Positions 1 through 54,239 of a stretch of 54,239 nt of DNA are shown piece after piece. Each line of letters begins with the position of its first letter. Positions within the stretch are counted from its first letter, which is position 1. The position numbers were made by a program, and so were the translations under genes. Location: the NCBI GenBank assembly GCA_902789915.1, contig CADAPW010000001.1, positions 1 to 54,239 on the forward strand, written 5' to 3'. The notes beneath the pieces were generated by a model that saw only the letters and a program-made list of their open reading frames with translations, made no database searches and was not told where the DNA came from. The stretch comes from an uncultured Bacteroidia bacterium. GTDB lineage: Bacteria > Bacteroidota > Bacteroidia > Bacteroidales > F082.

Positions 1-98
1 TCCACTTCCCGCATCAGGCGTTCCTCCATTTCTTCAAAGAAGCCATCTGGAACGGTGTAGGGCATCGTTTTGTTCATCTTTTCTAAATCGTTTTCCAT
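1..98 (-). CDS. N-terminal fragment of an unnamed protein that runs off the window; possibly the anti-sigma partner of the adjacent ECF sigma factor
   Basis: My own minus-strand translation from the ATG at 98-96 gives MENDLEKMNKTMPYTVPDGFFEEMEERLMREV... It starts 2 nt after the sigma-factor stop codon (103-101), so it is probably co-transcribed. The function is guessed from position only. Confidence 0.3.
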   Translation of the reverse strand, partial: MENDLEKMNKTMPYTVPDGFFEEMEERLMREV

Positions 99-100
99 AG

Positions 101-640
101 CTAATCGTTTGTTTTCAAGTAGTTGACAATCTTTTCTTTGGCATTGTGATAGTTGGCCTTCACGTTGGCTGCCGTCGACCCGGTGACGAGGGCGATTTCG
201 TCGTACGACATCTCGTCGTAATAGCGCAGGTTGAAGGCAATCTGCTGCTTTGCGGGCAAGGAGAGGATGGCTTTTTGTAGCTTTACCGCCTCTGCATCGC
301 TGTAGTCGACATAATCATCGGCCTTCAGATTGAAGAGGTCATCAGAGGCTTCGTCCAACGAAAGCTGTGCCTCACCTTTGCGCTTGCCTAAAAGCCGCAA
401 GGCTTCGTTGGTGGCGATGCGAAATATCCAAGCGTTAAGCGGTTGGTTCTCATCGAATTGTTCAAACGAACGGAAGACTCTCAAGAAAGCTTCCTGCATC
501 GCATCCTGCGCATCATCGTGGGCCACTACCAGCCTACGGATATGCCAATAGACAGGCTTCATATAGGTATCCATAAGAAGACGGAACCCCGTTTGGGGAT
601 CCTTTTTCATGGCTTTTATGATGTCTTGGTCGGTTGGCAT
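101..640 (-). CDS. ECF (group 4) sigma-70 family RNA polymerase sigma factor
   Basis: 179-aa ORF. Region 2-like segment: DAQDAMQEAFLRVFRSFEQFDENQPLNAWIFRIATNEALRLL. Region 4 HTH: LRYYDEMSYDEIALVTGSTAANVKANYHNAKEKI. Confidence 0.85.
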   Translation of the reverse strand: MPTDQDIIKAMKKDPQTGFRLLMDTYMKPVYWHIRRLVVAHDDAQDAMQEAFLRVFRSFEQFDENQPLNAWIFRIATNEALRLLGKRKGEAQLSLDEASDDLFNLKADDYVDYSDAEAVKLQKAILSLPAKQQIAFNLRYYDEMSYDEIALVTGSTAANVKANYHNAKEKIVNYLKTND

Positions 641-772
641 ACCTCAATGTTTGGTCTTTATCTACAATACCCGACAAAAAGGAGAAAGTAAAATCGGTAA
701 TTTAATTTATTGGGCAAAAATAGGAAAAAGGTGCCCATTTCAACTGAATCTTGTATTTTTGCGGTCGAATCG

Positions 773-1423
773 ATGAACAAATTCCACCGAATGAAACACG
801 GACGGCTTATCATACTGATATTGTTTTTGCTGGCAGGTGTGCTCTCCGCAAAGGCACAACGCATTGGCGGTGGTCTGATGGTAGGACCTGCCCTCAGCAC
901 CATGCGCATCCAAGGCAACGACAGCACGAGGTTCCGCCCCGACTTCACTGGAGGCGTGCGCATCGCCCTTATCCCGAAGCATTCTGTCATCGGAGGCGAA
1001 ATCGACGTGATTTATTCGCGACAGGGCACAAGCTCGAAGAAAGGCCTTGACGAAAACAACAATACCATCCGATATAAACAGAGGTCGCACTACATTAACA
1101 TTCCGTTGTTGCTCAACATCTATTTCCGCAGATGGACAGAAGACGACCACGACGAATCCAAAATCCCGCGACTGCGCATCGGGCCACAAATCGGCTTTTG
1201 CGTCGGTGGCAACGAGGTGCTAGAGGTGAAAGGCAAGAAGAAACAACAGTACATCACCCCTTGGGAAAGAGGCAGCTACAATTGGCTCGACTACGGCTTC
1301 ACGGCTGCGGTGAGCTATTGGTTCGTCGAAGTGCGCTACACTTTCGGCATGGCCAACGTCTTCAAAGAAGGCGGAAAATCCACCAACCATGTGATTTCGG
1401 TGACTTGGTCGGATATTTGGTAA
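773..1423 (+). CDS. Outer-membrane beta-barrel (porin-family) protein
   Basis: The ORF track gives 710..1423. I prefer the ATG at 773, because MNKFHRMKHGRLIILILFLLAGVLSAKAQ reads as a signal peptide. The sequence has alternating-hydrophobic strand patterns and an aromatic C-terminus (...VTWSDIW), typical of small Bacteroidota OM barrels. Confidence 0.6.
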   Translation: MNKFHRMKHGRLIILILFLLAGVLSAKAQRIGGGLMVGPALSTMRIQGNDSTRFRPDFTGGVRIALIPKHSVIGGEIDVIYSRQGTSSKKGLDENNNTIRYKQRSHYINIPLLLNIYFRRWTEDDHDESKIPRLRIGPQIGFCVGGNEVLEVKGKKKQQYITPWERGSYNWLDYGFTAAVSYWFVEVRYTFGMANVFKEGGKSTNHVISVTWSDIW

Positions 1424-1471
1424 GGATTTCAAAAAAAACTATACATTTGCAGTTTTGAAATAATGTAAACC

Positions 1472-2812
1472 ATGAACATCGTAATAGCTGGAGACGGAGA
1501 AGTAGGCATGCACTTGGCGGAAGCCTTGGTGCGCAGCAACCACAGCATCACCATCGTGGACCCGCACGAGGAGCTGCTGAAGATGATGGAATCGCACACC
1601 GACCTGATGACTGTCACGGGCGACTCCACCTCGACCGCAGTGCTGCTACGCGCCAACGTGAAAAAGGCCGACCTCTTGATTGCCGTGCTGCACGACGAGC
1701 ACATCAACCTGCTGACGGGCATCATCGCCAAAAAACTGGGTGCCAAGAAAGTCATCGCCCGCGTCAACACGATGGAAAACCTCAGCCCCGAGGTGTGGCG
1801 CATGTACCAAGACCTCGGCATCGACGGTCTGCTGTCGCCCGAAGACATCGCCGCACAAGAGATTATTTCCCTACTGAAGAAAAACGCCTCGTCGGAGACC
1901 TACGACTTTGCGGGCGGCAACCTGCAACTCTTCATGGTGAAACTCGAACCGGAAGCAGAACTCCTCGGCAAGACCGTCGACGAGGTCATCAACCAATATG
2001 AGCATATTGAATTCCGTGTGGCCGCCATCCACCGTCGGCAGAACACCTTCATCCCACGTGGTGACGAGGTGTTTCAGGTGGCAGACATGGTGTATGTGGT
2101 CACCAAACCCCACGCCATCAACGACATCATCAAACTGAGCGGCAGGAAGCAAATCAACGTCCACAATGTGATGATTGTTGGAGGAGGCCGTGTAGGACGC
2201 ATCACCGCCAAACGCCTTGAAAAAGAGCTGAACATCAAGATTTTGGAACTCGACAAAGAACGCTGCATGGACCTGACCAACTACCTCTCAGAGGCCTTGG
2301 TCGTCAACGCCGATGCCCGTAACCTCGACCTGCTGGAAGACGAGGGCATCAAGGACATGGATGCTTTCATCGCCGTCACCGACAACACCGAGACCAACAT
2401 CCTCACCTGCTTGCAGGCCAAGTCGTTCGGCGTGAAGAAAACCATCGCCCTCGTTGAGAACATCGACTATATCGACATCTCGCAAAACATCGGCATTGAC
2501 TCCATCATCAACAAGAAACTCATCGCCGCCAGTTACATGGTGAAATACACCCTTGGCGCGAAGGTCTCCACATTAAAGAGTCTCAGCGGCATCGACGCCG
2601 ACATCGTGGAGTTTGAGGTAAGGGCTGGCTCGGCGGTGACCCGCAAACCCATCGGCCAGCTGGCCATGCCCAACGATGCCATCATCTGCGGCATCACCCG
2701 CGACGGCGAGAGCTTCATCGCCACCGATGACTTTCAAATCGAAACTGACGACCAGGTAGTCGTACTGGCCTTGCCCAATGGCATTCCCGCAGTTGAACGC
2801 TTATTCCATTAG
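1472..2812 (+). CDS. trkA: Trk potassium uptake system NAD-binding subunit TrkA
   Basis: 446 aa with two Rossmann repeats (MNIVIAGDGEVG..., NVMIVGGGRVG...), each followed by an RCK_C-like segment. It lies directly upstream of trkH. Confidence 0.9.
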   Translation: MNIVIAGDGEVGMHLAEALVRSNHSITIVDPHEELLKMMESHTDLMTVTGDSTSTAVLLRANVKKADLLIAVLHDEHINLLTGIIAKKLGAKKVIARVNTMENLSPEVWRMYQDLGIDGLLSPEDIAAQEIISLLKKNASSETYDFAGGNLQLFMVKLEPEAELLGKTVDEVINQYEHIEFRVAAIHRRQNTFIPRGDEVFQVADMVYVVTKPHAINDIIKLSGRKQINVHNVMIVGGGRVGRITAKRLEKELNIKILELDKERCMDLTNYLSEALVVNADARNLDLLEDEGIKDMDAFIAVTDNTETNILTCLQAKSFGVKKTIALVENIDYIDISQNIGIDSIINKKLIAASYMVKYTLGAKVSTLKSLSGIDADIVEFEVRAGSAVTRKPIGQLAMPNDAIICGITRDGESFIATDDFQIETDDQVVVLALPNGIPAVERLFH

Positions 2813-2981
2813 TATTTAATAGGAATCACAAAACATACAAAACTTGCAAAACAATGATGAAGACTAAAGAAAAGCGTGTGGCGGCACGCAACCGCATTGC
2901 CGCCGGAAAGCAGGCCAATTGGCCGCTTTCCCCAGCTTTATCAAAAGGTTTTGTAGGTTTTGTGACAAATACCACCGATGA

Positions 2982-4442
2982 ATGTGGAAAACTAAAATAA
3001 ACCATCCCTTAGTCCTCCGCATCGAAGGCCAGCTACTACTTATCGAAGGCCTCTTCATGCTGATGGTGCTCCCCGTGACCTATCTATACCACGGGCTGTA
3101 TGCCTTCAGTATGCCTTTCTCGGCCCTCATCACGCTGCTCACCGGTTTTATTCTGCTCATCGCCACACGCAACCACAAAGACGACAAAATCACCTCACGC
3201 GACGGCGTCTATATTGTCTGCATCTCATGGCTTGTGCTCTCATTGTTCGGTGCCATGCCCTTCCTGCTCAGCAAGAGCGTACCCAACTTTACCGACGGCT
3301 TCTTTGAGGCTTTGTCAGGTTTCACCACCACGGGAGCCACCATCCTCACCCGCATCGAAGACGTTTCGAAAGACATCCTCTTCTGGCGCAGCATGACACA
3401 ATGGATTGGTGGCTTGGCCATCATCGTTTTCTCGCTCGCCATCCTGCCCTATCTCGGCATGAGCGGCATGCAACTCTTTGTCTCCGAAATCAATGGTATT
3501 ACTTACGACAAACTGCACCCGCGTGTCATGCACACCGTGAAGCGTATTTGGTTTATCTACCTGTTTTTCACATTGTTGGAAACCTTGTTGCTCTATTGGG
3601 GCGACATGGACTTTTATGATGCCCTCTGCCATTCGATGAGCACCATCAGCTCGGGCGGCTTCTCCACACGCACTGCAAGCATCGGCGCATTCTCCAACTA
3701 CTCGCAGGTTGTCATCACCATATTCATGGTGCTGTCGGGCTGCAATTTCTCCTTGCTCCTGCTTTCTTTGACTTGGCGCTCGTTTTCCATCTTGAGGAAC
3801 CAGGAATTCAAGACCTTCCTGCTCTACACCATTTTCTTGGGCATTGGCATCGGTCTGGTGCTGTTTTTCGGCTGCCACAAGAGTTTTGGTTCCTCTTTCC
3901 GTGAGTCGTTCTTCAGCGTCATCTCAGCCTTCACCACCACGGGATTCTTCATCAGTGACTACATGAAATGGCCCGTGTTTCTTTGGGTCATCCTCTTCTT
4001 GCTGATGTTCATTGGAGCTTGTTCTGGCTCCACCTCGGGCGGCATCAAAGTTTTCCGTCACCTCATCTTCATGAAGAACTCACTGCTTGAGTTGAAGCGT
4101 ATCATCCACCCTAACGCCGTGTTGCCCGTGAAAGTCAACGGAAAGGCCATCTCCACCAGCGGGGTCTACAAGCACATCACCTTTATCTTCATCTATTTTT
4201 TGGTTTTCCTCATCGGGGCCATCATCCTGCTGGCCTTGGGCTTCGATATTGAGACCTCGTTGGGTGCTTCAGTCGCCACACTAAGCAATGTAGGCACCGG
4301 CCTCGGACAAGTGGGACCTGGGGGGTCATACGTCATCTTTCCACAAACTGCCAAATGGGTGCTGATGCTGATGATGCTCCTCGGCAGGTTGGAGCTGTTT
4401 TCTATGATTATGCTTTTTTCAAGGAGTTTCTGGAAGAACTAA
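2982..4442 (+). CDS. trkH: Trk potassium transporter membrane subunit TrkH
   Basis: 486-aa polytopic protein with repeated pore-loop-like motifs (GFTTTGATIL, SSGGFSTR, FTTTGFF, GSTSGGIK). It is paired with trkA. Confidence 0.85.
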   Translation: MWKTKINHPLVLRIEGQLLLIEGLFMLMVLPVTYLYHGLYAFSMPFSALITLLTGFILLIATRNHKDDKITSRDGVYIVCISWLVLSLFGAMPFLLSKSVPNFTDGFFEALSGFTTTGATILTRIEDVSKDILFWRSMTQWIGGLAIIVFSLAILPYLGMSGMQLFVSEINGITYDKLHPRVMHTVKRIWFIYLFFTLLETLLLYWGDMDFYDALCHSMSTISSGGFSTRTASIGAFSNYSQVVITIFMVLSGCNFSLLLLSLTWRSFSILRNQEFKTFLLYTIFLGIGIGLVLFFGCHKSFGSSFRESFFSVISAFTTTGFFISDYMKWPVFLWVILFLLMFIGACSGSTSGGIKVFRHLIFMKNSLLELKRIIHPNAVLPVKVNGKAISTSGVYKHITFIFIYFLVFLIGAIILLALGFDIETSLGASVATLSNVGTGLGQVGPGGSYVIFPQTAKWVLMLMMLLGRLELFSMIMLFSRSFWKN

Positions 4443-4445
4443 GCC

Positions 4446-5468
4446 TCATTCCAAAATCCAATCCACCGCTGTTTCAATCACATTGTCAATGCCTTGCGCA
4501 GTCATGGCAGGGTCAAGGAGAACGCGTACATCGGGCGGAACACCGTTTTCATAGTTGCCACCATCCAAGGCAATCGTTCGGGTGATGCTAAAACGATAGA
4601 CCCACGTATTGGGCAAGGCGCCAGCATTGGGCAATCCTAGTCCACCGCCACTGAAGTCGCCAAACAACTTGACATTGTCGTACCCCATCGTGCTAATCGA
4701 CAAAAACGATGCGGCACTATAGGTGCCTCTATCAATGAGCACTGCCACGGGCTTGGTGTAAGGTTCGGAATTATTGGTTTCAAAAGCATAAACTTCACCT
4801 AACTCTGTGAAATTGTCGTGTTCGGGTCCAGCCTTGATTTGGGTCCTATACAGCAATTGTCCATGATTGTCGAGGATGCTCAAAAAACGACGGATATTGT
4901 CGATATTACCGCCATGGTTTTGGCGCAAGTCGAGGATGATGCCTTCGCAGTTCCTATAAAAATCCAGAAGAAACTTCAAATCGCGCATGCTGATATTATC
5001 CATAAACGAGGGATAACGGATGTAAGCGACCTTGCCCTCACGAATGGCATTATGTAAAAAGCTACCTGTCGTGTGGTGGTTGGCGGTAAGGTAATTCGCC
5101 GCCACCACGTCTTCGTCGATGTTCCTCTCCGCATACATCCTGTTATACACCGACTCGTTGAACACCTCTTCATCCCCGGAAATCAGACAAGTGTGGCCGT
5201 CGTTTAAGGTGTTGAGCAAAGCGACACAAACTTTGAAGAGGCTGTCCTCGTCCATTTCGTCATACACTTTCGGACGGTAGACCTCGTAAACCGAATCCCA
5301 ATCCACGCCTTTCAGTTCAAAAAACGAATACTGCTGATCCACCTTGTTCCACAGGTAATCAAACACATTGACCGGATTGTCGGGCGCATCGCCATCGATG
5401 AAGGCACGCTCGCACGAGGCAAAGGCAAACAAGGCAAGACTTAACAGAATTATAATTTTGTTTTTCAT
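4446..5468 (-). CDS. S41-family (tail-specific-like) serine peptidase, lipoprotein
   Basis: 340 aa. The signal/lipobox reads MKNKIIILLSLALFAFASC. S41-like motifs are ILDLRQNHGGN, LIDRGTYSAASFLS (Ser nucleophile region) and KLFGDFSGGG. Confidence 0.7.
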   Translation of the reverse strand: MKNKIIILLSLALFAFASCERAFIDGDAPDNPVNVFDYLWNKVDQQYSFFELKGVDWDSVYEVYRPKVYDEMDEDSLFKVCVALLNTLNDGHTCLISGDEEVFNESVYNRMYAERNIDEDVVAANYLTANHHTTGSFLHNAIREGKVAYIRYPSFMDNISMRDLKFLLDFYRNCEGIILDLRQNHGGNIDNIRRFLSILDNHGQLLYRTQIKAGPEHDNFTELGEVYAFETNNSEPYTKPVAVLIDRGTYSAASFLSISTMGYDNVKLFGDFSGGGLGLPNAGALPNTWVYRFSITRTIALDGGNYENGVPPDVRVLLDPAMTAQGIDNVIETAVDWILE

Positions 5469-5473
5469 CGGAC

Positions 5474-6289
5474 CTATCTATTGAGTTTGAAAATGAAATC
5501 AACGACAACGGAATGGAAAGCGTTGTCGAAGCGGTAATAACCCCTATCGCGGGTGGTCAGATAATCCCAACGGTAGGAAAGTCCTATATTGTTGCCATTC
5601 GGCAAATTGAATCGAAGGCCAATGTCGGTGCTGGCACCAGGAAAAAAGATGCCTCGTGTTTCGTATGTGCTTAGAAGGGTGCTGAACAGGTTGATGTTGG
5701 AAACGTAGTTGTCCATATAGGAAAAGCCCGGAAAATTCACTAAACCCACGAGAGGCATCCTCAGTTTTGCGTATGCCGTCAACAGATTGCGTGAGCCGTC
5801 ACGCACGAAAGCGAAGTCATACCGTATCATGCCTTCAGCGCTGATATCGCTGAACACCGACGAACTCACGGCACAAGTCTTCAACAAAGGAACAATCTTC
5901 ATACTGCCTTCCCCATGCAAACTACCGCCCAGCCACAGATGAAACCTGTTGTCTTTCGAGTCACAGATACGATAAAGGAAACCCGTGCCTTCGTTGAAGC
6001 CAATCACATAACCCTCATAAGGCCTTGCCAACAAGCCTAACGCATGCCGAGACTCCCTATGCCAACGGTAACGTCCCCATTCGACTACAACCCCCAATGA
6101 CAGGCTGTTACCAAATCCCAACAAAAACATTGGCGTGGTACCATTGTCGTAAGCATCGACAAGACAGGTCCCCGCCCCAACGTTCAGCCAAATGGCAGGT
6201 CTCGTCGACTTTTGACCATAAGAGAAACTCTCCAGAACAAAAATCATTGCAATGACCAACACCAATCTATTTAGGATTCTGATTTTCAT
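5474..6289 (-). CDS. Secreted hypothetical protein, probably an OM beta-barrel
   Basis: 271 aa with an N-terminal signal peptide (MKIRILNRLVLVIAMIFVLESFSYGQ) and Gly/aromatic-rich alternating strands. It lies 5 nt upstream of the S41 peptidase on the same strand. I recognise no specific family. Confidence 0.35.
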   Translation of the reverse strand: MKIRILNRLVLVIAMIFVLESFSYGQKSTRPAIWLNVGAGTCLVDAYDNGTTPMFLLGFGNSLSLGVVVEWGRYRWHRESRHALGLLARPYEGYVIGFNEGTGFLYRICDSKDNRFHLWLGGSLHGEGSMKIVPLLKTCAVSSSVFSDISAEGMIRYDFAFVRDGSRNLLTAYAKLRMPLVGLVNFPGFSYMDNYVSNINLFSTLLSTYETRGIFFPGASTDIGLRFNLPNGNNIGLSYRWDYLTTRDRGYYRFDNAFHSVVVDFIFKLNR

Positions 6290-6420
6290 CTATTTAAGAA
6301 CAAAACAAAGCACTGATATAAAGGCAAAGATACAGAATTGTTTTTGTGGGAGGGTTTGGATAATGGAAAAAATGTATCTTCATTGGTCTAATGTTTTTAT
6401 TTTTTCATTTGCTATTTTTT

Positions 6421-7736
6421 ATCATTGCTGTCCACTAAAAAATCGATATAGTTCTTTGAAATACTAGTAAAATCAGTTGATTGCAGAGATTCTGAAGTGA
6501 AACGGATTTGAATTTATCTTTGCCGAAAGCCCTCGGCAGATGAACAAAGACAAATACGTTTTCTCCCAACTCACCTCGTTTCTGAACAGGAGTCTGTTCA
6601 ACGACTATGTGCGCAAATATCATGGTGACAAATACGTCAAGTCGTTCACGTGCTGGAACCAATTGCTCGCCTTGATGTTCGGACAACTGGCCAATCGTGA
6701 GAGTTTGCGAGACCTGATAGTTGCACTGGAAGCCCATCGCGGCAAATGCTACTTTCTTGGAATGGGAATGCATATCACGAGGAGTAATCTGGCCAAGGCC
6801 AACGAGAGCAGGGACTACCGCATCTTCGAGGACTTTGCCTACCACATGATAGACGAGGCAAGGCGGAAAAGAGTCACCGACATCTTCAAACTTGAAGGCA
6901 ACGTCTACGCTTTCGACTCGACCACCATCGACCTGTGCCTCAGCGTGTTCGAGTGGGCAAGGTTCCGAACCACGAAGGGCGGAATCAAAGTCCACACGAT
7001 GTATGATGTCGAGACCCAGGTCCCAGCTTTTGTCCACATCACTCCGGCAGCGGTGCACGACGTGAAGGCGATGGACGTAATACCCTACGAACCGGGGTCG
7101 TTCTACATCTTCGACCGAGGCTACAACGACTTCAAGCGCCTCTGCCGCATCGACATGCTCAAGTCGTTCTTCGTCATCCGCTCCAAGGGCAACCTCAAGT
7201 ACAAGGCTGTCAGATGGAAACGCCGATTACCAAAGAACGTCCTTTCGGATGCCGAGATAGAGCTGACGGGATATTATCCCTCGAAGCACTACCCGAAAAG
7301 GTTGAGACTCATCAGGTACTGGGACGAGGAGCAAGGACGCGAGTTCATGTTCCTAACCAACGCCATCGGTATTCCTGCCTTGTTGGTCGCAGAACTCTAT
7401 AAGAACCGCTGGCAAATCGAACTGTTGAAGCAGCACCTCAGAATCAAAAAGTTCTGGGGGACCTCTGAAAACGCGGTGAAGATACAGATCTATGTGGCCA
7501 TCATCACGTACTGTCTTGTGGCTATCGTTCAGCAAGATATGCACCTTGAACGGTCAACCTACGAAGTCCTTCAGATATTGAGCATCTCGCTAACCGACAA
7601 AACCAACCTCAGAGACCTCTTCAACAAAACTGATTACAACGATATCAAAGAACGAATTGATAATAGTGAACTGTTATTATTTTAAAGTTAAACATTCAAA
7701 TTTTAATCGTCCAGATTTTTAGTGGACACTAATGAT
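6421..7736 (+). mobile_element. IS4-family insertion sequence (about 1.3 kb) with terminal inverted repeats
   Basis: The left end at 6421-6444 is atcattgctgtccactaaaaaatc. The reverse complement of the right end at 7714-7736 is atcattagtgtccactaaaaatc, matching at 21 of 23 positions plus one 1-nt indel. The ends enclose a single DDE transposase ORF. Both flanks are T-runs, so the target duplication is ambiguous. Confidence 0.8.
6540..7685 (+). CDS. IS4-family DDE transposase (DUF4372-type N-terminus)
   Basis: 381 aa. The N-terminus MNKDKYVFSQLTSFLNRSLFNDYVRKYHGDKYVKSFTCWNQLLALMFGQLANRESLRDL is typical of Bacteroidales IS4 transposases. The DDE region includes YAFDSTTIDL, FDRGYNDF and YKNRWQIEL. 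The segment after the catalytic Glu (IELLKQHLRIKKFWG) looks about 4 residues shorter than the usual RWxIExFFKxLK motif. Confidence 0.85.
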   Translation: MNKDKYVFSQLTSFLNRSLFNDYVRKYHGDKYVKSFTCWNQLLALMFGQLANRESLRDLIVALEAHRGKCYFLGMGMHITRSNLAKANESRDYRIFEDFAYHMIDEARRKRVTDIFKLEGNVYAFDSTTIDLCLSVFEWARFRTTKGGIKVHTMYDVETQVPAFVHITPAAVHDVKAMDVIPYEPGSFYIFDRGYNDFKRLCRIDMLKSFFVIRSKGNLKYKAVRWKRRLPKNVLSDAEIELTGYYPSKHYPKRLRLIRYWDEEQGREFMFLTNAIGIPALLVAELYKNRWQIELLKQHLRIKKFWGTSENAVKIQIYVAIITYCLVAIVQQDMHLERSTYEVLQILSISLTDKTNLRDLFNKTDYNDIKERIDNSELLLF

Positions 7737-7763
7737 TTTTTATAATTTTAAGCATTAAAAAAG

Positions 7764-7790
7764 TTTGTTTCTCATTTTTTATTATCTTTG
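7764..7790 (+). promoter_or_regulatory. Candidate Bacteroides-type promoter for the T6SS operon
   Basis: TAtcTTTG at 7783-7790 matches the -7 consensus TAnnTTTG, and a TTTG lies at 7764-7767. The 15-nt spacing is shorter than the usual ~19-21 nt. The site is 47 nt right of the IS end and ~108 nt upstream of the first gene. Confidence 0.25.
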
Positions 7791-7897
7791 CCAGCGATAT
7801 ATTCTCCATTTTGAATAATGGAAACGCACAATCCGATTCATTAATGTAGCTGGAAATCAGCGCAATATGAACAGATTCTTTAGTAAAGAAAACACTG

Positions 7898-8521
7898 ATG
7901 AAATCACGTCAAAAGGTGTGGTGTCCCTCTTTATTACCCCAACCCCATTATAATACTGTAAATCAATCAGTTACAAGCGAAGGCTTATTTCGTTGGTTCC
8001 CTATGCGTGTCACTTACCATAGGGAAATGAAAATCAAAGGGTTGTTGGATAGTTTGGGTGTCGAGAACTTTCTTCCCATGCATTATGAAGTAGTGGAAAC
8101 AAAAACGCGCGGAAAGAAGCGCGTATTGGTACCTGCCATACACAATTTGATTTTCGTCAGATCCACCCAAGAGTTTCTGACCAATTTGAAGATGAGCAAT
8201 GAGGGGTTTGCCCCGATGCGTTATATTATGAAGCGGCCTGTGTCAAAGGATGATAAAAGCGAAATAATAACCGTCCCTGACTGGCAGATGAACAATTTCA
8301 TGCGTGTGGCTTCTGTTCAAGATGACCGCGTCATGTTTCTTGACAACAACGCCTATATCAACAAAATAGGCCAAAGAGTAAAGGTAATAGAAGGCTATTT
8401 TTCCGGTGTGGAAGGAGTTGTCAAAAGAATAAACAAAAACAAACGGGTAGTGGTTCAGCTTGAAGGTTTGGCAGCTGTTGCCATCGCCTTTGTTCCAGCA
8501 AGACACCTTTCCATCATATAA
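7898..8521 (+). CDS. UpxY-like transcription antiterminator (NusG paralogue: NGN plus KOW)
   Basis: NGN-like segment: WFPMRVTYHREMKIKGLLDSLGVENFLPMHYEVVETKTRGKKRVLVPAIHNLIFVRS. KOW-like segment: GQRVKVIEGYFSGVEGVVKRINKNKRVVVQL. The start is uncertain. ATG 7898 gives a 35-aa atypical leader, and the next ATG (8003) would cut into the NGN domain. Confidence 0.7.
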   Translation: MKSRQKVWCPSLLPQPHYNTVNQSVTSEGLFRWFPMRVTYHREMKIKGLLDSLGVENFLPMHYEVVETKTRGKKRVLVPAIHNLIFVRSTQEFLTNLKMSNEGFAPMRYIMKRPVSKDDKSEIITVPDWQMNNFMRVASVQDDRVMFLDNNAYINKIGQRVKVIEGYFSGVEGVVKRINKNKRVVVQLEGLAAVAIAFVPARHLSII

Positions 8522-8540
8522 AATTTCAGGTTTCAAAACA

Positions 8541-10826
8541 ATGAACAAATACACACAAAGATTAGAGAACCTTCCTTTCGACTTGCTTCATATTGCACAG
8601 TCGTACGCCAACGACAACAAATCCCCGAAGATCGAGCCTGCACATTTGTTACGGGCTTTGCTCCATAAGAGCGCGGGAATGGTGAACTATATCGAGGATA
8701 CGCTCGACGAAGACTACTATTATCTCGTTGACTGGGCTGACATGCGGATGCAGCAATGCGAAAAGTCTCCTTATGCAATGAAAGGCATTGAGCTTTCACA
8801 TGATACAGAGAATGTCGTAAAAGAAGCAATTGCTATTAGCGAGAAATGTGGCCTTGACGAAATCAATGGTCCTTGTCTTCTCGCCTCATTGGTTACGCCA
8901 GGTATTGGTTTCAGCTATGAGCAACTGAAAACGCTTCCTTTGCAGGCCGAGAAGATTTTGAAGTCCTTGCAAGGTAACGGTTCGAACGCTCAAAAACAGA
9001 CCACCAGTATTAATAAAGGTATGACATCAACTGACAAAGATGATTCAGACTATTGCATTAATATGATGAATGAGTTGCCTGAGGTAAATGTTGTCGGCTT
9101 CGATGTTGAAATCCTTTCCATCATTGAAGTGCTAGCCCGGAAGGACAGAGCCAATGTGTTGATTGTCGGTGAAACCGGCGTAGGAAAAACCAGTCTCATC
9201 CTCGGTATCTTACAAAGGTTACGCGACAAGAAAGTCCCTGCTTCTCTTGAGAACCTACAGCCCTTCGAACTTGATTTGATCGCGTTGAGCCAAGGCGTGA
9301 GCTATAAAGGCGAAATTGAAGATCGTTTCAAAACCGTGACACAATCCTTGCAGAACCAAACACAGCCTATTTTGGTGATTGAAAACTTCCACCGCGTGGA
9401 AGACAAGCAGTCGGTACTGAACGGATTACTACCAGCTATCAAGAAACTGTTATCGAAAAACCAGTTGCAGGTGATTTGCACCACTACTACCGATGGCTAC
9501 ACCAAAGACATCGAGAAGGACAAAGAGTTCACAGCATACTTTGAAAAAATCACCGTTGAGGAACCCAACGAAACACAAGCCATTGACATCATTATGTCGC
9601 GCCGCGAGAGTTACGAGCAATACCACCATCTTACTATCAGTAAAGAAGTGCCGGCTGAGATTGTCCGTCTTGCCAAGCGTTATATGCCCGACCGTCGCCT
9701 TCCCGCCTCTGCCCTTGACCTACTCGACCGTTCCATGGCTTCAGTAAAGATTGCCAACGAAATGGCAACACTTGCCGATGAGCAAGCGCCCAAGCAGGAA
9801 CAACTACAAAAAGAAGCCGTACGTGACGTGGTATCCAAAATGACGGGCATCCCGATGGGCAACATACAATCAGAGGAGAGACAAAAACTTTCCAATGCCG
9901 AAGAAATCCTTCATAACCGCGTCGTTGGTCAAAACCACGCTATCAAGAGCATCCTTGATGCTATCTTTGAATCGCGCTCGGGACTGAACAAGAAAGGCCA
10001 ACCCATCGGCTCCTTCTTCTTCCTTGGACCAACAGGCACTGGTAAGACCGAACTGACCAAAGCTCTTGCAGAATTCCTTTTCAACGACGAAACCGCCATG
10101 CTGCGCTTCGATATGTCGGAATACAAGGAAGAACACTCCGTGGCTTTGCTTTATGGAGCGCCTCCTGGCTATGTGGGTTATGAGGAGGGCGGTCTTTTGG
10201 TGAACCAAATCCGACAGCGCCCCTATTCTGTGGTCTTGTTTGATGAAATAGAAAAAGCCCATCGTTCAGTGTTTGACCTCTTCCTCCAAATTCTTGACGA
10301 AGGCAAGTTGCATGACCGCCTTGGCCGTGTAGGCGATTTCTCCAACGCACTTATCATCTTCACTTCCAACATTGGCAGCAATTATATTTTCAAATCGTTT
10401 GGCGAAGGCAAAGTGCCTACACACGACCAACTACTTGAAGTAATGCAAGGTCAGTTTAGGCCTGAGTTTTTGGCTCGTCTGACCGAAATTGTTCCTTTCT
10501 CGCCCATCACGGAGGAGATGATTGACCGAATCTTCGATATCCACATCAAGAACTTGCTCAAGACCCTCAATGAACAAAACATCAAATTGGAGATTGACGA
10601 AACGGCCCGTAAATACGTCACCAAGGTAGGCTTCAACGCTCATTATGGTGCTCGTCCTATCCTCGGCATCATTCGCAAGGAGATACGCCGCCCGCTGTCG
10701 AAGCTTATCATTTCAGGCCAAATCAATCCAGGCGACATCGTCACCATGAAGTATGATGAAGAGAAGAAAGAAATTGTTTGGGAGATCGACAGTCCTGATG
10801 AAGAAACCAATAACGAAAACAAATAA
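8541..10826 (+). CDS. tssH: T6SS AAA+ ATPase ClpV (TssH)
   Basis: The ORF track starts at 8460, inside the previous gene. I prefer the ATG at 8541, where MNKYTQRLENLPFDLLHIAQSYANDNKSPKIEPAHLLRALL reads as a Clp N-domain. There are two Walker A sites (GETGVGKTS, GPTGTGKTE), a ClpB-like D2 (VVLFDEIEKAH, FRPEFLARL), and the gene lies directly upstream of tssB and tssC. Confidence 0.85.
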   Translation: MNKYTQRLENLPFDLLHIAQSYANDNKSPKIEPAHLLRALLHKSAGMVNYIEDTLDEDYYYLVDWADMRMQQCEKSPYAMKGIELSHDTENVVKEAIAISEKCGLDEINGPCLLASLVTPGIGFSYEQLKTLPLQAEKILKSLQGNGSNAQKQTTSINKGMTSTDKDDSDYCINMMNELPEVNVVGFDVEILSIIEVLARKDRANVLIVGETGVGKTSLILGILQRLRDKKVPASLENLQPFELDLIALSQGVSYKGEIEDRFKTVTQSLQNQTQPILVIENFHRVEDKQSVLNGLLPAIKKLLSKNQLQVICTTTTDGYTKDIEKDKEFTAYFEKITVEEPNETQAIDIIMSRRESYEQYHHLTISKEVPAEIVRLAKRYMPDRRLPASALDLLDRSMASVKIANEMATLADEQAPKQEQLQKEAVRDVVSKMTGIPMGNIQSEERQKLSNAEEILHNRVVGQNHAIKSILDAIFESRSGLNKKGQPIGSFFFLGPTGTGKTELTKALAEFLFNDETAMLRFDMSEYKEEHSVALLYGAPPGYVGYEEGGLLVNQIRQRPYSVVLFDEIEKAHRSVFDLFLQILDEGKLHDRLGRVGDFSNALIIFTSNIGSNYIFKSFGEGKVPTHDQLLEVMQGQFRPEFLARLTEIVPFSPITEEMIDRIFDIHIKNLLKTLNEQNIKLEIDETARKYVTKVGFNAHYGARPILGIIRKEIRRPLSKLIISGQINPGDIVTMKYDEEKKEIVWEIDSPDEETNNENK

Positions 10827-10848
10827 TTCATTAAAATAATATAAACCT

Positions 10849-11307
10849 ATGGCAAGAAAAACTGTAATCACAAAAGTTTTGGACGTTGATGCACAAGACG
10901 GCATCATCGAATTTCCTCAGAACCGGACGCTCTATGCCGACCAGTTCACTGACGAAGCCCCCAACAGCGATGCTGATCGTGAAGGCTTCAAGGCAAAGAA
11001 CATGAAAGACGTGTTCGAGCACTATCAACCCAGCAAGAAAGGCGTCGCCCTCACGACAGAGGAAGGCGGTGCCGCGTTTGAGGATTTTGATTTCAAGTCG
11101 ATCAAAGATTTCGAAGACGACCAACTAATTACACAAAGCGAACTGCTTAGTGCTGAAAAAGGCAAAATCGATGCCTACAATTCCGTCATTCGTCAATTGG
11201 AGAAAAACAAAACCCTGCGTAACACTCTTAAAGATGAAGCTGCACGTGGTGACTTGAAGAATGCCCTTGAAGCTTTGCTCGCTGAGTTGAACGACGCTGA
11301 AAAGTAA
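10849..11307 (+). CDS. tssB: T6SS contractile sheath small subunit TssB
   Basis: 152 aa. The VipA-like core reads NMKDVFEHYQPSKKGVALTTEEGG...FDFKSIKDFEDDQLITQSELL. It lies immediately upstream of tssC. Confidence 0.8.
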   Translation: MARKTVITKVLDVDAQDGIIEFPQNRTLYADQFTDEAPNSDADREGFKAKNMKDVFEHYQPSKKGVALTTEEGGAAFEDFDFKSIKDFEDDQLITQSELLSAEKGKIDAYNSVIRQLEKNKTLRNTLKDEAARGDLKNALEALLAELNDAEK

Positions 11308-11327
11308 TTCATAAAACAACAACCATC

Positions 11328-12713
11328 ATGGCTACAGAAGAAAAAAAGAAAGAAGTGCAGGCCGGTGGCACGGAGCTTCAAGAAAGAAGAAAAATAGAAA
11401 ACCCCGGTGAACTCTTGCAGAAGAGTCTAAACGAAGGATTAGCCAAATATGGCGGCTTCCAAATGCTGAAAGGTCTTATCAAGGGTGTTGAGAACATGGA
11501 TCCACGCCGCAAGGCAGTGAAAAACATCTTCTTGTCGGATGCGGCCTACACAGATGCGCGTCAGAAGCTGAAGAACGAATTGGCACTGTGGGTGAAAATC
11601 CTTGAAGAAGGCGGAAACGACCCGATGGAAATCATCGAGGATTGCAAGGCCAACTGCGCCAAGGCCGAACAAAATTTGGAGACCAACCTGTTCAGCATCC
11701 ATGACGAAGTACATCAGCTTGAGGTGACTTACCGTACACTTGATGCCTTTTTCGCCAATGCCGGACAAGGCAAGATCGACTGCCTCACGCTGATGAATGT
11801 CAACAAGGAAGAGTTAGGCTCACATGACTCGGATGACACCAAGGCAATCCGTGAGGAGCTTGAGAATTACTACGATCGACTGAACTTAAAGAACAACTAC
11901 AGCCTGTTAGTCGTCCCAGGTTATCTTGGTGACGCTACCACCATCAGGATGTGGGCCGATACGGCATACCGCAACAAGGTCATTATGGTGACAGACTTCA
12001 AAGACAGCCTGAATTTCGAGATGCTGAAAGATGAATTGGAAGATGCCAGCCTACAAGGGCAAGATGCCCATTTGGCCAACGTCATCATGACCTGCAACTA
12101 TATCTTAGGCCGTAAGAAGTCCGAACTAGCTAATGAGGATGACGATGTGTATATCCCTGGTTCAGGTGCTCTTGCCGGCCGTATGACCAACACCGAGGAA
12201 ATCGTTATCGCCCAAGGTGCAGCCGGTAAGAAATATGGCACCATGAGCAATGTGAAAGGAGCTCGCCTTGATCTTCGCAAGGCAGAAATTGCGGCTCTTA
12301 TCGACCAGGGTGTTATCCCTATGGTGGAAGAAGACGGACGCACCATGGCTTTCTCCAACCGCTCGCTATACAATGGCGCGACCATCGGCCTACAGGAATA
12401 TCCCATCGTCCGAGTATTCGACTGGATTGGTAAAGTGTTCCAAAACTTCTTCAATGATGAGGCTTTCATCAACTGGAACTCAAATGTGAAAGCTGAGCTA
12501 CAACAGGCCATCCACGACTTCCTAAGCGACTACAAAGGTCCCGGCAAGCTCATCGAAAACTACAACTTAAAGAAACTCGACCAAGATTCGAAGACCAAGG
12601 ACATCAAGATCGAGGTGGAGTTGAAGCCTTTCTTCGCCGCCAAGAACTTCTTCATCGAACTGACGGGGCACAACGGCACCGCTGGCGTTGACTGGGAACA
12701 AGATGTAAAATAA
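11328..12713 (+). CDS. tssC: T6SS contractile sheath large subunit TssC
   Basis: 461 aa. The size, its position between tssB and hcp, and a VipB-like central region (LLVVPGYLGDATTIRMWADTAYRNKVIMVTD..., ...PMVEEDGRTMAFSNRSLY...) support the call. Confidence 0.8.
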   Translation: MATEEKKKEVQAGGTELQERRKIENPGELLQKSLNEGLAKYGGFQMLKGLIKGVENMDPRRKAVKNIFLSDAAYTDARQKLKNELALWVKILEEGGNDPMEIIEDCKANCAKAEQNLETNLFSIHDEVHQLEVTYRTLDAFFANAGQGKIDCLTLMNVNKEELGSHDSDDTKAIREELENYYDRLNLKNNYSLLVVPGYLGDATTIRMWADTAYRNKVIMVTDFKDSLNFEMLKDELEDASLQGQDAHLANVIMTCNYILGRKKSELANEDDDVYIPGSGALAGRMTNTEEIVIAQGAAGKKYGTMSNVKGARLDLRKAEIAALIDQGVIPMVEEDGRTMAFSNRSLYNGATIGLQEYPIVRVFDWIGKVFQNFFNDEAFINWNSNVKAELQQAIHDFLSDYKGPGKLIENYNLKKLDQDSKTKDIKIEVELKPFFAAKNFFIELTGHNGTAGVDWEQDVK

Positions 12714-12753
12714 CACCTAACTCACTTAATATTAACAAATTAAATTAATCATT

Positions 12754-13158
12754 ATGGCTACAAGAACAGCTACAATCAATGCCGATGGCATTAAAGAACG
12801 CGAAGTCCTGTACGTAAGGTACGAACTCAACCAACAGACCGATGTCGAAGGTCAACCCACTGGCACCACCCGTGGCGGCAAGATTTACGTCAAAGTGAAA
12901 TCGACCGACGATGGCAACACGGATCTCATGGAATGGATGTGCGACACCTACATGAGCAAAGGTGGCACCATTTCCTTCCCGAACCGTCAAGGCGGTGAAA
13001 TGAAAAACCTCCAGTTTAAAGAGGGTTATGTGGTAGAGTATGCCGAAACTTACGACTCCACTAATTCACTGCTCCAGTTTGAGGAATTCACCATTTCCGC
13101 CAAAGAAATCCAAGTGGGCAATGCTCATCACAACAACCGTTGGACCATCGACAACTAA
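12754..13158 (+). CDS. tssD: T6SS tube protein Hcp (TssD), Bacteroidota type
   Basis: 134 aa with the pattern typical of Bacteroidales TssD: ...YELNQQTDVEGQPTGTTRGGKIYVKVKSTDDGNTDLMEWM...FTISAKEIQVGNAHHNNRW. Confidence 0.8.
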   Translation: MATRTATINADGIKEREVLYVRYELNQQTDVEGQPTGTTRGGKIYVKVKSTDDGNTDLMEWMCDTYMSKGGTISFPNRQGGEMKNLQFKEGYVVEYAETYDSTNSLLQFEEFTISAKEIQVGNAHHNNRWTIDN

Positions 13159-13170
13159 ATCTTCCAAAAA

Positions 13171-13217
13171 GCATGTACGGGAGAAGGTTCAGCCTTCTCC
13201 CATCATGCTTTGCCTTT
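13171..13217 (+). terminator. Hairpin plus T-rich tract after the first hcp (candidate partial terminator or attenuator)
   Basis: The structure is gcatg-tac-gggagaagg-ttcag-ccttctccc-at-catgc. It has a perfect 9-bp GC-rich inner stem at 13179-13187 / 13193-13201 and a 5-bp outer stem. It is followed by tttgccttt. Confidence 0.4.
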
Positions 13218-13231
13218 AAAATCACAACATC

Positions 13232-13675
13232 ATGGCTCTTCAAGGCAACCTTACCATAGGTGAAAAAACATACGGCGTGGTGGAATGCGTTTACGAATTT
13301 CACCAATCCATAGACGAGACGGGCAAACCCGTTTCCCGTCCCCAAGGCGGCACCATTACCTTTGTGATGCCCTCCACCAGCGATGAGGATTTGTTCTTCT
13401 ACAAATGGATGTTCAACAAAACAGAGGTACAATCTGGCTATTTCAAATTCATCGTTTATTCTAACGATAATAAGCAAAGCTTCAAGACCGTCACATTCAA
13501 AAACGCCTATTGCATAGGACTCAAAGACTATTTCAACGACAACGATAGCAAACTGATGTACACCACCATCACCATCAGTGCACAAGTTATCAATATTGGA
13601 AGGGAAAGAGGCGTTGTCAGCCGAGGCAGCAACAACAGCTTCGACAATGCCGTATTCACCAACGAATGGACCTGA
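13232..13675 (+). CDS. tssD: Second, divergent Hcp (TssD) paralogue with a C-terminal extension
   Basis: 147 aa with the same architecture as the first copy (...ECVYEFHQSIDETGKPVSRPQGGTITFVMPSTSDEDLFFYKWM...TITISAQVINIG). It carries an extra ~20-aa tail, RERGVVSRGSNNSFDNAVFTNEWT. Confidence 0.7.
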   Translation: MALQGNLTIGEKTYGVVECVYEFHQSIDETGKPVSRPQGGTITFVMPSTSDEDLFFYKWMFNKTEVQSGYFKFIVYSNDNKQSFKTVTFKNAYCIGLKDYFNDNDSKLMYTTITISAQVINIGRERGVVSRGSNNSFDNAVFTNEWT

Positions 13676-13678
13676 CAC

Positions 13679-15727
13679 ATGTCTATATCAGTAAAAAACA
13701 TAGCCGTAACCATCGACGGCACCGCTTCGTCAGGATTTGACATCACACTTGACGGCACCATGTGGCGGCTCGACAATTTCCTGCTGTCACAAAGTCTCTT
13801 GACATACAACACCTTGAGTTTTAATATGCACAAGGGGCCAGAAGAAGATGTGGAAGAGACCAGGCTATCGCTATGTAGCCAACTTATCGGAAAGGAAATC
13901 ACCCTCACCCTCGACACTGAAAACATCGAGAACCTCTCGCTTAACGCGAGCCACGAGAAAACCTCAGAAATCAGTTTCCGTGGACTTATATTTGCAGCTT
14001 CAGGCAACAGGCGAGGTGGCACTTATTCCGTTGACGTTATGGCAAAAAGCTGGGAAGCCCTGCTTGACGATGCCCCAAATTGCAAGTCGTTCGAGGAAAT
14101 GACACTAAACGACATTGTCAATGACGTCATCGATGATTACGGGCAAAACATCAATGCCGCCGTCAACGCCCGTTTCACGGACGCCATTCCCTATTGTGTT
14201 CAATACAACGAGACCAATTACAAATTCCTGCAAAGATTGGCCAGAAGATACGGGGAATGGCTCTACAACGACGGCGGACAAATGGTGTTTGGCAATCTCA
14301 TCAGCCAGGATACCGTTAGTCTCGACTACCCCAGCAAGGACATCCCATCCTATAATGTGGAACTGAAGATGCAACCCGTGGCCTTCCGTCACATCGCATC
14401 CTCATACAACGCCTTCGACGCCACTGAGAAAGACGGTCTCGATGAAATGCAAAGGCAATATAACGACCTGAATGAGAGTGTGTTTGAAGCTTCACAAAAG
14501 TGCTTCACCAAACCTACGCTTCAAAACCTGCATTCAGGCGGTTTCGCCGACGAAGACGGTCGCGAAACCATCCTCAACGTCTCTACAAAGACCCAAGCCC
14601 GAGGCGAAAAGGCGGGTATGCTGACCTACTCTGGCAGCACCTACTGCTCTAAATTAAAAATTGGGACGACATTGGTGATTGTTGACAACTTCATCAGCGA
14701 CAGCATTACCAACGCAAAGAGCAATGTGGAGCAAGACGAAATACTCATCACCGAGTTGGTTCATTCCTTCTTTGCCGATGAGACCTATAACAACCGTTTC
14801 GTCGGTATTCCTGCCGCTTGCGACTTCCCGCCCTACGCCAACAGCGATGTGTATCCTGTGGCGCCATCGTGCCGCGCCCGAGTGACCGACAATGAAGACC
14901 CAATGGACTTGGGGCGTGTCCGTGTGCAGTTCGATTGGCAGGCCCAGTTGGACGAGGGCATGATGACCCCTTGGCTCCGCATCGCCCAACCCTACGCTGG
15001 TGGCGGCAAGGGATTCAGCTTCATCCCTGAAATCGGTGAAGAAGTGATGATAGACTTCGAGGGCGGCAATGCCGAGCGGCCTTATGTGAAAGGCACATTA
15101 TTTAACGGGATAGACGACCCCGACCCTGCTTGGTTGCCCAACGGCAACAACAGCAACCAGATAAAAGCCATCCGCACCCGCAACGGCCACACCATTGAGA
15201 TACACGACGAGGGCAACGATGGATACATCCGGATATACGACAACGAAAAGGAAAACTACATTTTGACCTTCTCCACCGACCGCAAGCTTATCATGCTTGA
15301 ATCGACGGGCAATATCGAGTTATATGCCAAGAACGATATCATCATGCACGCAGGGCACGATATCATAGCTGAAGCAGACAATGACATTTCAGAGACTGCC
15401 CACAACGACATGTTCCTCGCTGCTGACAACGACATGCAGCGTACGGCAGACAACGATATTCGTGAGCATGCAGGCAATGACCGAAACACTAACATCGACC
15501 GCAACGACTCGCTGACGGTGAGCGAGAACCAGTTCATCAAAGTAGACGACAACAAGGACGAGCAAATAGCTCACAAACTACAAATCACGGCAGAGAATAT
15601 CCGTGAGGAAGCGAAAAACCAACTACTTGAGTACTCGAAAACACATCATGCCAAAGCCGATAAGGAGATGGCACTCAATGCTGGAATGAAGATCGACATC
15701 AAGGCCGCCATGGTAAAAACCAATTAA
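13679..15727 (+). CDS. tssI: T6SS spike protein VgrG (TssI)
   Basis: 682 aa. The gp5 OB-fold signature reads DPMDLGRVRVQFDWQ...WLRIAQPYAGGGKGFSFIPEIGEEVMIDFEGGNAERPYV. A period-8 beta-helix repeat block runs from about nt 15326 to 15613 (AKNDIIMH AGHDIIAE ADNDISET AHNDMFLA ADNDMQRT ADNDIREH ...). Confidence 0.85.
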   Translation: MSISVKNIAVTIDGTASSGFDITLDGTMWRLDNFLLSQSLLTYNTLSFNMHKGPEEDVEETRLSLCSQLIGKEITLTLDTENIENLSLNASHEKTSEISFRGLIFAASGNRRGGTYSVDVMAKSWEALLDDAPNCKSFEEMTLNDIVNDVIDDYGQNINAAVNARFTDAIPYCVQYNETNYKFLQRLARRYGEWLYNDGGQMVFGNLISQDTVSLDYPSKDIPSYNVELKMQPVAFRHIASSYNAFDATEKDGLDEMQRQYNDLNESVFEASQKCFTKPTLQNLHSGGFADEDGRETILNVSTKTQARGEKAGMLTYSGSTYCSKLKIGTTLVIVDNFISDSITNAKSNVEQDEILITELVHSFFADETYNNRFVGIPAACDFPPYANSDVYPVAPSCRARVTDNEDPMDLGRVRVQFDWQAQLDEGMMTPWLRIAQPYAGGGKGFSFIPEIGEEVMIDFEGGNAERPYVKGTLFNGIDDPDPAWLPNGNNSNQIKAIRTRNGHTIEIHDEGNDGYIRIYDNEKENYILTFSTDRKLIMLESTGNIELYAKNDIIMHAGHDIIAEADNDISETAHNDMFLAADNDMQRTADNDIREHAGNDRNTNIDRNDSLTVSENQFIKVDDNKDEQIAHKLQITAENIREEAKNQLLEYSKTHHAKADKEMALNAGMKIDIKAAMVKTN

Positions 15728-15731
15728 TGCT

Positions 15732-17039
15732 ATGCCTGATTCTTATGTTTGTTCGGGAGCAATGATGCGCTGTACCATGGGTACTAATCCCGCCAAGCTG
15801 ACTGTGCTTCCCGTTAGGACGGTTCATCTTGCTGGGCAGCCGCAGGCCAACATCAGCGACCATATTTCAATGGCCAATCTGGCTCCTTTTGGGCTGTGCC
15901 GTTCATTGGCATTTCCCCCTACAGCGGCAGCCACGGCGGCCGCTTTGGGGACACTAACCCCAATGCCCTGCATTCACAATACTCCCGCGCCGTGGTTTGT
16001 GGGTAAAATGGACACCTTGATACAAGGGCAGCCGGCTCTGTTAAAGTCATGCAAATGCCAATGCATGTGGGGAGGGACGATTAGTTTGATTACAGATGGA
16101 CAAGTTGGTGAAGGGACGCAATGGGTGCAGAAGAAGCCTAAGCAAAAATTCAATGAATACCAATCATCCTTCAATACCTCAAAGGACGGAGCATTGTCTG
16201 ATAAATTTGATAAAGCGGTTCAAAATCATGAACAGGGAATGGGAGTTTTTGAGAGTATAAAGAAAGCAAATCACGATGTAAATTTCAAAAACTCTAAAAA
16301 CAAAGCGGGTTGGATGAGTGATGATGACGCAGATAAGAGGAATTCCAATAAAAAATATGGAAAGAATGAGCAATATGGAATAAACTGTGCAACGACAACC
16401 ACAGCATTCATGCTTCGTAAAAAAGGATATGATGTAACTGCAAGGGCAAGAAACGCCAATGCCCATACAGATTCCATAGCATTTGGATTAAACATCTATG
16501 ATGTCTGGAGGAATCCTGATGGTTCGGCAGTGACTCCTACCATGCTTTTAGATGAGTTTAATGCCAAAGTGGAGGGAAAAAAACTCACGAATGAATTAAG
16601 CACGCTTGAAAGTACTAAAGCAGAGTTGCTTCAAATCAAATACGTTTTGAACAACTATAGACTTAGCGAAACCCAAATTAATCAACTTCAAACCCGCTTT
16701 AATGCTCTCAAACCTACCTATTTTGAAACTCGCAAAAAGTTTGCTCCTATCTATAAAGAAGTTCTCATGGATGCTTGTCAAGAAGAAGGATATTATACCT
16801 TTGGCTTGATGTGGGAAGCTGTGAACGTTGGAGGTGGTCATTACACGGTTATCAAGAGTGAAAAAGATAAAGACGGCAATACGGTGTTAACTAATATTGA
16901 ACCACAAACAGGGGAACCGTTAGATTTTGACACCTTCATTAATTATTTAGATTATCCGCCTGATTCAGAGGACACCATCATGCGGACAGATGACAAAGTG
17001 TTCAATGAGGAGTATAACGATTTGTTTGATATTAATTGA
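15732..17039 (+). CDS. PAAR-like (DUF4280) spike-tip effector with a C-terminal papain-fold (glutamine-deamidase-like) toxin domain
   Basis: The N-terminus MPDSYVCSGAMMRCTMGTNPAKLTVLP...LAPFGLCRS...PCIHNTPAPWFVG...CKCQCMWGGTISLITDGQ matches the DUF4280/PAAR-like pattern. The C-terminus has a Cys...His...Gln arrangement (YGINCATTTTAFMLRKKGYDV ... GGGHYTVIKSE...NIEPQTGE) resembling papain-fold toxin 1. Confidence 0.65.
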   Translation: MPDSYVCSGAMMRCTMGTNPAKLTVLPVRTVHLAGQPQANISDHISMANLAPFGLCRSLAFPPTAAATAAALGTLTPMPCIHNTPAPWFVGKMDTLIQGQPALLKSCKCQCMWGGTISLITDGQVGEGTQWVQKKPKQKFNEYQSSFNTSKDGALSDKFDKAVQNHEQGMGVFESIKKANHDVNFKNSKNKAGWMSDDDADKRNSNKKYGKNEQYGINCATTTTAFMLRKKGYDVTARARNANAHTDSIAFGLNIYDVWRNPDGSAVTPTMLLDEFNAKVEGKKLTNELSTLESTKAELLQIKYVLNNYRLSETQINQLQTRFNALKPTYFETRKKFAPIYKEVLMDACQEEGYYTFGLMWEAVNVGGGHYTVIKSEKDKDGNTVLTNIEPQTGEPLDFDTFINYLDYPPDSEDTIMRTDDKVFNEEYNDLFDIN

Positions 17040-17041
17040 CA

Positions 17042-17266
17042 ATGGAAGTACCACAAGCTGTAAAAGAAAAGGCCAAAGAGCTTATTGATACATTTGGCGA
17101 ACATTTTGAGAAACTTGGCATTTACCAAGACAAACAAGTTTATAAGTTCGTGTTTCCACAAGGTTTCCGGACAGGATTCCCGTATGTTTATCTGTATGAT
17201 GAGCAGACAAATATAGCAGAAAAGATAACGGGCATTAAAGCCTTGGAGATATTAGCTTCGCTATAG
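17042..17266 (+). CDS. Putative cognate immunity protein
   Basis: 74-aa ORF. The track starts at a TTG at 17036; the first ATG is at 17042. It begins 3 nt after the toxin stop. It has no signal peptide, which fits neutralisation of a cytoplasm-acting toxin. The call rests on position only. Confidence 0.4.
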   Translation: MEVPQAVKEKAKELIDTFGEHFEKLGIYQDKQVYKFVFPQGFRTGFPYVYLYDEQTNIAEKITGIKALEILASL

Positions 17267-17359
17267 TTAGTGGTTTTAAACCATTATTATCAATATGTAA
17301 GCATTTTTGTTTTATTGATGCAAACAATGGAATTTGTAAAAACAACATTTTTATAGAAG

Positions 17360-25352: not shown

Positions 25353-26533
25353 ATCCGCAAAAGACCATCTTACTTGCCTTCGTCCTAATTTCTTGCCTGA
25401 CAGCTAGCGCACGTCAAGTGACCGACACTTTATATTCTCCGCAAAAAGACAGGGTGATTGTCACTTACGACATGGTCCAAAAAAACGGCAAGGTTGAGAT
25501 ACGCTTCCTTGATGCGAAGAAAAAACTTGGTGCGGCCAATAAAGGGCAACACAAAGACATGTCAAAAATCGTAGTCATGTTTTTTGATCGCATTGGCTCT
25601 TTTAAAGGCCTCACCCTGAAAGGTTTGGGACCTTCCATGTTTATGGTACCTTCTGATATCGAATACGAAAGGTCTGAAGACGGTTATTTCATCATAGGTC
25701 AAGATGCCGCATTAACATTCAACGCAGATCTTACAAAGTCCACTAACTTGTCCATCCCCTTGTTTCTCGCAGAATATGAGCGGAAAAGCCATTACAAGAT
25801 TTTCGCCCCATGCGGTAACCTAGACATCATGATTGGCATTCCCAGACCGCAAGCGCAAAACAACGAAGAAAAGACAAACGAGACATTTATCCCTCTGGAA
25901 ATTGAAGATGCGCTCTCTGATACCGACGCGGAAGCCTTGACCAGTGTAAACTATATCATGGAACAGCTCTCGGAAATAGAGAAATTGCCTTTCAGCGAGA
26001 TGTTCATCAACGAGGTGGAAACGCTGAAGAAGATGAAATTCAAAGTGGAAAACAAAGATGTGGCTTCAAGAATCCAAGAGGCTTTAGAGGCTTTTGCTAA
26101 CAAGAAAGAAGCATTGGAAGCCCTTGCCGCTCAAGAAGCCCTCGCTGCTCAACAAGAAGCCGCCAAGCAAGACAGCATCGCCAAAGAAGAAGCCCGTCAA
26201 CAGCAAGAAGCCAACGCCGCTCTCGCCAAGGAAAAAGAGGACAAGGAAAAGAAGCAAACTATCTGGATGATTATAGGTGGCGTCTTATTGGCCATCCTAC
26301 TCTTTGTGGGCAACCAAGTCATGCAAAGCATACGTAGCAAAAAGACACAACGCAGCATGATGCAAATGCAACAAAACGCCGTCAACCAAGCCAAAAACAA
26401 GACAGCCAGCGCAATCCGTAAGGAAACAAGTCAAGTGGTAGGACAAACCAAACAAAAAGGGAAGGATCTGCTACGCGACAACACAGGCAAAATCATCAAA
26501 GGAAAAGGCAATAAAAAGAACATATCCATCTAA
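25349..26533 (+). CDS. Signal-peptide protein with a coiled-coil and a C-terminal transmembrane anchor (unknown function)
   Basis: 394 aa. It has an ATGA overlap with the previous gene. The signal peptide is MNPQKTILLAFVLISCLTASA. An Ala/Gln/Glu-rich coiled coil (EALEALAAQEALAAQQEAAKQDSIAKEEARQQQEANAALAKEKEDKEKK) is followed by the TM IWMIIGGVLLAILLFVGNQV and a basic tail. Confidence 0.45.
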   Translation: MNPQKTILLAFVLISCLTASARQVTDTLYSPQKDRVIVTYDMVQKNGKVEIRFLDAKKKLGAANKGQHKDMSKIVVMFFDRIGSFKGLTLKGLGPSMFMVPSDIEYERSEDGYFIIGQDAALTFNADLTKSTNLSIPLFLAEYERKSHYKIFAPCGNLDIMIGIPRPQAQNNEEKTNETFIPLEIEDALSDTDAEALTSVNYIMEQLSEIEKLPFSEMFINEVETLKKMKFKVENKDVASRIQEALEAFANKKEALEALAAQEALAAQQEAAKQDSIAKEEARQQQEANAALAKEKEDKEKKQTIWMIIGGVLLAILLFVGNQVMQSIRSKKTQRSMMQMQQNAVNQAKNKTASAIRKETSQVVGQTKQKGKDLLRDNTGKIIKGKGNKKNISI

Positions 26534-26538
26534 TCATT

Positions 26539-28218
26539 ATGAAACCCCTTCGGACTTTACTATTTACCATTGCGGTGTTCTTCTTCTTTGGACCATTTGC
26601 ACATGCCCAAAACACTTCCATAACAAGAAACAAAGACGGCTCCATCGACAAGGAAATCGTCATCAAAGAATTCAATTCTTTACTTGACACCTTGACGCAA
26701 TATCCCCAAAAGGACGAGGAATCCAATGACCTCATCAAAAATTATCTTTCTGGATTGTTTCCATATCCAGAGAATGTCAAAATCAGAGACAGGGAATACG
26801 ATGGCCTCAACCAAGACAAAGCCTACACTCTCGAGGAACAAGACCAAATCAACAAAAATTGCTACGATGAACTAGCAAATATCCTGTACCAAAAAAGACT
26901 ATCACAGCAAGAGACAATTGGTGAAATAGATGATAACTCCTCTAATTATTTAGATAAATGGAAATGGTTGCTAATAATACTGATATGCTGCTTGGCGGTG
27001 CTCATCGTGATTCTCATCATCGTGATTAGCCAATCAAAAAGCAAAAAGGCAAAGCGTGTACCCCAAAACATTGTGGTGAACCCAACAACCACAAACGAAA
27101 ACGACACGGGCATTATTGTGCGGCGTAAAACCACTTCCGTGATGCGCAAACAAAGTCTCAATGACGCTATTGGCAACAACAACTACATGATCATTGACTG
27201 CCAAGAGTTCTGTAATGATTCCTCGGTAAGGAGAATGTATATCAAGAATAGTTGTATCAAAGACATCTATAATATGTATGCCGAAGACCTGCGCAATCCC
27301 AACAACCCCAAAGAAGACGGTTGTATGGTCCTCGGTCGATGGGTACACGATGACAAGAGTGACAGCTACGATGTGTCTTTGGAAGAGATTGTCCTACCAG
27401 GCGACGATGCTATTTTCTCCGAATATGAGTTGAATTTCGGGGGAAAAATAAAACTGAGGGTTTCCGAGAAACTGAAGAAACTCCGCCGTGATACTGAATT
27501 GCAATACGATCTCACCTGTTGGGTACATTCCCATCCTGGTCTTGGTGTTTTCTTCAGCAACTCCGACTGCAACGTGCAGACACAGTTGAAGCATCCTACT
27601 CATCCTAATTTCCTGACCGCCATCGTTATCGACATTCTTACCCCGCAGCAGGAATTAGGCATTTTCACATACAAACACGACTCCAGCATCATCTCAAAAG
27701 CCGAGTTAAAGAAACTCTATTCTTTGGAGGATTGGTATAAATGGGCTTTGGAAAGCGAACGCCATGCATTCAAGCATGAAGACCATTACAACACTTTGGC
27801 AAACGCTTCAACACGGCTATCCTATTGCCACAGCATTGAGCTTAATAACAGCGTCATCATCGACATCTGCATGCTGACAGATTATCCTGAAGGCGAAACT
27901 TTGAGGATGATACACGGTTTTATCAACAATTCGTCGGACATGACGGAGTATGTGGCGGTTAAAATGAGCGACAATGTCTCCTTATCCGACAACGAGTTCA
28001 TCGGAGCATTCATCGTTGAATCGCATTGCAGTATTCCTTCCGTTAGGAAAGCGCTCACCAACTATCTGGGCCAAATCAAGTTCGTGTTGGTGTATTCCAC
28101 CACAGATGGCATACTGACCTCCATTCCTATCACAAACAATGATTTATGCATCGACCAAACCTGTTATGGAACACAAAAACTTGAAGACTTAAAGATATGG
28201 ACAAGAAGAAAAAGATAA
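26539..28218 (+). CDS. Membrane-anchored JAB/MPN+ (JAMM) metallopeptidase, candidate de-conjugating or processing enzyme
   Basis: 559 aa. It has a signal peptide (MKPLRTLLFTIAVFFFFGPFAHAQ) and the TM WKWLLIILICCLAVLIVILIIVISQ, followed by SKSKKAKR (positive-inside, so the C-terminal part is cytoplasmic). The complete JAMM motif is E282/E283 (nt 27382-27387) ... WVH330SH332PGLGVFFS340NSD343 (nt 27526-27567), which is HxHx7Sx2D. Confidence 0.8.
   Translation: MKPLRTLLFTIAVFFFFGPFAHAQNTSITRNKDGSIDKEIVIKEFNSLLDTLTQYPQKDEESNDLIKNYLSGLFPYPENVKIRDREYDGLNQDKAYTLEEQDQINKNCYDELANILYQKRLSQQETIGEIDDNSSNYLDKWKWLLIILICCLAVLIVILIIVISQSKSKKAKRVPQNIVVNPTTTNENDTGIIVRRKTTSVMRKQSLNDAIGNNNYMIIDCQEFCNDSSVRRMYIKNSCIKDIYNMYAEDLRNPNNPKEDGCMVLGRWVHDDKSDSYDVSLEEIVLPGDDAIFSEYELNFGGKIKLRVSEKLKKLRRDTELQYDLTCWVHSHPGLGVFFSNSDCNVQTQLKHPTHPNFLTAIVIDILTPQQELGIFTYKHDSSIISKAELKKLYSLEDWYKWALESERHAFKHEDHYNTLANASTRLSYCHSIELNNSVIIDICMLTDYPEGETLRMIHGFINNSSDMTEYVAVKMSDNVSLSDNEFIGAFIVESHCSIPSVRKALTNYLGQIKFVLVYSTTDGILTSIPITNNDLCIDQTCYGTQKLEDLKIWTRRKR
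27526..27567 (+). other. JAMM zinc-site motif HSHPGLGVFFSNSD
   Basis: Read codon by codon, from cat at 27526-27528 to the Asp codon at 27565-27567. Confidence 0.8.
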
Positions 28219-30575
28219 GTAAACTGAAAGCCTTGGCATTAGCCACATTATTCGCTTTGACCTCTGCAGCTTATGCACAAGATGTCAAGGAAATACAATT
28301 CTGCGACAAAAAATACCTGCCCGACAACGACAGCATCACATTATTCCTGAAAGTCCTCAATAGCCACAACCAGTCCGCAGATGTTGACACTACTATCCTT
28401 AAACAACGCCTGACGATTACGGAAGACGGCACCCCTATTCCAAGGGAAAAATACGAGATTTGTCCCCTAACCTCAGGACAACGCATCCCGGCCAACTACA
28501 CTTTCTCCGTCCTAGTCGACCTGAGCATACCTGAAAACGGCAAAGGCCAAATCTACGACGCGGTGAAAAATCTAGTAGAAAGTGCCCACGACAGTTGCGT
28601 CTATCTCTCGTTTTTCGGTGACAAAGTGGGGCAAAGCTTATTGGTCACAAAACAGAACTATCCCGACCTCAAAGAGCAGTTTCTTTTTACTGCCAATGAA
28701 AAATGTTTTTATAGTGCGCTTTACGCCAAAATTGCTGAATTTAACTGGCTGAATTCACCCTTGGAAGACATTATCAACACGGAAGACAATTACACAAAGA
28801 TCGACGCCATTTCCGTAAAAGCCAAAGAAAACATTGATAAGAATATTTTGTTTGTCTTCACAGAAGGCAACACGCTTCCGAAAATTGAACAAATCAGTTA
28901 TCACGAGGTAACAGAATACCAAAACGATGCTTCTCGTGTCGTTCCCAAGATTTATGCCTTATTCTACGATGCTGGAAACGGTATTGATGACATGGTAGAA
29001 CTAACCTTACGAGGTGTGACCAATCCCAACATTGCCGACCGTCAAGGTGCCTTCATGCCTTCAAATGATATTCATAGCATTATCGAGAACTTTGAGCAAG
29101 CCGTCAAAAACGAAATGTATGATTTCGCTTTCACTTATCAAGTGCCCGAAGACAAGACTTACAAAGGAAAGGTTCAATATGAGGCGCTTTGGGACGAGGA
29201 AAGCTATGGTTTTGGTGCCTTTTCCATCGGTACAGAAGAACAAGTATGGCCTAAACGCGAACAGAAAGCCAACGATTGGATTGTCAAATATTTAATTGCC
29301 CTGTTGATTACGCTGCTCACCATCTTATTCTTCATCATTGTGACGAAAGTCATCATTCCTGGAATAAAGTCGTTGACTTTCTCATTGAAACACTATAAGA
29401 AATACAAACCTGAAGCAAACGTGCAGAAACGCGTGTGTCACTATTGCCGCCGCGAGATCATGCCAGGCGACCCCGTAGTGACCAAGTGCAAACACATCAT
29501 GCATTTGGAATGCTGGAAAGAAAACGGCTACAAATGCTCAGAATATGGACAAAACTGTAAGGAAGGCATACAAGAGCACGTCCATTGGAGAGACGTATTC
29601 AGCCTTAGTTCGCTTCGCGATTGTTACCAAACCATAGCGGGCATCTTGGCTGGTCTTGTCAGCTGGATTATATATAATCTGCTAGGAGACGGGGCTTTTG
29701 GAGGTTTGTCACGAGCCATTGTCAATACATTTTACAACAAAGACGAGCTACTTAATGGCTTGACGACGGAATGTACCGCCAAAGTGTCATCCTTCCTGAC
29801 CATTGGTTTACTATTGGCTTTCTTCTTGTCGCTCATTTTCCGTTATTTTGATGGTGTACGAAAAAAGGACTGGAAATCATTATTGAAGACATTTGGCTGG
29901 TCGTTGGTATCAGGACTCATCGGCATGGCGGCTTTCGCCGTGGGAGCCATTATTCTTTGCCTATTGCTCTCGCCAGAAGACACATATATCCATTGGGCGT
30001 ACTCCATCCCCGCATACTTGCTGTTCTCAGTCTGCGCCTCACTCAGTCTCACCATCAAGTCGACCATTCCGGCGAAAAGTGCCTTGATTGGAGGTCTTAT
30101 TTCAGCTGTAATTGGTTTCATCGTCTTGTATTTTTCCAACATTACAAGCGCACGTCGTGGCTGGATGAACATGCTTCTCGACTTTGTCATCTATGGTGGT
30201 GGCCTTGGAGCCTCATTGGTTACAGTCCGCATGTTGGCTGAGAAATACTATCTAGTCATTAAGAACGGAGTCAAAGAAGGCCAACGCATCCCCATCCACA
30301 AATGGATGAATGCCACAGGTGGTGGCAATAAAGTGACCATTGGTATGACTGAACGCTGCGAAATCCAAATGACATGGGAAAAAAGCAACAAAGTTGCCAA
30401 AGAGCATGTGCAACTTTATGTAGACCACACCCGCTCTCAAGCCATGCTTAAGCCTATGGCGACAAAGGTAATATATAACTCTCGGGCGGAACTTCCCTTA
30501 AACAAACCTGTTGGACTGTCCAACAATGACACTTTCACTGTGGGTGACACCATTTTCCAATATGTTGAGAACTAA
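28197..30575 (+). CDS. Polytopic membrane RING-H2 E3-like protein with a periplasmic vWA-like domain and a C-terminal FHA-like domain
   Basis: 792 aa. Signal peptide: MDKKKKISKLKALALATLFALTSAAYA-QD. Residues ~95-230 resemble a vWA fold with a degenerate MIDAS (FSVLVDLSIPENG ... VYLSFFGDKV ... NILFVFTEGN). The TM at 361-387 is followed by the basic KHYKKYKPEANVQKR. The RING-H2 is C414-x2-C417-x13-C431-x-H433-x2-H436-x2-C439-W-x6-C447-x6-C454 (CHYCRREIMPGDPVVTKCKHIMHLECWKENGYKCSEYGQNC). I count about six further hydrophobic segments (477-678). The FHA-like end is YLVIKNGVKEGQRIPIHK...NKVTIGMTERCEIQM...VAKEHVQLYVDH...VIYNSRAEL...LSNNDTFTVGDTIFQYVEN. Confidence 0.75.
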   Translation: MDKKKKISKLKALALATLFALTSAAYAQDVKEIQFCDKKYLPDNDSITLFLKVLNSHNQSADVDTTILKQRLTITEDGTPIPREKYEICPLTSGQRIPANYTFSVLVDLSIPENGKGQIYDAVKNLVESAHDSCVYLSFFGDKVGQSLLVTKQNYPDLKEQFLFTANEKCFYSALYAKIAEFNWLNSPLEDIINTEDNYTKIDAISVKAKENIDKNILFVFTEGNTLPKIEQISYHEVTEYQNDASRVVPKIYALFYDAGNGIDDMVELTLRGVTNPNIADRQGAFMPSNDIHSIIENFEQAVKNEMYDFAFTYQVPEDKTYKGKVQYEALWDEESYGFGAFSIGTEEQVWPKREQKANDWIVKYLIALLITLLTILFFIIVTKVIIPGIKSLTFSLKHYKKYKPEANVQKRVCHYCRREIMPGDPVVTKCKHIMHLECWKENGYKCSEYGQNCKEGIQEHVHWRDVFSLSSLRDCYQTIAGILAGLVSWIIYNLLGDGAFGGLSRAIVNTFYNKDELLNGLTTECTAKVSSFLTIGLLLAFFLSLIFRYFDGVRKKDWKSLLKTFGWSLVSGLIGMAAFAVGAIILCLLLSPEDTYIHWAYSIPAYLLFSVCASLSLTIKSTIPAKSALIGGLISAVIGFIVLYFSNITSARRGWMNMLLDFVIYGGGLGASLVTVRMLAEKYYLVIKNGVKEGQRIPIHKWMNATGGGNKVTIGMTERCEIQMTWEKSNKVAKEHVQLYVDHTRSQAMLKPMATKVIYNSRAELPLNKPVGLSNNDTFTVGDTIFQYVEN
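29436..29558 (+). other. RING-H2 finger (C414 to C454)
   Basis: Cys/His codons checked directly: tgt 29436, tgc 29445, tgc 29511 (C439), tgc 29535 (C447), tgt 29556 (C454). The last ligand pair is spaced C-x6-C rather than the canonical C-x2-C. Confidence 0.7.
30246..30572 (+). other. FHA-like domain (residues ~684-792 of the RING protein)
   Basis: The strand pattern is that of FHA domains. However, the canonical pThr-binding residues are substituted: GR becomes GM, SRxH becomes AKEH, and NG becomes YN. Phosphopeptide binding is therefore not assured. Confidence 0.5.
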
Positions 30576-30586
30576 TTTGTCGATTC

Positions 30587-31786
30587 ATGGAAAAGGAGAA
30601 CAAATACGAATGGGGTGAAGGTGTTTTTACTTTGCTTTCTTGGTTTAAGAAAGAAAAGGTGAAAAACGCCAGAATTCTTGTGGCTGGTGCTGGTGCATTG
30701 GGTAATGAAGTGGTGAAAGATTTGGCGTTATTCGGAGTCGGACACATCTTTGTGGTGGATTTTGACAAGATTGAACTATCCAACCTTACCCGATCGGTAT
30801 TGTTCAGAGAAGAAGACGCTTACAGTCATTCATACAAGGCTGACATCGCAGCCAAACGAGCCATGGAAATCAATCCTCAAATCAAGGTTGTGCCTATCGT
30901 TGGAAACCTTTTCTCGGAAGTCGGTTTCGGTATCTATCGTTCGGTTGATGTCGTCATAGGATGTCTCGACAGCCGCATTGCACGCTATCTGCTTAACCGC
31001 CTATGCATGCGCGCCGGCAAGACTTGGATTGACGGTAGTATTGAGAACCTAACTGGTGTGGTGAAAGTGTTTACGCCTGGTATGAATTGTTACGAATGCG
31101 GTTTGTCGCGCGAAGAGTTCAACCACATCATGCTCCGCACGGGATGCGCTGATGTGGTGCGTAACCAAAGTTCGGCGGGCAGGGTGGCCACTACGCCCAT
31201 CAGCGCATCCATTATCGGTGCCATGCAAGTGCAAGAAGCCATGAAAGTTATTCACTCCGATACGGAAAGCGCTGCACAATTCAAGACACTGGAAGGGAAA
31301 ATGTTGCGTTACGAAGGTCTGACCAACAGTACCAACATCTATAAGTTTTCCTCATGGAAAAAAACATGCCCCTCTCACGAACGCTGGGAGCCTGTCATAG
31401 AAGGGAAAAACCTATCAGCCACTATGACCGTAAAGACCTTTCTTGCCAAACTCAAGATATTGCTTGGAGTCAAAACCTTGGAAATCAACATGTGCAACAA
31501 CAAATTTGTGGACAAGATTGTTTCCGACAAGCCAGAAAAAGAATTTGTAGTCATGATTCCAGAATCAAAGCTGAACGAACTCATCAACGAAAATGCCGAA
31601 CTCAAAAAACTTAGTTACATCACTTTGTTCCACAAATCGTTCTACGAGAATATAGACCTCGATTTCCCATACCAGGACCTTACACTTCAACAAATCGGCA
31701 TTCCTTTGTTTGACGTGGTACAAGTCAGCACCGAGAAAGGAGTGTTTTATGTAGAACTCAGTGGTGATGCCGCAACTTTTAAATGA
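30587..31786 (+). CDS. E1-like adenylating/activating enzyme (ThiF/MoeB/HesA superfamily) with an extra C-terminal domain
   Basis: 399 aa. Rossmann loop: ARILVAGAGALGNEV (GxGxxG at nt 30686-30703). Arg-finger motif: DKIELSNLTRSVLF. Mg/ATP Asp region: VVIGCLDSRIARYLLNRLC. Other motifs are GVVKVFTPGMNCYECG (CxxC), crossover-loop Cys187 (LRTGCADV, tgc at 31145-31147), TTPISASIIGAMQVQEAMKVI and C261-P-S-H264. Residues ~275-399 lie outside the adenylation fold. Confidence 0.85.
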   Translation: MEKENKYEWGEGVFTLLSWFKKEKVKNARILVAGAGALGNEVVKDLALFGVGHIFVVDFDKIELSNLTRSVLFREEDAYSHSYKADIAAKRAMEINPQIKVVPIVGNLFSEVGFGIYRSVDVVIGCLDSRIARYLLNRLCMRAGKTWIDGSIENLTGVVKVFTPGMNCYECGLSREEFNHIMLRTGCADVVRNQSSAGRVATTPISASIIGAMQVQEAMKVIHSDTESAAQFKTLEGKMLRYEGLTNSTNIYKFSSWKKTCPSHERWEPVIEGKNLSATMTVKTFLAKLKILLGVKTLEINMCNNKFVDKIVSDKPEKEFVVMIPESKLNELINENAELKKLSYITLFHKSFYENIDLDFPYQDLTLQQIGIPLFDVVQVSTEKGVFYVELSGDAATFK

Positions 31787-31793
31787 TTAAGCC

Positions 31794-32672
31794 ATGCTTC
31801 CAAAGAACATCCCCGACGACATCAACGTAGAAGTCCTTCTTTCATATTTGCAAGAAGGGTCGTATAAGGTGATGTTCAACGGAATGCATAAGCGTAATGC
31901 CTACAATGACATTCTGGAGATTACAGAAGAGAACGGCTCCTTGATGCTAACTTTAGGTCGGGGAAGCCTGTACAACAAGTTGCCTGAACTGTTGTTTCAT
32001 CCCATCGACCGTTTCGACAACCTGCCTGCTCAAAACGAGAAAGAAAGGTTTCGCGAAGAATATGAGGCTCAAACTGCCGAAATTAAGAATGCACGCAAAT
32101 TCTTTGCCCCAATAGACCTCATGCTACTCAAGCTGCGCATGATGGCTAGAGAAAAGCTGGATATTTACGCCACATCCGACAAGGTCTTGATGGATATTCT
32201 CGGTGATGAACTCACCAAAGAGCAAAAACAAAACCGCTTTTGCCGTCAAATACTGCCTTTCCTGCCTTTCTGCAAATACATCAGAGGTAACCGAACCCTT
32301 CTTACCATGATGCTTCGCAAAGCCTTAAAAGAAGAGAATCTAGGTATCGACATCAGCGAAAAACCGCATGAGACAATCGACCTTAATCCCAGATACGACA
32401 CCTGCCTTGGCGAGAAACTTGATTCTCTTTATGTAGACAACACCTTTAACGAGTCCGTTCTGACCTACGATATCCATTATTGGTCGGAAGAAGAGTGCAA
32501 CGAGCATTTCTTACGATTCATCGATGAAATGGAGACCTTTCGTTTGTTCATCCAAGACTATTTCATGTCTCTGGATGCCATCTTATGTTTCAACATCTGT
32601 CACGACAGCGAGTCAACCATCCTGTCAGATGATATATCCTACCAATATTTGAATTATAACACGAATCTATAA
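31794..32672 (+). CDS. Candidate T6SS baseplate subunit TssG
   Basis: 292 aa, 7 nt after the E1 stop. The size fits TssG. There is loose similarity to TssG patterns (VEVLLSYLQEG ..., LTLGRGSLYNKLPELLFHPI). TssG is otherwise missing from a locus that has TssE, TssF and TssK-like genes. Weak call. Confidence 0.35.
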   Translation: MLPKNIPDDINVEVLLSYLQEGSYKVMFNGMHKRNAYNDILEITEENGSLMLTLGRGSLYNKLPELLFHPIDRFDNLPAQNEKERFREEYEAQTAEIKNARKFFAPIDLMLLKLRMMAREKLDIYATSDKVLMDILGDELTKEQKQNRFCRQILPFLPFCKYIRGNRTLLTMMLRKALKEENLGIDISEKPHETIDLNPRYDTCLGEKLDSLYVDNTFNESVLTYDIHYWSEEECNEHFLRFIDEMETFRLFIQDYFMSLDAILCFNICHDSESTILSDDISYQYLNYNTNL

Positions 32673-32677
32673 CTACC

Positions 32678-33913
32678 ATGCAAAAAAGAATCTGTTGGAA
32701 AAAAGGAATGCGGCTCAGCGAAGAGATTATGAGAGCCTCTGACGAAGCCACTGCCGCTTGGGTAGGCAATGCCTTCGTACTTGCTGCTGCGGGACAATTT
32801 GGCTTGTTTCCCAATTTGCGTCCATTCCACATCGCATTGAATATCAGCAATGGTTTCATCGAAGTGGCATCATTGAGTTGCCTTGCCATCACAAAAGGCG
32901 GCAACCTCATTGATATACTATTCGACTCCAAATACTCCAACCCTATCCCTTGTAAGATTGCTATTCCACAAGGCAGCCTCTCAAGCGAGCTTTTCCTCAC
33001 CGTCAACGTCAACATGGAGCAATGGAAAGAAACCACGGGTGGGTTTGAAGAACCTATTTATGACTTTGGTTTGGTCGATGTTAATAGTCCTGTCTCAGAA
33101 TACTCCTTGCCTATAGCACACCTTATTGACACTGACTTCGGCGGATGGCATGTTGACGAGAGCGACTTCGTACCACCTTGCTTGTTCGTTTCTTCGCATC
33201 AAAACTATGTTCAACTCTTGGAACGGTTCATCCAATGCCTAAAAGAAATCGAAAGTAAAAGCCGAGGTTTGATTCATTCCGAAGCACGGAAAGCCATCAG
33301 GGTATTCTGGCCTATCATTCAGCAAATATTAATTGATGCCGATCGGGGACGCGACTTGATGACCCCCATGTCTTTCTTGGCCGCCATCCAGAAAACCGTG
33401 TGCGCCTTTACCAGTGCTTGCGACCTTGATGAATACCTCAACCTTGCCGATGCCGAAACGTTTAGAAATTATGCATTGACCAATTACAACTACAAGAACG
33501 TTTATAGAATCATTAAAGAGGGATTGGATTATTGTTTTTCCATTAACGAAAAACTCAGTAAGATACAAATCAGTACACCACAAAAGCCAGTCACCAAAAT
33601 GGCAGCACCTTACATCAATGATGATCAACTCATCCAAAACTGTAAGAGTCGCCGCGTAAGCATTCCTGTTGTCAATCCAACTGCTGGATCCACCGTTTTC
33701 TATTCAACTGACGGTAGCGAGCCTTCCATAAAACTTCCAAATAGCGGAGCCATTTCCATCGAAAACGGCTTCAACAAGAAGAAAGCTCCCGAACCCGACA
33801 AGACCATATTCTTGAAACTAAAATCTGTAGGCAGCGGAACCAACAGTGATGTGGCCACTTATACCATCACATTACATAAAGACTACAAGGTTTGGGACGG
33901 TTATGAAATCTGA
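32678..33913 (+). CDS. Candidate T6SS baseplate subunit TssK with a C-terminal CHB_HEX_C-like beta-sandwich
   Basis: 411 aa. The N-terminus ICWKKGMRLSEEIMRASDE resembles the TssK start (W-x-x-G-M-x-L-x-P-x-H-F). The C-terminus AGSTVFYSTDGSEPSIKLPNSGAISIENGF...FLKLKSVGSGTNSDVATYTITL resembles chitobiase/hexosaminidase C-terminal-type domains. Confidence 0.4.
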   Translation: MQKRICWKKGMRLSEEIMRASDEATAAWVGNAFVLAAAGQFGLFPNLRPFHIALNISNGFIEVASLSCLAITKGGNLIDILFDSKYSNPIPCKIAIPQGSLSSELFLTVNVNMEQWKETTGGFEEPIYDFGLVDVNSPVSEYSLPIAHLIDTDFGGWHVDESDFVPPCLFVSSHQNYVQLLERFIQCLKEIESKSRGLIHSEARKAIRVFWPIIQQILIDADRGRDLMTPMSFLAAIQKTVCAFTSACDLDEYLNLADAETFRNYALTNYNYKNVYRIIKEGLDYCFSINEKLSKIQISTPQKPVTKMAAPYINDDQLIQNCKSRRVSIPVVNPTAGSTVFYSTDGSEPSIKLPNSGAISIENGFNKKKAPEPDKTIFLKLKSVGSGTNSDVATYTITLHKDYKVWDGYEI

Positions 33914-34421
33914 CCTGACACAATACATCAGCACCCCGATAACTTTCATCGATGCCGACTCGATGCTCGAATTGAAACACGATCTTGAATCGGAAATCGC
34001 GCTACTCGACAACCTCATCGAACTAATCGTGTTCACCCCACGAGGCAGTTTCCTTGCCGACCCCGAGTTTGGCTTCGAATATTGGAACCACGAATACTCC
34101 AACATTCAATACCAAACCTTCAATAGCGGACAAGGCCTTTCTTTAAAAGGTAACGGTCAGGAAATCACAAAAATCGAGTGCCAAGAAAGCATAAAAAACA
34201 GTCTATGGGCTTACGCGCCGCAACTGAAAAGGGTCAACGTGACCGTCGAACTCAATGCCGCCAAACAGGAAAAACAACAAAGTCAGAAAAAACAATCAAA
34301 ACATCAAATCATCGTCATGGTTGAAGGCGACATCGAAAAAGGCATTGGCATCAGCCATTATAAGAAAGAAGTATCTTTTCTAATTGAGCCCACCGTAAGA
34401 AGACGGGGCCTGCAACAATAA
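33903..34421 (+). CDS. tssE: T6SS baseplate wedge protein TssE (GPW/gp25-like)
   Basis: The ATG at 33903 (MKSDLTQYISTPITF...) overlaps the previous gene by 11 nt. The gp25-like core is LESEIALLDNLIELIVFTPRGSFLADPEFGFEYWNHEY. Confidence 0.65.
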   Translation: MKSDLTQYISTPITFIDADSMLELKHDLESEIALLDNLIELIVFTPRGSFLADPEFGFEYWNHEYSNIQYQTFNSGQGLSLKGNGQEITKIECQESIKNSLWAYAPQLKRVNVTVELNAAKQEKQQSQKKQSKHQIIVMVEGDIEKGIGISHYKKEVSFLIEPTVRRRGLQQ

Positions 34422-34464
34422 CGACACCAGTACAACTCTTCCATCAGCTTTAACGGTACAAACA

Positions 34465-36255
34465 ATGGACATCGAATTAGAAAATAGAGTCAAAGAAGCC
34501 ATAGAGCATTTAAAATCCATATCGATTGACAACATCGACCTACAGCAAATGGATCCTATTGCCAAAATGATGCTCGTTGCCATGCTGAATGAGGTCCAAA
34601 AAACCAACGATCATATCAGTAGCCTGAACGATCGGATTGTAGAGCGCTATTGCACTCACTTCATCCCACGCAATAAAGTGGAAGCGATACCTGCCATTGC
34701 TATGATCAACCCCTCGTTCAAGCCTAACAAAGATGTTGAATCCATCAACATTGGTAGTGAAGCTTCTTTTTCCTATAAGATAAGCACGCGGAAACAACCT
34801 CTGAATTACATTCCCCTGTTCAGCACGACAGCTCTGCCTCATTCGCAACTCTATGTTTTGACAAACCACTTGATGAAATCAAGCAATGGGGCAACACCTA
34901 TTGACATGGGGAACCCTAACCGCCTATGGATTGGCATTCCAACCAAAGTGGAAACCAATAGCTTGAAAGGCCTTACTTTGCTAATAAAAGGTAGCCGTGG
35001 CGTACAACCTGAACATATCATCGTAGGCACCGAGGGTCGAAAGCTTGACTTTGCCACAATCAATGAGTTGGAAAACATCGAAATGGCAGAGCCATTTGAT
35101 GCGCAACAATCCTCGGACAGTTTCTTCTCTTTCATTGAAACTTGGAAGGAAAACATGACCGGCGTTGATGACATGTCATGGATTTGCATCACAGATAGCT
35201 TTAGCGATAGGGACCAGTTCAAACGGAGAGCTTTTCCTCATTCATTCCTGCAATCTCTTGAAAACGAAATCCTCAAGCAATTTAACCCTAATACCTTATG
35301 GATTCAGTTGGTTTTTCCCGAAGGTTTTTCCGTTCCCGATGAGTGCGAAGTGCTGCTCAACGTCATTCCAGTCGTCAATATTGATCTTTGCAGTCTCAGC
35401 CTCACCCAAGCCACGCCTATCGCAAAACTGCAAAAGCAAGATGATTCTTTCTTCTTACGCATACTTGAAACGAGCACTGCGGCAAACAAACAAGGCTTTG
35501 GCATGCTGCAAGATGAAATCATTGTTCGCGACTTTGATGCCGATTGCTATCATAACGGCGATCTCTACCGTGACGTGCACAATTTATACAACCATTTCAT
35601 TGACGACTATTACGCCTTCATCGAATACAACGAGATAAAGGATAGTGAAACCCTAAAGCAATTGCGGGAAATCGTCAACAAGATAGGTAACAGCATCCAT
35701 GATCCCAACAAAAAATTCAAGTTCGACAGTGGCACATACGTGATGAAGAATATGAAGCAGAACACTACTTCATCATCTATCAAAGTCAGCTACATTACCA
35801 CACAAGGCAAAATAGGAAACACCCCGAAAGTAGGAGAGTTATTGGAGAACAAAAAACTGCCTGTGATTGAACAAAAAGTTCCGGTGGTGATTTCGGCTAC
35901 TGGAGGTGCCGACAAAGCTTCGGTTGACGAACGTTACGAATTGTTGCGTTACTACTCGCTTACCAACGACAGGCTTTATACCAAAATGGATGTAGATGCT
36001 TTCTTGCGCAAAGAAATCCTAGCAGAATTTGGCAAAGATGAATTCAAGCGCATCTTCCTTAAAATAAACATCGAAGGAGCAGGGGGAGAAACCAAGTTAC
36101 AGCGCGGGCTTTACATTGACATCGAATTCAAGGACAAGAAAAACTATCAAAAAGCCTCGGATTGTTCATTCGACATCTTGATGTCACAAAAAATCAAAAA
36201 CAAATCGTGCATTGCCATGCCGATTATCGTGAGACTTAAGAATTTGGAGGAATAA
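34465..36255 (+). CDS. tssF: T6SS baseplate subunit TssF
   Basis: 596 aa, directly downstream of tssE. The N-terminal pattern QQMDPIAKMMLVAMLNEVQKTNDHISSLNDRIVERYCTHFIPRNKVEAIPAIAMINPSF parallels the TssF consensus (DP-x-VERLLEG-x-AFL ... P-x-P). Confidence 0.6.
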   Translation: MDIELENRVKEAIEHLKSISIDNIDLQQMDPIAKMMLVAMLNEVQKTNDHISSLNDRIVERYCTHFIPRNKVEAIPAIAMINPSFKPNKDVESINIGSEASFSYKISTRKQPLNYIPLFSTTALPHSQLYVLTNHLMKSSNGATPIDMGNPNRLWIGIPTKVETNSLKGLTLLIKGSRGVQPEHIIVGTEGRKLDFATINELENIEMAEPFDAQQSSDSFFSFIETWKENMTGVDDMSWICITDSFSDRDQFKRRAFPHSFLQSLENEILKQFNPNTLWIQLVFPEGFSVPDECEVLLNVIPVVNIDLCSLSLTQATPIAKLQKQDDSFFLRILETSTAANKQGFGMLQDEIIVRDFDADCYHNGDLYRDVHNLYNHFIDDYYAFIEYNEIKDSETLKQLREIVNKIGNSIHDPNKKFKFDSGTYVMKNMKQNTTSSSIKVSYITTQGKIGNTPKVGELLENKKLPVIEQKVPVVISATGGADKASVDERYELLRYYSLTNDRLYTKMDVDAFLRKEILAEFGKDEFKRIFLKINIEGAGGETKLQRGLYIDIEFKDKKNYQKASDCSFDILMSQKIKNKSCIAMPIIVRLKNLEE

Positions 36256-36260
36256 CGGCC

Positions 36261-37103
36261 ATGAATCCTCTTAGTGAAAAACACCTACAACAGTCCATCC
36301 ACTTATCCGATGTCCATGTTGACACGGCAACGCTGAAAACGAAAACGCTAAAATCACTCAGGGAACTTGGTCCCCAAGCTGACAACGAGTCCGATATTGA
36401 TGTCAGAGCTGCCGCTGCCATGTGCCAATATGCTTATTTTATACTAAGTCCTGGCAATAGTCCGAAAGCGGATTTAATAGATGGCTGGAAGCCTTTACTG
36501 AATGATTCTGAGGTTGACAAGCTGATAGTTCCAGGGTTTCATATGAAACTACAGAACAAATCAAACGGCTTCAGTTCCATGTTTTTCAAAAAGCAAGCCG
36601 ATGGCATTCAATATTATGCCTATTGTACGGTAGGTACAGATGAATTAATAGACTGGGTCTCCAACGGTACCCAGTTTGTCTCAGGACTCGCGACTCAATA
36701 TACCTATTCGGTCCAACTAGCCAAACAAATTGACAGCGCCATTGGCGGCAAAGCCGTACTTTGGTTCATTGGGCACTCTCTTGGCGGAGGCCTTGCTTCT
36801 AATAATTCACTAGCCACCGGAAGACATGCCATCACTTTTAATGCTGCAGGCCTAAATCCTCTACGAGTCAATGCCACATTATTGTTGAACAATGGGAAAG
36901 ACCTTTTCCATCCCATAAAAAGGACAAAACAAATTCACGCTTTCGTGTTAGAGGGCGAGATACTCAACTCTTTCCTCCGTTATTTTGGACAAAGTGCCTA
37001 TGGAGACAAACATGTCATTGACTTTAAACACGATGAAGTGGATTCCTTTAAAAGGCATGCGCTGACGACCGTTTTGGACAAATGGGGAATGAAACACGAT
37101 TAA
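36261..37103 (+). CDS. Class-3 lipase-like alpha/beta hydrolase (GHSLGG); candidate T6SS lipase effector or accessory esterase
   Basis: 280 aa with no signal peptide. Motifs are ...YYAYCTVGTDELIDWVSN... and the nucleophile elbow VLWFIGHSLGGGLASNNS. Confidence 0.6.
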   Translation: MNPLSEKHLQQSIHLSDVHVDTATLKTKTLKSLRELGPQADNESDIDVRAAAAMCQYAYFILSPGNSPKADLIDGWKPLLNDSEVDKLIVPGFHMKLQNKSNGFSSMFFKKQADGIQYYAYCTVGTDELIDWVSNGTQFVSGLATQYTYSVQLAKQIDSAIGGKAVLWFIGHSLGGGLASNNSLATGRHAITFNAAGLNPLRVNATLLLNNGKDLFHPIKRTKQIHAFVLEGEILNSFLRYFGQSAYGDKHVIDFKHDEVDSFKRHALTTVLDKWGMKHD

Positions 37104-37122
37104 GCACAACACAGGACAAACC

Positions 37123-38100
37123 ATGCAAAGCATCCTTGCCGTAATAGCGATTATTGTCTTTTCCTATGGCCTTTTTGCCCAGTCACCCGACGACATCAAG
37201 GCTTATATAGCACAATACAAAACCATGGCTTTACAACAAGAAAAGCTATATGGAATTCCAGCACCTATCACGCTGGCGCAAGGCATTCTTGAGTCAGGAG
37301 CAGGCCAAAGTAAACTCGCCCAAAACGCCAACAACCATTTCGGCATCAAAGCATTAGGGGCGTGGTCGGGCGATATTTATCTCGCTTGGGACGACGAACC
37401 TCAAAAAAGCAAATTCAGGACATACTCCTCTGCCGAGGCTTCCTATACGGACCACTCCCGCCTTATCAAAGACAACCAGCGTTACCAATCTTTATTCAAC
37501 ATCAGTATATACGACTACCGAGGCTGGGCCAACGGTTTGCAAAAAGCAGGCTACGCTACCGCCCAAAACTACGCCAAGGCCCTCATAGGCTACATTGATG
37601 CGTATCAACTCTATACCATCAATGGCGGAGTCAAACTGAAACCCGGAAAAACCGTTGCAATAGCAAGAAACACAACCATTGAAGACCTTTCCAAAGATCA
37701 GCAACTTGTCATTGATGATTCGGAACTCTCTTTGGAAGAAGAAGAGGTAACAACGGTCATACGAAAAGCCGTTGTAGAGATTAATGATGTGAGATGCACC
37801 ATCCTGTATCCTGGCGAAACTTTGGCATCCATCGCCATGAAATACGACATCTCGCCTCTCAAACTGTTGGAATTCAACGAAACCACCGATGAATCCGATC
37901 TCAAACTAGGCGACATTGTATATCTTGAAAAAAAGCATGGCAAGTATAAAGGTTCTCAAGATTTTTACCGAGTAAAAACCGACGACACCTTATACAGCAT
38001 AGCTCAGCAGTTCGGCATCAGGACTTCCAACCTAGCCAAAATGAACCATAAAGACCTATTCTCGCCATTAAAAGAGGGAGAGAAACTTAGACTGAAATAA
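37123..38100 (+). CDS. Secreted peptidoglycan hydrolase: N-acetylglucosaminidase (FlgJ/GH73-like) domain plus two LysM domains
   Basis: The signal peptide is MQSILAVIAIIVFSYGLFAQ. The glucosaminidase motif is YGIPAPITLAQGILESGAGQSKLAQNANNHFGIKA...YAT. LysM-like repeats are YPGETLASIAMKYDISPLKLLEFN and VKTDDTLYSIAQQFGIRTSNLAKMN. Confidence 0.75.
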   Translation: MQSILAVIAIIVFSYGLFAQSPDDIKAYIAQYKTMALQQEKLYGIPAPITLAQGILESGAGQSKLAQNANNHFGIKALGAWSGDIYLAWDDEPQKSKFRTYSSAEASYTDHSRLIKDNQRYQSLFNISIYDYRGWANGLQKAGYATAQNYAKALIGYIDAYQLYTINGGVKLKPGKTVAIARNTTIEDLSKDQQLVIDDSELSLEEEEVTTVIRKAVVEINDVRCTILYPGETLASIAMKYDISPLKLLEFNETTDESDLKLGDIVYLEKKHGKYKGSQDFYRVKTDDTLYSIAQQFGIRTSNLAKMNHKDLFSPLKEGEKLRLK

Positions 38101-38105
38101 CTTTT

Positions 38106-39608
38106 ATGTTAGATATTGAGCAATTCATTCAAACCGACGAACTTTTTGACGGCCATTACAGGCTGCTACGTCCGTTAAGTACCGATGGAGGAACGGCTGA
38201 TGTGTGGCTTGCCCTTGATGTGAATACCATCGACAACTACCCATCGTATGAAGAAAGCGCCCATGCCATTGATGAATCATCGGGGATGCTTGTGGCCATC
38301 AAGATATATCGTCCCAAGAACGCCCTTGATATCGAAGGCGAACAGCGTTTCCGCGAAGAGTTTAAGGTTGCCTTCAACTGTCACCACACCAACCTGCTTC
38401 AACCTACAAGTTTCAACATCTACAAGGAAATGCCCTATCTTGTGCTTCCCTATTGTGAAGCAGGTTCATCAGAACAATTCATAGGGAAAAAACTTCCTAC
38501 CGAAACCGTTTGGAAATTCATCCTTGAAGTAGCTTCGGGCCTTGATCGGCTTCACTCCAATCATCCCCAAATCATCCATCAAGACATCAAACCCGCAAAC
38601 ATCCTTATCGACAGCAACGGCAATTTCACCATCACTGATTTCGGTATCAGCACCAAAAAATCGGACGGACACGATAGTTACTATGATGATGAAAATAGCG
38701 GCACCTTTGCCTATATGGCACCAGAACGTTTCGAGAACAATGCCAAGCCTTCTCCTCAAAGCGACATTTGGGCTTTCGGTGCCACACTTTGTGAGATACT
38801 TACCGGTTCGCTTCCTTTCGGTGAAGAAGGGGGAAAAGCCCAAGCCGAGGGTCTCGGAGTCGCTCCCCCACTCAAAGGTTTGCCAAGAAGTATACAAAAT
38901 CTTATATTGGCATGCCTCCAACTTGAACCTAAAAAACGGCCTTCTGCTCATGAGATCGTGGAGGCGGCACAAAAACGGAGATTCGGCATCAGACCCAACA
39001 AGAATTTGACTTTGTATCTCACTTGTGGCATACTCATTTTGCTTGTGGCTATCATCTTTATTCTGATACCTAAACAGAAAAACGTCCCCAACGGCGAAAA
39101 CGTTGTAAATAATTATAATCAAGCCGTCCAACTTTTATTGGACCCTTCTGATGCAAAAAAAGGCTGGAAAATACTCGACTCGTTAGCTTTTAAAGAAAAC
39201 GACTTTGATGCTATCTTTCTAATGAGTCGATTGTATTTCGCACCATCAGAAGATGAGGACAAGGAAAATGAAAGGATTTTCTATAACCCAGAATGGAAAA
39301 CCATGCGTGAGTACGCAGGTGTCAATACTGACTATAAAAAAGCCCATGATTTATTATGCAAGGCGTTTTCAATCAATGGAAACAATTGTGCCGTGCTTTA
39401 TGAATTAGGATGCGACTACATGTCGTTTGAAAGAGGGTGTGACCAAAACTACAATTATGCCAAATGGTGTTTGATCCAAGCCAGAGAAGTAGCCAACATC
39501 ACCCAAAATGAAAAAGCTAAAGAATATTTAAAAGTAATAGATTGTCTGGATTTTGATGCCGAACCAGAAAAACCCGAAGAATTAATGAATTCAAACGAAA
39601 TAAAATAA
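38106..39608 (+). CDS. Hanks-type Ser/Thr protein kinase, single-pass membrane protein with an extracytoplasmic Sel1/TPR-like domain
   Basis: 500 aa. Kinase motifs are VAIKIY (VAIK), the catalytic loop IIHQDIKPANILID, ITDFGIS (DFG), YMAPE and DIWAFG. The TM is LTLYLTCGILILLVAIIFILIP. C-terminal Sel1-like repeats include AIFLMSRLYF... and KKAHDLLCKAFSINGNNCAVLYELGCDYMSFERGCDQNYNYAKWCL. Confidence 0.85.
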   Translation: MLDIEQFIQTDELFDGHYRLLRPLSTDGGTADVWLALDVNTIDNYPSYEESAHAIDESSGMLVAIKIYRPKNALDIEGEQRFREEFKVAFNCHHTNLLQPTSFNIYKEMPYLVLPYCEAGSSEQFIGKKLPTETVWKFILEVASGLDRLHSNHPQIIHQDIKPANILIDSNGNFTITDFGISTKKSDGHDSYYDDENSGTFAYMAPERFENNAKPSPQSDIWAFGATLCEILTGSLPFGEEGGKAQAEGLGVAPPLKGLPRSIQNLILACLQLEPKKRPSAHEIVEAAQKRRFGIRPNKNLTLYLTCGILILLVAIIFILIPKQKNVPNGENVVNNYNQAVQLLLDPSDAKKGWKILDSLAFKENDFDAIFLMSRLYFAPSEDEDKENERIFYNPEWKTMREYAGVNTDYKKAHDLLCKAFSINGNNCAVLYELGCDYMSFERGCDQNYNYAKWCLIQAREVANITQNEKAKEYLKVIDCLDFDAEPEKPEELMNSNEIK

Positions 39609-39615
39609 GAAATCC

Positions 39616-41157
39616 ATGTTTAAAAAAGCACTATGTCTATTGATACTTATGACTGGTTTTGTGGCCTCCGTTTGCGCTTCGACCGTTAAATGGTTGATTG
39701 CTCCAAAATATGATGCCATCAGCTATTTCAGCGAGACCCTCTTTAAATGTAAAATAGATGGAAAATCACAACTTGTTGATTTAAAGGGGCAAACTTTGTT
39801 GCCTCGCGCTGCCGATTCCATCACAGACTTTTCAGAAGGTATCGCCCTAGTTCTTGAGAAAACAAATAAGCATTACAAAGTCGTAGGATTTGTCAAAGAA
39901 TCTGACCATAGTTATTTATCCATTAACGGGAACTATTATGCAGGAATGTATTCTTTCTTCTCAGAAGGGCTTATAGCCCTTGCCGATGCAAATACCGATT
40001 TATTTGGTTATCTCAATGACAAAGGGGAAATGTTGCCACAAGAGGCTCTCCATTTCAATTATCCTAAAGCCCGACCTTTTATCAAAGGATGGGCTTCTGT
40101 TGAACAGGCAAATAAGAATCAGACAACGATATATATCAACAAGCAAGGAAAAACCATGAATTTAAATGGTTTTCATCGTGGGAAAGTGGTCTTGGGTTCA
40201 AGTTTCAACGCATCTGGAGAAGCATTAATAACCTACTATGGCGATGACAACGCAATCATTGACACCAAAGGAAACATCAATAGAAAATACAAGCGTTTGG
40301 AAGGGACAACACCTGTTCGCATTTGTGATTTTGCTTTTGATGAAAACGGAAGAGGTTGTGTTGCAAAACCCATTCCTCCGCTCAATGAAAAAATGTCCAT
40401 TTTTTCTGAAAACGGCGTTTTCGGATATGTGGAAGAAGAAAAGACTATGGTTCCTGCACAATTTACTTATGCGGGTTCTTTTTTTGCCAATGGGTGTGCC
40501 ATAGCTGCCATTGACAACAAGTATGGTGTGCTTTCGCTCGTTGAAGGAGATTTCAAAACAGCATTGGACCTTGACAAGAAAGTCAAAAACAACAAAGGCT
40601 ATGTTTTCACACTTCACATCCCACCGGCGATAGCACAACAAGCAGAGATAAAGTTTGACAACGGTGATGGCATACTACGCCCGATTTCTCTGCAAGACAG
40701 CACTTATAAATTCTCAAAAAAAGAGAAGGAATTTACCATCAGGGCACAAATAACCATTGACGACCTACTGCTTTGGGATGAAACCATCATAAGGAAACCA
40801 GAAGAATTGCCGTTCATTATAATAGGACCATCTTGTGACGACACCCGCGCCAATAACAATAATCTTGTCAAGGTGAAAACAATCGTAAAGAATAATACCG
40901 AAAATGACGTTACTGTGACATGCTCCTTTACCGCCAATTTCGATGAAAGCACGAAAAACAGCTTTGACAAGAATTCTGATCTTAACCCTTCAACTATCAT
41001 AGCTGCAAAAAAATCAGAAGAGTTTTCTGTTGATATATTTGTGAAAAAATCAGAAAAAGTAACCGTATCTGTTTCCATCAAAATTGACGGAAAACAGTAT
41101 AAGAGACAAAAGGAATTTGAAATAAGACCTGTCTATTCTTTCCAGTTAAATCACTAA
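39616..41157 (+). CDS. Secreted WG-repeat (KWG-like) protein
   Basis: 513 aa. The signal peptide is MFKKALCLLILMTGFVASVCAS. Repeated segments of the type F-SEG-IAL....K-G-I(V)D--G--L-P are seen: DFSEGIALVLEK...YKVVGFV, FFSEGLIALADANTDLFGYLNDKGEML, FSENGVFGYVEEEKTMVPAQF and FFANGCAIAAIDNKYGVLS. Confidence 0.55.
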   Translation: MFKKALCLLILMTGFVASVCASTVKWLIAPKYDAISYFSETLFKCKIDGKSQLVDLKGQTLLPRAADSITDFSEGIALVLEKTNKHYKVVGFVKESDHSYLSINGNYYAGMYSFFSEGLIALADANTDLFGYLNDKGEMLPQEALHFNYPKARPFIKGWASVEQANKNQTTIYINKQGKTMNLNGFHRGKVVLGSSFNASGEALITYYGDDNAIIDTKGNINRKYKRLEGTTPVRICDFAFDENGRGCVAKPIPPLNEKMSIFSENGVFGYVEEEKTMVPAQFTYAGSFFANGCAIAAIDNKYGVLSLVEGDFKTALDLDKKVKNNKGYVFTLHIPPAIAQQAEIKFDNGDGILRPISLQDSTYKFSKKEKEFTIRAQITIDDLLLWDETIIRKPEELPFIIIGPSCDDTRANNNNLVKVKTIVKNNTENDVTVTCSFTANFDESTKNSFDKNSDLNPSTIIAAKKSEEFSVDIFVKKSEKVTVSVSIKIDGKQYKRQKEFEIRPVYSFQLNH

Positions 41158-41170
41158 TCTTCTAATAATT

Positions 41171-41833
41171 ATGCGTAAAAAATTGTTGCTAACAATTCTG
41201 TTGCTGTGCGGATGCAGTATTGCCTTTTCCCAGTACAACTCAGATTCTTGGGTTTGGCCAGACGAAAACCAAAATGATGCTTTGTCGTTTCATTTGGAAG
41301 TTGGGCCAAAACTTGGGGCAGGAATGTGTATTGCCACAAAAACCAACCTTTTTGATACCAAATTCAAAAATGGGTTTTCATACCAAGCTGGTCTATCCGT
41401 CAAAATGGGTTTAAGACACCAGCTTTCCAAGACACCCAAAGGCATTGAAAGATTAGGTTTAGGCTTTGAAGCCTTGTTGAGTGGAAGAAACATCCGTACA
41501 GGGAAAGAAAACCTGTCGATGCTTTGTCTAGACATTCCTATCTTATTGCATTTTTTAATCACCTCCAATTTCTCTTTGGAAGCAGGGGTCACTTTTGTCC
41601 AACCGCTCAAAGTCAATCCAACGGTTTTGCAAATGCAAAACATTGTTCTCAATACAGGTGATTTGAAGCCCGCTGATGTAATGCTATCTGTAGGCGCTAA
41701 TTATCAAATCATCGCTGGTTTGGAGCTTGGTCTTCGGTGCAATATTGGTACCTGTCCGATTGCAGGAAACCTTGGCACTCGTTTAAATACAATCATGCTT
41801 TCAGCAGACTACCTGTTCCCACTTCTAAAATAA
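41171..41833 (+). CDS. Small outer-membrane beta-barrel (porin-family) protein
   Basis: 220 aa. The signal peptide is MRKKLLLTILLLCGCSIAFSQ. It shows alternating strands and ends ...MLSADYLFPLLK. It is similar in type to the 773-1423 product. Confidence 0.5.
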   Translation: MRKKLLLTILLLCGCSIAFSQYNSDSWVWPDENQNDALSFHLEVGPKLGAGMCIATKTNLFDTKFKNGFSYQAGLSVKMGLRHQLSKTPKGIERLGLGFEALLSGRNIRTGKENLSMLCLDIPILLHFLITSNFSLEAGVTFVQPLKVNPTVLQMQNIVLNTGDLKPADVMLSVGANYQIIAGLELGLRCNIGTCPIAGNLGTRLNTIMLSADYLFPLLK

Positions 41834-41851
41834 CAAAAAACTTCGTCAAAA

Positions 41852-43999
41852 ATGAAAAACAAGATTTATACCATTTTTCTGCTTGGCCTTTCCGTATTAC
41901 TGCTTTCAACCTGCAAAAATCCCGAGATTGGGTATGAGACGTTCGCAATTACAGATGAAAACGTTGAACCAGAAGTATATGGCGTAAAGGTAAACGGATC
42001 CTTTTCTTTTTCAGGCAATGTGCAAGAAATGAAAATGAAAATAGCTACAGATGAGTCACTGACAGATGCCACTGATTATTCCATAATTATTGACAATCAA
42101 ACATTTTCGGGCGAAATAGACGGACTGGAACCTAACACAACCTATTACTATTGTTACGATATTGATTTTGGATGGAAAGACGACTATTTGACTGACATTA
42201 ATAGCTTCACCACCCTCAAAGGGCTTCCAACGGTAAAAACGCTTGAAACAATCGCTTTATATGATGCTTCATTCCGTATAAAGTGCAAAGTGACTTCAGA
42301 TGGCGGATCCGAGATAATGGAACGAGGCATCTACTGGTGTATCGGGAATACCGATGATAACCATCCCAATCTGGGTGACAACAAGATAATACACGATGAA
42401 AACGGAGTGGGTGAATATTTCTGCTTGATGGATAACCTGGAGCCAAACACCACCTATTCTGTCAAAGCATACGCCAAAAATAGAATTGGAATAAGTTTGG
42501 CACAAGAAGTGTTGCACTTTAAAACCCACGACAATCCCAGCGATTCTCTCATGATAGTAACTAATTGTAATCCTCCGTCTGGAGGTACGGCAACAGGAGG
42601 AGGTACCTTCACTTCCGGCCAGTCCTGCACCGTCACAGCCTCCGCCGCCACAGGCTACACCTTCACCAACTGGACAGAAGACAATGAAGTGGTCTCGCAT
42701 GATGCCAACTATACTTTCACCGTGGACCGCAACCGCACTTTGATGGCCAACTTCACCCTTAACACCTATTCCATCACTGCCATAGCCGACCCGGTAGCGG
42801 GCGGCACGGTGAGCGGCGCTAATACTTACAACTATGGCGCTTCATGCACCTTAACAGCGACAGCTTACACGGGTTATACCTTTGTCAATTGGACGAAGAA
42901 CGGCACCCAAGTCTCCACCGATGCCAGCTACATTTTCATCGTGACAACAGCGGAAGAGTATGTGGCTCATTTCCATCCAAAAACATACACCATCAGTGTT
43001 TCGGCAGACCCAAGCGATGGAGGAACTGTCACTGGAAATGGCAATTATACCTATGGACAAAGTTGTACAATAACTGCCACCGCAAATGATGGATTTGTAT
43101 TTAGTCATTGGGAAGAAGAAGACCTTACGGTATCCTCAAATGCTTCATATACTTTTATGGTAAATGGAAACAGAAACCTTGAGGCCAAATTTGACCAAAC
43201 ATATCCTGTCGGGGCAATAAATGGACGCTTCACTATAAACCCCAACGGTGAACAAGTGTATTTCTCACGAGGCAACCTTCAATATATTGGCAGTGCAAAC
43301 ACTCCCTATTGGAAATTTGCTGACAAACAATGGAGCTATTTGGGTAATCATGGACAAGGAAGTGAAAATCAACAAGCAGACCGCGATTTATTTGGTTGGG
43401 GAACAAGTGGTTGGAATTGCGGAAACAAGTTCTATCAGCCATACGATACTGATATTTCCAGTGGAGAATTCTATGGGCCTGGTAACAACAACGACTTGAC
43501 TGGCCAATATGCCAATTCTGATTGGGGATACAATGCTATCTCTAATGGAGGGGCAACAAGCGGCCTATGGCGCACTCTGTCCAATTCTGAATGGAACTAT
43601 GTGTTTTTTGAAAGGAACACCCCTTCAGGAATACTTTTCGCGAAAGCAAACGTTTCGGGTGTTAATGGTATAATTATTATACCAGACACTTGGAATTCTA
43701 GCTACAATTTAAGTGCAGTCAATAACCAAGGAGCCACTTTTGTGTCAAATGTTATTTCAGATTCAGATTGGACTAACAAGTTGGAGAAGAATGGAGCTGT
43801 ATTCCTGCCTGTTGCTGGTTGGCGATTTGGACATTCAGTAACGGAAGAAGGTTCTAAAGGCTATTATTGGACATCTTCACACCATGATACAATAGATAAC
43901 ACATCTTTTTCCCTATCTATTGCTGACGGGGCCTTTAGCACGAATCAAATGGGCAGACATGCTGGTTTGTCTGTGCGCTTAGTCTATCCTATTCCATGA
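41852..43999 (+). CDS. Lipoprotein with four Listeria-Bacteroides (InlB B-repeat-like) repeats and a C-terminal FISUMP-like domain
   Basis: The lipobox-like start is MKNKIYTIFLLGLSVLLLSTC. Four ~75-aa repeats are present: GGTATGGGTFTSGQSCTVTASAATGYTFTNWTEDNEVVS, GGTVSGANTYNYGASCTLTATAYTGYTFVNWTKNGTQVS, GGTVTGNGNYTYGQSCTITATANDGFVFSHWEEEDLTVS, and one more upstream. C-terminal motifs are LWRTLSNSEWNYVF, AVFLPVAGWR, GYYWTSS and GLSVRLV. Confidence 0.6.
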   Translation: MKNKIYTIFLLGLSVLLLSTCKNPEIGYETFAITDENVEPEVYGVKVNGSFSFSGNVQEMKMKIATDESLTDATDYSIIIDNQTFSGEIDGLEPNTTYYYCYDIDFGWKDDYLTDINSFTTLKGLPTVKTLETIALYDASFRIKCKVTSDGGSEIMERGIYWCIGNTDDNHPNLGDNKIIHDENGVGEYFCLMDNLEPNTTYSVKAYAKNRIGISLAQEVLHFKTHDNPSDSLMIVTNCNPPSGGTATGGGTFTSGQSCTVTASAATGYTFTNWTEDNEVVSHDANYTFTVDRNRTLMANFTLNTYSITAIADPVAGGTVSGANTYNYGASCTLTATAYTGYTFVNWTKNGTQVSTDASYIFIVTTAEEYVAHFHPKTYTISVSADPSDGGTVTGNGNYTYGQSCTITATANDGFVFSHWEEEDLTVSSNASYTFMVNGNRNLEAKFDQTYPVGAINGRFTINPNGEQVYFSRGNLQYIGSANTPYWKFADKQWSYLGNHGQGSENQQADRDLFGWGTSGWNCGNKFYQPYDTDISSGEFYGPGNNNDLTGQYANSDWGYNAISNGGATSGLWRTLSNSEWNYVFFERNTPSGILFAKANVSGVNGIIIIPDTWNSSYNLSAVNNQGATFVSNVISDSDWTNKLEKNGAVFLPVAGWRFGHSVTEEGSKGYYWTSSHHDTIDNTSFSLSIADGAFSTNQMGRHAGLSVRLVYPIP

Positions 44000-44006
44000 T
44001 TTAAAC

Positions 44007-44864
44007 ATGAAACTTAGGATAGTAGCCAAAACGGATGCGGGCAAGGAACGCGACCAAAACGAAGATGCTTTTATCTTCTGTCCCGATCTTTCTATCTCGG
44101 ATTGGACACTAAACAAAGCATCCGCGACTCTTGGTCCTTTTGGTTGCCTCTTGTGTGTAGCTGACGGCATAGGAGGTGCCAATAACGGAGAAATCGCATC
44201 CAGACTTGCTATAGATTCTATCAAACGATCATTTTCTGATAGTGTTGAAGTGTCTAAAGCCGCTTCTTCTGATTCAAACATCAAAGATTTCCTTACTTAT
44301 GCCGTCAAAGAAGCTGATTTGACTATAAAAAACTATGCCATTGACCACCCAGATAGCATTGGGCTTGGAACCACTATCGTCGTTTGCTGGATACTTAACA
44401 ACACTGCATACATTGCCTGGTGTGGCGACAGTAGATGTTACCTATACAATCCTAAAACAGGGCTTTTGCCTCTTACCAAAGACCACTCTTATGTCCAAGA
44501 GCTTATTGACAAAGGAGAATTGACCGAGGACGAAGCTTTTCACCACCCCGATAACAATATCATCACGAAAGCACTTGGTGATATGGATTTACAAACACTT
44601 CCTGACATTGTCACCCATGTTGTTGAACCTGAAGATACTATATTGCTTTGCAGTGATGGTTTGTGTGGCTATTGTAGCAATCAATCCATTGAAGAAGTCG
44701 TTCGCAACAATTACTCAGATATGAATCATTGTTGCAAGAAGTTGCTTCAACTTGCCTTAGATACAGGAGGATATGACAATATTTGCATAGTATTAGCTTC
44801 CTTATCAAAAAAAAAACCTGCTCTGATCAACTTTTTCAAGAATTGGATTTCACCCTCAAAATAG
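44007..44864 (+). CDS. PP2C-family Ser/Thr protein phosphatase
   Basis: 285 aa. PP2C motifs are KTDAGKERDQNEDAF, LLCVADGIGGANNGEIAS, GTTIVVCW, AWCGDSRCYL, LLCSDGL and GGYDNICIVL. It is the last gene of the plus-strand block. Confidence 0.85.
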   Translation: MKLRIVAKTDAGKERDQNEDAFIFCPDLSISDWTLNKASATLGPFGCLLCVADGIGGANNGEIASRLAIDSIKRSFSDSVEVSKAASSDSNIKDFLTYAVKEADLTIKNYAIDHPDSIGLGTTIVVCWILNNTAYIAWCGDSRCYLYNPKTGLLPLTKDHSYVQELIDKGELTEDEAFHHPDNNIITKALGDMDLQTLPDIVTHVVEPEDTILLCSDGLCGYCSNQSIEEVVRNNYSDMNHCCKKLLQLALDTGGYDNICIVLASLSKKKPALINFFKNWISPSK

Positions 44865-44889
44865 CTAGATAAATGCAATTAACCTTAGC

Positions 44890-44928
44890 AAATCCTCTTG
44901 TCAATCGACGGGAGGATTTTTTGTTTTT
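44890..44928 (+). terminator. Rho-independent terminator closing the T6SS block
   Basis: The stem is aaatcctc (44890-44897) paired with gaggattt (44912-44919), with a 14-nt loop, followed by ttttttgttttt. A second, weaker hairpin (agccatg / catggct, 44952-44985) plus a T8 run follows. Confidence 0.55.
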
Positions 44929-44971
44929 GACATGGTTTTGTTTATTTTTGTAGCCATGATGATTTCAGTGT

Positions 44972-45001
44972 TTTGAAGCATGGCTTTTTTTTCTATTTTT
45001 G
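44972..45001 (+). promoter_or_regulatory. Candidate Bacteroides-type promoter upstream of the GH97 gene
   Basis: TTTG at 44972-44975 is followed 18 nt later by TAttTTTG at 44994-45001, which matches TAnnTTTG. The ATG is at 45024. Confidence 0.35.
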
Positions 45002-45519
45002 CCATCATAAAAACTATATCATCATGAAAAAACTCCTCCTCTCTGCGCTCCTCATGCTTTCCATGAGCGCTTTCGCCCAAAAGCAATACATCCTGCAATC
45101 GCCCGACAAGGACATCACCGTCACCATTGAGGCGGGCGAGCAACTGACATACGCCGTCACGCATGGAAACACTTGTGTGTTAACACCTTCGTCCATCGGC
45201 ATGAAACTCGCCGACGGCACTATGCTCGGCACGAAACCCGTATAAAAAGGCGCAAATCCCTGAAGTTTACAATGAGTTGGCTCTAACTTTCAAAGGCAAC
45301 TACAAGGTCTTTTTCCGCGCCTACGATGCTGGCGTGGCCTATCGTTTCGAGACCGACTTCCGTAAGCCTATCGTCATCGAAGACGAAACGGCTGACTTCA
45401 ACTTCGATGCGGATTATCATGCTCTCGTCCCGTTTGTCTTGAGACGTGCCGGACAAAAGGGTGCCCTCATCAGCCAGCAGTTCTACAGCTCGTTTGAGAA
45501 CACTTACACCGACACTATC

Positions 45520-45569
45520 TTGAGCCACATGGACCCTCAAAAGCTTGAGCCACATGGACCCTCAAAAGC
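45520..45569. repeat. Perfect 25-bp tandem duplication (2 copies) inside the GH97 gene
   Basis: The unit ttgagccacatggaccctcaaaagc occurs at 45520-45544 and again at 45545-45569. Removing one copy restores ...TDTILSHMDPQKLAFLPLLVELNDGKK... Confidence 0.95.
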
Positions 45570-46225
45570 TCGCCTTCCTGCCCTTGTTAGTCGAACTCAA
45601 TGACGGCAAGAAAGTCGTCATCACCGAAGCCGACTTGGAGGATTTCCCTGGCTTGTATCTCCGCAATGCCAACGGCAAATACGGTCTCTCCGCCGTCCAT
45701 GCCGGTTATCCCAAAGTCCGTGAACAAGGCGGTCACAACAACCTACAATGGATGGTGAAAGAACGCGAGGACTATGTGGCCAAGACCGATGGAAAACGTG
45801 CATTCCCATGGCGTATCGTCACCATCTCGGAGAACGACAAGGAATTAGCCAACAACGACTTAGTCTATCTTTTGGCCTCACCCAACCGCATCGGCGACGT
45901 CTCTTGGATTAAGCCTGGCAAGGTGGCCTGGGACTGGTGGAACTGGTGGAACCTTTACGGCGTTGACTTCGCAGCAGGCATCAACAACGAGACCTACAAA
46001 TACTTCATTGATTTTGCCAGCCAATACGGCATCGAATATGTCATCCTCGACGAAGGTTGGGCCGTCAACAAGCAAGCCGACCTCTTCCAGGTGATTCCCG
46101 AAATCAACTTACCGGAACTTGTCAAATACGGTGCCGAACGCAATGTAGGCCTCGTGCTTTGGGCCGGTTACGCCGCCATGGACAAAGACATGGAACACGT
46201 ATGCCAGCACTATTCCGAAATGGGC

Positions 46226-46251
46226 ATAAAAGGCTTCAATAAAAGGCTTCA
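46226..46251. repeat. Perfect 13-bp tandem duplication (2 copies) inside the GH97 gene
   Basis: The unit ataaaaggcttca occurs at 46226-46238 and 46239-46251. Removing one copy restores the conserved EMGIKGFKVDFMDGDDQ. Confidence 0.95.
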
Positions 46252-47019
46252 AGGTCGACTTTATGGACGGTGACGATCAGATGATAGTCGACTTTTACTA
46301 CCGCATGGCCGCAACTGCCGCCAAATACCATCTTTTCATCGATTTCCACGGTGCCTACAAACCCACGGGACTGAACCGCACCTATCCCAATGTGCTCAAC
46401 CACGAGGGCGTGTACGGCATGGAACAGGAACGTTGGGACTCCAAGAGCGATTTTGTCACCAACGAAGTCACCATACCTTTCATCCGCATGTTGGCCGGAC
46501 CTATGGACTACACCCAAGGAGCCATGAGAAATGCGGGAAAATACAGCTTCACCGCCATCTACACCGAGCCGATGAGCCAAGGCACACGCTGCCGACAACT
46601 GGCTGAATATGTGATATATGAGTCGCCATTCAACATGCTGTGCGACAGCCCGAGCAACTACATAAGAGAAGACGAATGCACGCGATTCATCGCCAGCGTG
46701 CCGACCACGTGGGACGAAACCATCGTCTTGGATGGAAAAGTGGGCGAATATCTCGTGATAGCCCGCCGCAAGGACTTCCGCTGGTATGTAGGTGCCATCA
46801 CCAACTGGGAGGAGCGCGACCTCGTGCTCGACCTGTCGGTGTTGCCCAACTTCGGTGCCAAGTCGGGACGTATCTTCCGTGACGGCATCAACGCCAACCG
46901 TGCCGCCCGCGACTATGTAGCGGAGCAAATTCAGGTGATGGGCAACAAGGTGAAAGTGCATCTCGCTGAAGGCGGCGGTGCCGTGATGGTGTTCTAATTC
47001 AGCGTAATAAACAAAACAA

Positions 47020-47141
47020 GACACGAGACTATGACTTGTGACAATGACTATGACAACTTTTACAGAAGAAATGACATCACAACTTACAAAAAAGCTGTCA
47101 TGGTCATAGTCATTGGTCATAGTCAAAAAAAGTCTCGCGTC
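47020..47141. repeat. Long imperfect palindrome built from ATGAC/GTCAT pentamers, in the GH97-rhaB intergenic region
   Basis: The left arm is gacacgagactatgacttgtgacaatgactatgaca (47020-47055). The right arm is tgtcatggtcatagtcattggtcatagtcaaaaaaagtctcgcgtc (47096-47141). The left half has four ATGAC and the right half four GTCAT. The outer box gacacgagac / gtctcgcgtc recurs at 51219-51284. Confidence 0.5.
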
Positions 47142-47155
47142 AAAACAATAACACC

Positions 47156-48580
47156 ATGAGCCAACAACGATTCCTTGCCTTCGACTGCGGCGCCACCAGC
47201 GGACGGGCCATCCTAGGCACCTTCACTGGCGACAGCTTCCGCATGGAGGAGGTCTATCGTTTCCCCAACCAGACCCTCGAAATCGGAGGCAAGTACTACT
47301 GGAATGTATATAGCATCTACGAGCATTTCCTGAAATGCCTCAAGGAATTGGGCCTACGCCATATCACCCTCGACTCCATCGGCATCGACACCTGGGGCGT
47401 CGACTTTGGCTGCATCGGACACGATGGCACTTTGCTGGGGCTTCCTCGCGCCTACCGCGACCCTTACACCGACGGCATTCCCGAAAGGTTCTTTAAAATC
47501 GTTCCTCGTGAACAGCTTTACGCTTTGACGGGCATCCAAATCATGAACTTCAACACGGTTTTCCAGATGTTTGCCCAAGCCGAGGAAGGCAGTGTGGCCT
47601 ACCGTCATGCCAAGCGCATCCTCTTCATGCCCGACCTCCTCGCCTATCTGTTGACACGCGGTAAAGTCTGTGAATATACCATCGCTTCCACTTCGGGACT
47701 GATGAACCCAAAAACACAACAGTTTGAGCCTTCACTGATGACAACTGTAGGCCTCACTGATGACCAGATACCCGACAGGGTTCAACCTGGCGAAGTCGTT
47801 GGCAAATTGAGGTTCAATATCGCCAAGGAGACAGGCTTAGGCGAGGTGCCTGTGGTGGCTGTGGCAGGTCATGACACCGCTTCAGCCATCGTTGCTGTTC
47901 CTGCCGAAAACGAGCATTTTGCCTACCTCAGCAGCGGCACTTGGAGCCTCATGGGTATTGAGGTACCTAAGCCCATCATCACCGAGCAGTCGGCACGGCT
48001 CAACTTCACCAACGAAGGTGGCATCGAAGGCACCACGCGCTTCTTGAAGAACATCACGGGGATGTGGCTTGTGGAGCAATGCCGCAAGAAATGGATAGCG
48101 CAAGGGCACGACTATAGTTATGACGAAATGACCAAGATGGCGCAATCGACCAAAGACTACGCAGGCCGCATCAACCCCGACGACCCGCGTTTTGCCAATC
48201 CTGCCGACATGGAAGCTGAAATAAAAGCTGCTTTAGCCGACAAAGGTTTTGCCGCTCCTGCCAACGATGCTGAGATGTTAAGCTGCATCTACCACAGTCT
48301 CGCCGAGCGTTACAAAGAGGTGTTGGATATGCTACAGGAAGTCGCGCCGTTCAAAATCGAGAAGCTGCACGTCATCGGAGGCGGCTCGGCCAACGAACTG
48401 CTGAACCAATGGACCGCCGATGCCATCGGCATACCCGTAGTGGTAGGACCTACCGAAGCCACCGCCCTCGGCAACCTCATGGTCCAAGCCAAGGCCGCTG
48501 GTCTTGTCAAAGACCGTTGGGCCATGCGTAAGATGATAGCACAAAACTTTGAAACAAAGACATACAACCCAGCCCCGTAG
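47156..48580 (+). CDS. rhaB: Rhamnulokinase (FGGY carbohydrate kinase)
   Basis: 474 aa. The N-terminal FLAFDCGATSGRAILGTF and the FGGY C-terminal HVIGGGSANELLNQWTADAIGIPVVVGPTEATALGN support the call, as does the position upstream of rhaA. Confidence 0.85.
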   Translation: MSQQRFLAFDCGATSGRAILGTFTGDSFRMEEVYRFPNQTLEIGGKYYWNVYSIYEHFLKCLKELGLRHITLDSIGIDTWGVDFGCIGHDGTLLGLPRAYRDPYTDGIPERFFKIVPREQLYALTGIQIMNFNTVFQMFAQAEEGSVAYRHAKRILFMPDLLAYLLTRGKVCEYTIASTSGLMNPKTQQFEPSLMTTVGLTDDQIPDRVQPGEVVGKLRFNIAKETGLGEVPVVAVAGHDTASAIVAVPAENEHFAYLSSGTWSLMGIEVPKPIITEQSARLNFTNEGGIEGTTRFLKNITGMWLVEQCRKKWIAQGHDYSYDEMTKMAQSTKDYAGRINPDDPRFANPADMEAEIKAALADKGFAAPANDAEMLSCIYHSLAERYKEVLDMLQEVAPFKIEKLHVIGGGSANELLNQWTADAIGIPVVVGPTEATALGNLMVQAKAAGLVKDRWAMRKMIAQNFETKTYNPAP

Positions 48581-48693
48581 GGGCGCAGGACATTAAGCAG
48601 GGGTGAGCACAGCATAACCCCTGTTCTTCAACCCAGCCCCGTAGGGGCGACACATCAGTAAGCAGGCGACGTAAGTCCCTGCTCTTAACCGCA
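48566..48693. repeat. Two tandem ~64-nt REP-like units (conserved 20-nt box plus hairpin) between rhaB and rhaA
   Basis: The box aacccagccccgtaggggcg occurs at 48566-48585, overlapping the rhaB stop, and again at 48630-48649. Each box contains the mini-palindrome gcccc-gta-ggggc. Each is followed by a hairpin (aagcagggg...cccctgtt in the first unit, aagcagg...cctgct in the second). Confidence 0.55.
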
Positions 48694-48699
48694 ACGCCT

Positions 48700-49950
48700 A
48701 TGAACACACAAAACATCCTCAACGCCTACACCCTCGCCAAGGAACGCTACGCCGCCCTCGGCATCGACACCGACAAAGCCATCGCCACCCTCGAAAAAAC
48801 CCCCATCTCGCTGCACTGCTGGCAGACCGACGACGTGATGGGCTTCGAGAGCAACGCCGGCCTCTCAGGCGGCATCCAGACCACAGGTAACTACCCTGGT
48901 CGCGCCCGCACCATCGACGAGGTGCGCGCCGACCTCGAGTTCGTCAACTCGCTGCTCGCCGGTACACAACGCGTCAACCTGCACGAAATCTACGGCGACT
49001 TCGGCGGCAAGTTCGTCGACCGCGACCAAGTGAGCGTGGAGCACTTCCAGAGCTGGATTGACTGGGGTAAATCTGTCAACATGAAGCTTGACTTCAACTC
49101 TACCTCCTTCGGCCATCCAAAGAGTGGCGACCTCAGCCTCGCCAACCCTGACCCCGCCATCCGCGCCTTCTGGATCGAGCATACCAAACGCTGCCGCCGT
49201 ATCGCCGACGCCATGGGTAAGGCACAAGGTGACCCCTGCATCATGAACATCTGGGTACACGACGGCCTGAAAGACCTCACCGTGGAACGCAAACGCTACC
49301 GTGAGCTGCTGGCCGAATCCTTAGATGAAATCTTGGCCGAAGACCTGCCCGACATGAAATCTTGCGTCGAGGCCAAACTCTTCGGCATCGGCTTGGAGAG
49401 TTTCACCGTCGGCTCGCACGACTTCTACGCAGGCTATTGTGCTACGCGTAAGGTCATCTATACTCTCGACACGGGCCATTACGAACCCACCGAGAACGTG
49501 TCAGATATAGTTTCGTCACTGTTACTCTATGTGCCCGAGCTGATGTTGCACGTCAGCCGTCCCATCCGCTGGGACTCCGACCATGTGACCCTCATGAACG
49601 ACCAAACCCTCGACCTCTTCAAGGAAATCGTCCGCGCCGAAGCCCTCCACCGCGCCCACATCGGCCTCGACTACTTCGATGCGTCCATTAATAGGATAGG
49701 TGCCTACCTTATTGGCACCCGCGCCACGCAGAAATGCCTGCTGCAAGCCCTGCTAGAGCCGCTTGATTTGCTGCGCCAATATGAGGACAAAGGAAAAGGC
49801 TTTGAGAAATTAGCCTTGATGGAAGAGATGAAATCCCTGCCCTTTGGTGCCGTCTACGACTACTTCAATTTGAAGAATGATGTGCCTGTGGGTGAGGAGT
49901 TTATCGGAAGGATACAGCAATATGAAAAAGAAGTAACGTCCAAAAGATAA
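48700..49950 (+). CDS. rhaA: L-rhamnose isomerase
   Basis: 416 aa. The N-terminus AYTLAKERYAALGIDTDKAIATLEKTPISLHCWQTDDVMGFE and the later LDTGHYEPTE motif are characteristic of RhaA. It lies within a rha gene cluster. Confidence 0.9.
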   Translation: MNTQNILNAYTLAKERYAALGIDTDKAIATLEKTPISLHCWQTDDVMGFESNAGLSGGIQTTGNYPGRARTIDEVRADLEFVNSLLAGTQRVNLHEIYGDFGGKFVDRDQVSVEHFQSWIDWGKSVNMKLDFNSTSFGHPKSGDLSLANPDPAIRAFWIEHTKRCRRIADAMGKAQGDPCIMNIWVHDGLKDLTVERKRYRELLAESLDEILAEDLPDMKSCVEAKLFGIGLESFTVGSHDFYAGYCATRKVIYTLDTGHYEPTENVSDIVSSLLLYVPELMLHVSRPIRWDSDHVTLMNDQTLDLFKEIVRAEALHRAHIGLDYFDASINRIGAYLIGTRATQKCLLQALLEPLDLLRQYEDKGKGFEKLALMEEMKSLPFGAVYDYFNLKNDVPVGEEFIGRIQQYEKEVTSKR

Positions 49951-49954
49951 AACC

Positions 49955-51209
49955 ATGAATAAAGGAAGCCTAAAAAGCACCATCGCCGTCTCACTGACCA
50001 ACTACTTAGATGCCGGTGCCATCGTTGCCGGAGCCAGTGGCCTGACGTTGTGGCAGAAATACCTGGGCCTCACCGAGGTGCATCTCGGCTGGCTCAACTT
50101 CATCAGCGCCAACTGCTTGGGTGCCGCCCTCGGTGCCATCATTGGCGGTTTCTTGGCCGACAAATACGGACGCAAGTTCATCTACACCTACAACCTGCTC
50201 GTCTACATGGTGGGCGTGCTGCTCATCATGCTCTCCGTCAGCTTCCCGATGCTGTTGGCGGGATTCTTACTGTATCTCCCAAATGTCGTGGGGCTTCGGC
50301 CCGATGATCATCCTGCTGTTGGGCATGTTCTTCGCTCCCGACGGTTATCTGTTCGGCTGGGTCGAAAGCATAGCGCACACCTTCGGCGGCGACGGCTTGT
50401 CCACAGAGGCCGTCAACGTGTTCAGCTCGCGCATCGTCTTCTTCTCATTGCTGATTGTGGCCTTTATCGCTTGGAACTTGCAGCGCAAACTGGAGGAAAG
50501 CACCGAGTGGAAAGCCAGCCAAGAGGTAGCAAAGGCGAAAGGAGAAGATACTGGTCTTTGGCACGCTTTCAAGGTGTTGTTCTCCAACAAAACCGCTATC
50601 AAGACCGCCTGTTTCTTGGCTGTCATTTACCTCACCTGGAACCTCGTAGCCTCGGTGTTGGGCTTCTTCCAACCTCATATCTATGAAACGGCAGGTGGCA
50701 TCAGCAACGAACAAGCCAACTGGATGAACTGCATCCAATGGGCCATCATCGTGTTCGTCACCTTCCTGCTCTCCAAGATCATCGACAGGACAAGCCATAA
50801 ACTAATCTATATCTTAGGTCTGCTCTTTGCCATCAGTGCCTGGGTAATTATTGTGGCCGTCGGCGTGAATGGCACCGCAGGGCTGTGGCTGTTCACCATC
50901 CTCTGGGGCATCGAAGGCGGTATGTCGGTGCAAATCTTCTACGCCTTATGGGGCTCGGAGCTGTTTCCCGCCAAGTTCCGCGCTGGCGCACAAGGACTGA
51001 TGTTCTTTGTCGTGAGGGGGCTGTCGGCTGTATGGGGGCTGGTGTTCGCTTTCATCTATGGTGAAAACGGCGAAGGCTTCACCGTGGCCGCCTATTGCAT
51101 GATTGGCTTGCTGCTCATCTCGTTAATCGTGGGCGTCATCGGCTGCCCTAATACCCGCGGCAAGTCGCTCGCACATATTACCAAGGAACGGTATGGAGAG
51201 GAGTATTAA
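49955..51209 (+). pseudogene. MFS-type sugar transporter with an apparent +1 frame break near 50262-50285
   Basis: About 105 N-terminal codons read sensibly in the frame of ORF 49955 (...GGFLADKYGRKFIYTYNLLVYMVGVLLIMLSVSFPMLLAGFLL). That frame then becomes Arg-rich nonsense. The remaining ~310 codons read sensibly only in the frame of ORF 50121, from ...ISQMSWGFGPMIILLLGMFF to ...CPNTRGKSLAHITKERYGEEY. This could be a genuine pseudogene or a sequence error. Confidence 0.6.
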
Positions 51210-51218
51210 AGGACGCAA

Positions 51219-51284
51219 GACACGAGACTGCGAGACGCGAGACATTGGACTTGTCCCGTGTCACGAAGTCCCGCGTCCCGTGTC
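51219..51284. repeat. Imperfect GC-rich palindrome (REP-like) downstream of the transporter
   Basis: The left arm gacacgagactgcgagacgcgagac (51219-51243) pairs with the right arm gtcccgtgtcacgaagtcccgcgtcccgtgtc (51253-51284). An A7 run follows. It shares the gacacgagac box with the element at 47020. Confidence 0.5.
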
Positions 51285-51300
51285 AAAAAAAGAATGAACA

Positions 51301-52134
51301 ATGAATAGCATACTAAACAACAATCCCGAACTAAAACACCAAATCGACCAAGTGGCCGAAGTGGCAGGCTATCTCTGGCAAAAAGGCTGGGCAGAGCGCA
51401 ACGGCGGCAATATCGTCATCAATGTCACCGATCAACTCAACCCTCAACTTGTACGGCTGCCACAGTGTGACAGCCCTACACCCCCAATCGCCATTGGCAC
51501 GATATTGCCGCATTTGAAAGGCTGCTATTTCTTCTGCAAAGGCACCAACCGCCGCATGCGCGACCTCGCCCGCTGGCCCATGGACAACGGCTCCGTCATC
51601 CGCATCCTCGACGACTGCGCCCATTACGAAATCTGCGCCCATTACGAAATCATCGCCGACAAACCCGTGATGCCCACCTCGGAGTTACCCTCGCACCTCA
51701 GCGTTCACAACTACCTGATTGGCAAAGGCTCGCCTTACAAAGCCTCACTCCACACCCATCCCATCGAGTTAGTGGCTATGACACATCACCGTCCATTCTT
51801 GGAGAAAGACGTGCTGACCCAAATCCTCTGGTCGATGATACCTGAGACACGGGCGTTCTGTCCAAAGGGATTGGGTATCGTGCCTTACTTGTTGCCTTCA
51901 AGTGTAGCCCTCGGCGAAGCCACCCTAAACACCCTCAACGAAGGCTACGACGTGGTGATGTGGGAGAAACATGGCGTGTTTGCCGTTGACACCGACATCA
52001 TGGCGGCTTTCGACCAAGTGGATGTGCTGAACAAAGCTGCACAAATCTACATGAGTGCCCGCAGCATGGGCTTCGAGCCGGAAGGCATGAGTGAAGCTCA
52101 GATGCAAGAACTGGCAGAAGTGTTTGGATTGTAA
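51301..52134 (+). CDS. rhaD: Rhamnulose-1-phosphate aldolase (class II aldolase) carrying an in-frame 6-codon duplication
   Basis: 277 aa. Motifs are GWAERNGGNIVINV, PTSELPSHLSVH, SLHTHP and MWEKHGVFAV. The duplication gives CAHYEI-CAHYEI. Confidence 0.85.
   Translation: MNSILNNNPELKHQIDQVAEVAGYLWQKGWAERNGGNIVINVTDQLNPQLVRLPQCDSPTPPIAIGTILPHLKGCYFFCKGTNRRMRDLARWPMDNGSVIRILDDCAHYEICAHYEIIADKPVMPTSELPSHLSVHNYLIGKGSPYKASLHTHPIELVAMTHHRPFLEKDVLTQILWSMIPETRAFCPKGLGIVPYLLPSSVALGEATLNTLNEGYDVVMWEKHGVFAVDTDIMAAFDQVDVLNKAAQIYMSARSMGFEPEGMSEAQMQELAEVFGL
51616..51651. repeat. Perfect 18-bp tandem duplication (2 copies), in frame, inside rhaD
   Basis: The unit tgcgcccattacgaaatc occurs at 51616-51633 and 51634-51651. 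Confidence 0.95.
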
Positions 52135-52184
52135 TGATTGTAATAACAAACAAGTAAAACGAATAATTTATCAAAATATCAACA

Positions 52185-54239
52185 ATGAAACATATTACTA
52201 TCTTATTTCTGGCTATTATTGCCTTTGCTTCTTGTACAGACTCCCTCACCATCTCCCTCACCAACTCCAATGTGGAGCAACAATTCCACGAGCAGCCGTT
52301 GGCCACAAACCAACCGCGCTTCAGTTGGAACTTTGAAACCACGGAAAATGAGGTAATCCAGCAAAACTACCGCATCATCGTGGCCACTACTGCCGAAAAC
52401 GCCCAAAACGGCGTTGGCGACCTATGGGATTCGGGCGTGGTGCCTTCAAGCCAAATGCTTTACATCCCCTACGCAGGCAAGGAACTCCAAAGCCGCGACA
52501 AAGCCTATTGGAAAGTCATCACGACCGTAGCCGCCAAGGGCAAAAAAGCCAAAGTGGAAAGCGAAGTCAAGTCGTTTGAAATCAGCCTATTGAACCAAGA
52601 CGACTGGCAAGCTAAATGGATTGGCCATGAGTTTGAGGACGATGTGCTGGTGGGCAAAACGCGCTTGGCTGCCCGTTATCTCCGCAAGGATTTTGCCCTT
52701 AAAAACGACATTAAAGAAGCACGGCTTTATGTCAGCGGAATGGGTGTCTACAGCACATACCTCAACGGCAGCGAAGTCGCACCCGATGAACTACTGAAAC
52801 CTACCCTTTCATGGTACTCGAAGCGCGTGTATTTCAACACCTACGATGTCACAGAGATGCTCAACAGCGGCGACAACGCCATCGGCGTCATCCTCGAAGG
52901 CGGTCGCTATACAAGCATCCGCTACAACGAAGCCAACCCTAACTGGGACGGCACAAACCACGTGTTTGGCTTCGGTACGCCGCGACTGCTGCTGCAACTC
53001 GAAGTGACCTACAAAGACGGCCAGAAAGAGACCATCGTCAGCGATGAAACATGGAAAATCACCAACCAAGGTCCCATCCGCACCGCTAATGAATGGGACG
53101 GTGAAACCTATGACGAAAACTTCGACCTCGGCGATTGGAAAAAAGCTGGCTACGACGCCTCCTCTTGGCTTCAAGCCGAACTCGTGGAAGCCCCCGAAGG
53201 TCAACTCTCCGCCCAGCCTAACCCCAACATCACCGTGATGGAGAAGCTGAAACCCGTCAGCCTGTTCCAGAAAGGCGACAAATGGTACCTCGACATGGGC
53301 CAAAACATGGTCGGCTTTATCGACATGAAAGCGCGCGGACAGGAACCCGGCGACGTCATTACCCTGCGCTTCGCCGAACTCCTTACTCCCGACAGCCTTC
53401 TCTATACCGCCAACCTTCGCAGTGCGGAATGTACGGATCGATACATCGTCACTAACAACTCTCAACTTTCAACTGACTCTAAACTCTCAACTCTAAACTC
53501 TGAACTCCACTGGCATCCGTTGTTCGTCTACCACGGCTTCCGCTACGTTGAAATCTCCGGCCTGCGCGAGACGCCCGATTTGGACGATTTCGAGGGCTGT
53601 GTCATCTACGACGAGATGCCCGTCACAGGCTCGTTTGAGACCTCCAACGAAATCATCAACGCGGTGTACCACAATGCCTACTGGGGCATCCGTGGCAACT
53701 ACCGTTCCATGCCTACCGACTGCCCGCAACGCGACGAGCGTTTGGGCTGGACGGGGGACCGCACCACGGGCAACTTCGGCGAGTCGTACATCTTCAACAA
53801 CCACCAACTCTATGCCAAGTGGCTCTCCGATGGCGACGACAGCCAATGGGACAACGGCTCGCTACCCAACATCGTCCCACCCTACTGGCGCGGCTATACC
53901 GACAATATGACCTGGCCCGGTGCCATGGTCACCGTGACAGATATGCTTTATACACGCTTCGGTGACACTGAACCCATCCGTCAACATTATGCGGCTTGGA
54001 AGAAGTGGATGCTCCACATGAAAAACGACTATATGCGGGCTGGCCTCATGCCTCGCGACACCTACGGCGACTGGTGCATGCCGCCCGAGAGCCTCGAACT
54101 CATCCACTCCAGTGACCCCAACCGCATCACCGAGTCGACAGTCATCTCCACGCCGTTCTACTGCTACCTCTGCGGCAAGATGGCCAAGTTTGCCGAGATT
54201 TTGGGCTTCACTGAGGATGTAGACTTCTTCAATCAAGAA
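52185..54239 (+). CDS. GH78 alpha-L-rhamnosidase, lipoprotein; the 3' end lies beyond the window
   Basis: It is not in the ORF track because there is no stop in the window. My own translation from the ATG at 52185 gives MKHITILFLAIIAFASCTDS...QPRFSWNFETTENEVIQQNYRIIVATTAENAQNGVGDLWDSGVVPSSQMLYIPYAGKELQSRDKAYWKV... Later motifs are HPLFVYHGFRYVEISGL and MPTDCPQRDERLGWTGD. The frame is open to 54239. Confidence 0.8.
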   Translation, partial: MKHITILFLAIIAFASCTDSLTISLTNSNVEQQFHEQPLATNQPRFSWNFETTENEVIQQNYRIIVATTAENAQNGVGDLWDSGVVPSSQMLYIPYAGKELQSRDKAYWKVITTVAAKGKKAKVESEVKSFEISLLNQDDWQAKWIGHEFEDDVLVGKTRLAARYLRKDFALKNDIKEARLYVSGMGVYSTYLNGSEVAPDELLKPTLSWYSKRVYFNTYDVTEMLNSGDNAIGVILEGGRYTSIRYNEANPNWDGTNHVFGFGTPRLLLQLEVTYKDGQKETIVSDETWKITNQGPIRTANEWDGETYDENFDLGDWKKAGYDASSWLQAELVEAPEGQLSAQPNPNITVMEKLKPVSLFQKGDKWYLDMGQNMVGFIDMKARGQEPGDVITLRFAELLTPDSLLYTANLRSAECTDRYIVTNNSQLSTDSKLSTLNSELHWHPLFVYHGFRYVEISGLRETPDLDDFEGCVIYDEMPVTGSFETSNEIINAVYHNAYWGIRGNYRSMPTDCPQRDERLGWTGDRTTGNFGESYIFNNHQLYAKWLSDGDDSQWDNGSLPNIVPPYWRGYTDNMTWPGAMVTVTDMLYTRFGDTEPIRQHYAAWKKWMLHMKNDYMRAGLMPRDTYGDWCMPPESLELIHSSDPNRITESTVISTPFYCYLCGKMAKFAEILGFTEDVDFFNQE

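Follow-up and report, generated by a model that had tools for sequence, protein, structure and literature searches.

Gene content of the locus

The window, that is, the whole stretch of DNA analyzed, comprised 54,239 nucleotides from an uncultured Bacteroidia bacterium (GCA_902789915.1 CADAPW010000001.1:1-54239). The target gene lay inside a Bacteroidales T6SS operon, two genes from tssK, with the following surroundings.

8460..15727, + strand: upstream T6SS core with ClpV, TssB (assigned by position only), TssC, two Hcp and VgrG
23279..23605, + strand: YukD/ubiquitin-like protein (Ubl), 108 aa, ending in ...PIAG before the stop (free C-terminal Gly)
23626..24300, + strand: eukaryote-like E2 with a UBC core, its HPN motif and its catalytic Cys within WHPNIRSSGSFKGHVCL
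24297..26533, + strand: two co-conserved secreted/membrane-anchored proteins, one of 351 aa and one of 394 aa with a coiled coil and a C-terminal TM
26539..28218, + strand: membrane-anchored peptidase of the JAB/JAMM type (signal/TM, TM at aa 140-165, HSHPGLGVFFSNSD)
28197..30575, + strand: target ORF, 792 aa, ATG start, a predicted vWA-TM-RING-H2-6TM-FHA membrane protein
30587..31786, + strand: E1, ThiF/MoeB-type adenylation domain with a C-terminal extension of ~135 aa
31794..36255, + strand: conserved 292-aa protein that may be TssG, followed by the baseplate genes TssK, TssE-like and TssF-like
38106..39608, + strand: receptor-type Ser/Thr kinase, its kinase domain joined by a TM (aa 303-325) to a periplasmic C-terminal domain
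44007..44864, + strand: PP2C phosphatase, the last gene of the operon

The target ORF was present at exactly the positions given in the preliminary description. Packing was tight across the Ubl/E2/JAB/target/E1 module (gaps of -71 to 73 nt), and the JAB peptidase gene overlapped the target start by 22 nt. The E1 matched ThiF at 3e-50 and PADLOC E1-E2 (Cap2-like) models at 2e-13, the E2 showed UBC-core matches plus HPN...C, and members of the Ubl family matched Pfam YukD and ubiquitin. When the eight proteins of the module were compared with PADLOC, only the generic E1 adenylation domain and a weak PD-T4-6 match (394-aa protein) were returned.

Conservation of the locus

Synteny was assessed in 84 close loci, which represent at least 80 species of Bacteroidales. 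Cultured carriers of the gene include Xylanibacter muris, Palleniella intestinalis and Bacteroides hominis. Among the conjugation genes, JAB was present in 82 loci, E1 in 82, E2 in 76 and Ubl in 74; TssK was present in 76, TssE in 73, TssF in 70 and the kinase, located where the retrieved flanks end, in 62. Of these loci, 79 had the JAMM motif and 76 the E2 motif, and the small ORF directly upstream of E2 had an AG or PG C-terminus in 123 of 126 cases. Members with 34% identity were likewise flanked by Hcp/VgrG/PAAR and E1-TssK-TssE-TssF. In a clade with 25% identity the order was rearranged (E1-x-TssK-TssE-TssF-Ubl-E2-x-x-target-Hcp-VgrG) and the association was kept; JAB was found in none of 34 long loci of this clade and no kinase was found within 10 kb, and thus reversibility and phospho-control are not universal. 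No family member among those examined occurred outside a T6SS context.

Between 7.8 and 45 kb, no ORF other than the target had four or more hydrophobic segments, and in 61 of 83 long loci no second polytopic ORF lay within 10 kb of the family member. No HMM match to TssN/O/P/Q/R was obtained in the cluster, an HMM-based absence that is compatible with divergent homologs among the unassigned neighbors.

Domain architecture of the target

The predicted parts of the target, all on the + strand, are listed below.

28197..28277: signal peptide, aa 1-27 (..AYA then Q); A27 and Q28 invariant among close homologs
28278..29261: periplasmic region, aa 28-355; vWA alpha/beta domain (~100-305) inserted between beta-sandwich strands (32-90, 310-344)
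29268..29354: TM1, aa 358-386, then a basic conserved K-x-Y-K-K-Y juxtamembrane stretch
29436..29558: RING-H2 finger, aa 414-454, C-x2-C-x13-C-x-H-x2-H-x2-C-x7-C-x6-C, with W440 invariant
29625..30239: bundle of six transmembrane helices, aa 477-681
30246..30572: cytoplasmic FHA-fold domain, aa 684-792, with the pThr-pocket Arg and Ser replaced by M717 and A734

The target's own sequence had no FHA or VWA match and was under the Pfam thresholds for every RING model; the domain calls derive from profiles of the family and from the predicted structure. Each predicted part is backed by sequence profiles, AlphaFold2/Foldseek and conservation over 110 diverse relatives, which agree on the order first described (signal peptide, vWA-like domain, TM, RING-H2, six TM, FHA-like domain). 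Hydropathy gave an N-terminal signal-like segment cut before Q28, TM1 at 362-386 with its basic stretch, and six hydrophobic segments spanning 478-677. In the AlphaFold2 model (mean pLDDT 80), helices covered residues 358-399, 477-496, 516-551, 559-590, 600-619, 626-650 and 655-681. The cytoplasm-assigned loops 551-564 and 620-625 together had six K+R in 20 residues; among the periplasm-assigned loops, 591-601 had zero and 499-529 had three in 31, but 649-658 had two, so that the fit of charge to topology was not clean. RING and FHA are predicted on one (cytoplasmic) face, as had been proposed.

The N-terminal domain matched the fold of integrin I/vWA domains, and the Pfam families VWA and VWA_2 were matched by 15 and 8 of 36 distant relatives, respectively. 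The MIDAS was degenerate (D108-L-S-I-P112 and T222-E223-G224, where relatives have DxSxS and [ST]DG). The original assignment of a vWA-like periplasmic domain with a degenerate MIDAS thus held; the sensing of the periplasm attached to it did not fare as well, because the degeneracy extends throughout the window's clade and makes metal-dependent ligand sensing doubtful.

The RING ligand motif was C414-H-Y-C417-x13-C431-K-H433-I-M-H436-L-E-C439-W440-x6-C447-x6-C454. Its eight ligands and W440 were invariant among 20 homologs (~60% identity), and the full CCCHHCCC pattern was found in 89 of 110 representatives (full length, identities as low as 24%), with C431, C447 and W440 each present in all 110. 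The same representatives had a hydrophobic residue separating ligands 1 and 2 (104), Pro following ligand 7 (80) and Lys following ligand 8, the linchpin position (49). All four site-1 Zn ligands were gone in ~11% of family members. Solved RING-H2 domains were matched in profile searches (Pirh2, 4e-5; RNF165, 5e-4; RNF13, RNF24 and Hrd1; AMFR and ZNRF3 were also among the matches), and zf-RING_2 was matched by 22 of the 36 distant relatives. A RING-only model of moderate confidence (pLDDT 67) had RNF38, RNF13, ARK2C and RMR1 as best Foldseek folds, with weak E-values (0.02-0.3). The motif is literally as first reported, but its Trp, described as typical of RING-H2, is at +1 from ligand 6 and not at the usual +4; in addition, the last ligand pair is C-x6-C, which is noncanonical compared with C-x2-C. 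PF14446 (Prok-RING_1), the Pfam family tied to predicted bacterial Ub/E1/E2/JAB/RING operons, had a precomputed match on a 99%-identical protein and was matched by 9 of 36 distant members, whereas the target scored 17.1 bits, below the 29.1-bit cut-off.

Profile and fold searches both returned FHA domains for the C-terminus, as expected from the FHA-like beta-sandwich originally described. Profile matches included the DgcB FHA (9e-6), CHFR, Ki-67 and Rad53, with RNF8 and EssC also listed; by fold, FHA was assigned with probability 1.0 (TM ~0.8 to the DgcB FHA). Pfam FHA was matched by 12 of 36 distant relatives (best 3e-8) and Yop-YscD_cpl (PF16697) by 4. No other FHA fold was detected in the locus. 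Within the window's clade, G716-M717 stands in place of G-R and A734-K-x-H737 in place of S-R-x-H, with Met717 and Ala734 nearly invariant in this clade, which is the one retaining the kinase. In the wider family, 83 of 110 members had a basic residue (K or R) at the 'GR' position, and the largest distant clade, in which a nearby kinase is absent, had G-K-S ... A-P-x-Q. Kinase presence is thus uncorrelated with an intact pThr pocket. The earlier suggestion that the domain reads a pThr mark is doubtful for this clade, since the Arg and Ser that canonically contact the phosphate are missing.

Comparison with known systems

Transmembrane RINGs beside Ub/E1/E2/JAB in bacterial operons were reportedly predicted in silico by Burroughs, Iyer and Aravind in 2011 (Mol Biosyst 7:2261), who are also said to have proposed YukD-like Ubls as the conjugated modifier. 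Prok-RING_1 operons reportedly share with the target locus a RING with Ubl, E1, E2 and JAB peptidase in a prokaryotic operon, TM helices in the bacterial versions, and a last ligand pair longer than the eukaryotic one. The Caldiarchaeum subterraneum operon Ub-E2-E1-srfp(RING)-Rpn11 (PMC3082918), which has been reconstituted (PMC5654768), likewise holds a eukaryote-like five-component set with a UBC-type HPN E2 and a JAMM deubiquitinase. However, its RING protein is small and soluble and has a C-x2-C last pair, its Ub requires processing whereas the Ubl here ends in Gly, and membrane anchoring, vWA, FHA and secretion-system context are absent.

The likeness to RNF8, CHFR and Dma1 drawn in the preliminary description stood as far as the FHA and RING pair is concerned (the CHFR and RNF8 FHA being among the profile matches). 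In those soluble nuclear proteins, however, the FHA is N-terminal, reversing the order, and the pThr pocket is intact, whereas the target is polytopic, with six TM helices between RING and FHA, and has lost the pocket residues; the resemblance is convergent, not orthologous, and common descent is not indicated. PA-TM-RING and multi-pass E3s (RNF13, RMR1, ZNRF3/RNF43; Hrd1, gp78) also combine an extracytoplasmic binding domain, TM and cytosolic RING-H2, but PA-TM-RING proteins have PA instead of vWA and no FHA, and these E3s serve other processes (endosomal sorting, Wnt receptor turnover, ERAD).

Threonine phosphorylation pathways are known in T6SS: PpkA-Fha1-PppA in the Pseudomonas aeruginosa H1-T6SS and TssL-Fha in Agrobacterium; PpkA has a periplasmic vWA domain. 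Like PpkA-Fha1-PppA, the target locus places a receptor Ser/Thr kinase and a PP2C phosphatase together with a single FHA protein in a T6SS cluster. It differs in carrying the vWA on the FHA/RING protein instead of the kinase, in its degenerate FHA pocket and in the addition of Ubl conjugation. YscD/PrgH (T3SS) and EssC (T7SS) similarly have a cytoplasmic FHA without pThr-binding residues fused to a membrane-embedded secretion component, although in other machines and without RING or vWA.

In the membrane complex of canonical T6SS-iii, TssN is a polytopic inner-membrane core (five TM and a cytoplasmic Ubl domain contacting TssK) whose gene adjoins tssK, and TssR is a vWA-containing periplasmic lipoprotein (PMC10781749). 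The target, two genes from tssK, combines a TM bundle and a cytoplasmic domain with a vWA in the periplasm, but it has RING and FHA where TssN has a built-in Ubl domain and five TM, and it is not a lipoprotein as TssR is. Sequence similarity to TssN/TssR was not detectable (no NCBIfam or Pfam match).

Discussion

The observations of the preliminary description were confirmed and their interpretation was partly supported; that reading overlooked the T6SS and Ubl context, which is decisive. Being an integral syntenic part of the T6SS and its only polytopic protein, the target likely acts in T6SS assembly or regulation and not in generic envelope signaling. An E3 role, also put forward earlier, is the natural reading because E2, E1 and Ubl genes adjoin. 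We consider it probable that the target is a RING-H2 E3 of the inner membrane that also acts as the scaffold of a Ubl conjugation system, within a distinct class of Bacteroidales T6SS loci.

After signal-peptide cleavage, the beta-sandwich/vWA region would lie in the periplasm and TM1 with the six-helix bundle in the inner membrane, with RING-H2 and FHA-fold domains exposed to the cytoplasm. The Gly-terminated Ubl would be adenylated by the neighboring E1 and handed to the UBC-type E2, and the RING would recruit E2~Ubl at the membrane. Transfer would be to lysines, most probably of a T6SS baseplate/membrane component or of the ligase itself, and the JAB peptidase encoded directly upstream may remove the mark. 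By analogy with the degenerate FHA of YscD/PrgH and EssC, the FHA fold may be a cytoplasmic docking module rather than a classical pThr reader here. Because it is the only polytopic protein and TssN/O/P/Q/R were not recognized, the target probably assumes part of the membrane-complex role of TssN and TssR. The kinase and the PP2C probably control when the system assembles or fires, like PpkA/PppA of Pseudomonas.

A phospho-dependent signaling E3 like RNF8/CHFR/Dma1, whose vWA senses an envelope cue while its FHA reads the kinase's pThr, both gating RING-E2, is unlikely. The kinase and PP2C share the target's operon, the kinase is frequent in close loci despite its position at the flank edge, the locus's one detected FHA fold is the target's, K/R at the 'GR' position and Pfam FHA matches occur in the wider family, and FHA readers of T6SS threonine phosphorylation are established in Pseudomonas and Agrobacterium. 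However, it is the kinase-keeping clade that has Met717 and Ala734, the G-K-S ... A-P-x-Q clade has no nearby kinase, and P112 and E223 disrupt the MIDAS. Somewhat less probable still is a purely structural membrane-complex subunit, its RING being a zinc-stabilized interaction/oligomerization module without ligase activity and Ubl/E1/E2 working independently of an E3. Bil and Cap2 bacterial systems do conjugate without a RING E3, FHA and vWA are common parts of secretion machines (TssR vWA; the Yop-YscD_cpl matches), the target is the cluster's sole polytopic protein, and some members have no site-1 Zn ligands. Nevertheless, few target segments match the RING in family-wide conservation, and it retains features of E2-binding RINGs; the E2/E1/Ubl linkage outlasts gene-order rearrangement, and concerted site-1 loss with site-2 retention resembles U-box-like decay, in which E3 function is kept in eukaryotes.

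An independent Ubl/E1/E2/RING/JAB module riding in a T6SS island, either anti-phage (Bil/Bub/CBASS-Cap2) or for Hrd1-like quality control, is very improbable. The bacterial Ubl systems characterized so far act in phage defense (PMC10557695, PMC11601603), and the Cap2-like E1 and Hrd1 RING matches agree with such a module; yet PADLOC recovered little else, the tightly packed genes sit between T6SS structural genes, TssK/E/F linkage holds in two gene orders across 25-100% identity, and every member examined was in a T6SS context.

A literature search found no paper on T6SS coupling of a Ubl system, and neither the vWA-TM-RING-6TM-FHA architecture nor its T6SS embedding is mentioned in the searchable literature text, outside which Burroughs, Iyer and Aravind 2011 lies. 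The target stands beside a complete ubiquitin-like tagging set in a T6SS cluster, and thus, if our reading is true, this nanoweapon of gut Bacteroidales appears to owe its construction or control to ubiquitin-like chemistry.

Open reading frame, family and taxonomic distribution

The open reading frame lies exactly where the preliminary description placed it, at 28197-30575 (+ strand); it starts with ATG and encodes 792 aa. It overlaps the 3' end of the upstream gene by 22 nt and belongs to a run of approximately 30 closely spaced genes on the + strand. Overall, what that description had observed was confirmed, and its interpretation was supported in part.

A word-indexed search returned 717 homologs of the target. 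The best 120 of the 717 were all full length, with at least 58% identity, and a few of them, from Muribaculaceae and Phocaeicola, were named "FHA domain-containing protein." Exhaustive HMMER searching of 50%-identity representatives gave 355 matches at E ≤ 1e-3, of which 89 reached E ≤ 1e-30. The majority were 770-830 aa long and aligned end to end, with identity down to 24%. A relative was present in 111 species-representative genomes, and nearly all of the 80 listed of these 111 were Bacteroidales by title. Two of the 80 were Firmicutes-titled MAG records, a Lachnospiraceae bin and a Bacilli bin (loci L019 and L031). Relatives occurred in Prevotellaceae, Muribaculaceae, Bacteroidaceae, Alistipes, and Barnesiella, and the carriers available in culture were Xylanibacter muris, Palleniella intestinalis, and Bacteroides hominis. 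Proteins of this type are presently annotated as "hypothetical" or "FHA domain-containing protein." The target matched nothing in NCBIfam or PADLOC, and phmmer comparison of the full target with the PDB returned only noise (Hrd1 RING at E 1.3). Because these single-protein searches gave nothing, family profiles were needed.

T6SS locus

The target is part of a T6SS locus that spans approximately 7.9-44.9 kb of the window (7898-44864, + strand), a context missing from the preliminary description. It shares its operon with the T6SS core genes ClpV, TssC, Hcp, VgrG, TssK, and TssE.

Genes of the T6SS locus, in order from the head to the last gene. Coordinates and strand are given for the genes discussed in the text.
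NusG-like protein, locus head
ClpV
TssB, by position only
TssC (Pfam, 3e-131)
Hcp, two copies
VgrG
DUF4280 protein, PAAR-like toxin
Tle1-like lipase
DUF2931 protein
T9SS-sorted surface protein
Coiled-coil outer-membrane-like protein
23279-23605, +, Ubl, 108 aa
23626-24300, +, E2
Two secreted/anchored proteins, 351 aa and 394 aa
26539-28218, +, JAB/JAMM peptidase, motif HSHPGLGVFFSNSD, N-terminal signal/transmembrane segment, second transmembrane segment at aa 140-165
28197-30575, +, target, 792 aa
30587-31786, +, E1 (ThiF, 3e-50)
31794-32672, +, 292-aa cytoplasmic protein between E1 and TssK, possible TssG
TssK
TssE-like and TssF-like proteins
36261-37103, +, variable lipase-like gene, 280 aa, GHSLGG motif, between TssF and the glucosaminidase
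Glucosaminidase-LysM protein
38106-39608, +, receptor Ser/Thr kinase: cytoplasmic kinase, transmembrane segment at aa 303-325, periplasmic C-terminal domain
WG-repeat protein
Outer-membrane beta-barrel
InlB-repeat protein
44007-44864, +, PP2C, last gene

The E2 core is of the eukaryotic type (YP...WHPNI...C). The JAB peptidase is membrane-anchored, given its N-terminal signal/transmembrane segment and the second one at aa 140-165. The Ubl ends in ...PIAG, directly followed by the stop codon, and the small ORF directly upstream of E2 ended in AG or PG in 123 of 126 cases. Members of the Ubl family matched Pfam YukD (3e-4) and ubiquitin, and the motif LLDYNVQPGDHLHL in the C-terminal strand resembles LSDYNIQKESTLHL of ubiquitin. 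Since the Ubl profile matched single ubiquitin only at E 0.1-1, the Ubl assignment rests on this local motif, the Pfam YukD and ubiquitin matches, size, position, and the C-terminal Gly. High scores of the same profile against polyubiquitin were inflated by the summing of repeats and were rejected. In one locus (L049), the reading frame of a second Ubl copy continues beyond the Gly position.

The presence of both ClpV and TssK rules out an eCIS or a phage tail as the identity of the locus; a eukaryotic contaminant is ruled out by the operon structure, the T9SS C-terminal domains, and the Bacteroidales synteny. An IS4-type transposase (DUF4372 and DDE_Tnp_1; 6540-7685, +) lies directly upstream of the locus. 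Elsewhere in the window, a GH97 glycosidase gene (45277-46997, +) is broken across three frames, and an MFS sugar transporter gene (49955-51209, +) across two, the latter within a rhamnose cluster (RhaB 47156, RhaA 48700, aldolase 51301). Both split genes are pseudogenes or the result of assembly indels.

RING-H2 finger

The Cys/His motif that had been read as a RING-H2 finger is literally present: C414-H-Y-C417-x13-C431-K-H433-I-M-H436-L-E-C439-W440-x6-C447-x6-C454. All eight ligands (C414, C417, C431, H433, H436, C439, C447, and C454) and W440 were invariant in 20 homologs of approximately 60% identity. Among 110 full-length representatives, the ligand order CCCHHCCC was complete in 89, and C431, C447, and W440 were conserved in all 110. 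Ligands 1-7 fit the canonical spacing, C-x2-C-x(9-39)-C-x(1-3)-H-x(2-3)-H-x2-C-x(4-48)-C-x2-C. The last pair departs from it, being C-x6-C rather than C-x2-C. The Trp described as typical of RING-H2 is conserved, but it stands at +1 from ligand 6 instead of the usual +4.

The target's own Pfam RING matches (zf-RING_5, Prok-RING_1, and zf-RING_2) were all below threshold. The family profile of aa 396-470 matched solved RING-H2 domains, most strongly Pirh2 (4e-5), RNF165/ARK2C (5e-4), and RNF13 (4e-3), and also RNF24, RNF126, Arkadia, and Hrd1. HMMER alignments of this profile to solved RINGs end at ligand 7. In 36 distant relatives, zf-RING_2 was detected in 22 and Prok-RING_1 in nine (E < 0.01). 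An AlphaFold2 model of the RING only (pLDDT 67) had RNF38, RNF13, ARK2C, RNF12, and RMR1 as its best Foldseek matches (probability up to 0.99, E 0.02-0.3); a query of 75 residues can be expected to give such weak E-values, but the matches form a consistent set.

The residue between ligands 1 and 2 was hydrophobic in 104 of 110 representatives, ligand 7 was followed by Pro in 80, and ligand 8 was followed by Lys in 49 (K455 in the target). The family thus retains the positions through which eukaryotic RINGs contact E2 or E2~Ub. In 12 of the 110 representatives, the site-1 ligands (positions 414, 417, 436, and 439) were jointly lost (D/T...S/T) and site 2 was kept. Such concerted loss in a prokaryotic RING is a U-box-like form of decay.

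Against PF14446 (Prok-RING_1), the target scored 17.1 bits (E 5e-3), below the gathering threshold of 29.1 bits; a 99%-identical protein has a precomputed PF14446 match. This family is characterized by a gene neighborhood with Ubl, E1, E2, and JAB and by transmembrane helices in its bacterial members. The target has these neighbors and transmembrane helices.

Periplasmic domain and topology

In the model, strands at 32-90 and 310-344 flank an alpha/beta domain at approximately 100-305, where strands and helices alternate and pLDDT is mostly 84-94. Foldseek matched this region to the integrin I domains 1jlm (TM 0.61) and 1n3y, integrin beta subunits, ANTXR2, and the vWA protein of the archaeal ArnAB complex. 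The earlier reading of a vWA-like domain with a degenerate MIDAS therefore stands: the vWA fold was matched, and the target has D108-L-S110-I-P112 and T222-E223-G224. The full MIDAS (DxSxS ... T ... D(G)) was kept in only approximately 20 of 110 representatives. In the 36 distant relatives, PF00092 (VWA) was found in 15 and VWA_2 in eight, with the consensus LVDxSxS and LTDG.

Kyte-Doolittle analysis indicated a signal-like N-terminus ending in AYA immediately before Q28, a strong transmembrane segment at 362-386, and six hydrophobic segments at 478-677. The helices that follow the RING in the AlphaFold2 model are 477-496, 516-551, 559-590, 600-619, 626-650, and 655-681; a further helix, 502-512, does not have the length needed to cross a membrane. 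With a cleaved signal peptide, one transmembrane segment before the RING and six after it, the RING and FHA-type domains are predicted to share the cytoplasmic face, as had been proposed, with the vWA domain in the periplasm. Loops assigned to the cytoplasm contain five K+R in 14 residues (551-564) and one in six (620-625), and those assigned to the periplasm contain three in 31 (499-529), none in 11 (591-601), and two in 10 (649-658). This charge distribution mostly agrees with the modeled topology; loop 649-658, with two K+R in 10 residues, fits it less well.

FHA-type domain

The C-terminus forms a beta-sandwich (684-791) in the full-length AlphaFold2 model (mean pLDDT 80), in line with the FHA-like fold first suggested for it. 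Foldseek matched it to CEP170, DgcB, Rad53 FHA1, GarA, MDC1, and Ki-67, all with probability 1.0 (DgcB, TM 0.8, rmsd 2.5). The profile of the region detected the FHA domains of DgcB (9e-6) and CHFR (2e-3), as well as Ki-67, Rad53, and Dun1, with EssC and RNF8 weaker; its polyubiquitin matches were an artefact, the sum of nine 3.5-bit repeat matches. PF00498 (FHA) was found in 12 of the 36 distant relatives and the T3SS YscD cytoplasmic FHA family in four, and the target itself had no Pfam FHA match at E ≤ 1.

The phosphothreonine reading attributed to this domain finds no support in its sequence. In the profile alignment to GarA, G716-M717 corresponds to G-R81 and A734-K735-E-H737 to S95-R96-R-H98, so that the canonical Arg and Ser of the pocket are replaced by M717 and A734. 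In the clade of the window, A734 does not vary and M717 hardly does. Of the 110 representatives, 50 have K, 33 have R, and four have M at the Arg position (717); at the Ser position (734), 59 have A and 11 have S. Because the pocket is not intact, classical phosphothreonine recognition is unsupported for the target, although the fold is that of an FHA domain. Homology to RNF8 and CHFR was rejected, given the reversed domain order and the degenerate pocket.

Conservation of gene linkage

Linkage was counted by tblastn with the window proteins over 84 loci. JAB and E1 were each found in 82 of the 84 loci, E2 and TssK in 76, Ubl in 74, the 394-aa protein and TssE in 73, the 351-aa protein in 72, TssF in 70, the glucosaminidase in 66, and the kinase in 62. 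Of the 84 loci, 79 carried the JAMM motif and 76 the E2 motif HPN..C. The 292-aa protein, found in 77 of 84 loci, matched no family; it may be a diverged TssG or may serve the Ubl system as an adaptor. Homologs of the 280-aa protein, which has a GHSLGG lipase motif, occurred in only six of 84 loci; this protein is probably an effector and not TssG.

Members with 34% identity again lay between Hcp/VgrG/PAAR and E1-TssK-TssE-TssF. A distant clade with 25% identity comprises 80 metagenome loci (L085-L164), mostly from rumen and gut, in which the order is E1, a 262-aa protein, TssK, TssE, TssF, Ubl (with a PG end), E2, two secreted/anchored proteins, target, Hcp, and VgrG. Synteny of the target with T6SS genes thus extends over 84 and 80 loci in two gene orders. 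In the distant clade, where many contigs are incomplete, E2 was detectable in 59, TssF in 51, E1 in 46, and TssK in 40 of 80 loci. The JAB motif was found in none of its 34 long loci, and no kinase was found within 10 kb. This leaves Ubl, E2, E1, the two envelope proteins, the target, and the baseplate as the invariant core. A PEGA-domain protein lies upstream in distant-clade loci (e.g., L088, 1697-12412).

Discussion

Computation established which domains the target contains, its predicted topology, and the conservation both of its ligands and of its linkage to Ubl/E1/E2 and T6SS genes. A 2011 in silico study by Burroughs et al. reportedly predicted prokaryotic RINGs with transmembrane segments beside Ub/E1/E2/JAB genes (Pfam Prok-RING_1), and its abstract is said to have proposed YukD-like Ubl conjugation as well. 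The idea of a RING in a Ubl operon therefore already exists, and what seems new is the architecture of the target and its integration into a T6SS; the text of the 2011 study aside, we found no description of a vWA-TM-RING-6TM-FHA architecture or of such integration in the literature. The characterized bacterial Ubl systems Bil, Bub, and Cap2 are soluble and have no RING; two of them, Bil and Cap2, act against phage. Bacterial "complete operons" have been mentioned (PMC5654768), and the archaeal Caldiarchaeum cascade (operon in PMC3082918) is the sole RING-containing prokaryotic system reconstituted so far (PMC5654768).

Descriptions of gut Bacteroidales T6SSs still recognize three genetic architectures, GA1-3 (PMC10942478, PMC13633076). 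The Bacteroidales T6SS literature to 2026 listed only GA1-3, with no mention of ubiquitin-like, kinase, or FHA components, and nothing relevant on T6SS with ubiquitin, RING, or FHA in this order was found in the literature searched. The locus type of the window is unlike the published GA1-3 descriptions. Its operon has the NusG-like head, surface proteins of the T9SS-sorted and InlB-repeat kinds, an outer-membrane beta-barrel, and the glucosaminidase-LysM protein. The locus type is widespread in Prevotellaceae, Muribaculaceae, and Bacteroidaceae and in rumen and gut metagenomes.

The T6SS-iii membrane complex of Bacteroidota consists of TssN/O/P/Q/R; TssN, whose gene lies between tssK and tssG, combines five transmembrane helices with a cytoplasmic ubiquitin-like domain and contacts TssK, and TssR is a lipoprotein with a vWA domain (PMC10781749). 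None of TssN/O/P/Q/R was recognizable by Pfam or NCBIfam in the T6SS locus of the window, and the target itself matched no named Tss protein (TssN, TssR) in either database. No other ORF of 150 aa or more in the entire locus had four or more hydrophobic segments, and in 61 of 83 long loci no other such polytopic ORF lay within 10 kb of the target. The target is thus the obvious candidate for the inner-membrane core in T6SSs of this class. By analogy, the free, conjugatable YukD-like Ubl suggests a parallel to the fixed Ubl domain of TssN, as TssN is described. The locus type would represent a further T6SS class, with a predicted polytopic RING E3 and a full Ubl/E1/E2/JAB set in place of HMM-detectable TssN-R.

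We infer that the target has E3 activity toward a substrate, that it serves as a scaffold, and that its FHA-type domain is a phospho-independent docking module. The kinase and PP2C resemble a PpkA/PppA-like pair lacking a canonical FHA reader, and by this analogy a PpkA/PppA-like checkpoint is likely for the locus. A simple step in which the FHA domain reads phosphothreonine is disfavored, since the pocket is degenerate in exactly the clade that keeps the kinase. A stronger proposal, which we regard as rather improbable, is that Bacteroidales T6SSs of this class need endogenous Ubl conjugation to build or reset the connection between membrane and baseplate. The YukD-like Ubl would be attached by the RING protein either to a baseplate subunit or to the RING protein itself, and the attached Ubl would serve as a post-translational docking module, reversible through the membrane JAB; a module made in this way would provide what the canonical T6SS-iii has as a fixed TssN domain. 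If true, this would be the first bacterial secretion machine under a complete self-encoded E1-E2-RING E3-DUB cascade, and a eukaryote-like RING E3 cascade would act on native cellular targets in culturable gut bacteria.

That Ubl conjugation is part of a secretion machine is a testable hypothesis, given the culturable gut carriers. If functional, the system would join contractile nanomachines with the prokaryotic roots of ubiquitin signaling, would offer a genetically tractable bacterial model of a RING-dependent, membrane-localized Ubl cascade, and would bring a further level of regulation to antagonism between bacteria of the gut and rumen.

Follow-up and report, generated by a model that had tools for sequence, protein, structure and literature searches.

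What does a membrane Hanks-type Ser/Thr kinase control when it is encoded with a PP2C phosphatase inside a T6SS cluster, and does the FHA-fold domain on a RING protein of the same cluster connect that phosphorylation to ubiquitin-like (Ubl) conjugation? Both questions arise in a 54,239-nt stretch of DNA, here called the window (contig CADAPW010000001.1 from an uncultured Bacteroidia bacterium, Bacteroidales F082), whose cluster is of the Bacteroidales T6SS-iii type also carrying a Ubl conjugation set. The part of the cluster that holds the kinase and phosphatase genes comprises the following features.

37123..38100, + strand: exported N-acetylglucosaminidase with two LysM domains, a peptidoglycan hydrolase (Glucosaminidase 119 bits, LysM 61 bits)
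38106..39608, + strand: membrane Hanks-type Ser/Thr kinase, non-RD (HQD), 500 aa, with a Pkinase match
38262..38963, + strand: cytoplasmic kinase domain (aa 53-286, Pkinase)
38997..39089, + strand: kinase TM helix (aa ~298-328), the sole hydrophobic helix in the TM scan
39090..39605, + strand: periplasmic helical domain of the kinase, weakly Sel1-like (aa 329-500)
39616..41157, + strand: exported WG-repeat (PF14903) protein (WG_beta_rep 53 bits; hydrophobic N-terminus, aa 1-28)
41171..41833, + strand: outer-membrane beta-barrel-like protein (OMP_b-brl_2, E 8.7e-5, below cut-off)
41852..43999, + strand: repeat protein with Flg_new_2/InlB B-repeat, PKD-like and fn3-like segments (Flg_new_2 148 bits)
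44007..44864, + strand: cytoplasmic PP2C (PPM) Ser/Thr phosphatase, 285 aa, the final operon gene
44890..44929, + strand: intrinsic-terminator-like hairpin and T-run (13-bp stem at 44890-44919 with 5 G-C pairs, then TTTGTTTTTG)

According to the ORF list, every gene from 28197 to 44864 lies on the + strand and is joined to its neighbour by an overlap or a gap of 5-43 nt. The hairpin lies directly 3ʹ of the PP2C stop codon; it is the top-listed terminator-like site, with the longest stem, in a scan of 28000-45600 and, judged by its sequence, is the end of the T6SS operon. Gene spacing and this shared terminator place the kinase and PP2C in one operon with the machine genes, as the initial annotation had held.

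The kinase matches Pfam Pkinase (149.5 bits, E 1.5e-43, aa 53-286) and carries K66 (VAIK), D160/K162/N165 (HQDIKPAN), D178-F-G and APE. Of 111 related kinases, 106-109 conserve these catalytic residues and 103 have HQD. Its best NCBIfam match is an Stk1/PknB-type kinase, and PASTA domains are absent from it. The phosphatase (Pfam PP2C 66.7 bits, E 3.4e-18; NCBIfam Stp1/IreP 215 bits) has the metal-binding motifs NED18-20, DG53-54, GDSR140-143, DG217-218 and DN257-258, which are at least 95% conserved among 59 sequences. By these residues the kinase is catalytically intact, and the PP2C is likewise intact. The extracytoplasmic Sel1-like domain described earlier for the kinase is borne out as a periplasmic tail. 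However, the Sel1 match of its C-terminal ~170 aa is sub-threshold (E 0.024, 15.7 bits against a cut-off of 30.7), and the label is thus plausible rather than established. The kinase is non-RD and has almost no juxtamembrane linker, and therefore its regulation may differ from that of PpkA.

We compared the locus with 81 kinase-centred loci that were gathered by kinase similarity, and co-occurrence with the kinase in the counts that follow is therefore partly by construction. Among 61 informative loci, 55 have a PP2C gene that follows the last kinase gene at a distance of at most 7 kb. E1 is encoded 5ʹ of the kinase in all 23 loci informative for it, and T6SS/Ubl genes occur in all 23 loci with enough upstream sequence. 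Two kinase paralogues are present in 26 of 41 loci, and the gene order is the same in a Phocaeicola sp. assembly and in a Muribaculaceae MAG. Clusters of this type in gut and rumen Bacteroidales have the kinase/PP2C cassette as a fixed component at their 3ʹ end.

The envelope genes recur as well. The N-acetylglucosaminidase-LysM gene, immediately 5ʹ of the kinase gene in the window, adjoins the first kinase in 57 of 67 loci. The WG-repeat gene is directly 3ʹ of the kinase gene, and in locus L051 one likewise follows the PP2C-proximal kinase; its product is a candidate periplasmic co-sensor. An OMP-barrel gene occupies the equivalent position in related loci, and the Flg_new_2 repeat protein, probably a cell-surface protein, is found in a subset of them.

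The arrangement invites comparison with the T6SS-i pathway of PpkA, PppA, Fha1/TagH and TagQRST (Pseudomonas aeruginosa H1-T6SS, Agrobacterium, Serratia, Acidovorax), an analogy that was drawn at the outset and that is reasonable for a kinase with a periplasmic domain and a PP2C inside a T6SS cluster. As in that pathway, the kinase is membrane-borne and the PP2C cytoplasmic, exported and outer-membrane genes lie by the kinase gene, where a TagQRST-like sensing role is possible, and the module is accessory, occurring only in a subset of systems. However, the host system is a Bacteroidota T6SS-iii, the kinase is non-RD (HQD) with a helical, Sel1-like periplasmic domain in place of the vWA domain of PpkA, a stand-alone canonical FHA protein is lacking, many loci have two kinase paralogues, and the cluster also encodes Ubl, E1, E2, RING and JAB. 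The kinase and PP2C would most likely form a switch functionally analogous to the PpkA/PppA pathway of some proteobacterial T6SS-i. A 2026 review of T6SS accessory factors gives only TagA, TagB and TagC for Bacteroidales, and leaves PP2C and ubiquitin unmentioned (PMC13584744).

Whether such a switch could act through the conjugation set depends on the following features, which lie upstream in the same cluster.

23279..23605, + strand: putative ubiquitin-like protein, 108 aa, ending ...VPIAG
23626..24300, + strand: E2-like protein (UQ_con 27.4 bits against a cut-off of 27)
26539..28218, + strand: membrane-anchored JAB/MPN+ metalloprotease, 559 aa (JAMM motif HSHPGLGVFFSNSD at aa 330)
28197..30575, + strand: vWA-RING-6TM-FHA membrane protein, 792 aa (full-length AF2 model, pLDDT 73)
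28290..29231, + strand: periplasmic vWA-like domain of the RING protein (aa 32-345), preceded by an N-terminal signal/TM helix
29424..29561, + strand: cytoplasmic RING, C3H2C3 (aa ~410-455), preceded by a TM helix
29625..30239, + strand: six TM helices of the RING protein (aa 477-681), between RING and FHA-fold domain
30246..30569, + strand: FHA-fold domain, C-terminus of the RING protein (aa 684-791)
30587..31786, + strand: E1-like ThiF-family adenylating enzyme (ThiF 171 bits)

Pfam gives no support for the ubiquitin-like identity of the 23279-23605 protein; the slot 5ʹ of E2 is held by a Ubl-position gene also in L082, L083, L085 and L090. The JAB enzyme invoked in the initial annotation is present, but it is the membrane-anchored 559-aa protein (TM segment aa 137-170; Prok-JAB E 0.036). 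By eye, a Thr-rich cytoplasmic stretch ('NPTTTNENDTG...RRKTTSV') adjoins the JAB TM helix, and the C-terminal tail of E2 is Thr-rich ('STPDDDDKPIPTAPTPQDAPPQNTT').

Foldseek matches the RING-protein model to vWA/integrin I domains and to FHA. Its RING ligands (C414, C417, C431, H433, H436, C439, C447 and C454) are invariant in 36 sequences; the Pfam RING matches of the window protein are sub-threshold, and a cluster representative (P0001) that is 99% identical to it has a precomputed Prok-RING_1 match. RING and FHA-fold domain are predicted from the model to lie on the cytoplasmic side, as does the kinase domain.

A Pfam search of the full-length RING protein at E<=0.01 did not detect the FHA domain. 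When isolated, the domain matches FHA PF00498 in seven of eight family members (best E 4.5e-4), the window copy scoring E 0.032 and 15.1 bits against a cut-off of 20.7 across HMM positions 1-67 of 67; the best Pfam match of that copy is Yop-YscD_cpl, the cytoplasmic domain of T3SS YscD (E 0.0024). Its AF2 model (pLDDT 70.8) yields 55 Foldseek PDB matches at E<=1e-3. The best 50 are FHA domains without exception; for the stand-alone FHA-domain chains among them the TM-scores are 0.54-0.71. The earlier claim that this is the sole FHA-fold domain holds for the window, where no other was detected. Likewise, there is no free-standing FHA protein by Pfam among the window ORFs, although an equally divergent domain could escape Pfam. 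The HMM search for further FHA domains that had been suggested was run and gave none at the locus besides this one, and a family HMM with tblastn found one FHA-like domain per related locus and no more.

Eukaryotic FHA-RING ubiquitin ligases include RNF8, CHFR and yeast Dma1/Dma2, and RNF8 and CHFR bind pThr through GR, SxxH-Ser and NG residues. The window domain has G716-M717 for GR, A734-K-E-H737 for SxxH and T-K for NG, and thus the substitution of canonical binding residues conceded in the initial annotation is real. No close homologue retains any of the three phosphate-contacting residues: the Arg of GR is replaced by Met, Lys, Ile or Ala, the Ser of SxxH invariably by Ala, and the NG Asn position is variable. 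GR, S and H occur together in only 4 of 125 wider-family representatives. The domain is nonetheless the best-conserved part of the RING protein (65-99% identity versus 52-99% for the whole protein), its family hallmarks being K702-W703 and W727, and in the kinase-linked clade the apical-loop region is Lys-rich (K702, K729, K732, K735); the AF2 models are at their weakest in just these loops. Because of the Lys-rich loops and this conservation, the domain could still bind an anionic or phospho ligand in a non-canonical way. Judged by its residues, the domain is probably not a canonical pThr reader.

Distant vWA-RING-6TM-FHA relatives occur in clusters with Ubl/E1/E2 and TssK/E/F genes and without kinase or PP2C. 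Five such clusters were sampled with enough flank, and the absence is firm in three (L083/L084, L087 and L088), where housekeeping genes flank the cluster. The FHA-like domain therefore has a function for which no cluster-encoded kinase is needed, and since the whole Ubl set is kept in these clusters, phosphorylation is unnecessary for the Ubl cascade in general.

FHA folds that serve secretion machines offer a parallel. MxiG (PMC3162421) and EssC of the T7SS (PMC4925161) both contain an FHA-fold domain without canonical pThr binding. The window domain similarly lacks the canonical pThr-binding residues and, like the FHA folds of T3SS YscD/MxiG/PrgH and T7SS EssC/EccC, belongs to an inner-membrane secretion component and faces the cytoplasm. 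However, it is C-terminal where theirs are N-terminal, it is fused to vWA and RING and has its own hallmarks (K-W, W-[DE]), and nothing beyond the FHA clan points to common descent with the YscD and EssC families. In TssN, a TM bundle is combined with a C-terminal cytoplasmic domain of ~100 aa through which TssK is docked (PMC10781749). The FHA-like domain is placed like that TssK-binding domain, and a separate multi-TM TssN-like gene was not found within the window. By these analogies the most likely role of the FHA-like domain is to give the membrane platform a docking site that works independently of phosphorylation.

Taken as a whole, the reading that we favour, and to which we give about an even chance, is that the kinase and PP2C add to the T6SS-iii/Ubl cluster an accessory switch that works by reversible Ser/Thr phosphorylation, and that the FHA-like domain is a phospho-independent docking module. 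An envelope signal would reach the kinase through its Sel1-like periplasmic tail, with the WG-repeat, OMP and surface-repeat proteins as partners in sensing, much as TagQRST signals to PpkA. The activated kinase would then phosphorylate a cytoplasmic part of the machine (candidates are the RING and JAB membrane proteins, the tail of E2 and a baseplate protein), so that assembly or firing is promoted or blocked, and the PP2C would undo this phosphorylation.

The initial annotation had instead proposed a phosphodegron, in which phosphorylation by the kinase tags either the E3 or a T6SS component, the FHA domain reads the mark, the RING brings E2~Ubl, and PP2C and JAB reset the system. If true, the RING protein would do in bacteria what the FHA-RING ligases RNF8, CHFR and Dma1 do in eukaryotes: FHA fold and RING share one polypeptide, predicted to be cytoplasmic with the kinase domain, and E2, E1 and Ubl are available. 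Kinase, PP2C, E1, E2, Ubl and JAB are co-encoded and jointly conserved in the gut clade, and the single FHA-fold domain of the locus shows strong purifying selection and a Lys-rich strand 4-5 loop. However, the window protein is integral to the membrane, has a periplasmic vWA domain and runs RING, six TM helices, FHA, the reverse of the eukaryotic order, and its FHA sequence match falls below the Pfam threshold. In canonical FHA domains such as those of Rad53 and GarA, an S-to-A change at the SxxH position abolishes binding, and the invariant Ala of the close homologues thus weakens the proposal. Moreover, phospho-reading predicts a canonical FHA domain beside the kinase, whereas if anything the opposite is seen: some kinase-less relatives have the more canonical motif ('TIGRSVDC...ISPVH'). 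With its sole FHA-type domain devoid of phosphothreonine-reading residues, the phosphodegron link is unproven, and we consider it unlikely.

If the domain does not read pThr, any coupling of phosphorylation to Ubl would occur by direct phosphorylation of components. The targets of the kinase and PP2C might be E2, the RING protein and JAB, with disordered Thr-rich stretches as possible sites and the FHA-like domain as no more than a scaffold. Such stretches by the JAB TM helix and in the E2 tail, the co-conservation of the kinase with E1 and RING in the gut clade, and the location of all catalytic domains on the cytoplasmic face are consistent with this route, but the stretches are known purely from sequence reading and kinase-less clusters retain the complete Ubl set. 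Direct kinase control of the E3 is possible but unsupported, and we regard this explanation overall as rather improbable. Least probable is that the pair signals envelope or peptidoglycan stress in the manner of PASTA kinases and Stp1, controls the glucosaminidase-LysM protein or wall remodelling, and adjoins the T6SS incidentally. The position of the kinase gene directly after the glucosaminidase-LysM gene in most loci, the Stk1/PknB and Stp1/IreP matches, and a hybrid histidine kinase gene after the PP2C gene in L051 argue for it. However, the kinase has no PASTA domain, the pair sits inside the T6SS operon with single-digit gaps and a common terminator, and every locus with sufficient upstream sequence carries T6SS/Ubl genes.

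Prokaryotic systems combining RING, E1, E2, JAB and Ubl were reportedly predicted by Burroughs, Iyer and Aravind in 2011, and the window RING, by the P0001 match, is of the Prok-RING_1 type, a family predicted to act with E1, E2, JAB and Ubl. Deinococcus DRA0331-0334 is reported to be a vWA / Ser-Thr kinase / FHA / PP2C operon (bioRxiv 10.64898/2026.01.23.701218), and the window similarly encodes vWA, Hanks kinase, FHA and PP2C together. In contrast to both, vWA, RING and FHA are fused here in one polytopic protein, set within a T6SS-iii operon, and the FHA domain is degenerate.

A Hanks kinase and a PP2C phosphatase are encoded within, and are conserved with, a T6SS gene cluster in this Bacteroidia genome. 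The cluster combines this intact kinase/phosphatase pair with a complete Ubl-E1-E2-RING-JAB set, wired into membrane proteins, and occupies a single + strand gene array that spans ~7.9 kb to ~44.9 kb of the window.

Genes of the array, in order
7898-8521, + strand: NusG/KOW-like gene, heading the T6SS array
next, + strand: ClpV, TssB-like, TssC, two Hcp and VgrG genes (Bacteroidota-type Pfam models for ClpV, TssB-like and TssC)
after VgrG, + strand: DUF4280/PAAR-like toxin, then Tle1 with DUF2931
after Tle1, + strand: protein with a T9SS sorting tail, and a coiled-coil protein
23279-23605, + strand: putative Ubl of 108 aa ending in ...VPIAG, preceding E2
after the 108-aa protein, + strand: E2 (UQ_con, 27.4 bits)
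between E2 and JAB, + strand: two exported or membrane proteins
26539-28218, + strand: membrane-anchored JAB of 559 aa, with a HSHPGLGVFFSNSD motif
28197-30575, + strand: RING membrane protein of 792 aa, between JAB and E1
after the RING protein, + strand: E1 (ThiF, 171 bits)
31794-32672, + strand: protein of 292 aa, after E1
after the 292-aa protein, + strand: TssK, TssE-like and TssF-like genes
36261-37103, + strand: lipase-motif protein of 280 aa (GHSLGG motif)
directly before the kinase, + strand: glucosaminidase-LysM hydrolase
38106-39608, + strand: kinase, followed by WG-repeat, OMP-barrel and Flg_new_2 repeat proteins
44007-44864, + strand: PP2C, last gene of the array

From 28197 to 44864, genes either overlap or are separated by gaps of 5-43 nt, and the region's strongest terminator-like hairpin (44890-44919, a 13-bp stem with a T-run) lies 26 nt past the PP2C stop codon. 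Because of these tight gaps and the terminator placed right after PP2C, the prediction that kinase and phosphatase share one operon, as the initial annotation had proposed, is well supported at the level of sequence. A sigma-70 promoter scan was disregarded, being uninformative for Bacteroidota.

Several other products of the array merit description. The 108-aa protein is recognized by no Pfam family, and its VPIAG end is followed directly by the stop codon, which therefore leaves a ready-made C-terminal Gly. The JAB/MPN+ protease is anchored by a TM segment (aa 137-170) behind an N-terminal extracytoplasmic part of ~136 aa; its cytoplasmic juxtamembrane stretch is Thr-rich ('NPTTTNENDTG...RRKTTSV'), and its orthologues in related loci measure 700-1090 aa. 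The 292-aa ORF was ruled out as a JAB enzyme, having neither a JAMM motif nor a Pfam match, and the 280-aa ORF was ruled out as TssG, given its GHSLGG lipase motif and its absence from most related loci. The latter, located between the TssF-like and glucosaminidase genes, is probably a variable effector with a lipase/esterase motif. NCBIfam assigned no names to the putative membrane-complex genes of the window. A short way upstream of the Ubl gene, within the T6SS cluster, lies a gene for a large repeat protein with a T9SS C-terminal sorting domain (20119-21951); it is conserved in two distant loci (L085, 1-4398; L090, 1857-4124), a hint that this class of T6SS has a surface component exported by the T9SS.

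The kinase scores 149.5 bits against Pfam Pkinase over aa 53-286, above threshold, and its motifs are complete (VAIK Lys66, H158-Q-D160-I-K162-P-A-N165, D178-F-G and APE), with K66, D160, N165 and D178 retained in 106-109 of 111 related kinase ORFs. A very short linker separates the kinase domain from a single hydrophobic helix (aa 298-328), and the product of 38106-39608 is thus the bona fide membrane-bound Hanks kinase that had been proposed. The extracytoplasmic Sel1-like domain assigned to it stands only in part: the last ~170 residues are helical and show Sel1-like patterns, but the Sel1 match is sub-threshold (E 0.024, 15.7 versus 30.7 bits). Identification of the PP2C phosphatase proved correct, with 66.7 bits against Pfam PP2C (above threshold), 215 bits against NCBIfam Stp1/IreP, and every metal-binding motif in place (R15, N18-E-D20, D53-G of DGxGG, G140-D-S-R, D217-G of SDG, and D257-N), each at least 95% conserved among 59 related sequences. 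A scan of the phosphatase for a hydrophobic segment found none.

The catalytic loop of the window kinase reads HQD rather than the HRD of RD-type kinases. Gln precedes the catalytic Asp in 103 of 111 related kinases and Arg does so in only one, and the whole clade is therefore non-RD, whereas PpkA (the kinase of the Pseudomonas aeruginosa H1-T6SS) and PknB are RD-type. HRD kinases such as these two are regulated through activation-loop phosphorylation. Two paralogous membrane kinases are encoded in 26 of 41 informative loci (L014, L015, L027, L051 and others). In an alignment including the paralogues (A1), paired kinases bear two different periplasmic C-terminal domain types, and a few of the paralogues (P0170, P0187 and P0181) look like pseudokinases, since either the catalytic Asp or the activation segment is gone. 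In some related loci, as in L051 (14278-16704), a hybrid histidine kinase (HisKA-HATPase-REC-Hpt) is encoded directly 3' of the PP2C gene.

Conservation of the cassette was evaluated in 80 metagenome loci and one Muribaculaceae MAG locus, all retrieved with the kinase, against which all window proteins were compared by tblastn. A single-sequence kinase scan of genome contigs had yielded only L001, and a metagenome scan with an alignment was used for the rest; the 80 loci kept come from human-gut and other metagenome assemblies. E1 lies upstream in all 23 loci with enough flank, as does the RING protein where the flank reaches, and the glucosaminidase-LysM gene sits directly 5' of the first kinase in 57 of 67. 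PP2C follows the last kinase within 7 kb in 55 of 61 loci; in the six exceptions longer inserts move it beyond the fetched flank, and in two of these (L003/L079 and L009/L024) it is present on the same contig. In a Phocaeicola sp. assembly, the gene order from Ubl to kinase is identical. Since the loci were collected via the kinase, these counts place the kinase clade in this cluster type without implying the reverse. The cluster type is widespread, as judged from the more than 700 close homologues of the membrane RING protein and the 80 kinase-related loci.

The architecture of the RING protein was derived from a full-length AF2 model (36 sequences, pLDDT 73) and its Foldseek matches. The predicted protein starts with a signal or TM helix, which precedes a periplasmic vWA-like alpha/beta domain (aa 32-345); this domain is matched by integrin I domains, VWF A1, CMG2, NorD and a B. 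fragilis BatA-like protein. A long TM helix (aa 358-399) then leads to a cytoplasmic RING, beyond which come six TM helices (aa 477-681) and, last, an FHA-fold domain (aa 684-791). The even number of helices between the RING and the FHA-like domain would therefore place both in the cytoplasm, as are the kinase domain, PP2C, E1 and E2. The C3H2C3 ligands of the RING (C414, C417, C431, H433, H436, C439, C447 and C454) are invariant in the 36 sequences, and so are I421, P423 and W440, which stand at positions touching E2 in eukaryotic RINGs. Pfam RING matches are all sub-threshold (17-21 bits), and the ligase role is putative.

Nothing FHA-like is returned when the full-length RING protein is compared with Pfam at E<=0.01. 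When the C-terminal ~113 residues are isolated, seven of eight representative family members match PF00498 (best E 4.5e-4), and the window copy aligns with the model end to end at a score below the cut-off (E 0.032, 15.1 versus 20.7 bits); the isolated window domain also matches the T3SS YscD cytoplasmic-domain model (E 0.0024). A sequence-profile search against PDB sequences gave no match even at E<=10, so the domain is recognized only by fold comparison and sub-threshold Pfam matches. Foldseek was run against the PDB with an AF2 model of aa 672-792 (built from a 24-sequence alignment; pLDDT 70.8), and each of the 50 top matches listed is an FHA domain (E 1.3e-5 to 8e-4); against stand-alone FHA-domain chains the TM-scores are 0.54-0.71. 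The matched structures include DgcB, CEP170, GarA/OdhI, Ki67, Rad53 FHA1, MDC1 and CT664, and FHA matches are recovered also from the full-length model. Because the listed structural matches are all FHA domains, the FHA fold, an eleven-stranded beta-sandwich, is considered real. Some homologues are already named 'FHA domain-containing protein' by NCBI.

The related loci carry one FHA-like domain each. No Pfam FHA was found in any other ORF of the window, nor between kinase and PP2C in L051, and the genes between kinases and PP2C in two-kinase loci encode BACON/OMP, Big_2 and WG-repeat proteins rather than FHA proteins. The initial annotation was therefore right that the predicted FHA fold at the C-terminus of the RING protein is the only one among the window ORFs, and an HMM search of the window, and of the stretch from kinase to PP2C in L051, agrees with its statement that no free-standing FHA protein is seen. 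In particular, no stand-alone protein of the Fha1/TagH type with canonical phosphothreonine (pThr)-binding residues was found among the window ORFs.

Three motifs define canonical FHA domains: GR follows strand 3, SxxH precedes strand 5 and NG precedes strand 7 (PMC3162421). To place these motifs, the window domain was profile-aligned to the FHA domain of GarA, whose sequence was checked against PDB entries. G80-R81 of GarA aligns with G716-M717, S95-R-R-H98 with A734-K-E-H737, and N117-G with T756-K757, a pair of positions that varies among homologues. Thus the Arg of GR, the Ser of SxxH (a phosphate contact in canonical FHA domains) and NG are all replaced in the window copy, as had been stated, whose SxxH His is still present. 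The Ala does not vary among 24 non-redundant close homologues, which retain the His as well; their residue after Gly716 is M, K, I or A, never Arg. The same pattern recurs in 23 related loci with overall identity down to 52%, in which the FHA-like domain is the best-conserved part of the RING protein (65-99% identity).

A wider family was assembled by searching a full-length RING-protein profile against 1.84 billion representative proteins. At E<=1e-3, 395 clusters match, and most of the best 150 of these share the architecture and measure 750-840 aa. An alignment of 124 representatives having the domain plus the window copy (125 sequences) shows Gly716 to be universal; the next position holds K in 62 sequences, R in 32 and M in 11. 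Ser is found at its SxxH position in 12 sequences, and GR, S and H occur together in only four. Other positions are nearly fixed (K702 in 123, W703 in 122 and W727 in 124 of the 125), and K702-W703 with W727 form a family-specific surface. In the kinase-linked clade, which comprises gut and rumen Bacteroidales clusters with kinase and PP2C, the loop that joins strand 4 to strand 5 is rich in Lys ('WEKSNKVAKEH'), and AF2 confidence is lowest exactly there.

Distant loci of the RING-FHA family were looked up and rechecked by tblastn. L083/L084, L087 and L088 encode Ubl, E2, two or three further genes (in L083/L084 including a JAB-like one), RING-FHA, E1 and TssK/E/F-like proteins, flanked by housekeeping genes. 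Neither a kinase nor PP2C matched in the distant loci at E<=1e-3; L085 and L090 have none either, but their contigs stop soon after TssF. The FHA copies of L087 and L088 are nearer to canonical than those of the kinase-linked clade, which has lost both Arg and Ser. For example, the homologous protein P0387 reads 'TIGRSVDC...ISPVH' and has a precomputed PF00498 match. L087 (1796-12388) and L088 (1669-12409) each hold a compact module of ~10 genes between housekeeping genes, consisting of E1, an unknown gene, TssK-like, TssE-like, TssF-like, Ubl, E2, two genes and vWA-RING-FHA. No sheath, Hcp, VgrG, ClpV, kinase or PP2C was found within the fetched flanks of these modules, in which a baseplate-like set travels with the Ubl system on its own.

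The kinase/PP2C cassette is most likely a lineage-specific accessory layer that was attached to an older Ubl/T6SS-iii cluster at its 3' end. Such a status parallels that of the PpkA/PppA pathway, which is found in only some T6SS-i systems, and a PpkA/PppA-like switch is the most economical reading of kinase plus PP2C. Such a switch would couple an envelope cue, sensed by the periplasmic domain of the kinase and by the co-encoded WG-repeat, OMP and surface-repeat proteins, to T6SS assembly or firing. The window shares with the PpkA-PppA-Fha1 pathway a kinase and a PP2C phosphatase in the T6SS cluster, but no canonical stand-alone Fha1/TagH was found among its ORFs. The initial annotation had assigned the reader role to the RING protein, such that its FHA domain would read the mark set by the kinase on a T6SS component or on the ligase itself, the RING would bring in E2, and PP2C and JAB would reset the system. 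The very strong selection acting on the domain would suit this phosphodegron, as would the Lys-rich loop of the kinase-linked clade in the region where AF2 is least confident. However, the canonical pThr-binding residues are gone in the window copy and its close homologues, the RING-FHA family exists in loci without a co-encoded kinase, and the L087/L088 copies, with no kinase match, are the ones nearer to a canonical FHA domain. These three lines of evidence oppose the claim that the FHA domain reads a phospho-mark while the RING recruits E2, and none speaks for it; we consider the model unlikely. In RNF8, CHFR and Dma1, an FHA domain recruits the ligase to a pThr-marked partner, whereas the window domain lacks the canonical residues and its family is also found without kinases. 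A likewise unlikely variant holds that the vWA-RING-6TM-FHA protein is a membrane-embedded, phospho-regulated Ubl ligase of the T6SS-iii membrane platform, whose Lys-rich loops, rebuilt in the gut Bacteroidales clade, read the mark of the non-RD kinase in a non-canonical manner, with envelope sensing gating conjugation. If this were true, Ubl conjugation of a T6SS component would control assembly, firing or recycling, and the protein would be a bacterial RNF8/CHFR analogue inside a secretion machine.

The FHA-fold domain is older than the cassette and terminates a bundle of TM helices, an arrangement also seen in TssN. The C-terminal cytoplasmic domain of B. fragilis TssN docks TssK (PMC10781749). 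TssN, with its TM bundle and TssK-docking domain of ~100 aa, has the same layout as aa 477-792 of the RING protein (six TM helices and a beta domain of ~110 aa), and no separate TssN-like multi-TM gene was found in the window. Because the domain is older than the cassette, is devoid of pThr-binding residues and has this TssN-like layout, and because no separate TssN-like gene was found, it is more likely to be a docking module of the membrane platform. Fused to the vWA and RING parts, this C-terminal half of the protein may serve as a functional counterpart of TssN. FHA folds without these residues are known from other secretion systems: MxiG-N shows no pThr binding (PMC3162421), and the search for a partner of the N-terminal FHA domains of EssC was unsuccessful (PMC4925161). 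Like the domains of YscD/MxiG and EssC, the FHA fold of the window protein lacks the pThr residues, belongs to a membrane component of a secretion apparatus and, in the modelled topology, faces the cytoplasm. Despite the names given by NCBI, biochemical proof is needed before the domain is annotated or modelled as a reader of pThr.

T6SS-iii is the dominant contact-dependent weapon of gut Bacteroidales, and we know of no post-translational regulator of the T6SS-iii of Bacteroidota. Kinase/phosphatase control of T6SS-i, eukaryotic FHA-RING ligases, and FHA-fold scaffolds in T3SS and T7SS are all known, and Burroughs et al. reportedly predicted the Prok-RING/E1/E2/JAB association in 2011. Operons combining vWA, kinase, FHA and PP2C genes are known from other bacteria (bioRxiv 10.64898/2026.01.23.701218). 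The Bacteroidales entries of a 2026 review of T6SS accessory factors are only the uncharacterised TagA, TagB and TagC (PMC13584744). The searchable literature, including that review, the T6SS-iii membrane-complex paper and the GA1-3 survey, yielded no account of a T6SS-iii cluster that has a kinase/PP2C pair or a Ubl system. The arrangement is relevant to researchers of T6SS and of bacterial ubiquitin systems alike. If the kinase and PP2C gate firing, they would offer a handle on the timing of attack by gut Bacteroidales; if phosphorylation and Ubl ligation are coupled, the cluster would provide the first example from bacteria of phospho-ubiquitin crosstalk within a secretion machine.

Some features at the margins of the array were also recorded. 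An IS4-family DDE transposase gene (6540-7685) lies just upstream of the NusG/KOW-like gene (7898-8521), which, at the head of the T6SS array, is reminiscent of the UpxY-type operon-specific antiterminators of Bacteroides. Elsewhere in the window, a GH97 glycoside hydrolase gene is broken into four consecutive ORFs (44973-46997) and an MFS sugar transporter gene into two overlapping ORFs (49955-51209); these split genes are frameshifted pseudogenes or MAG assembly errors.
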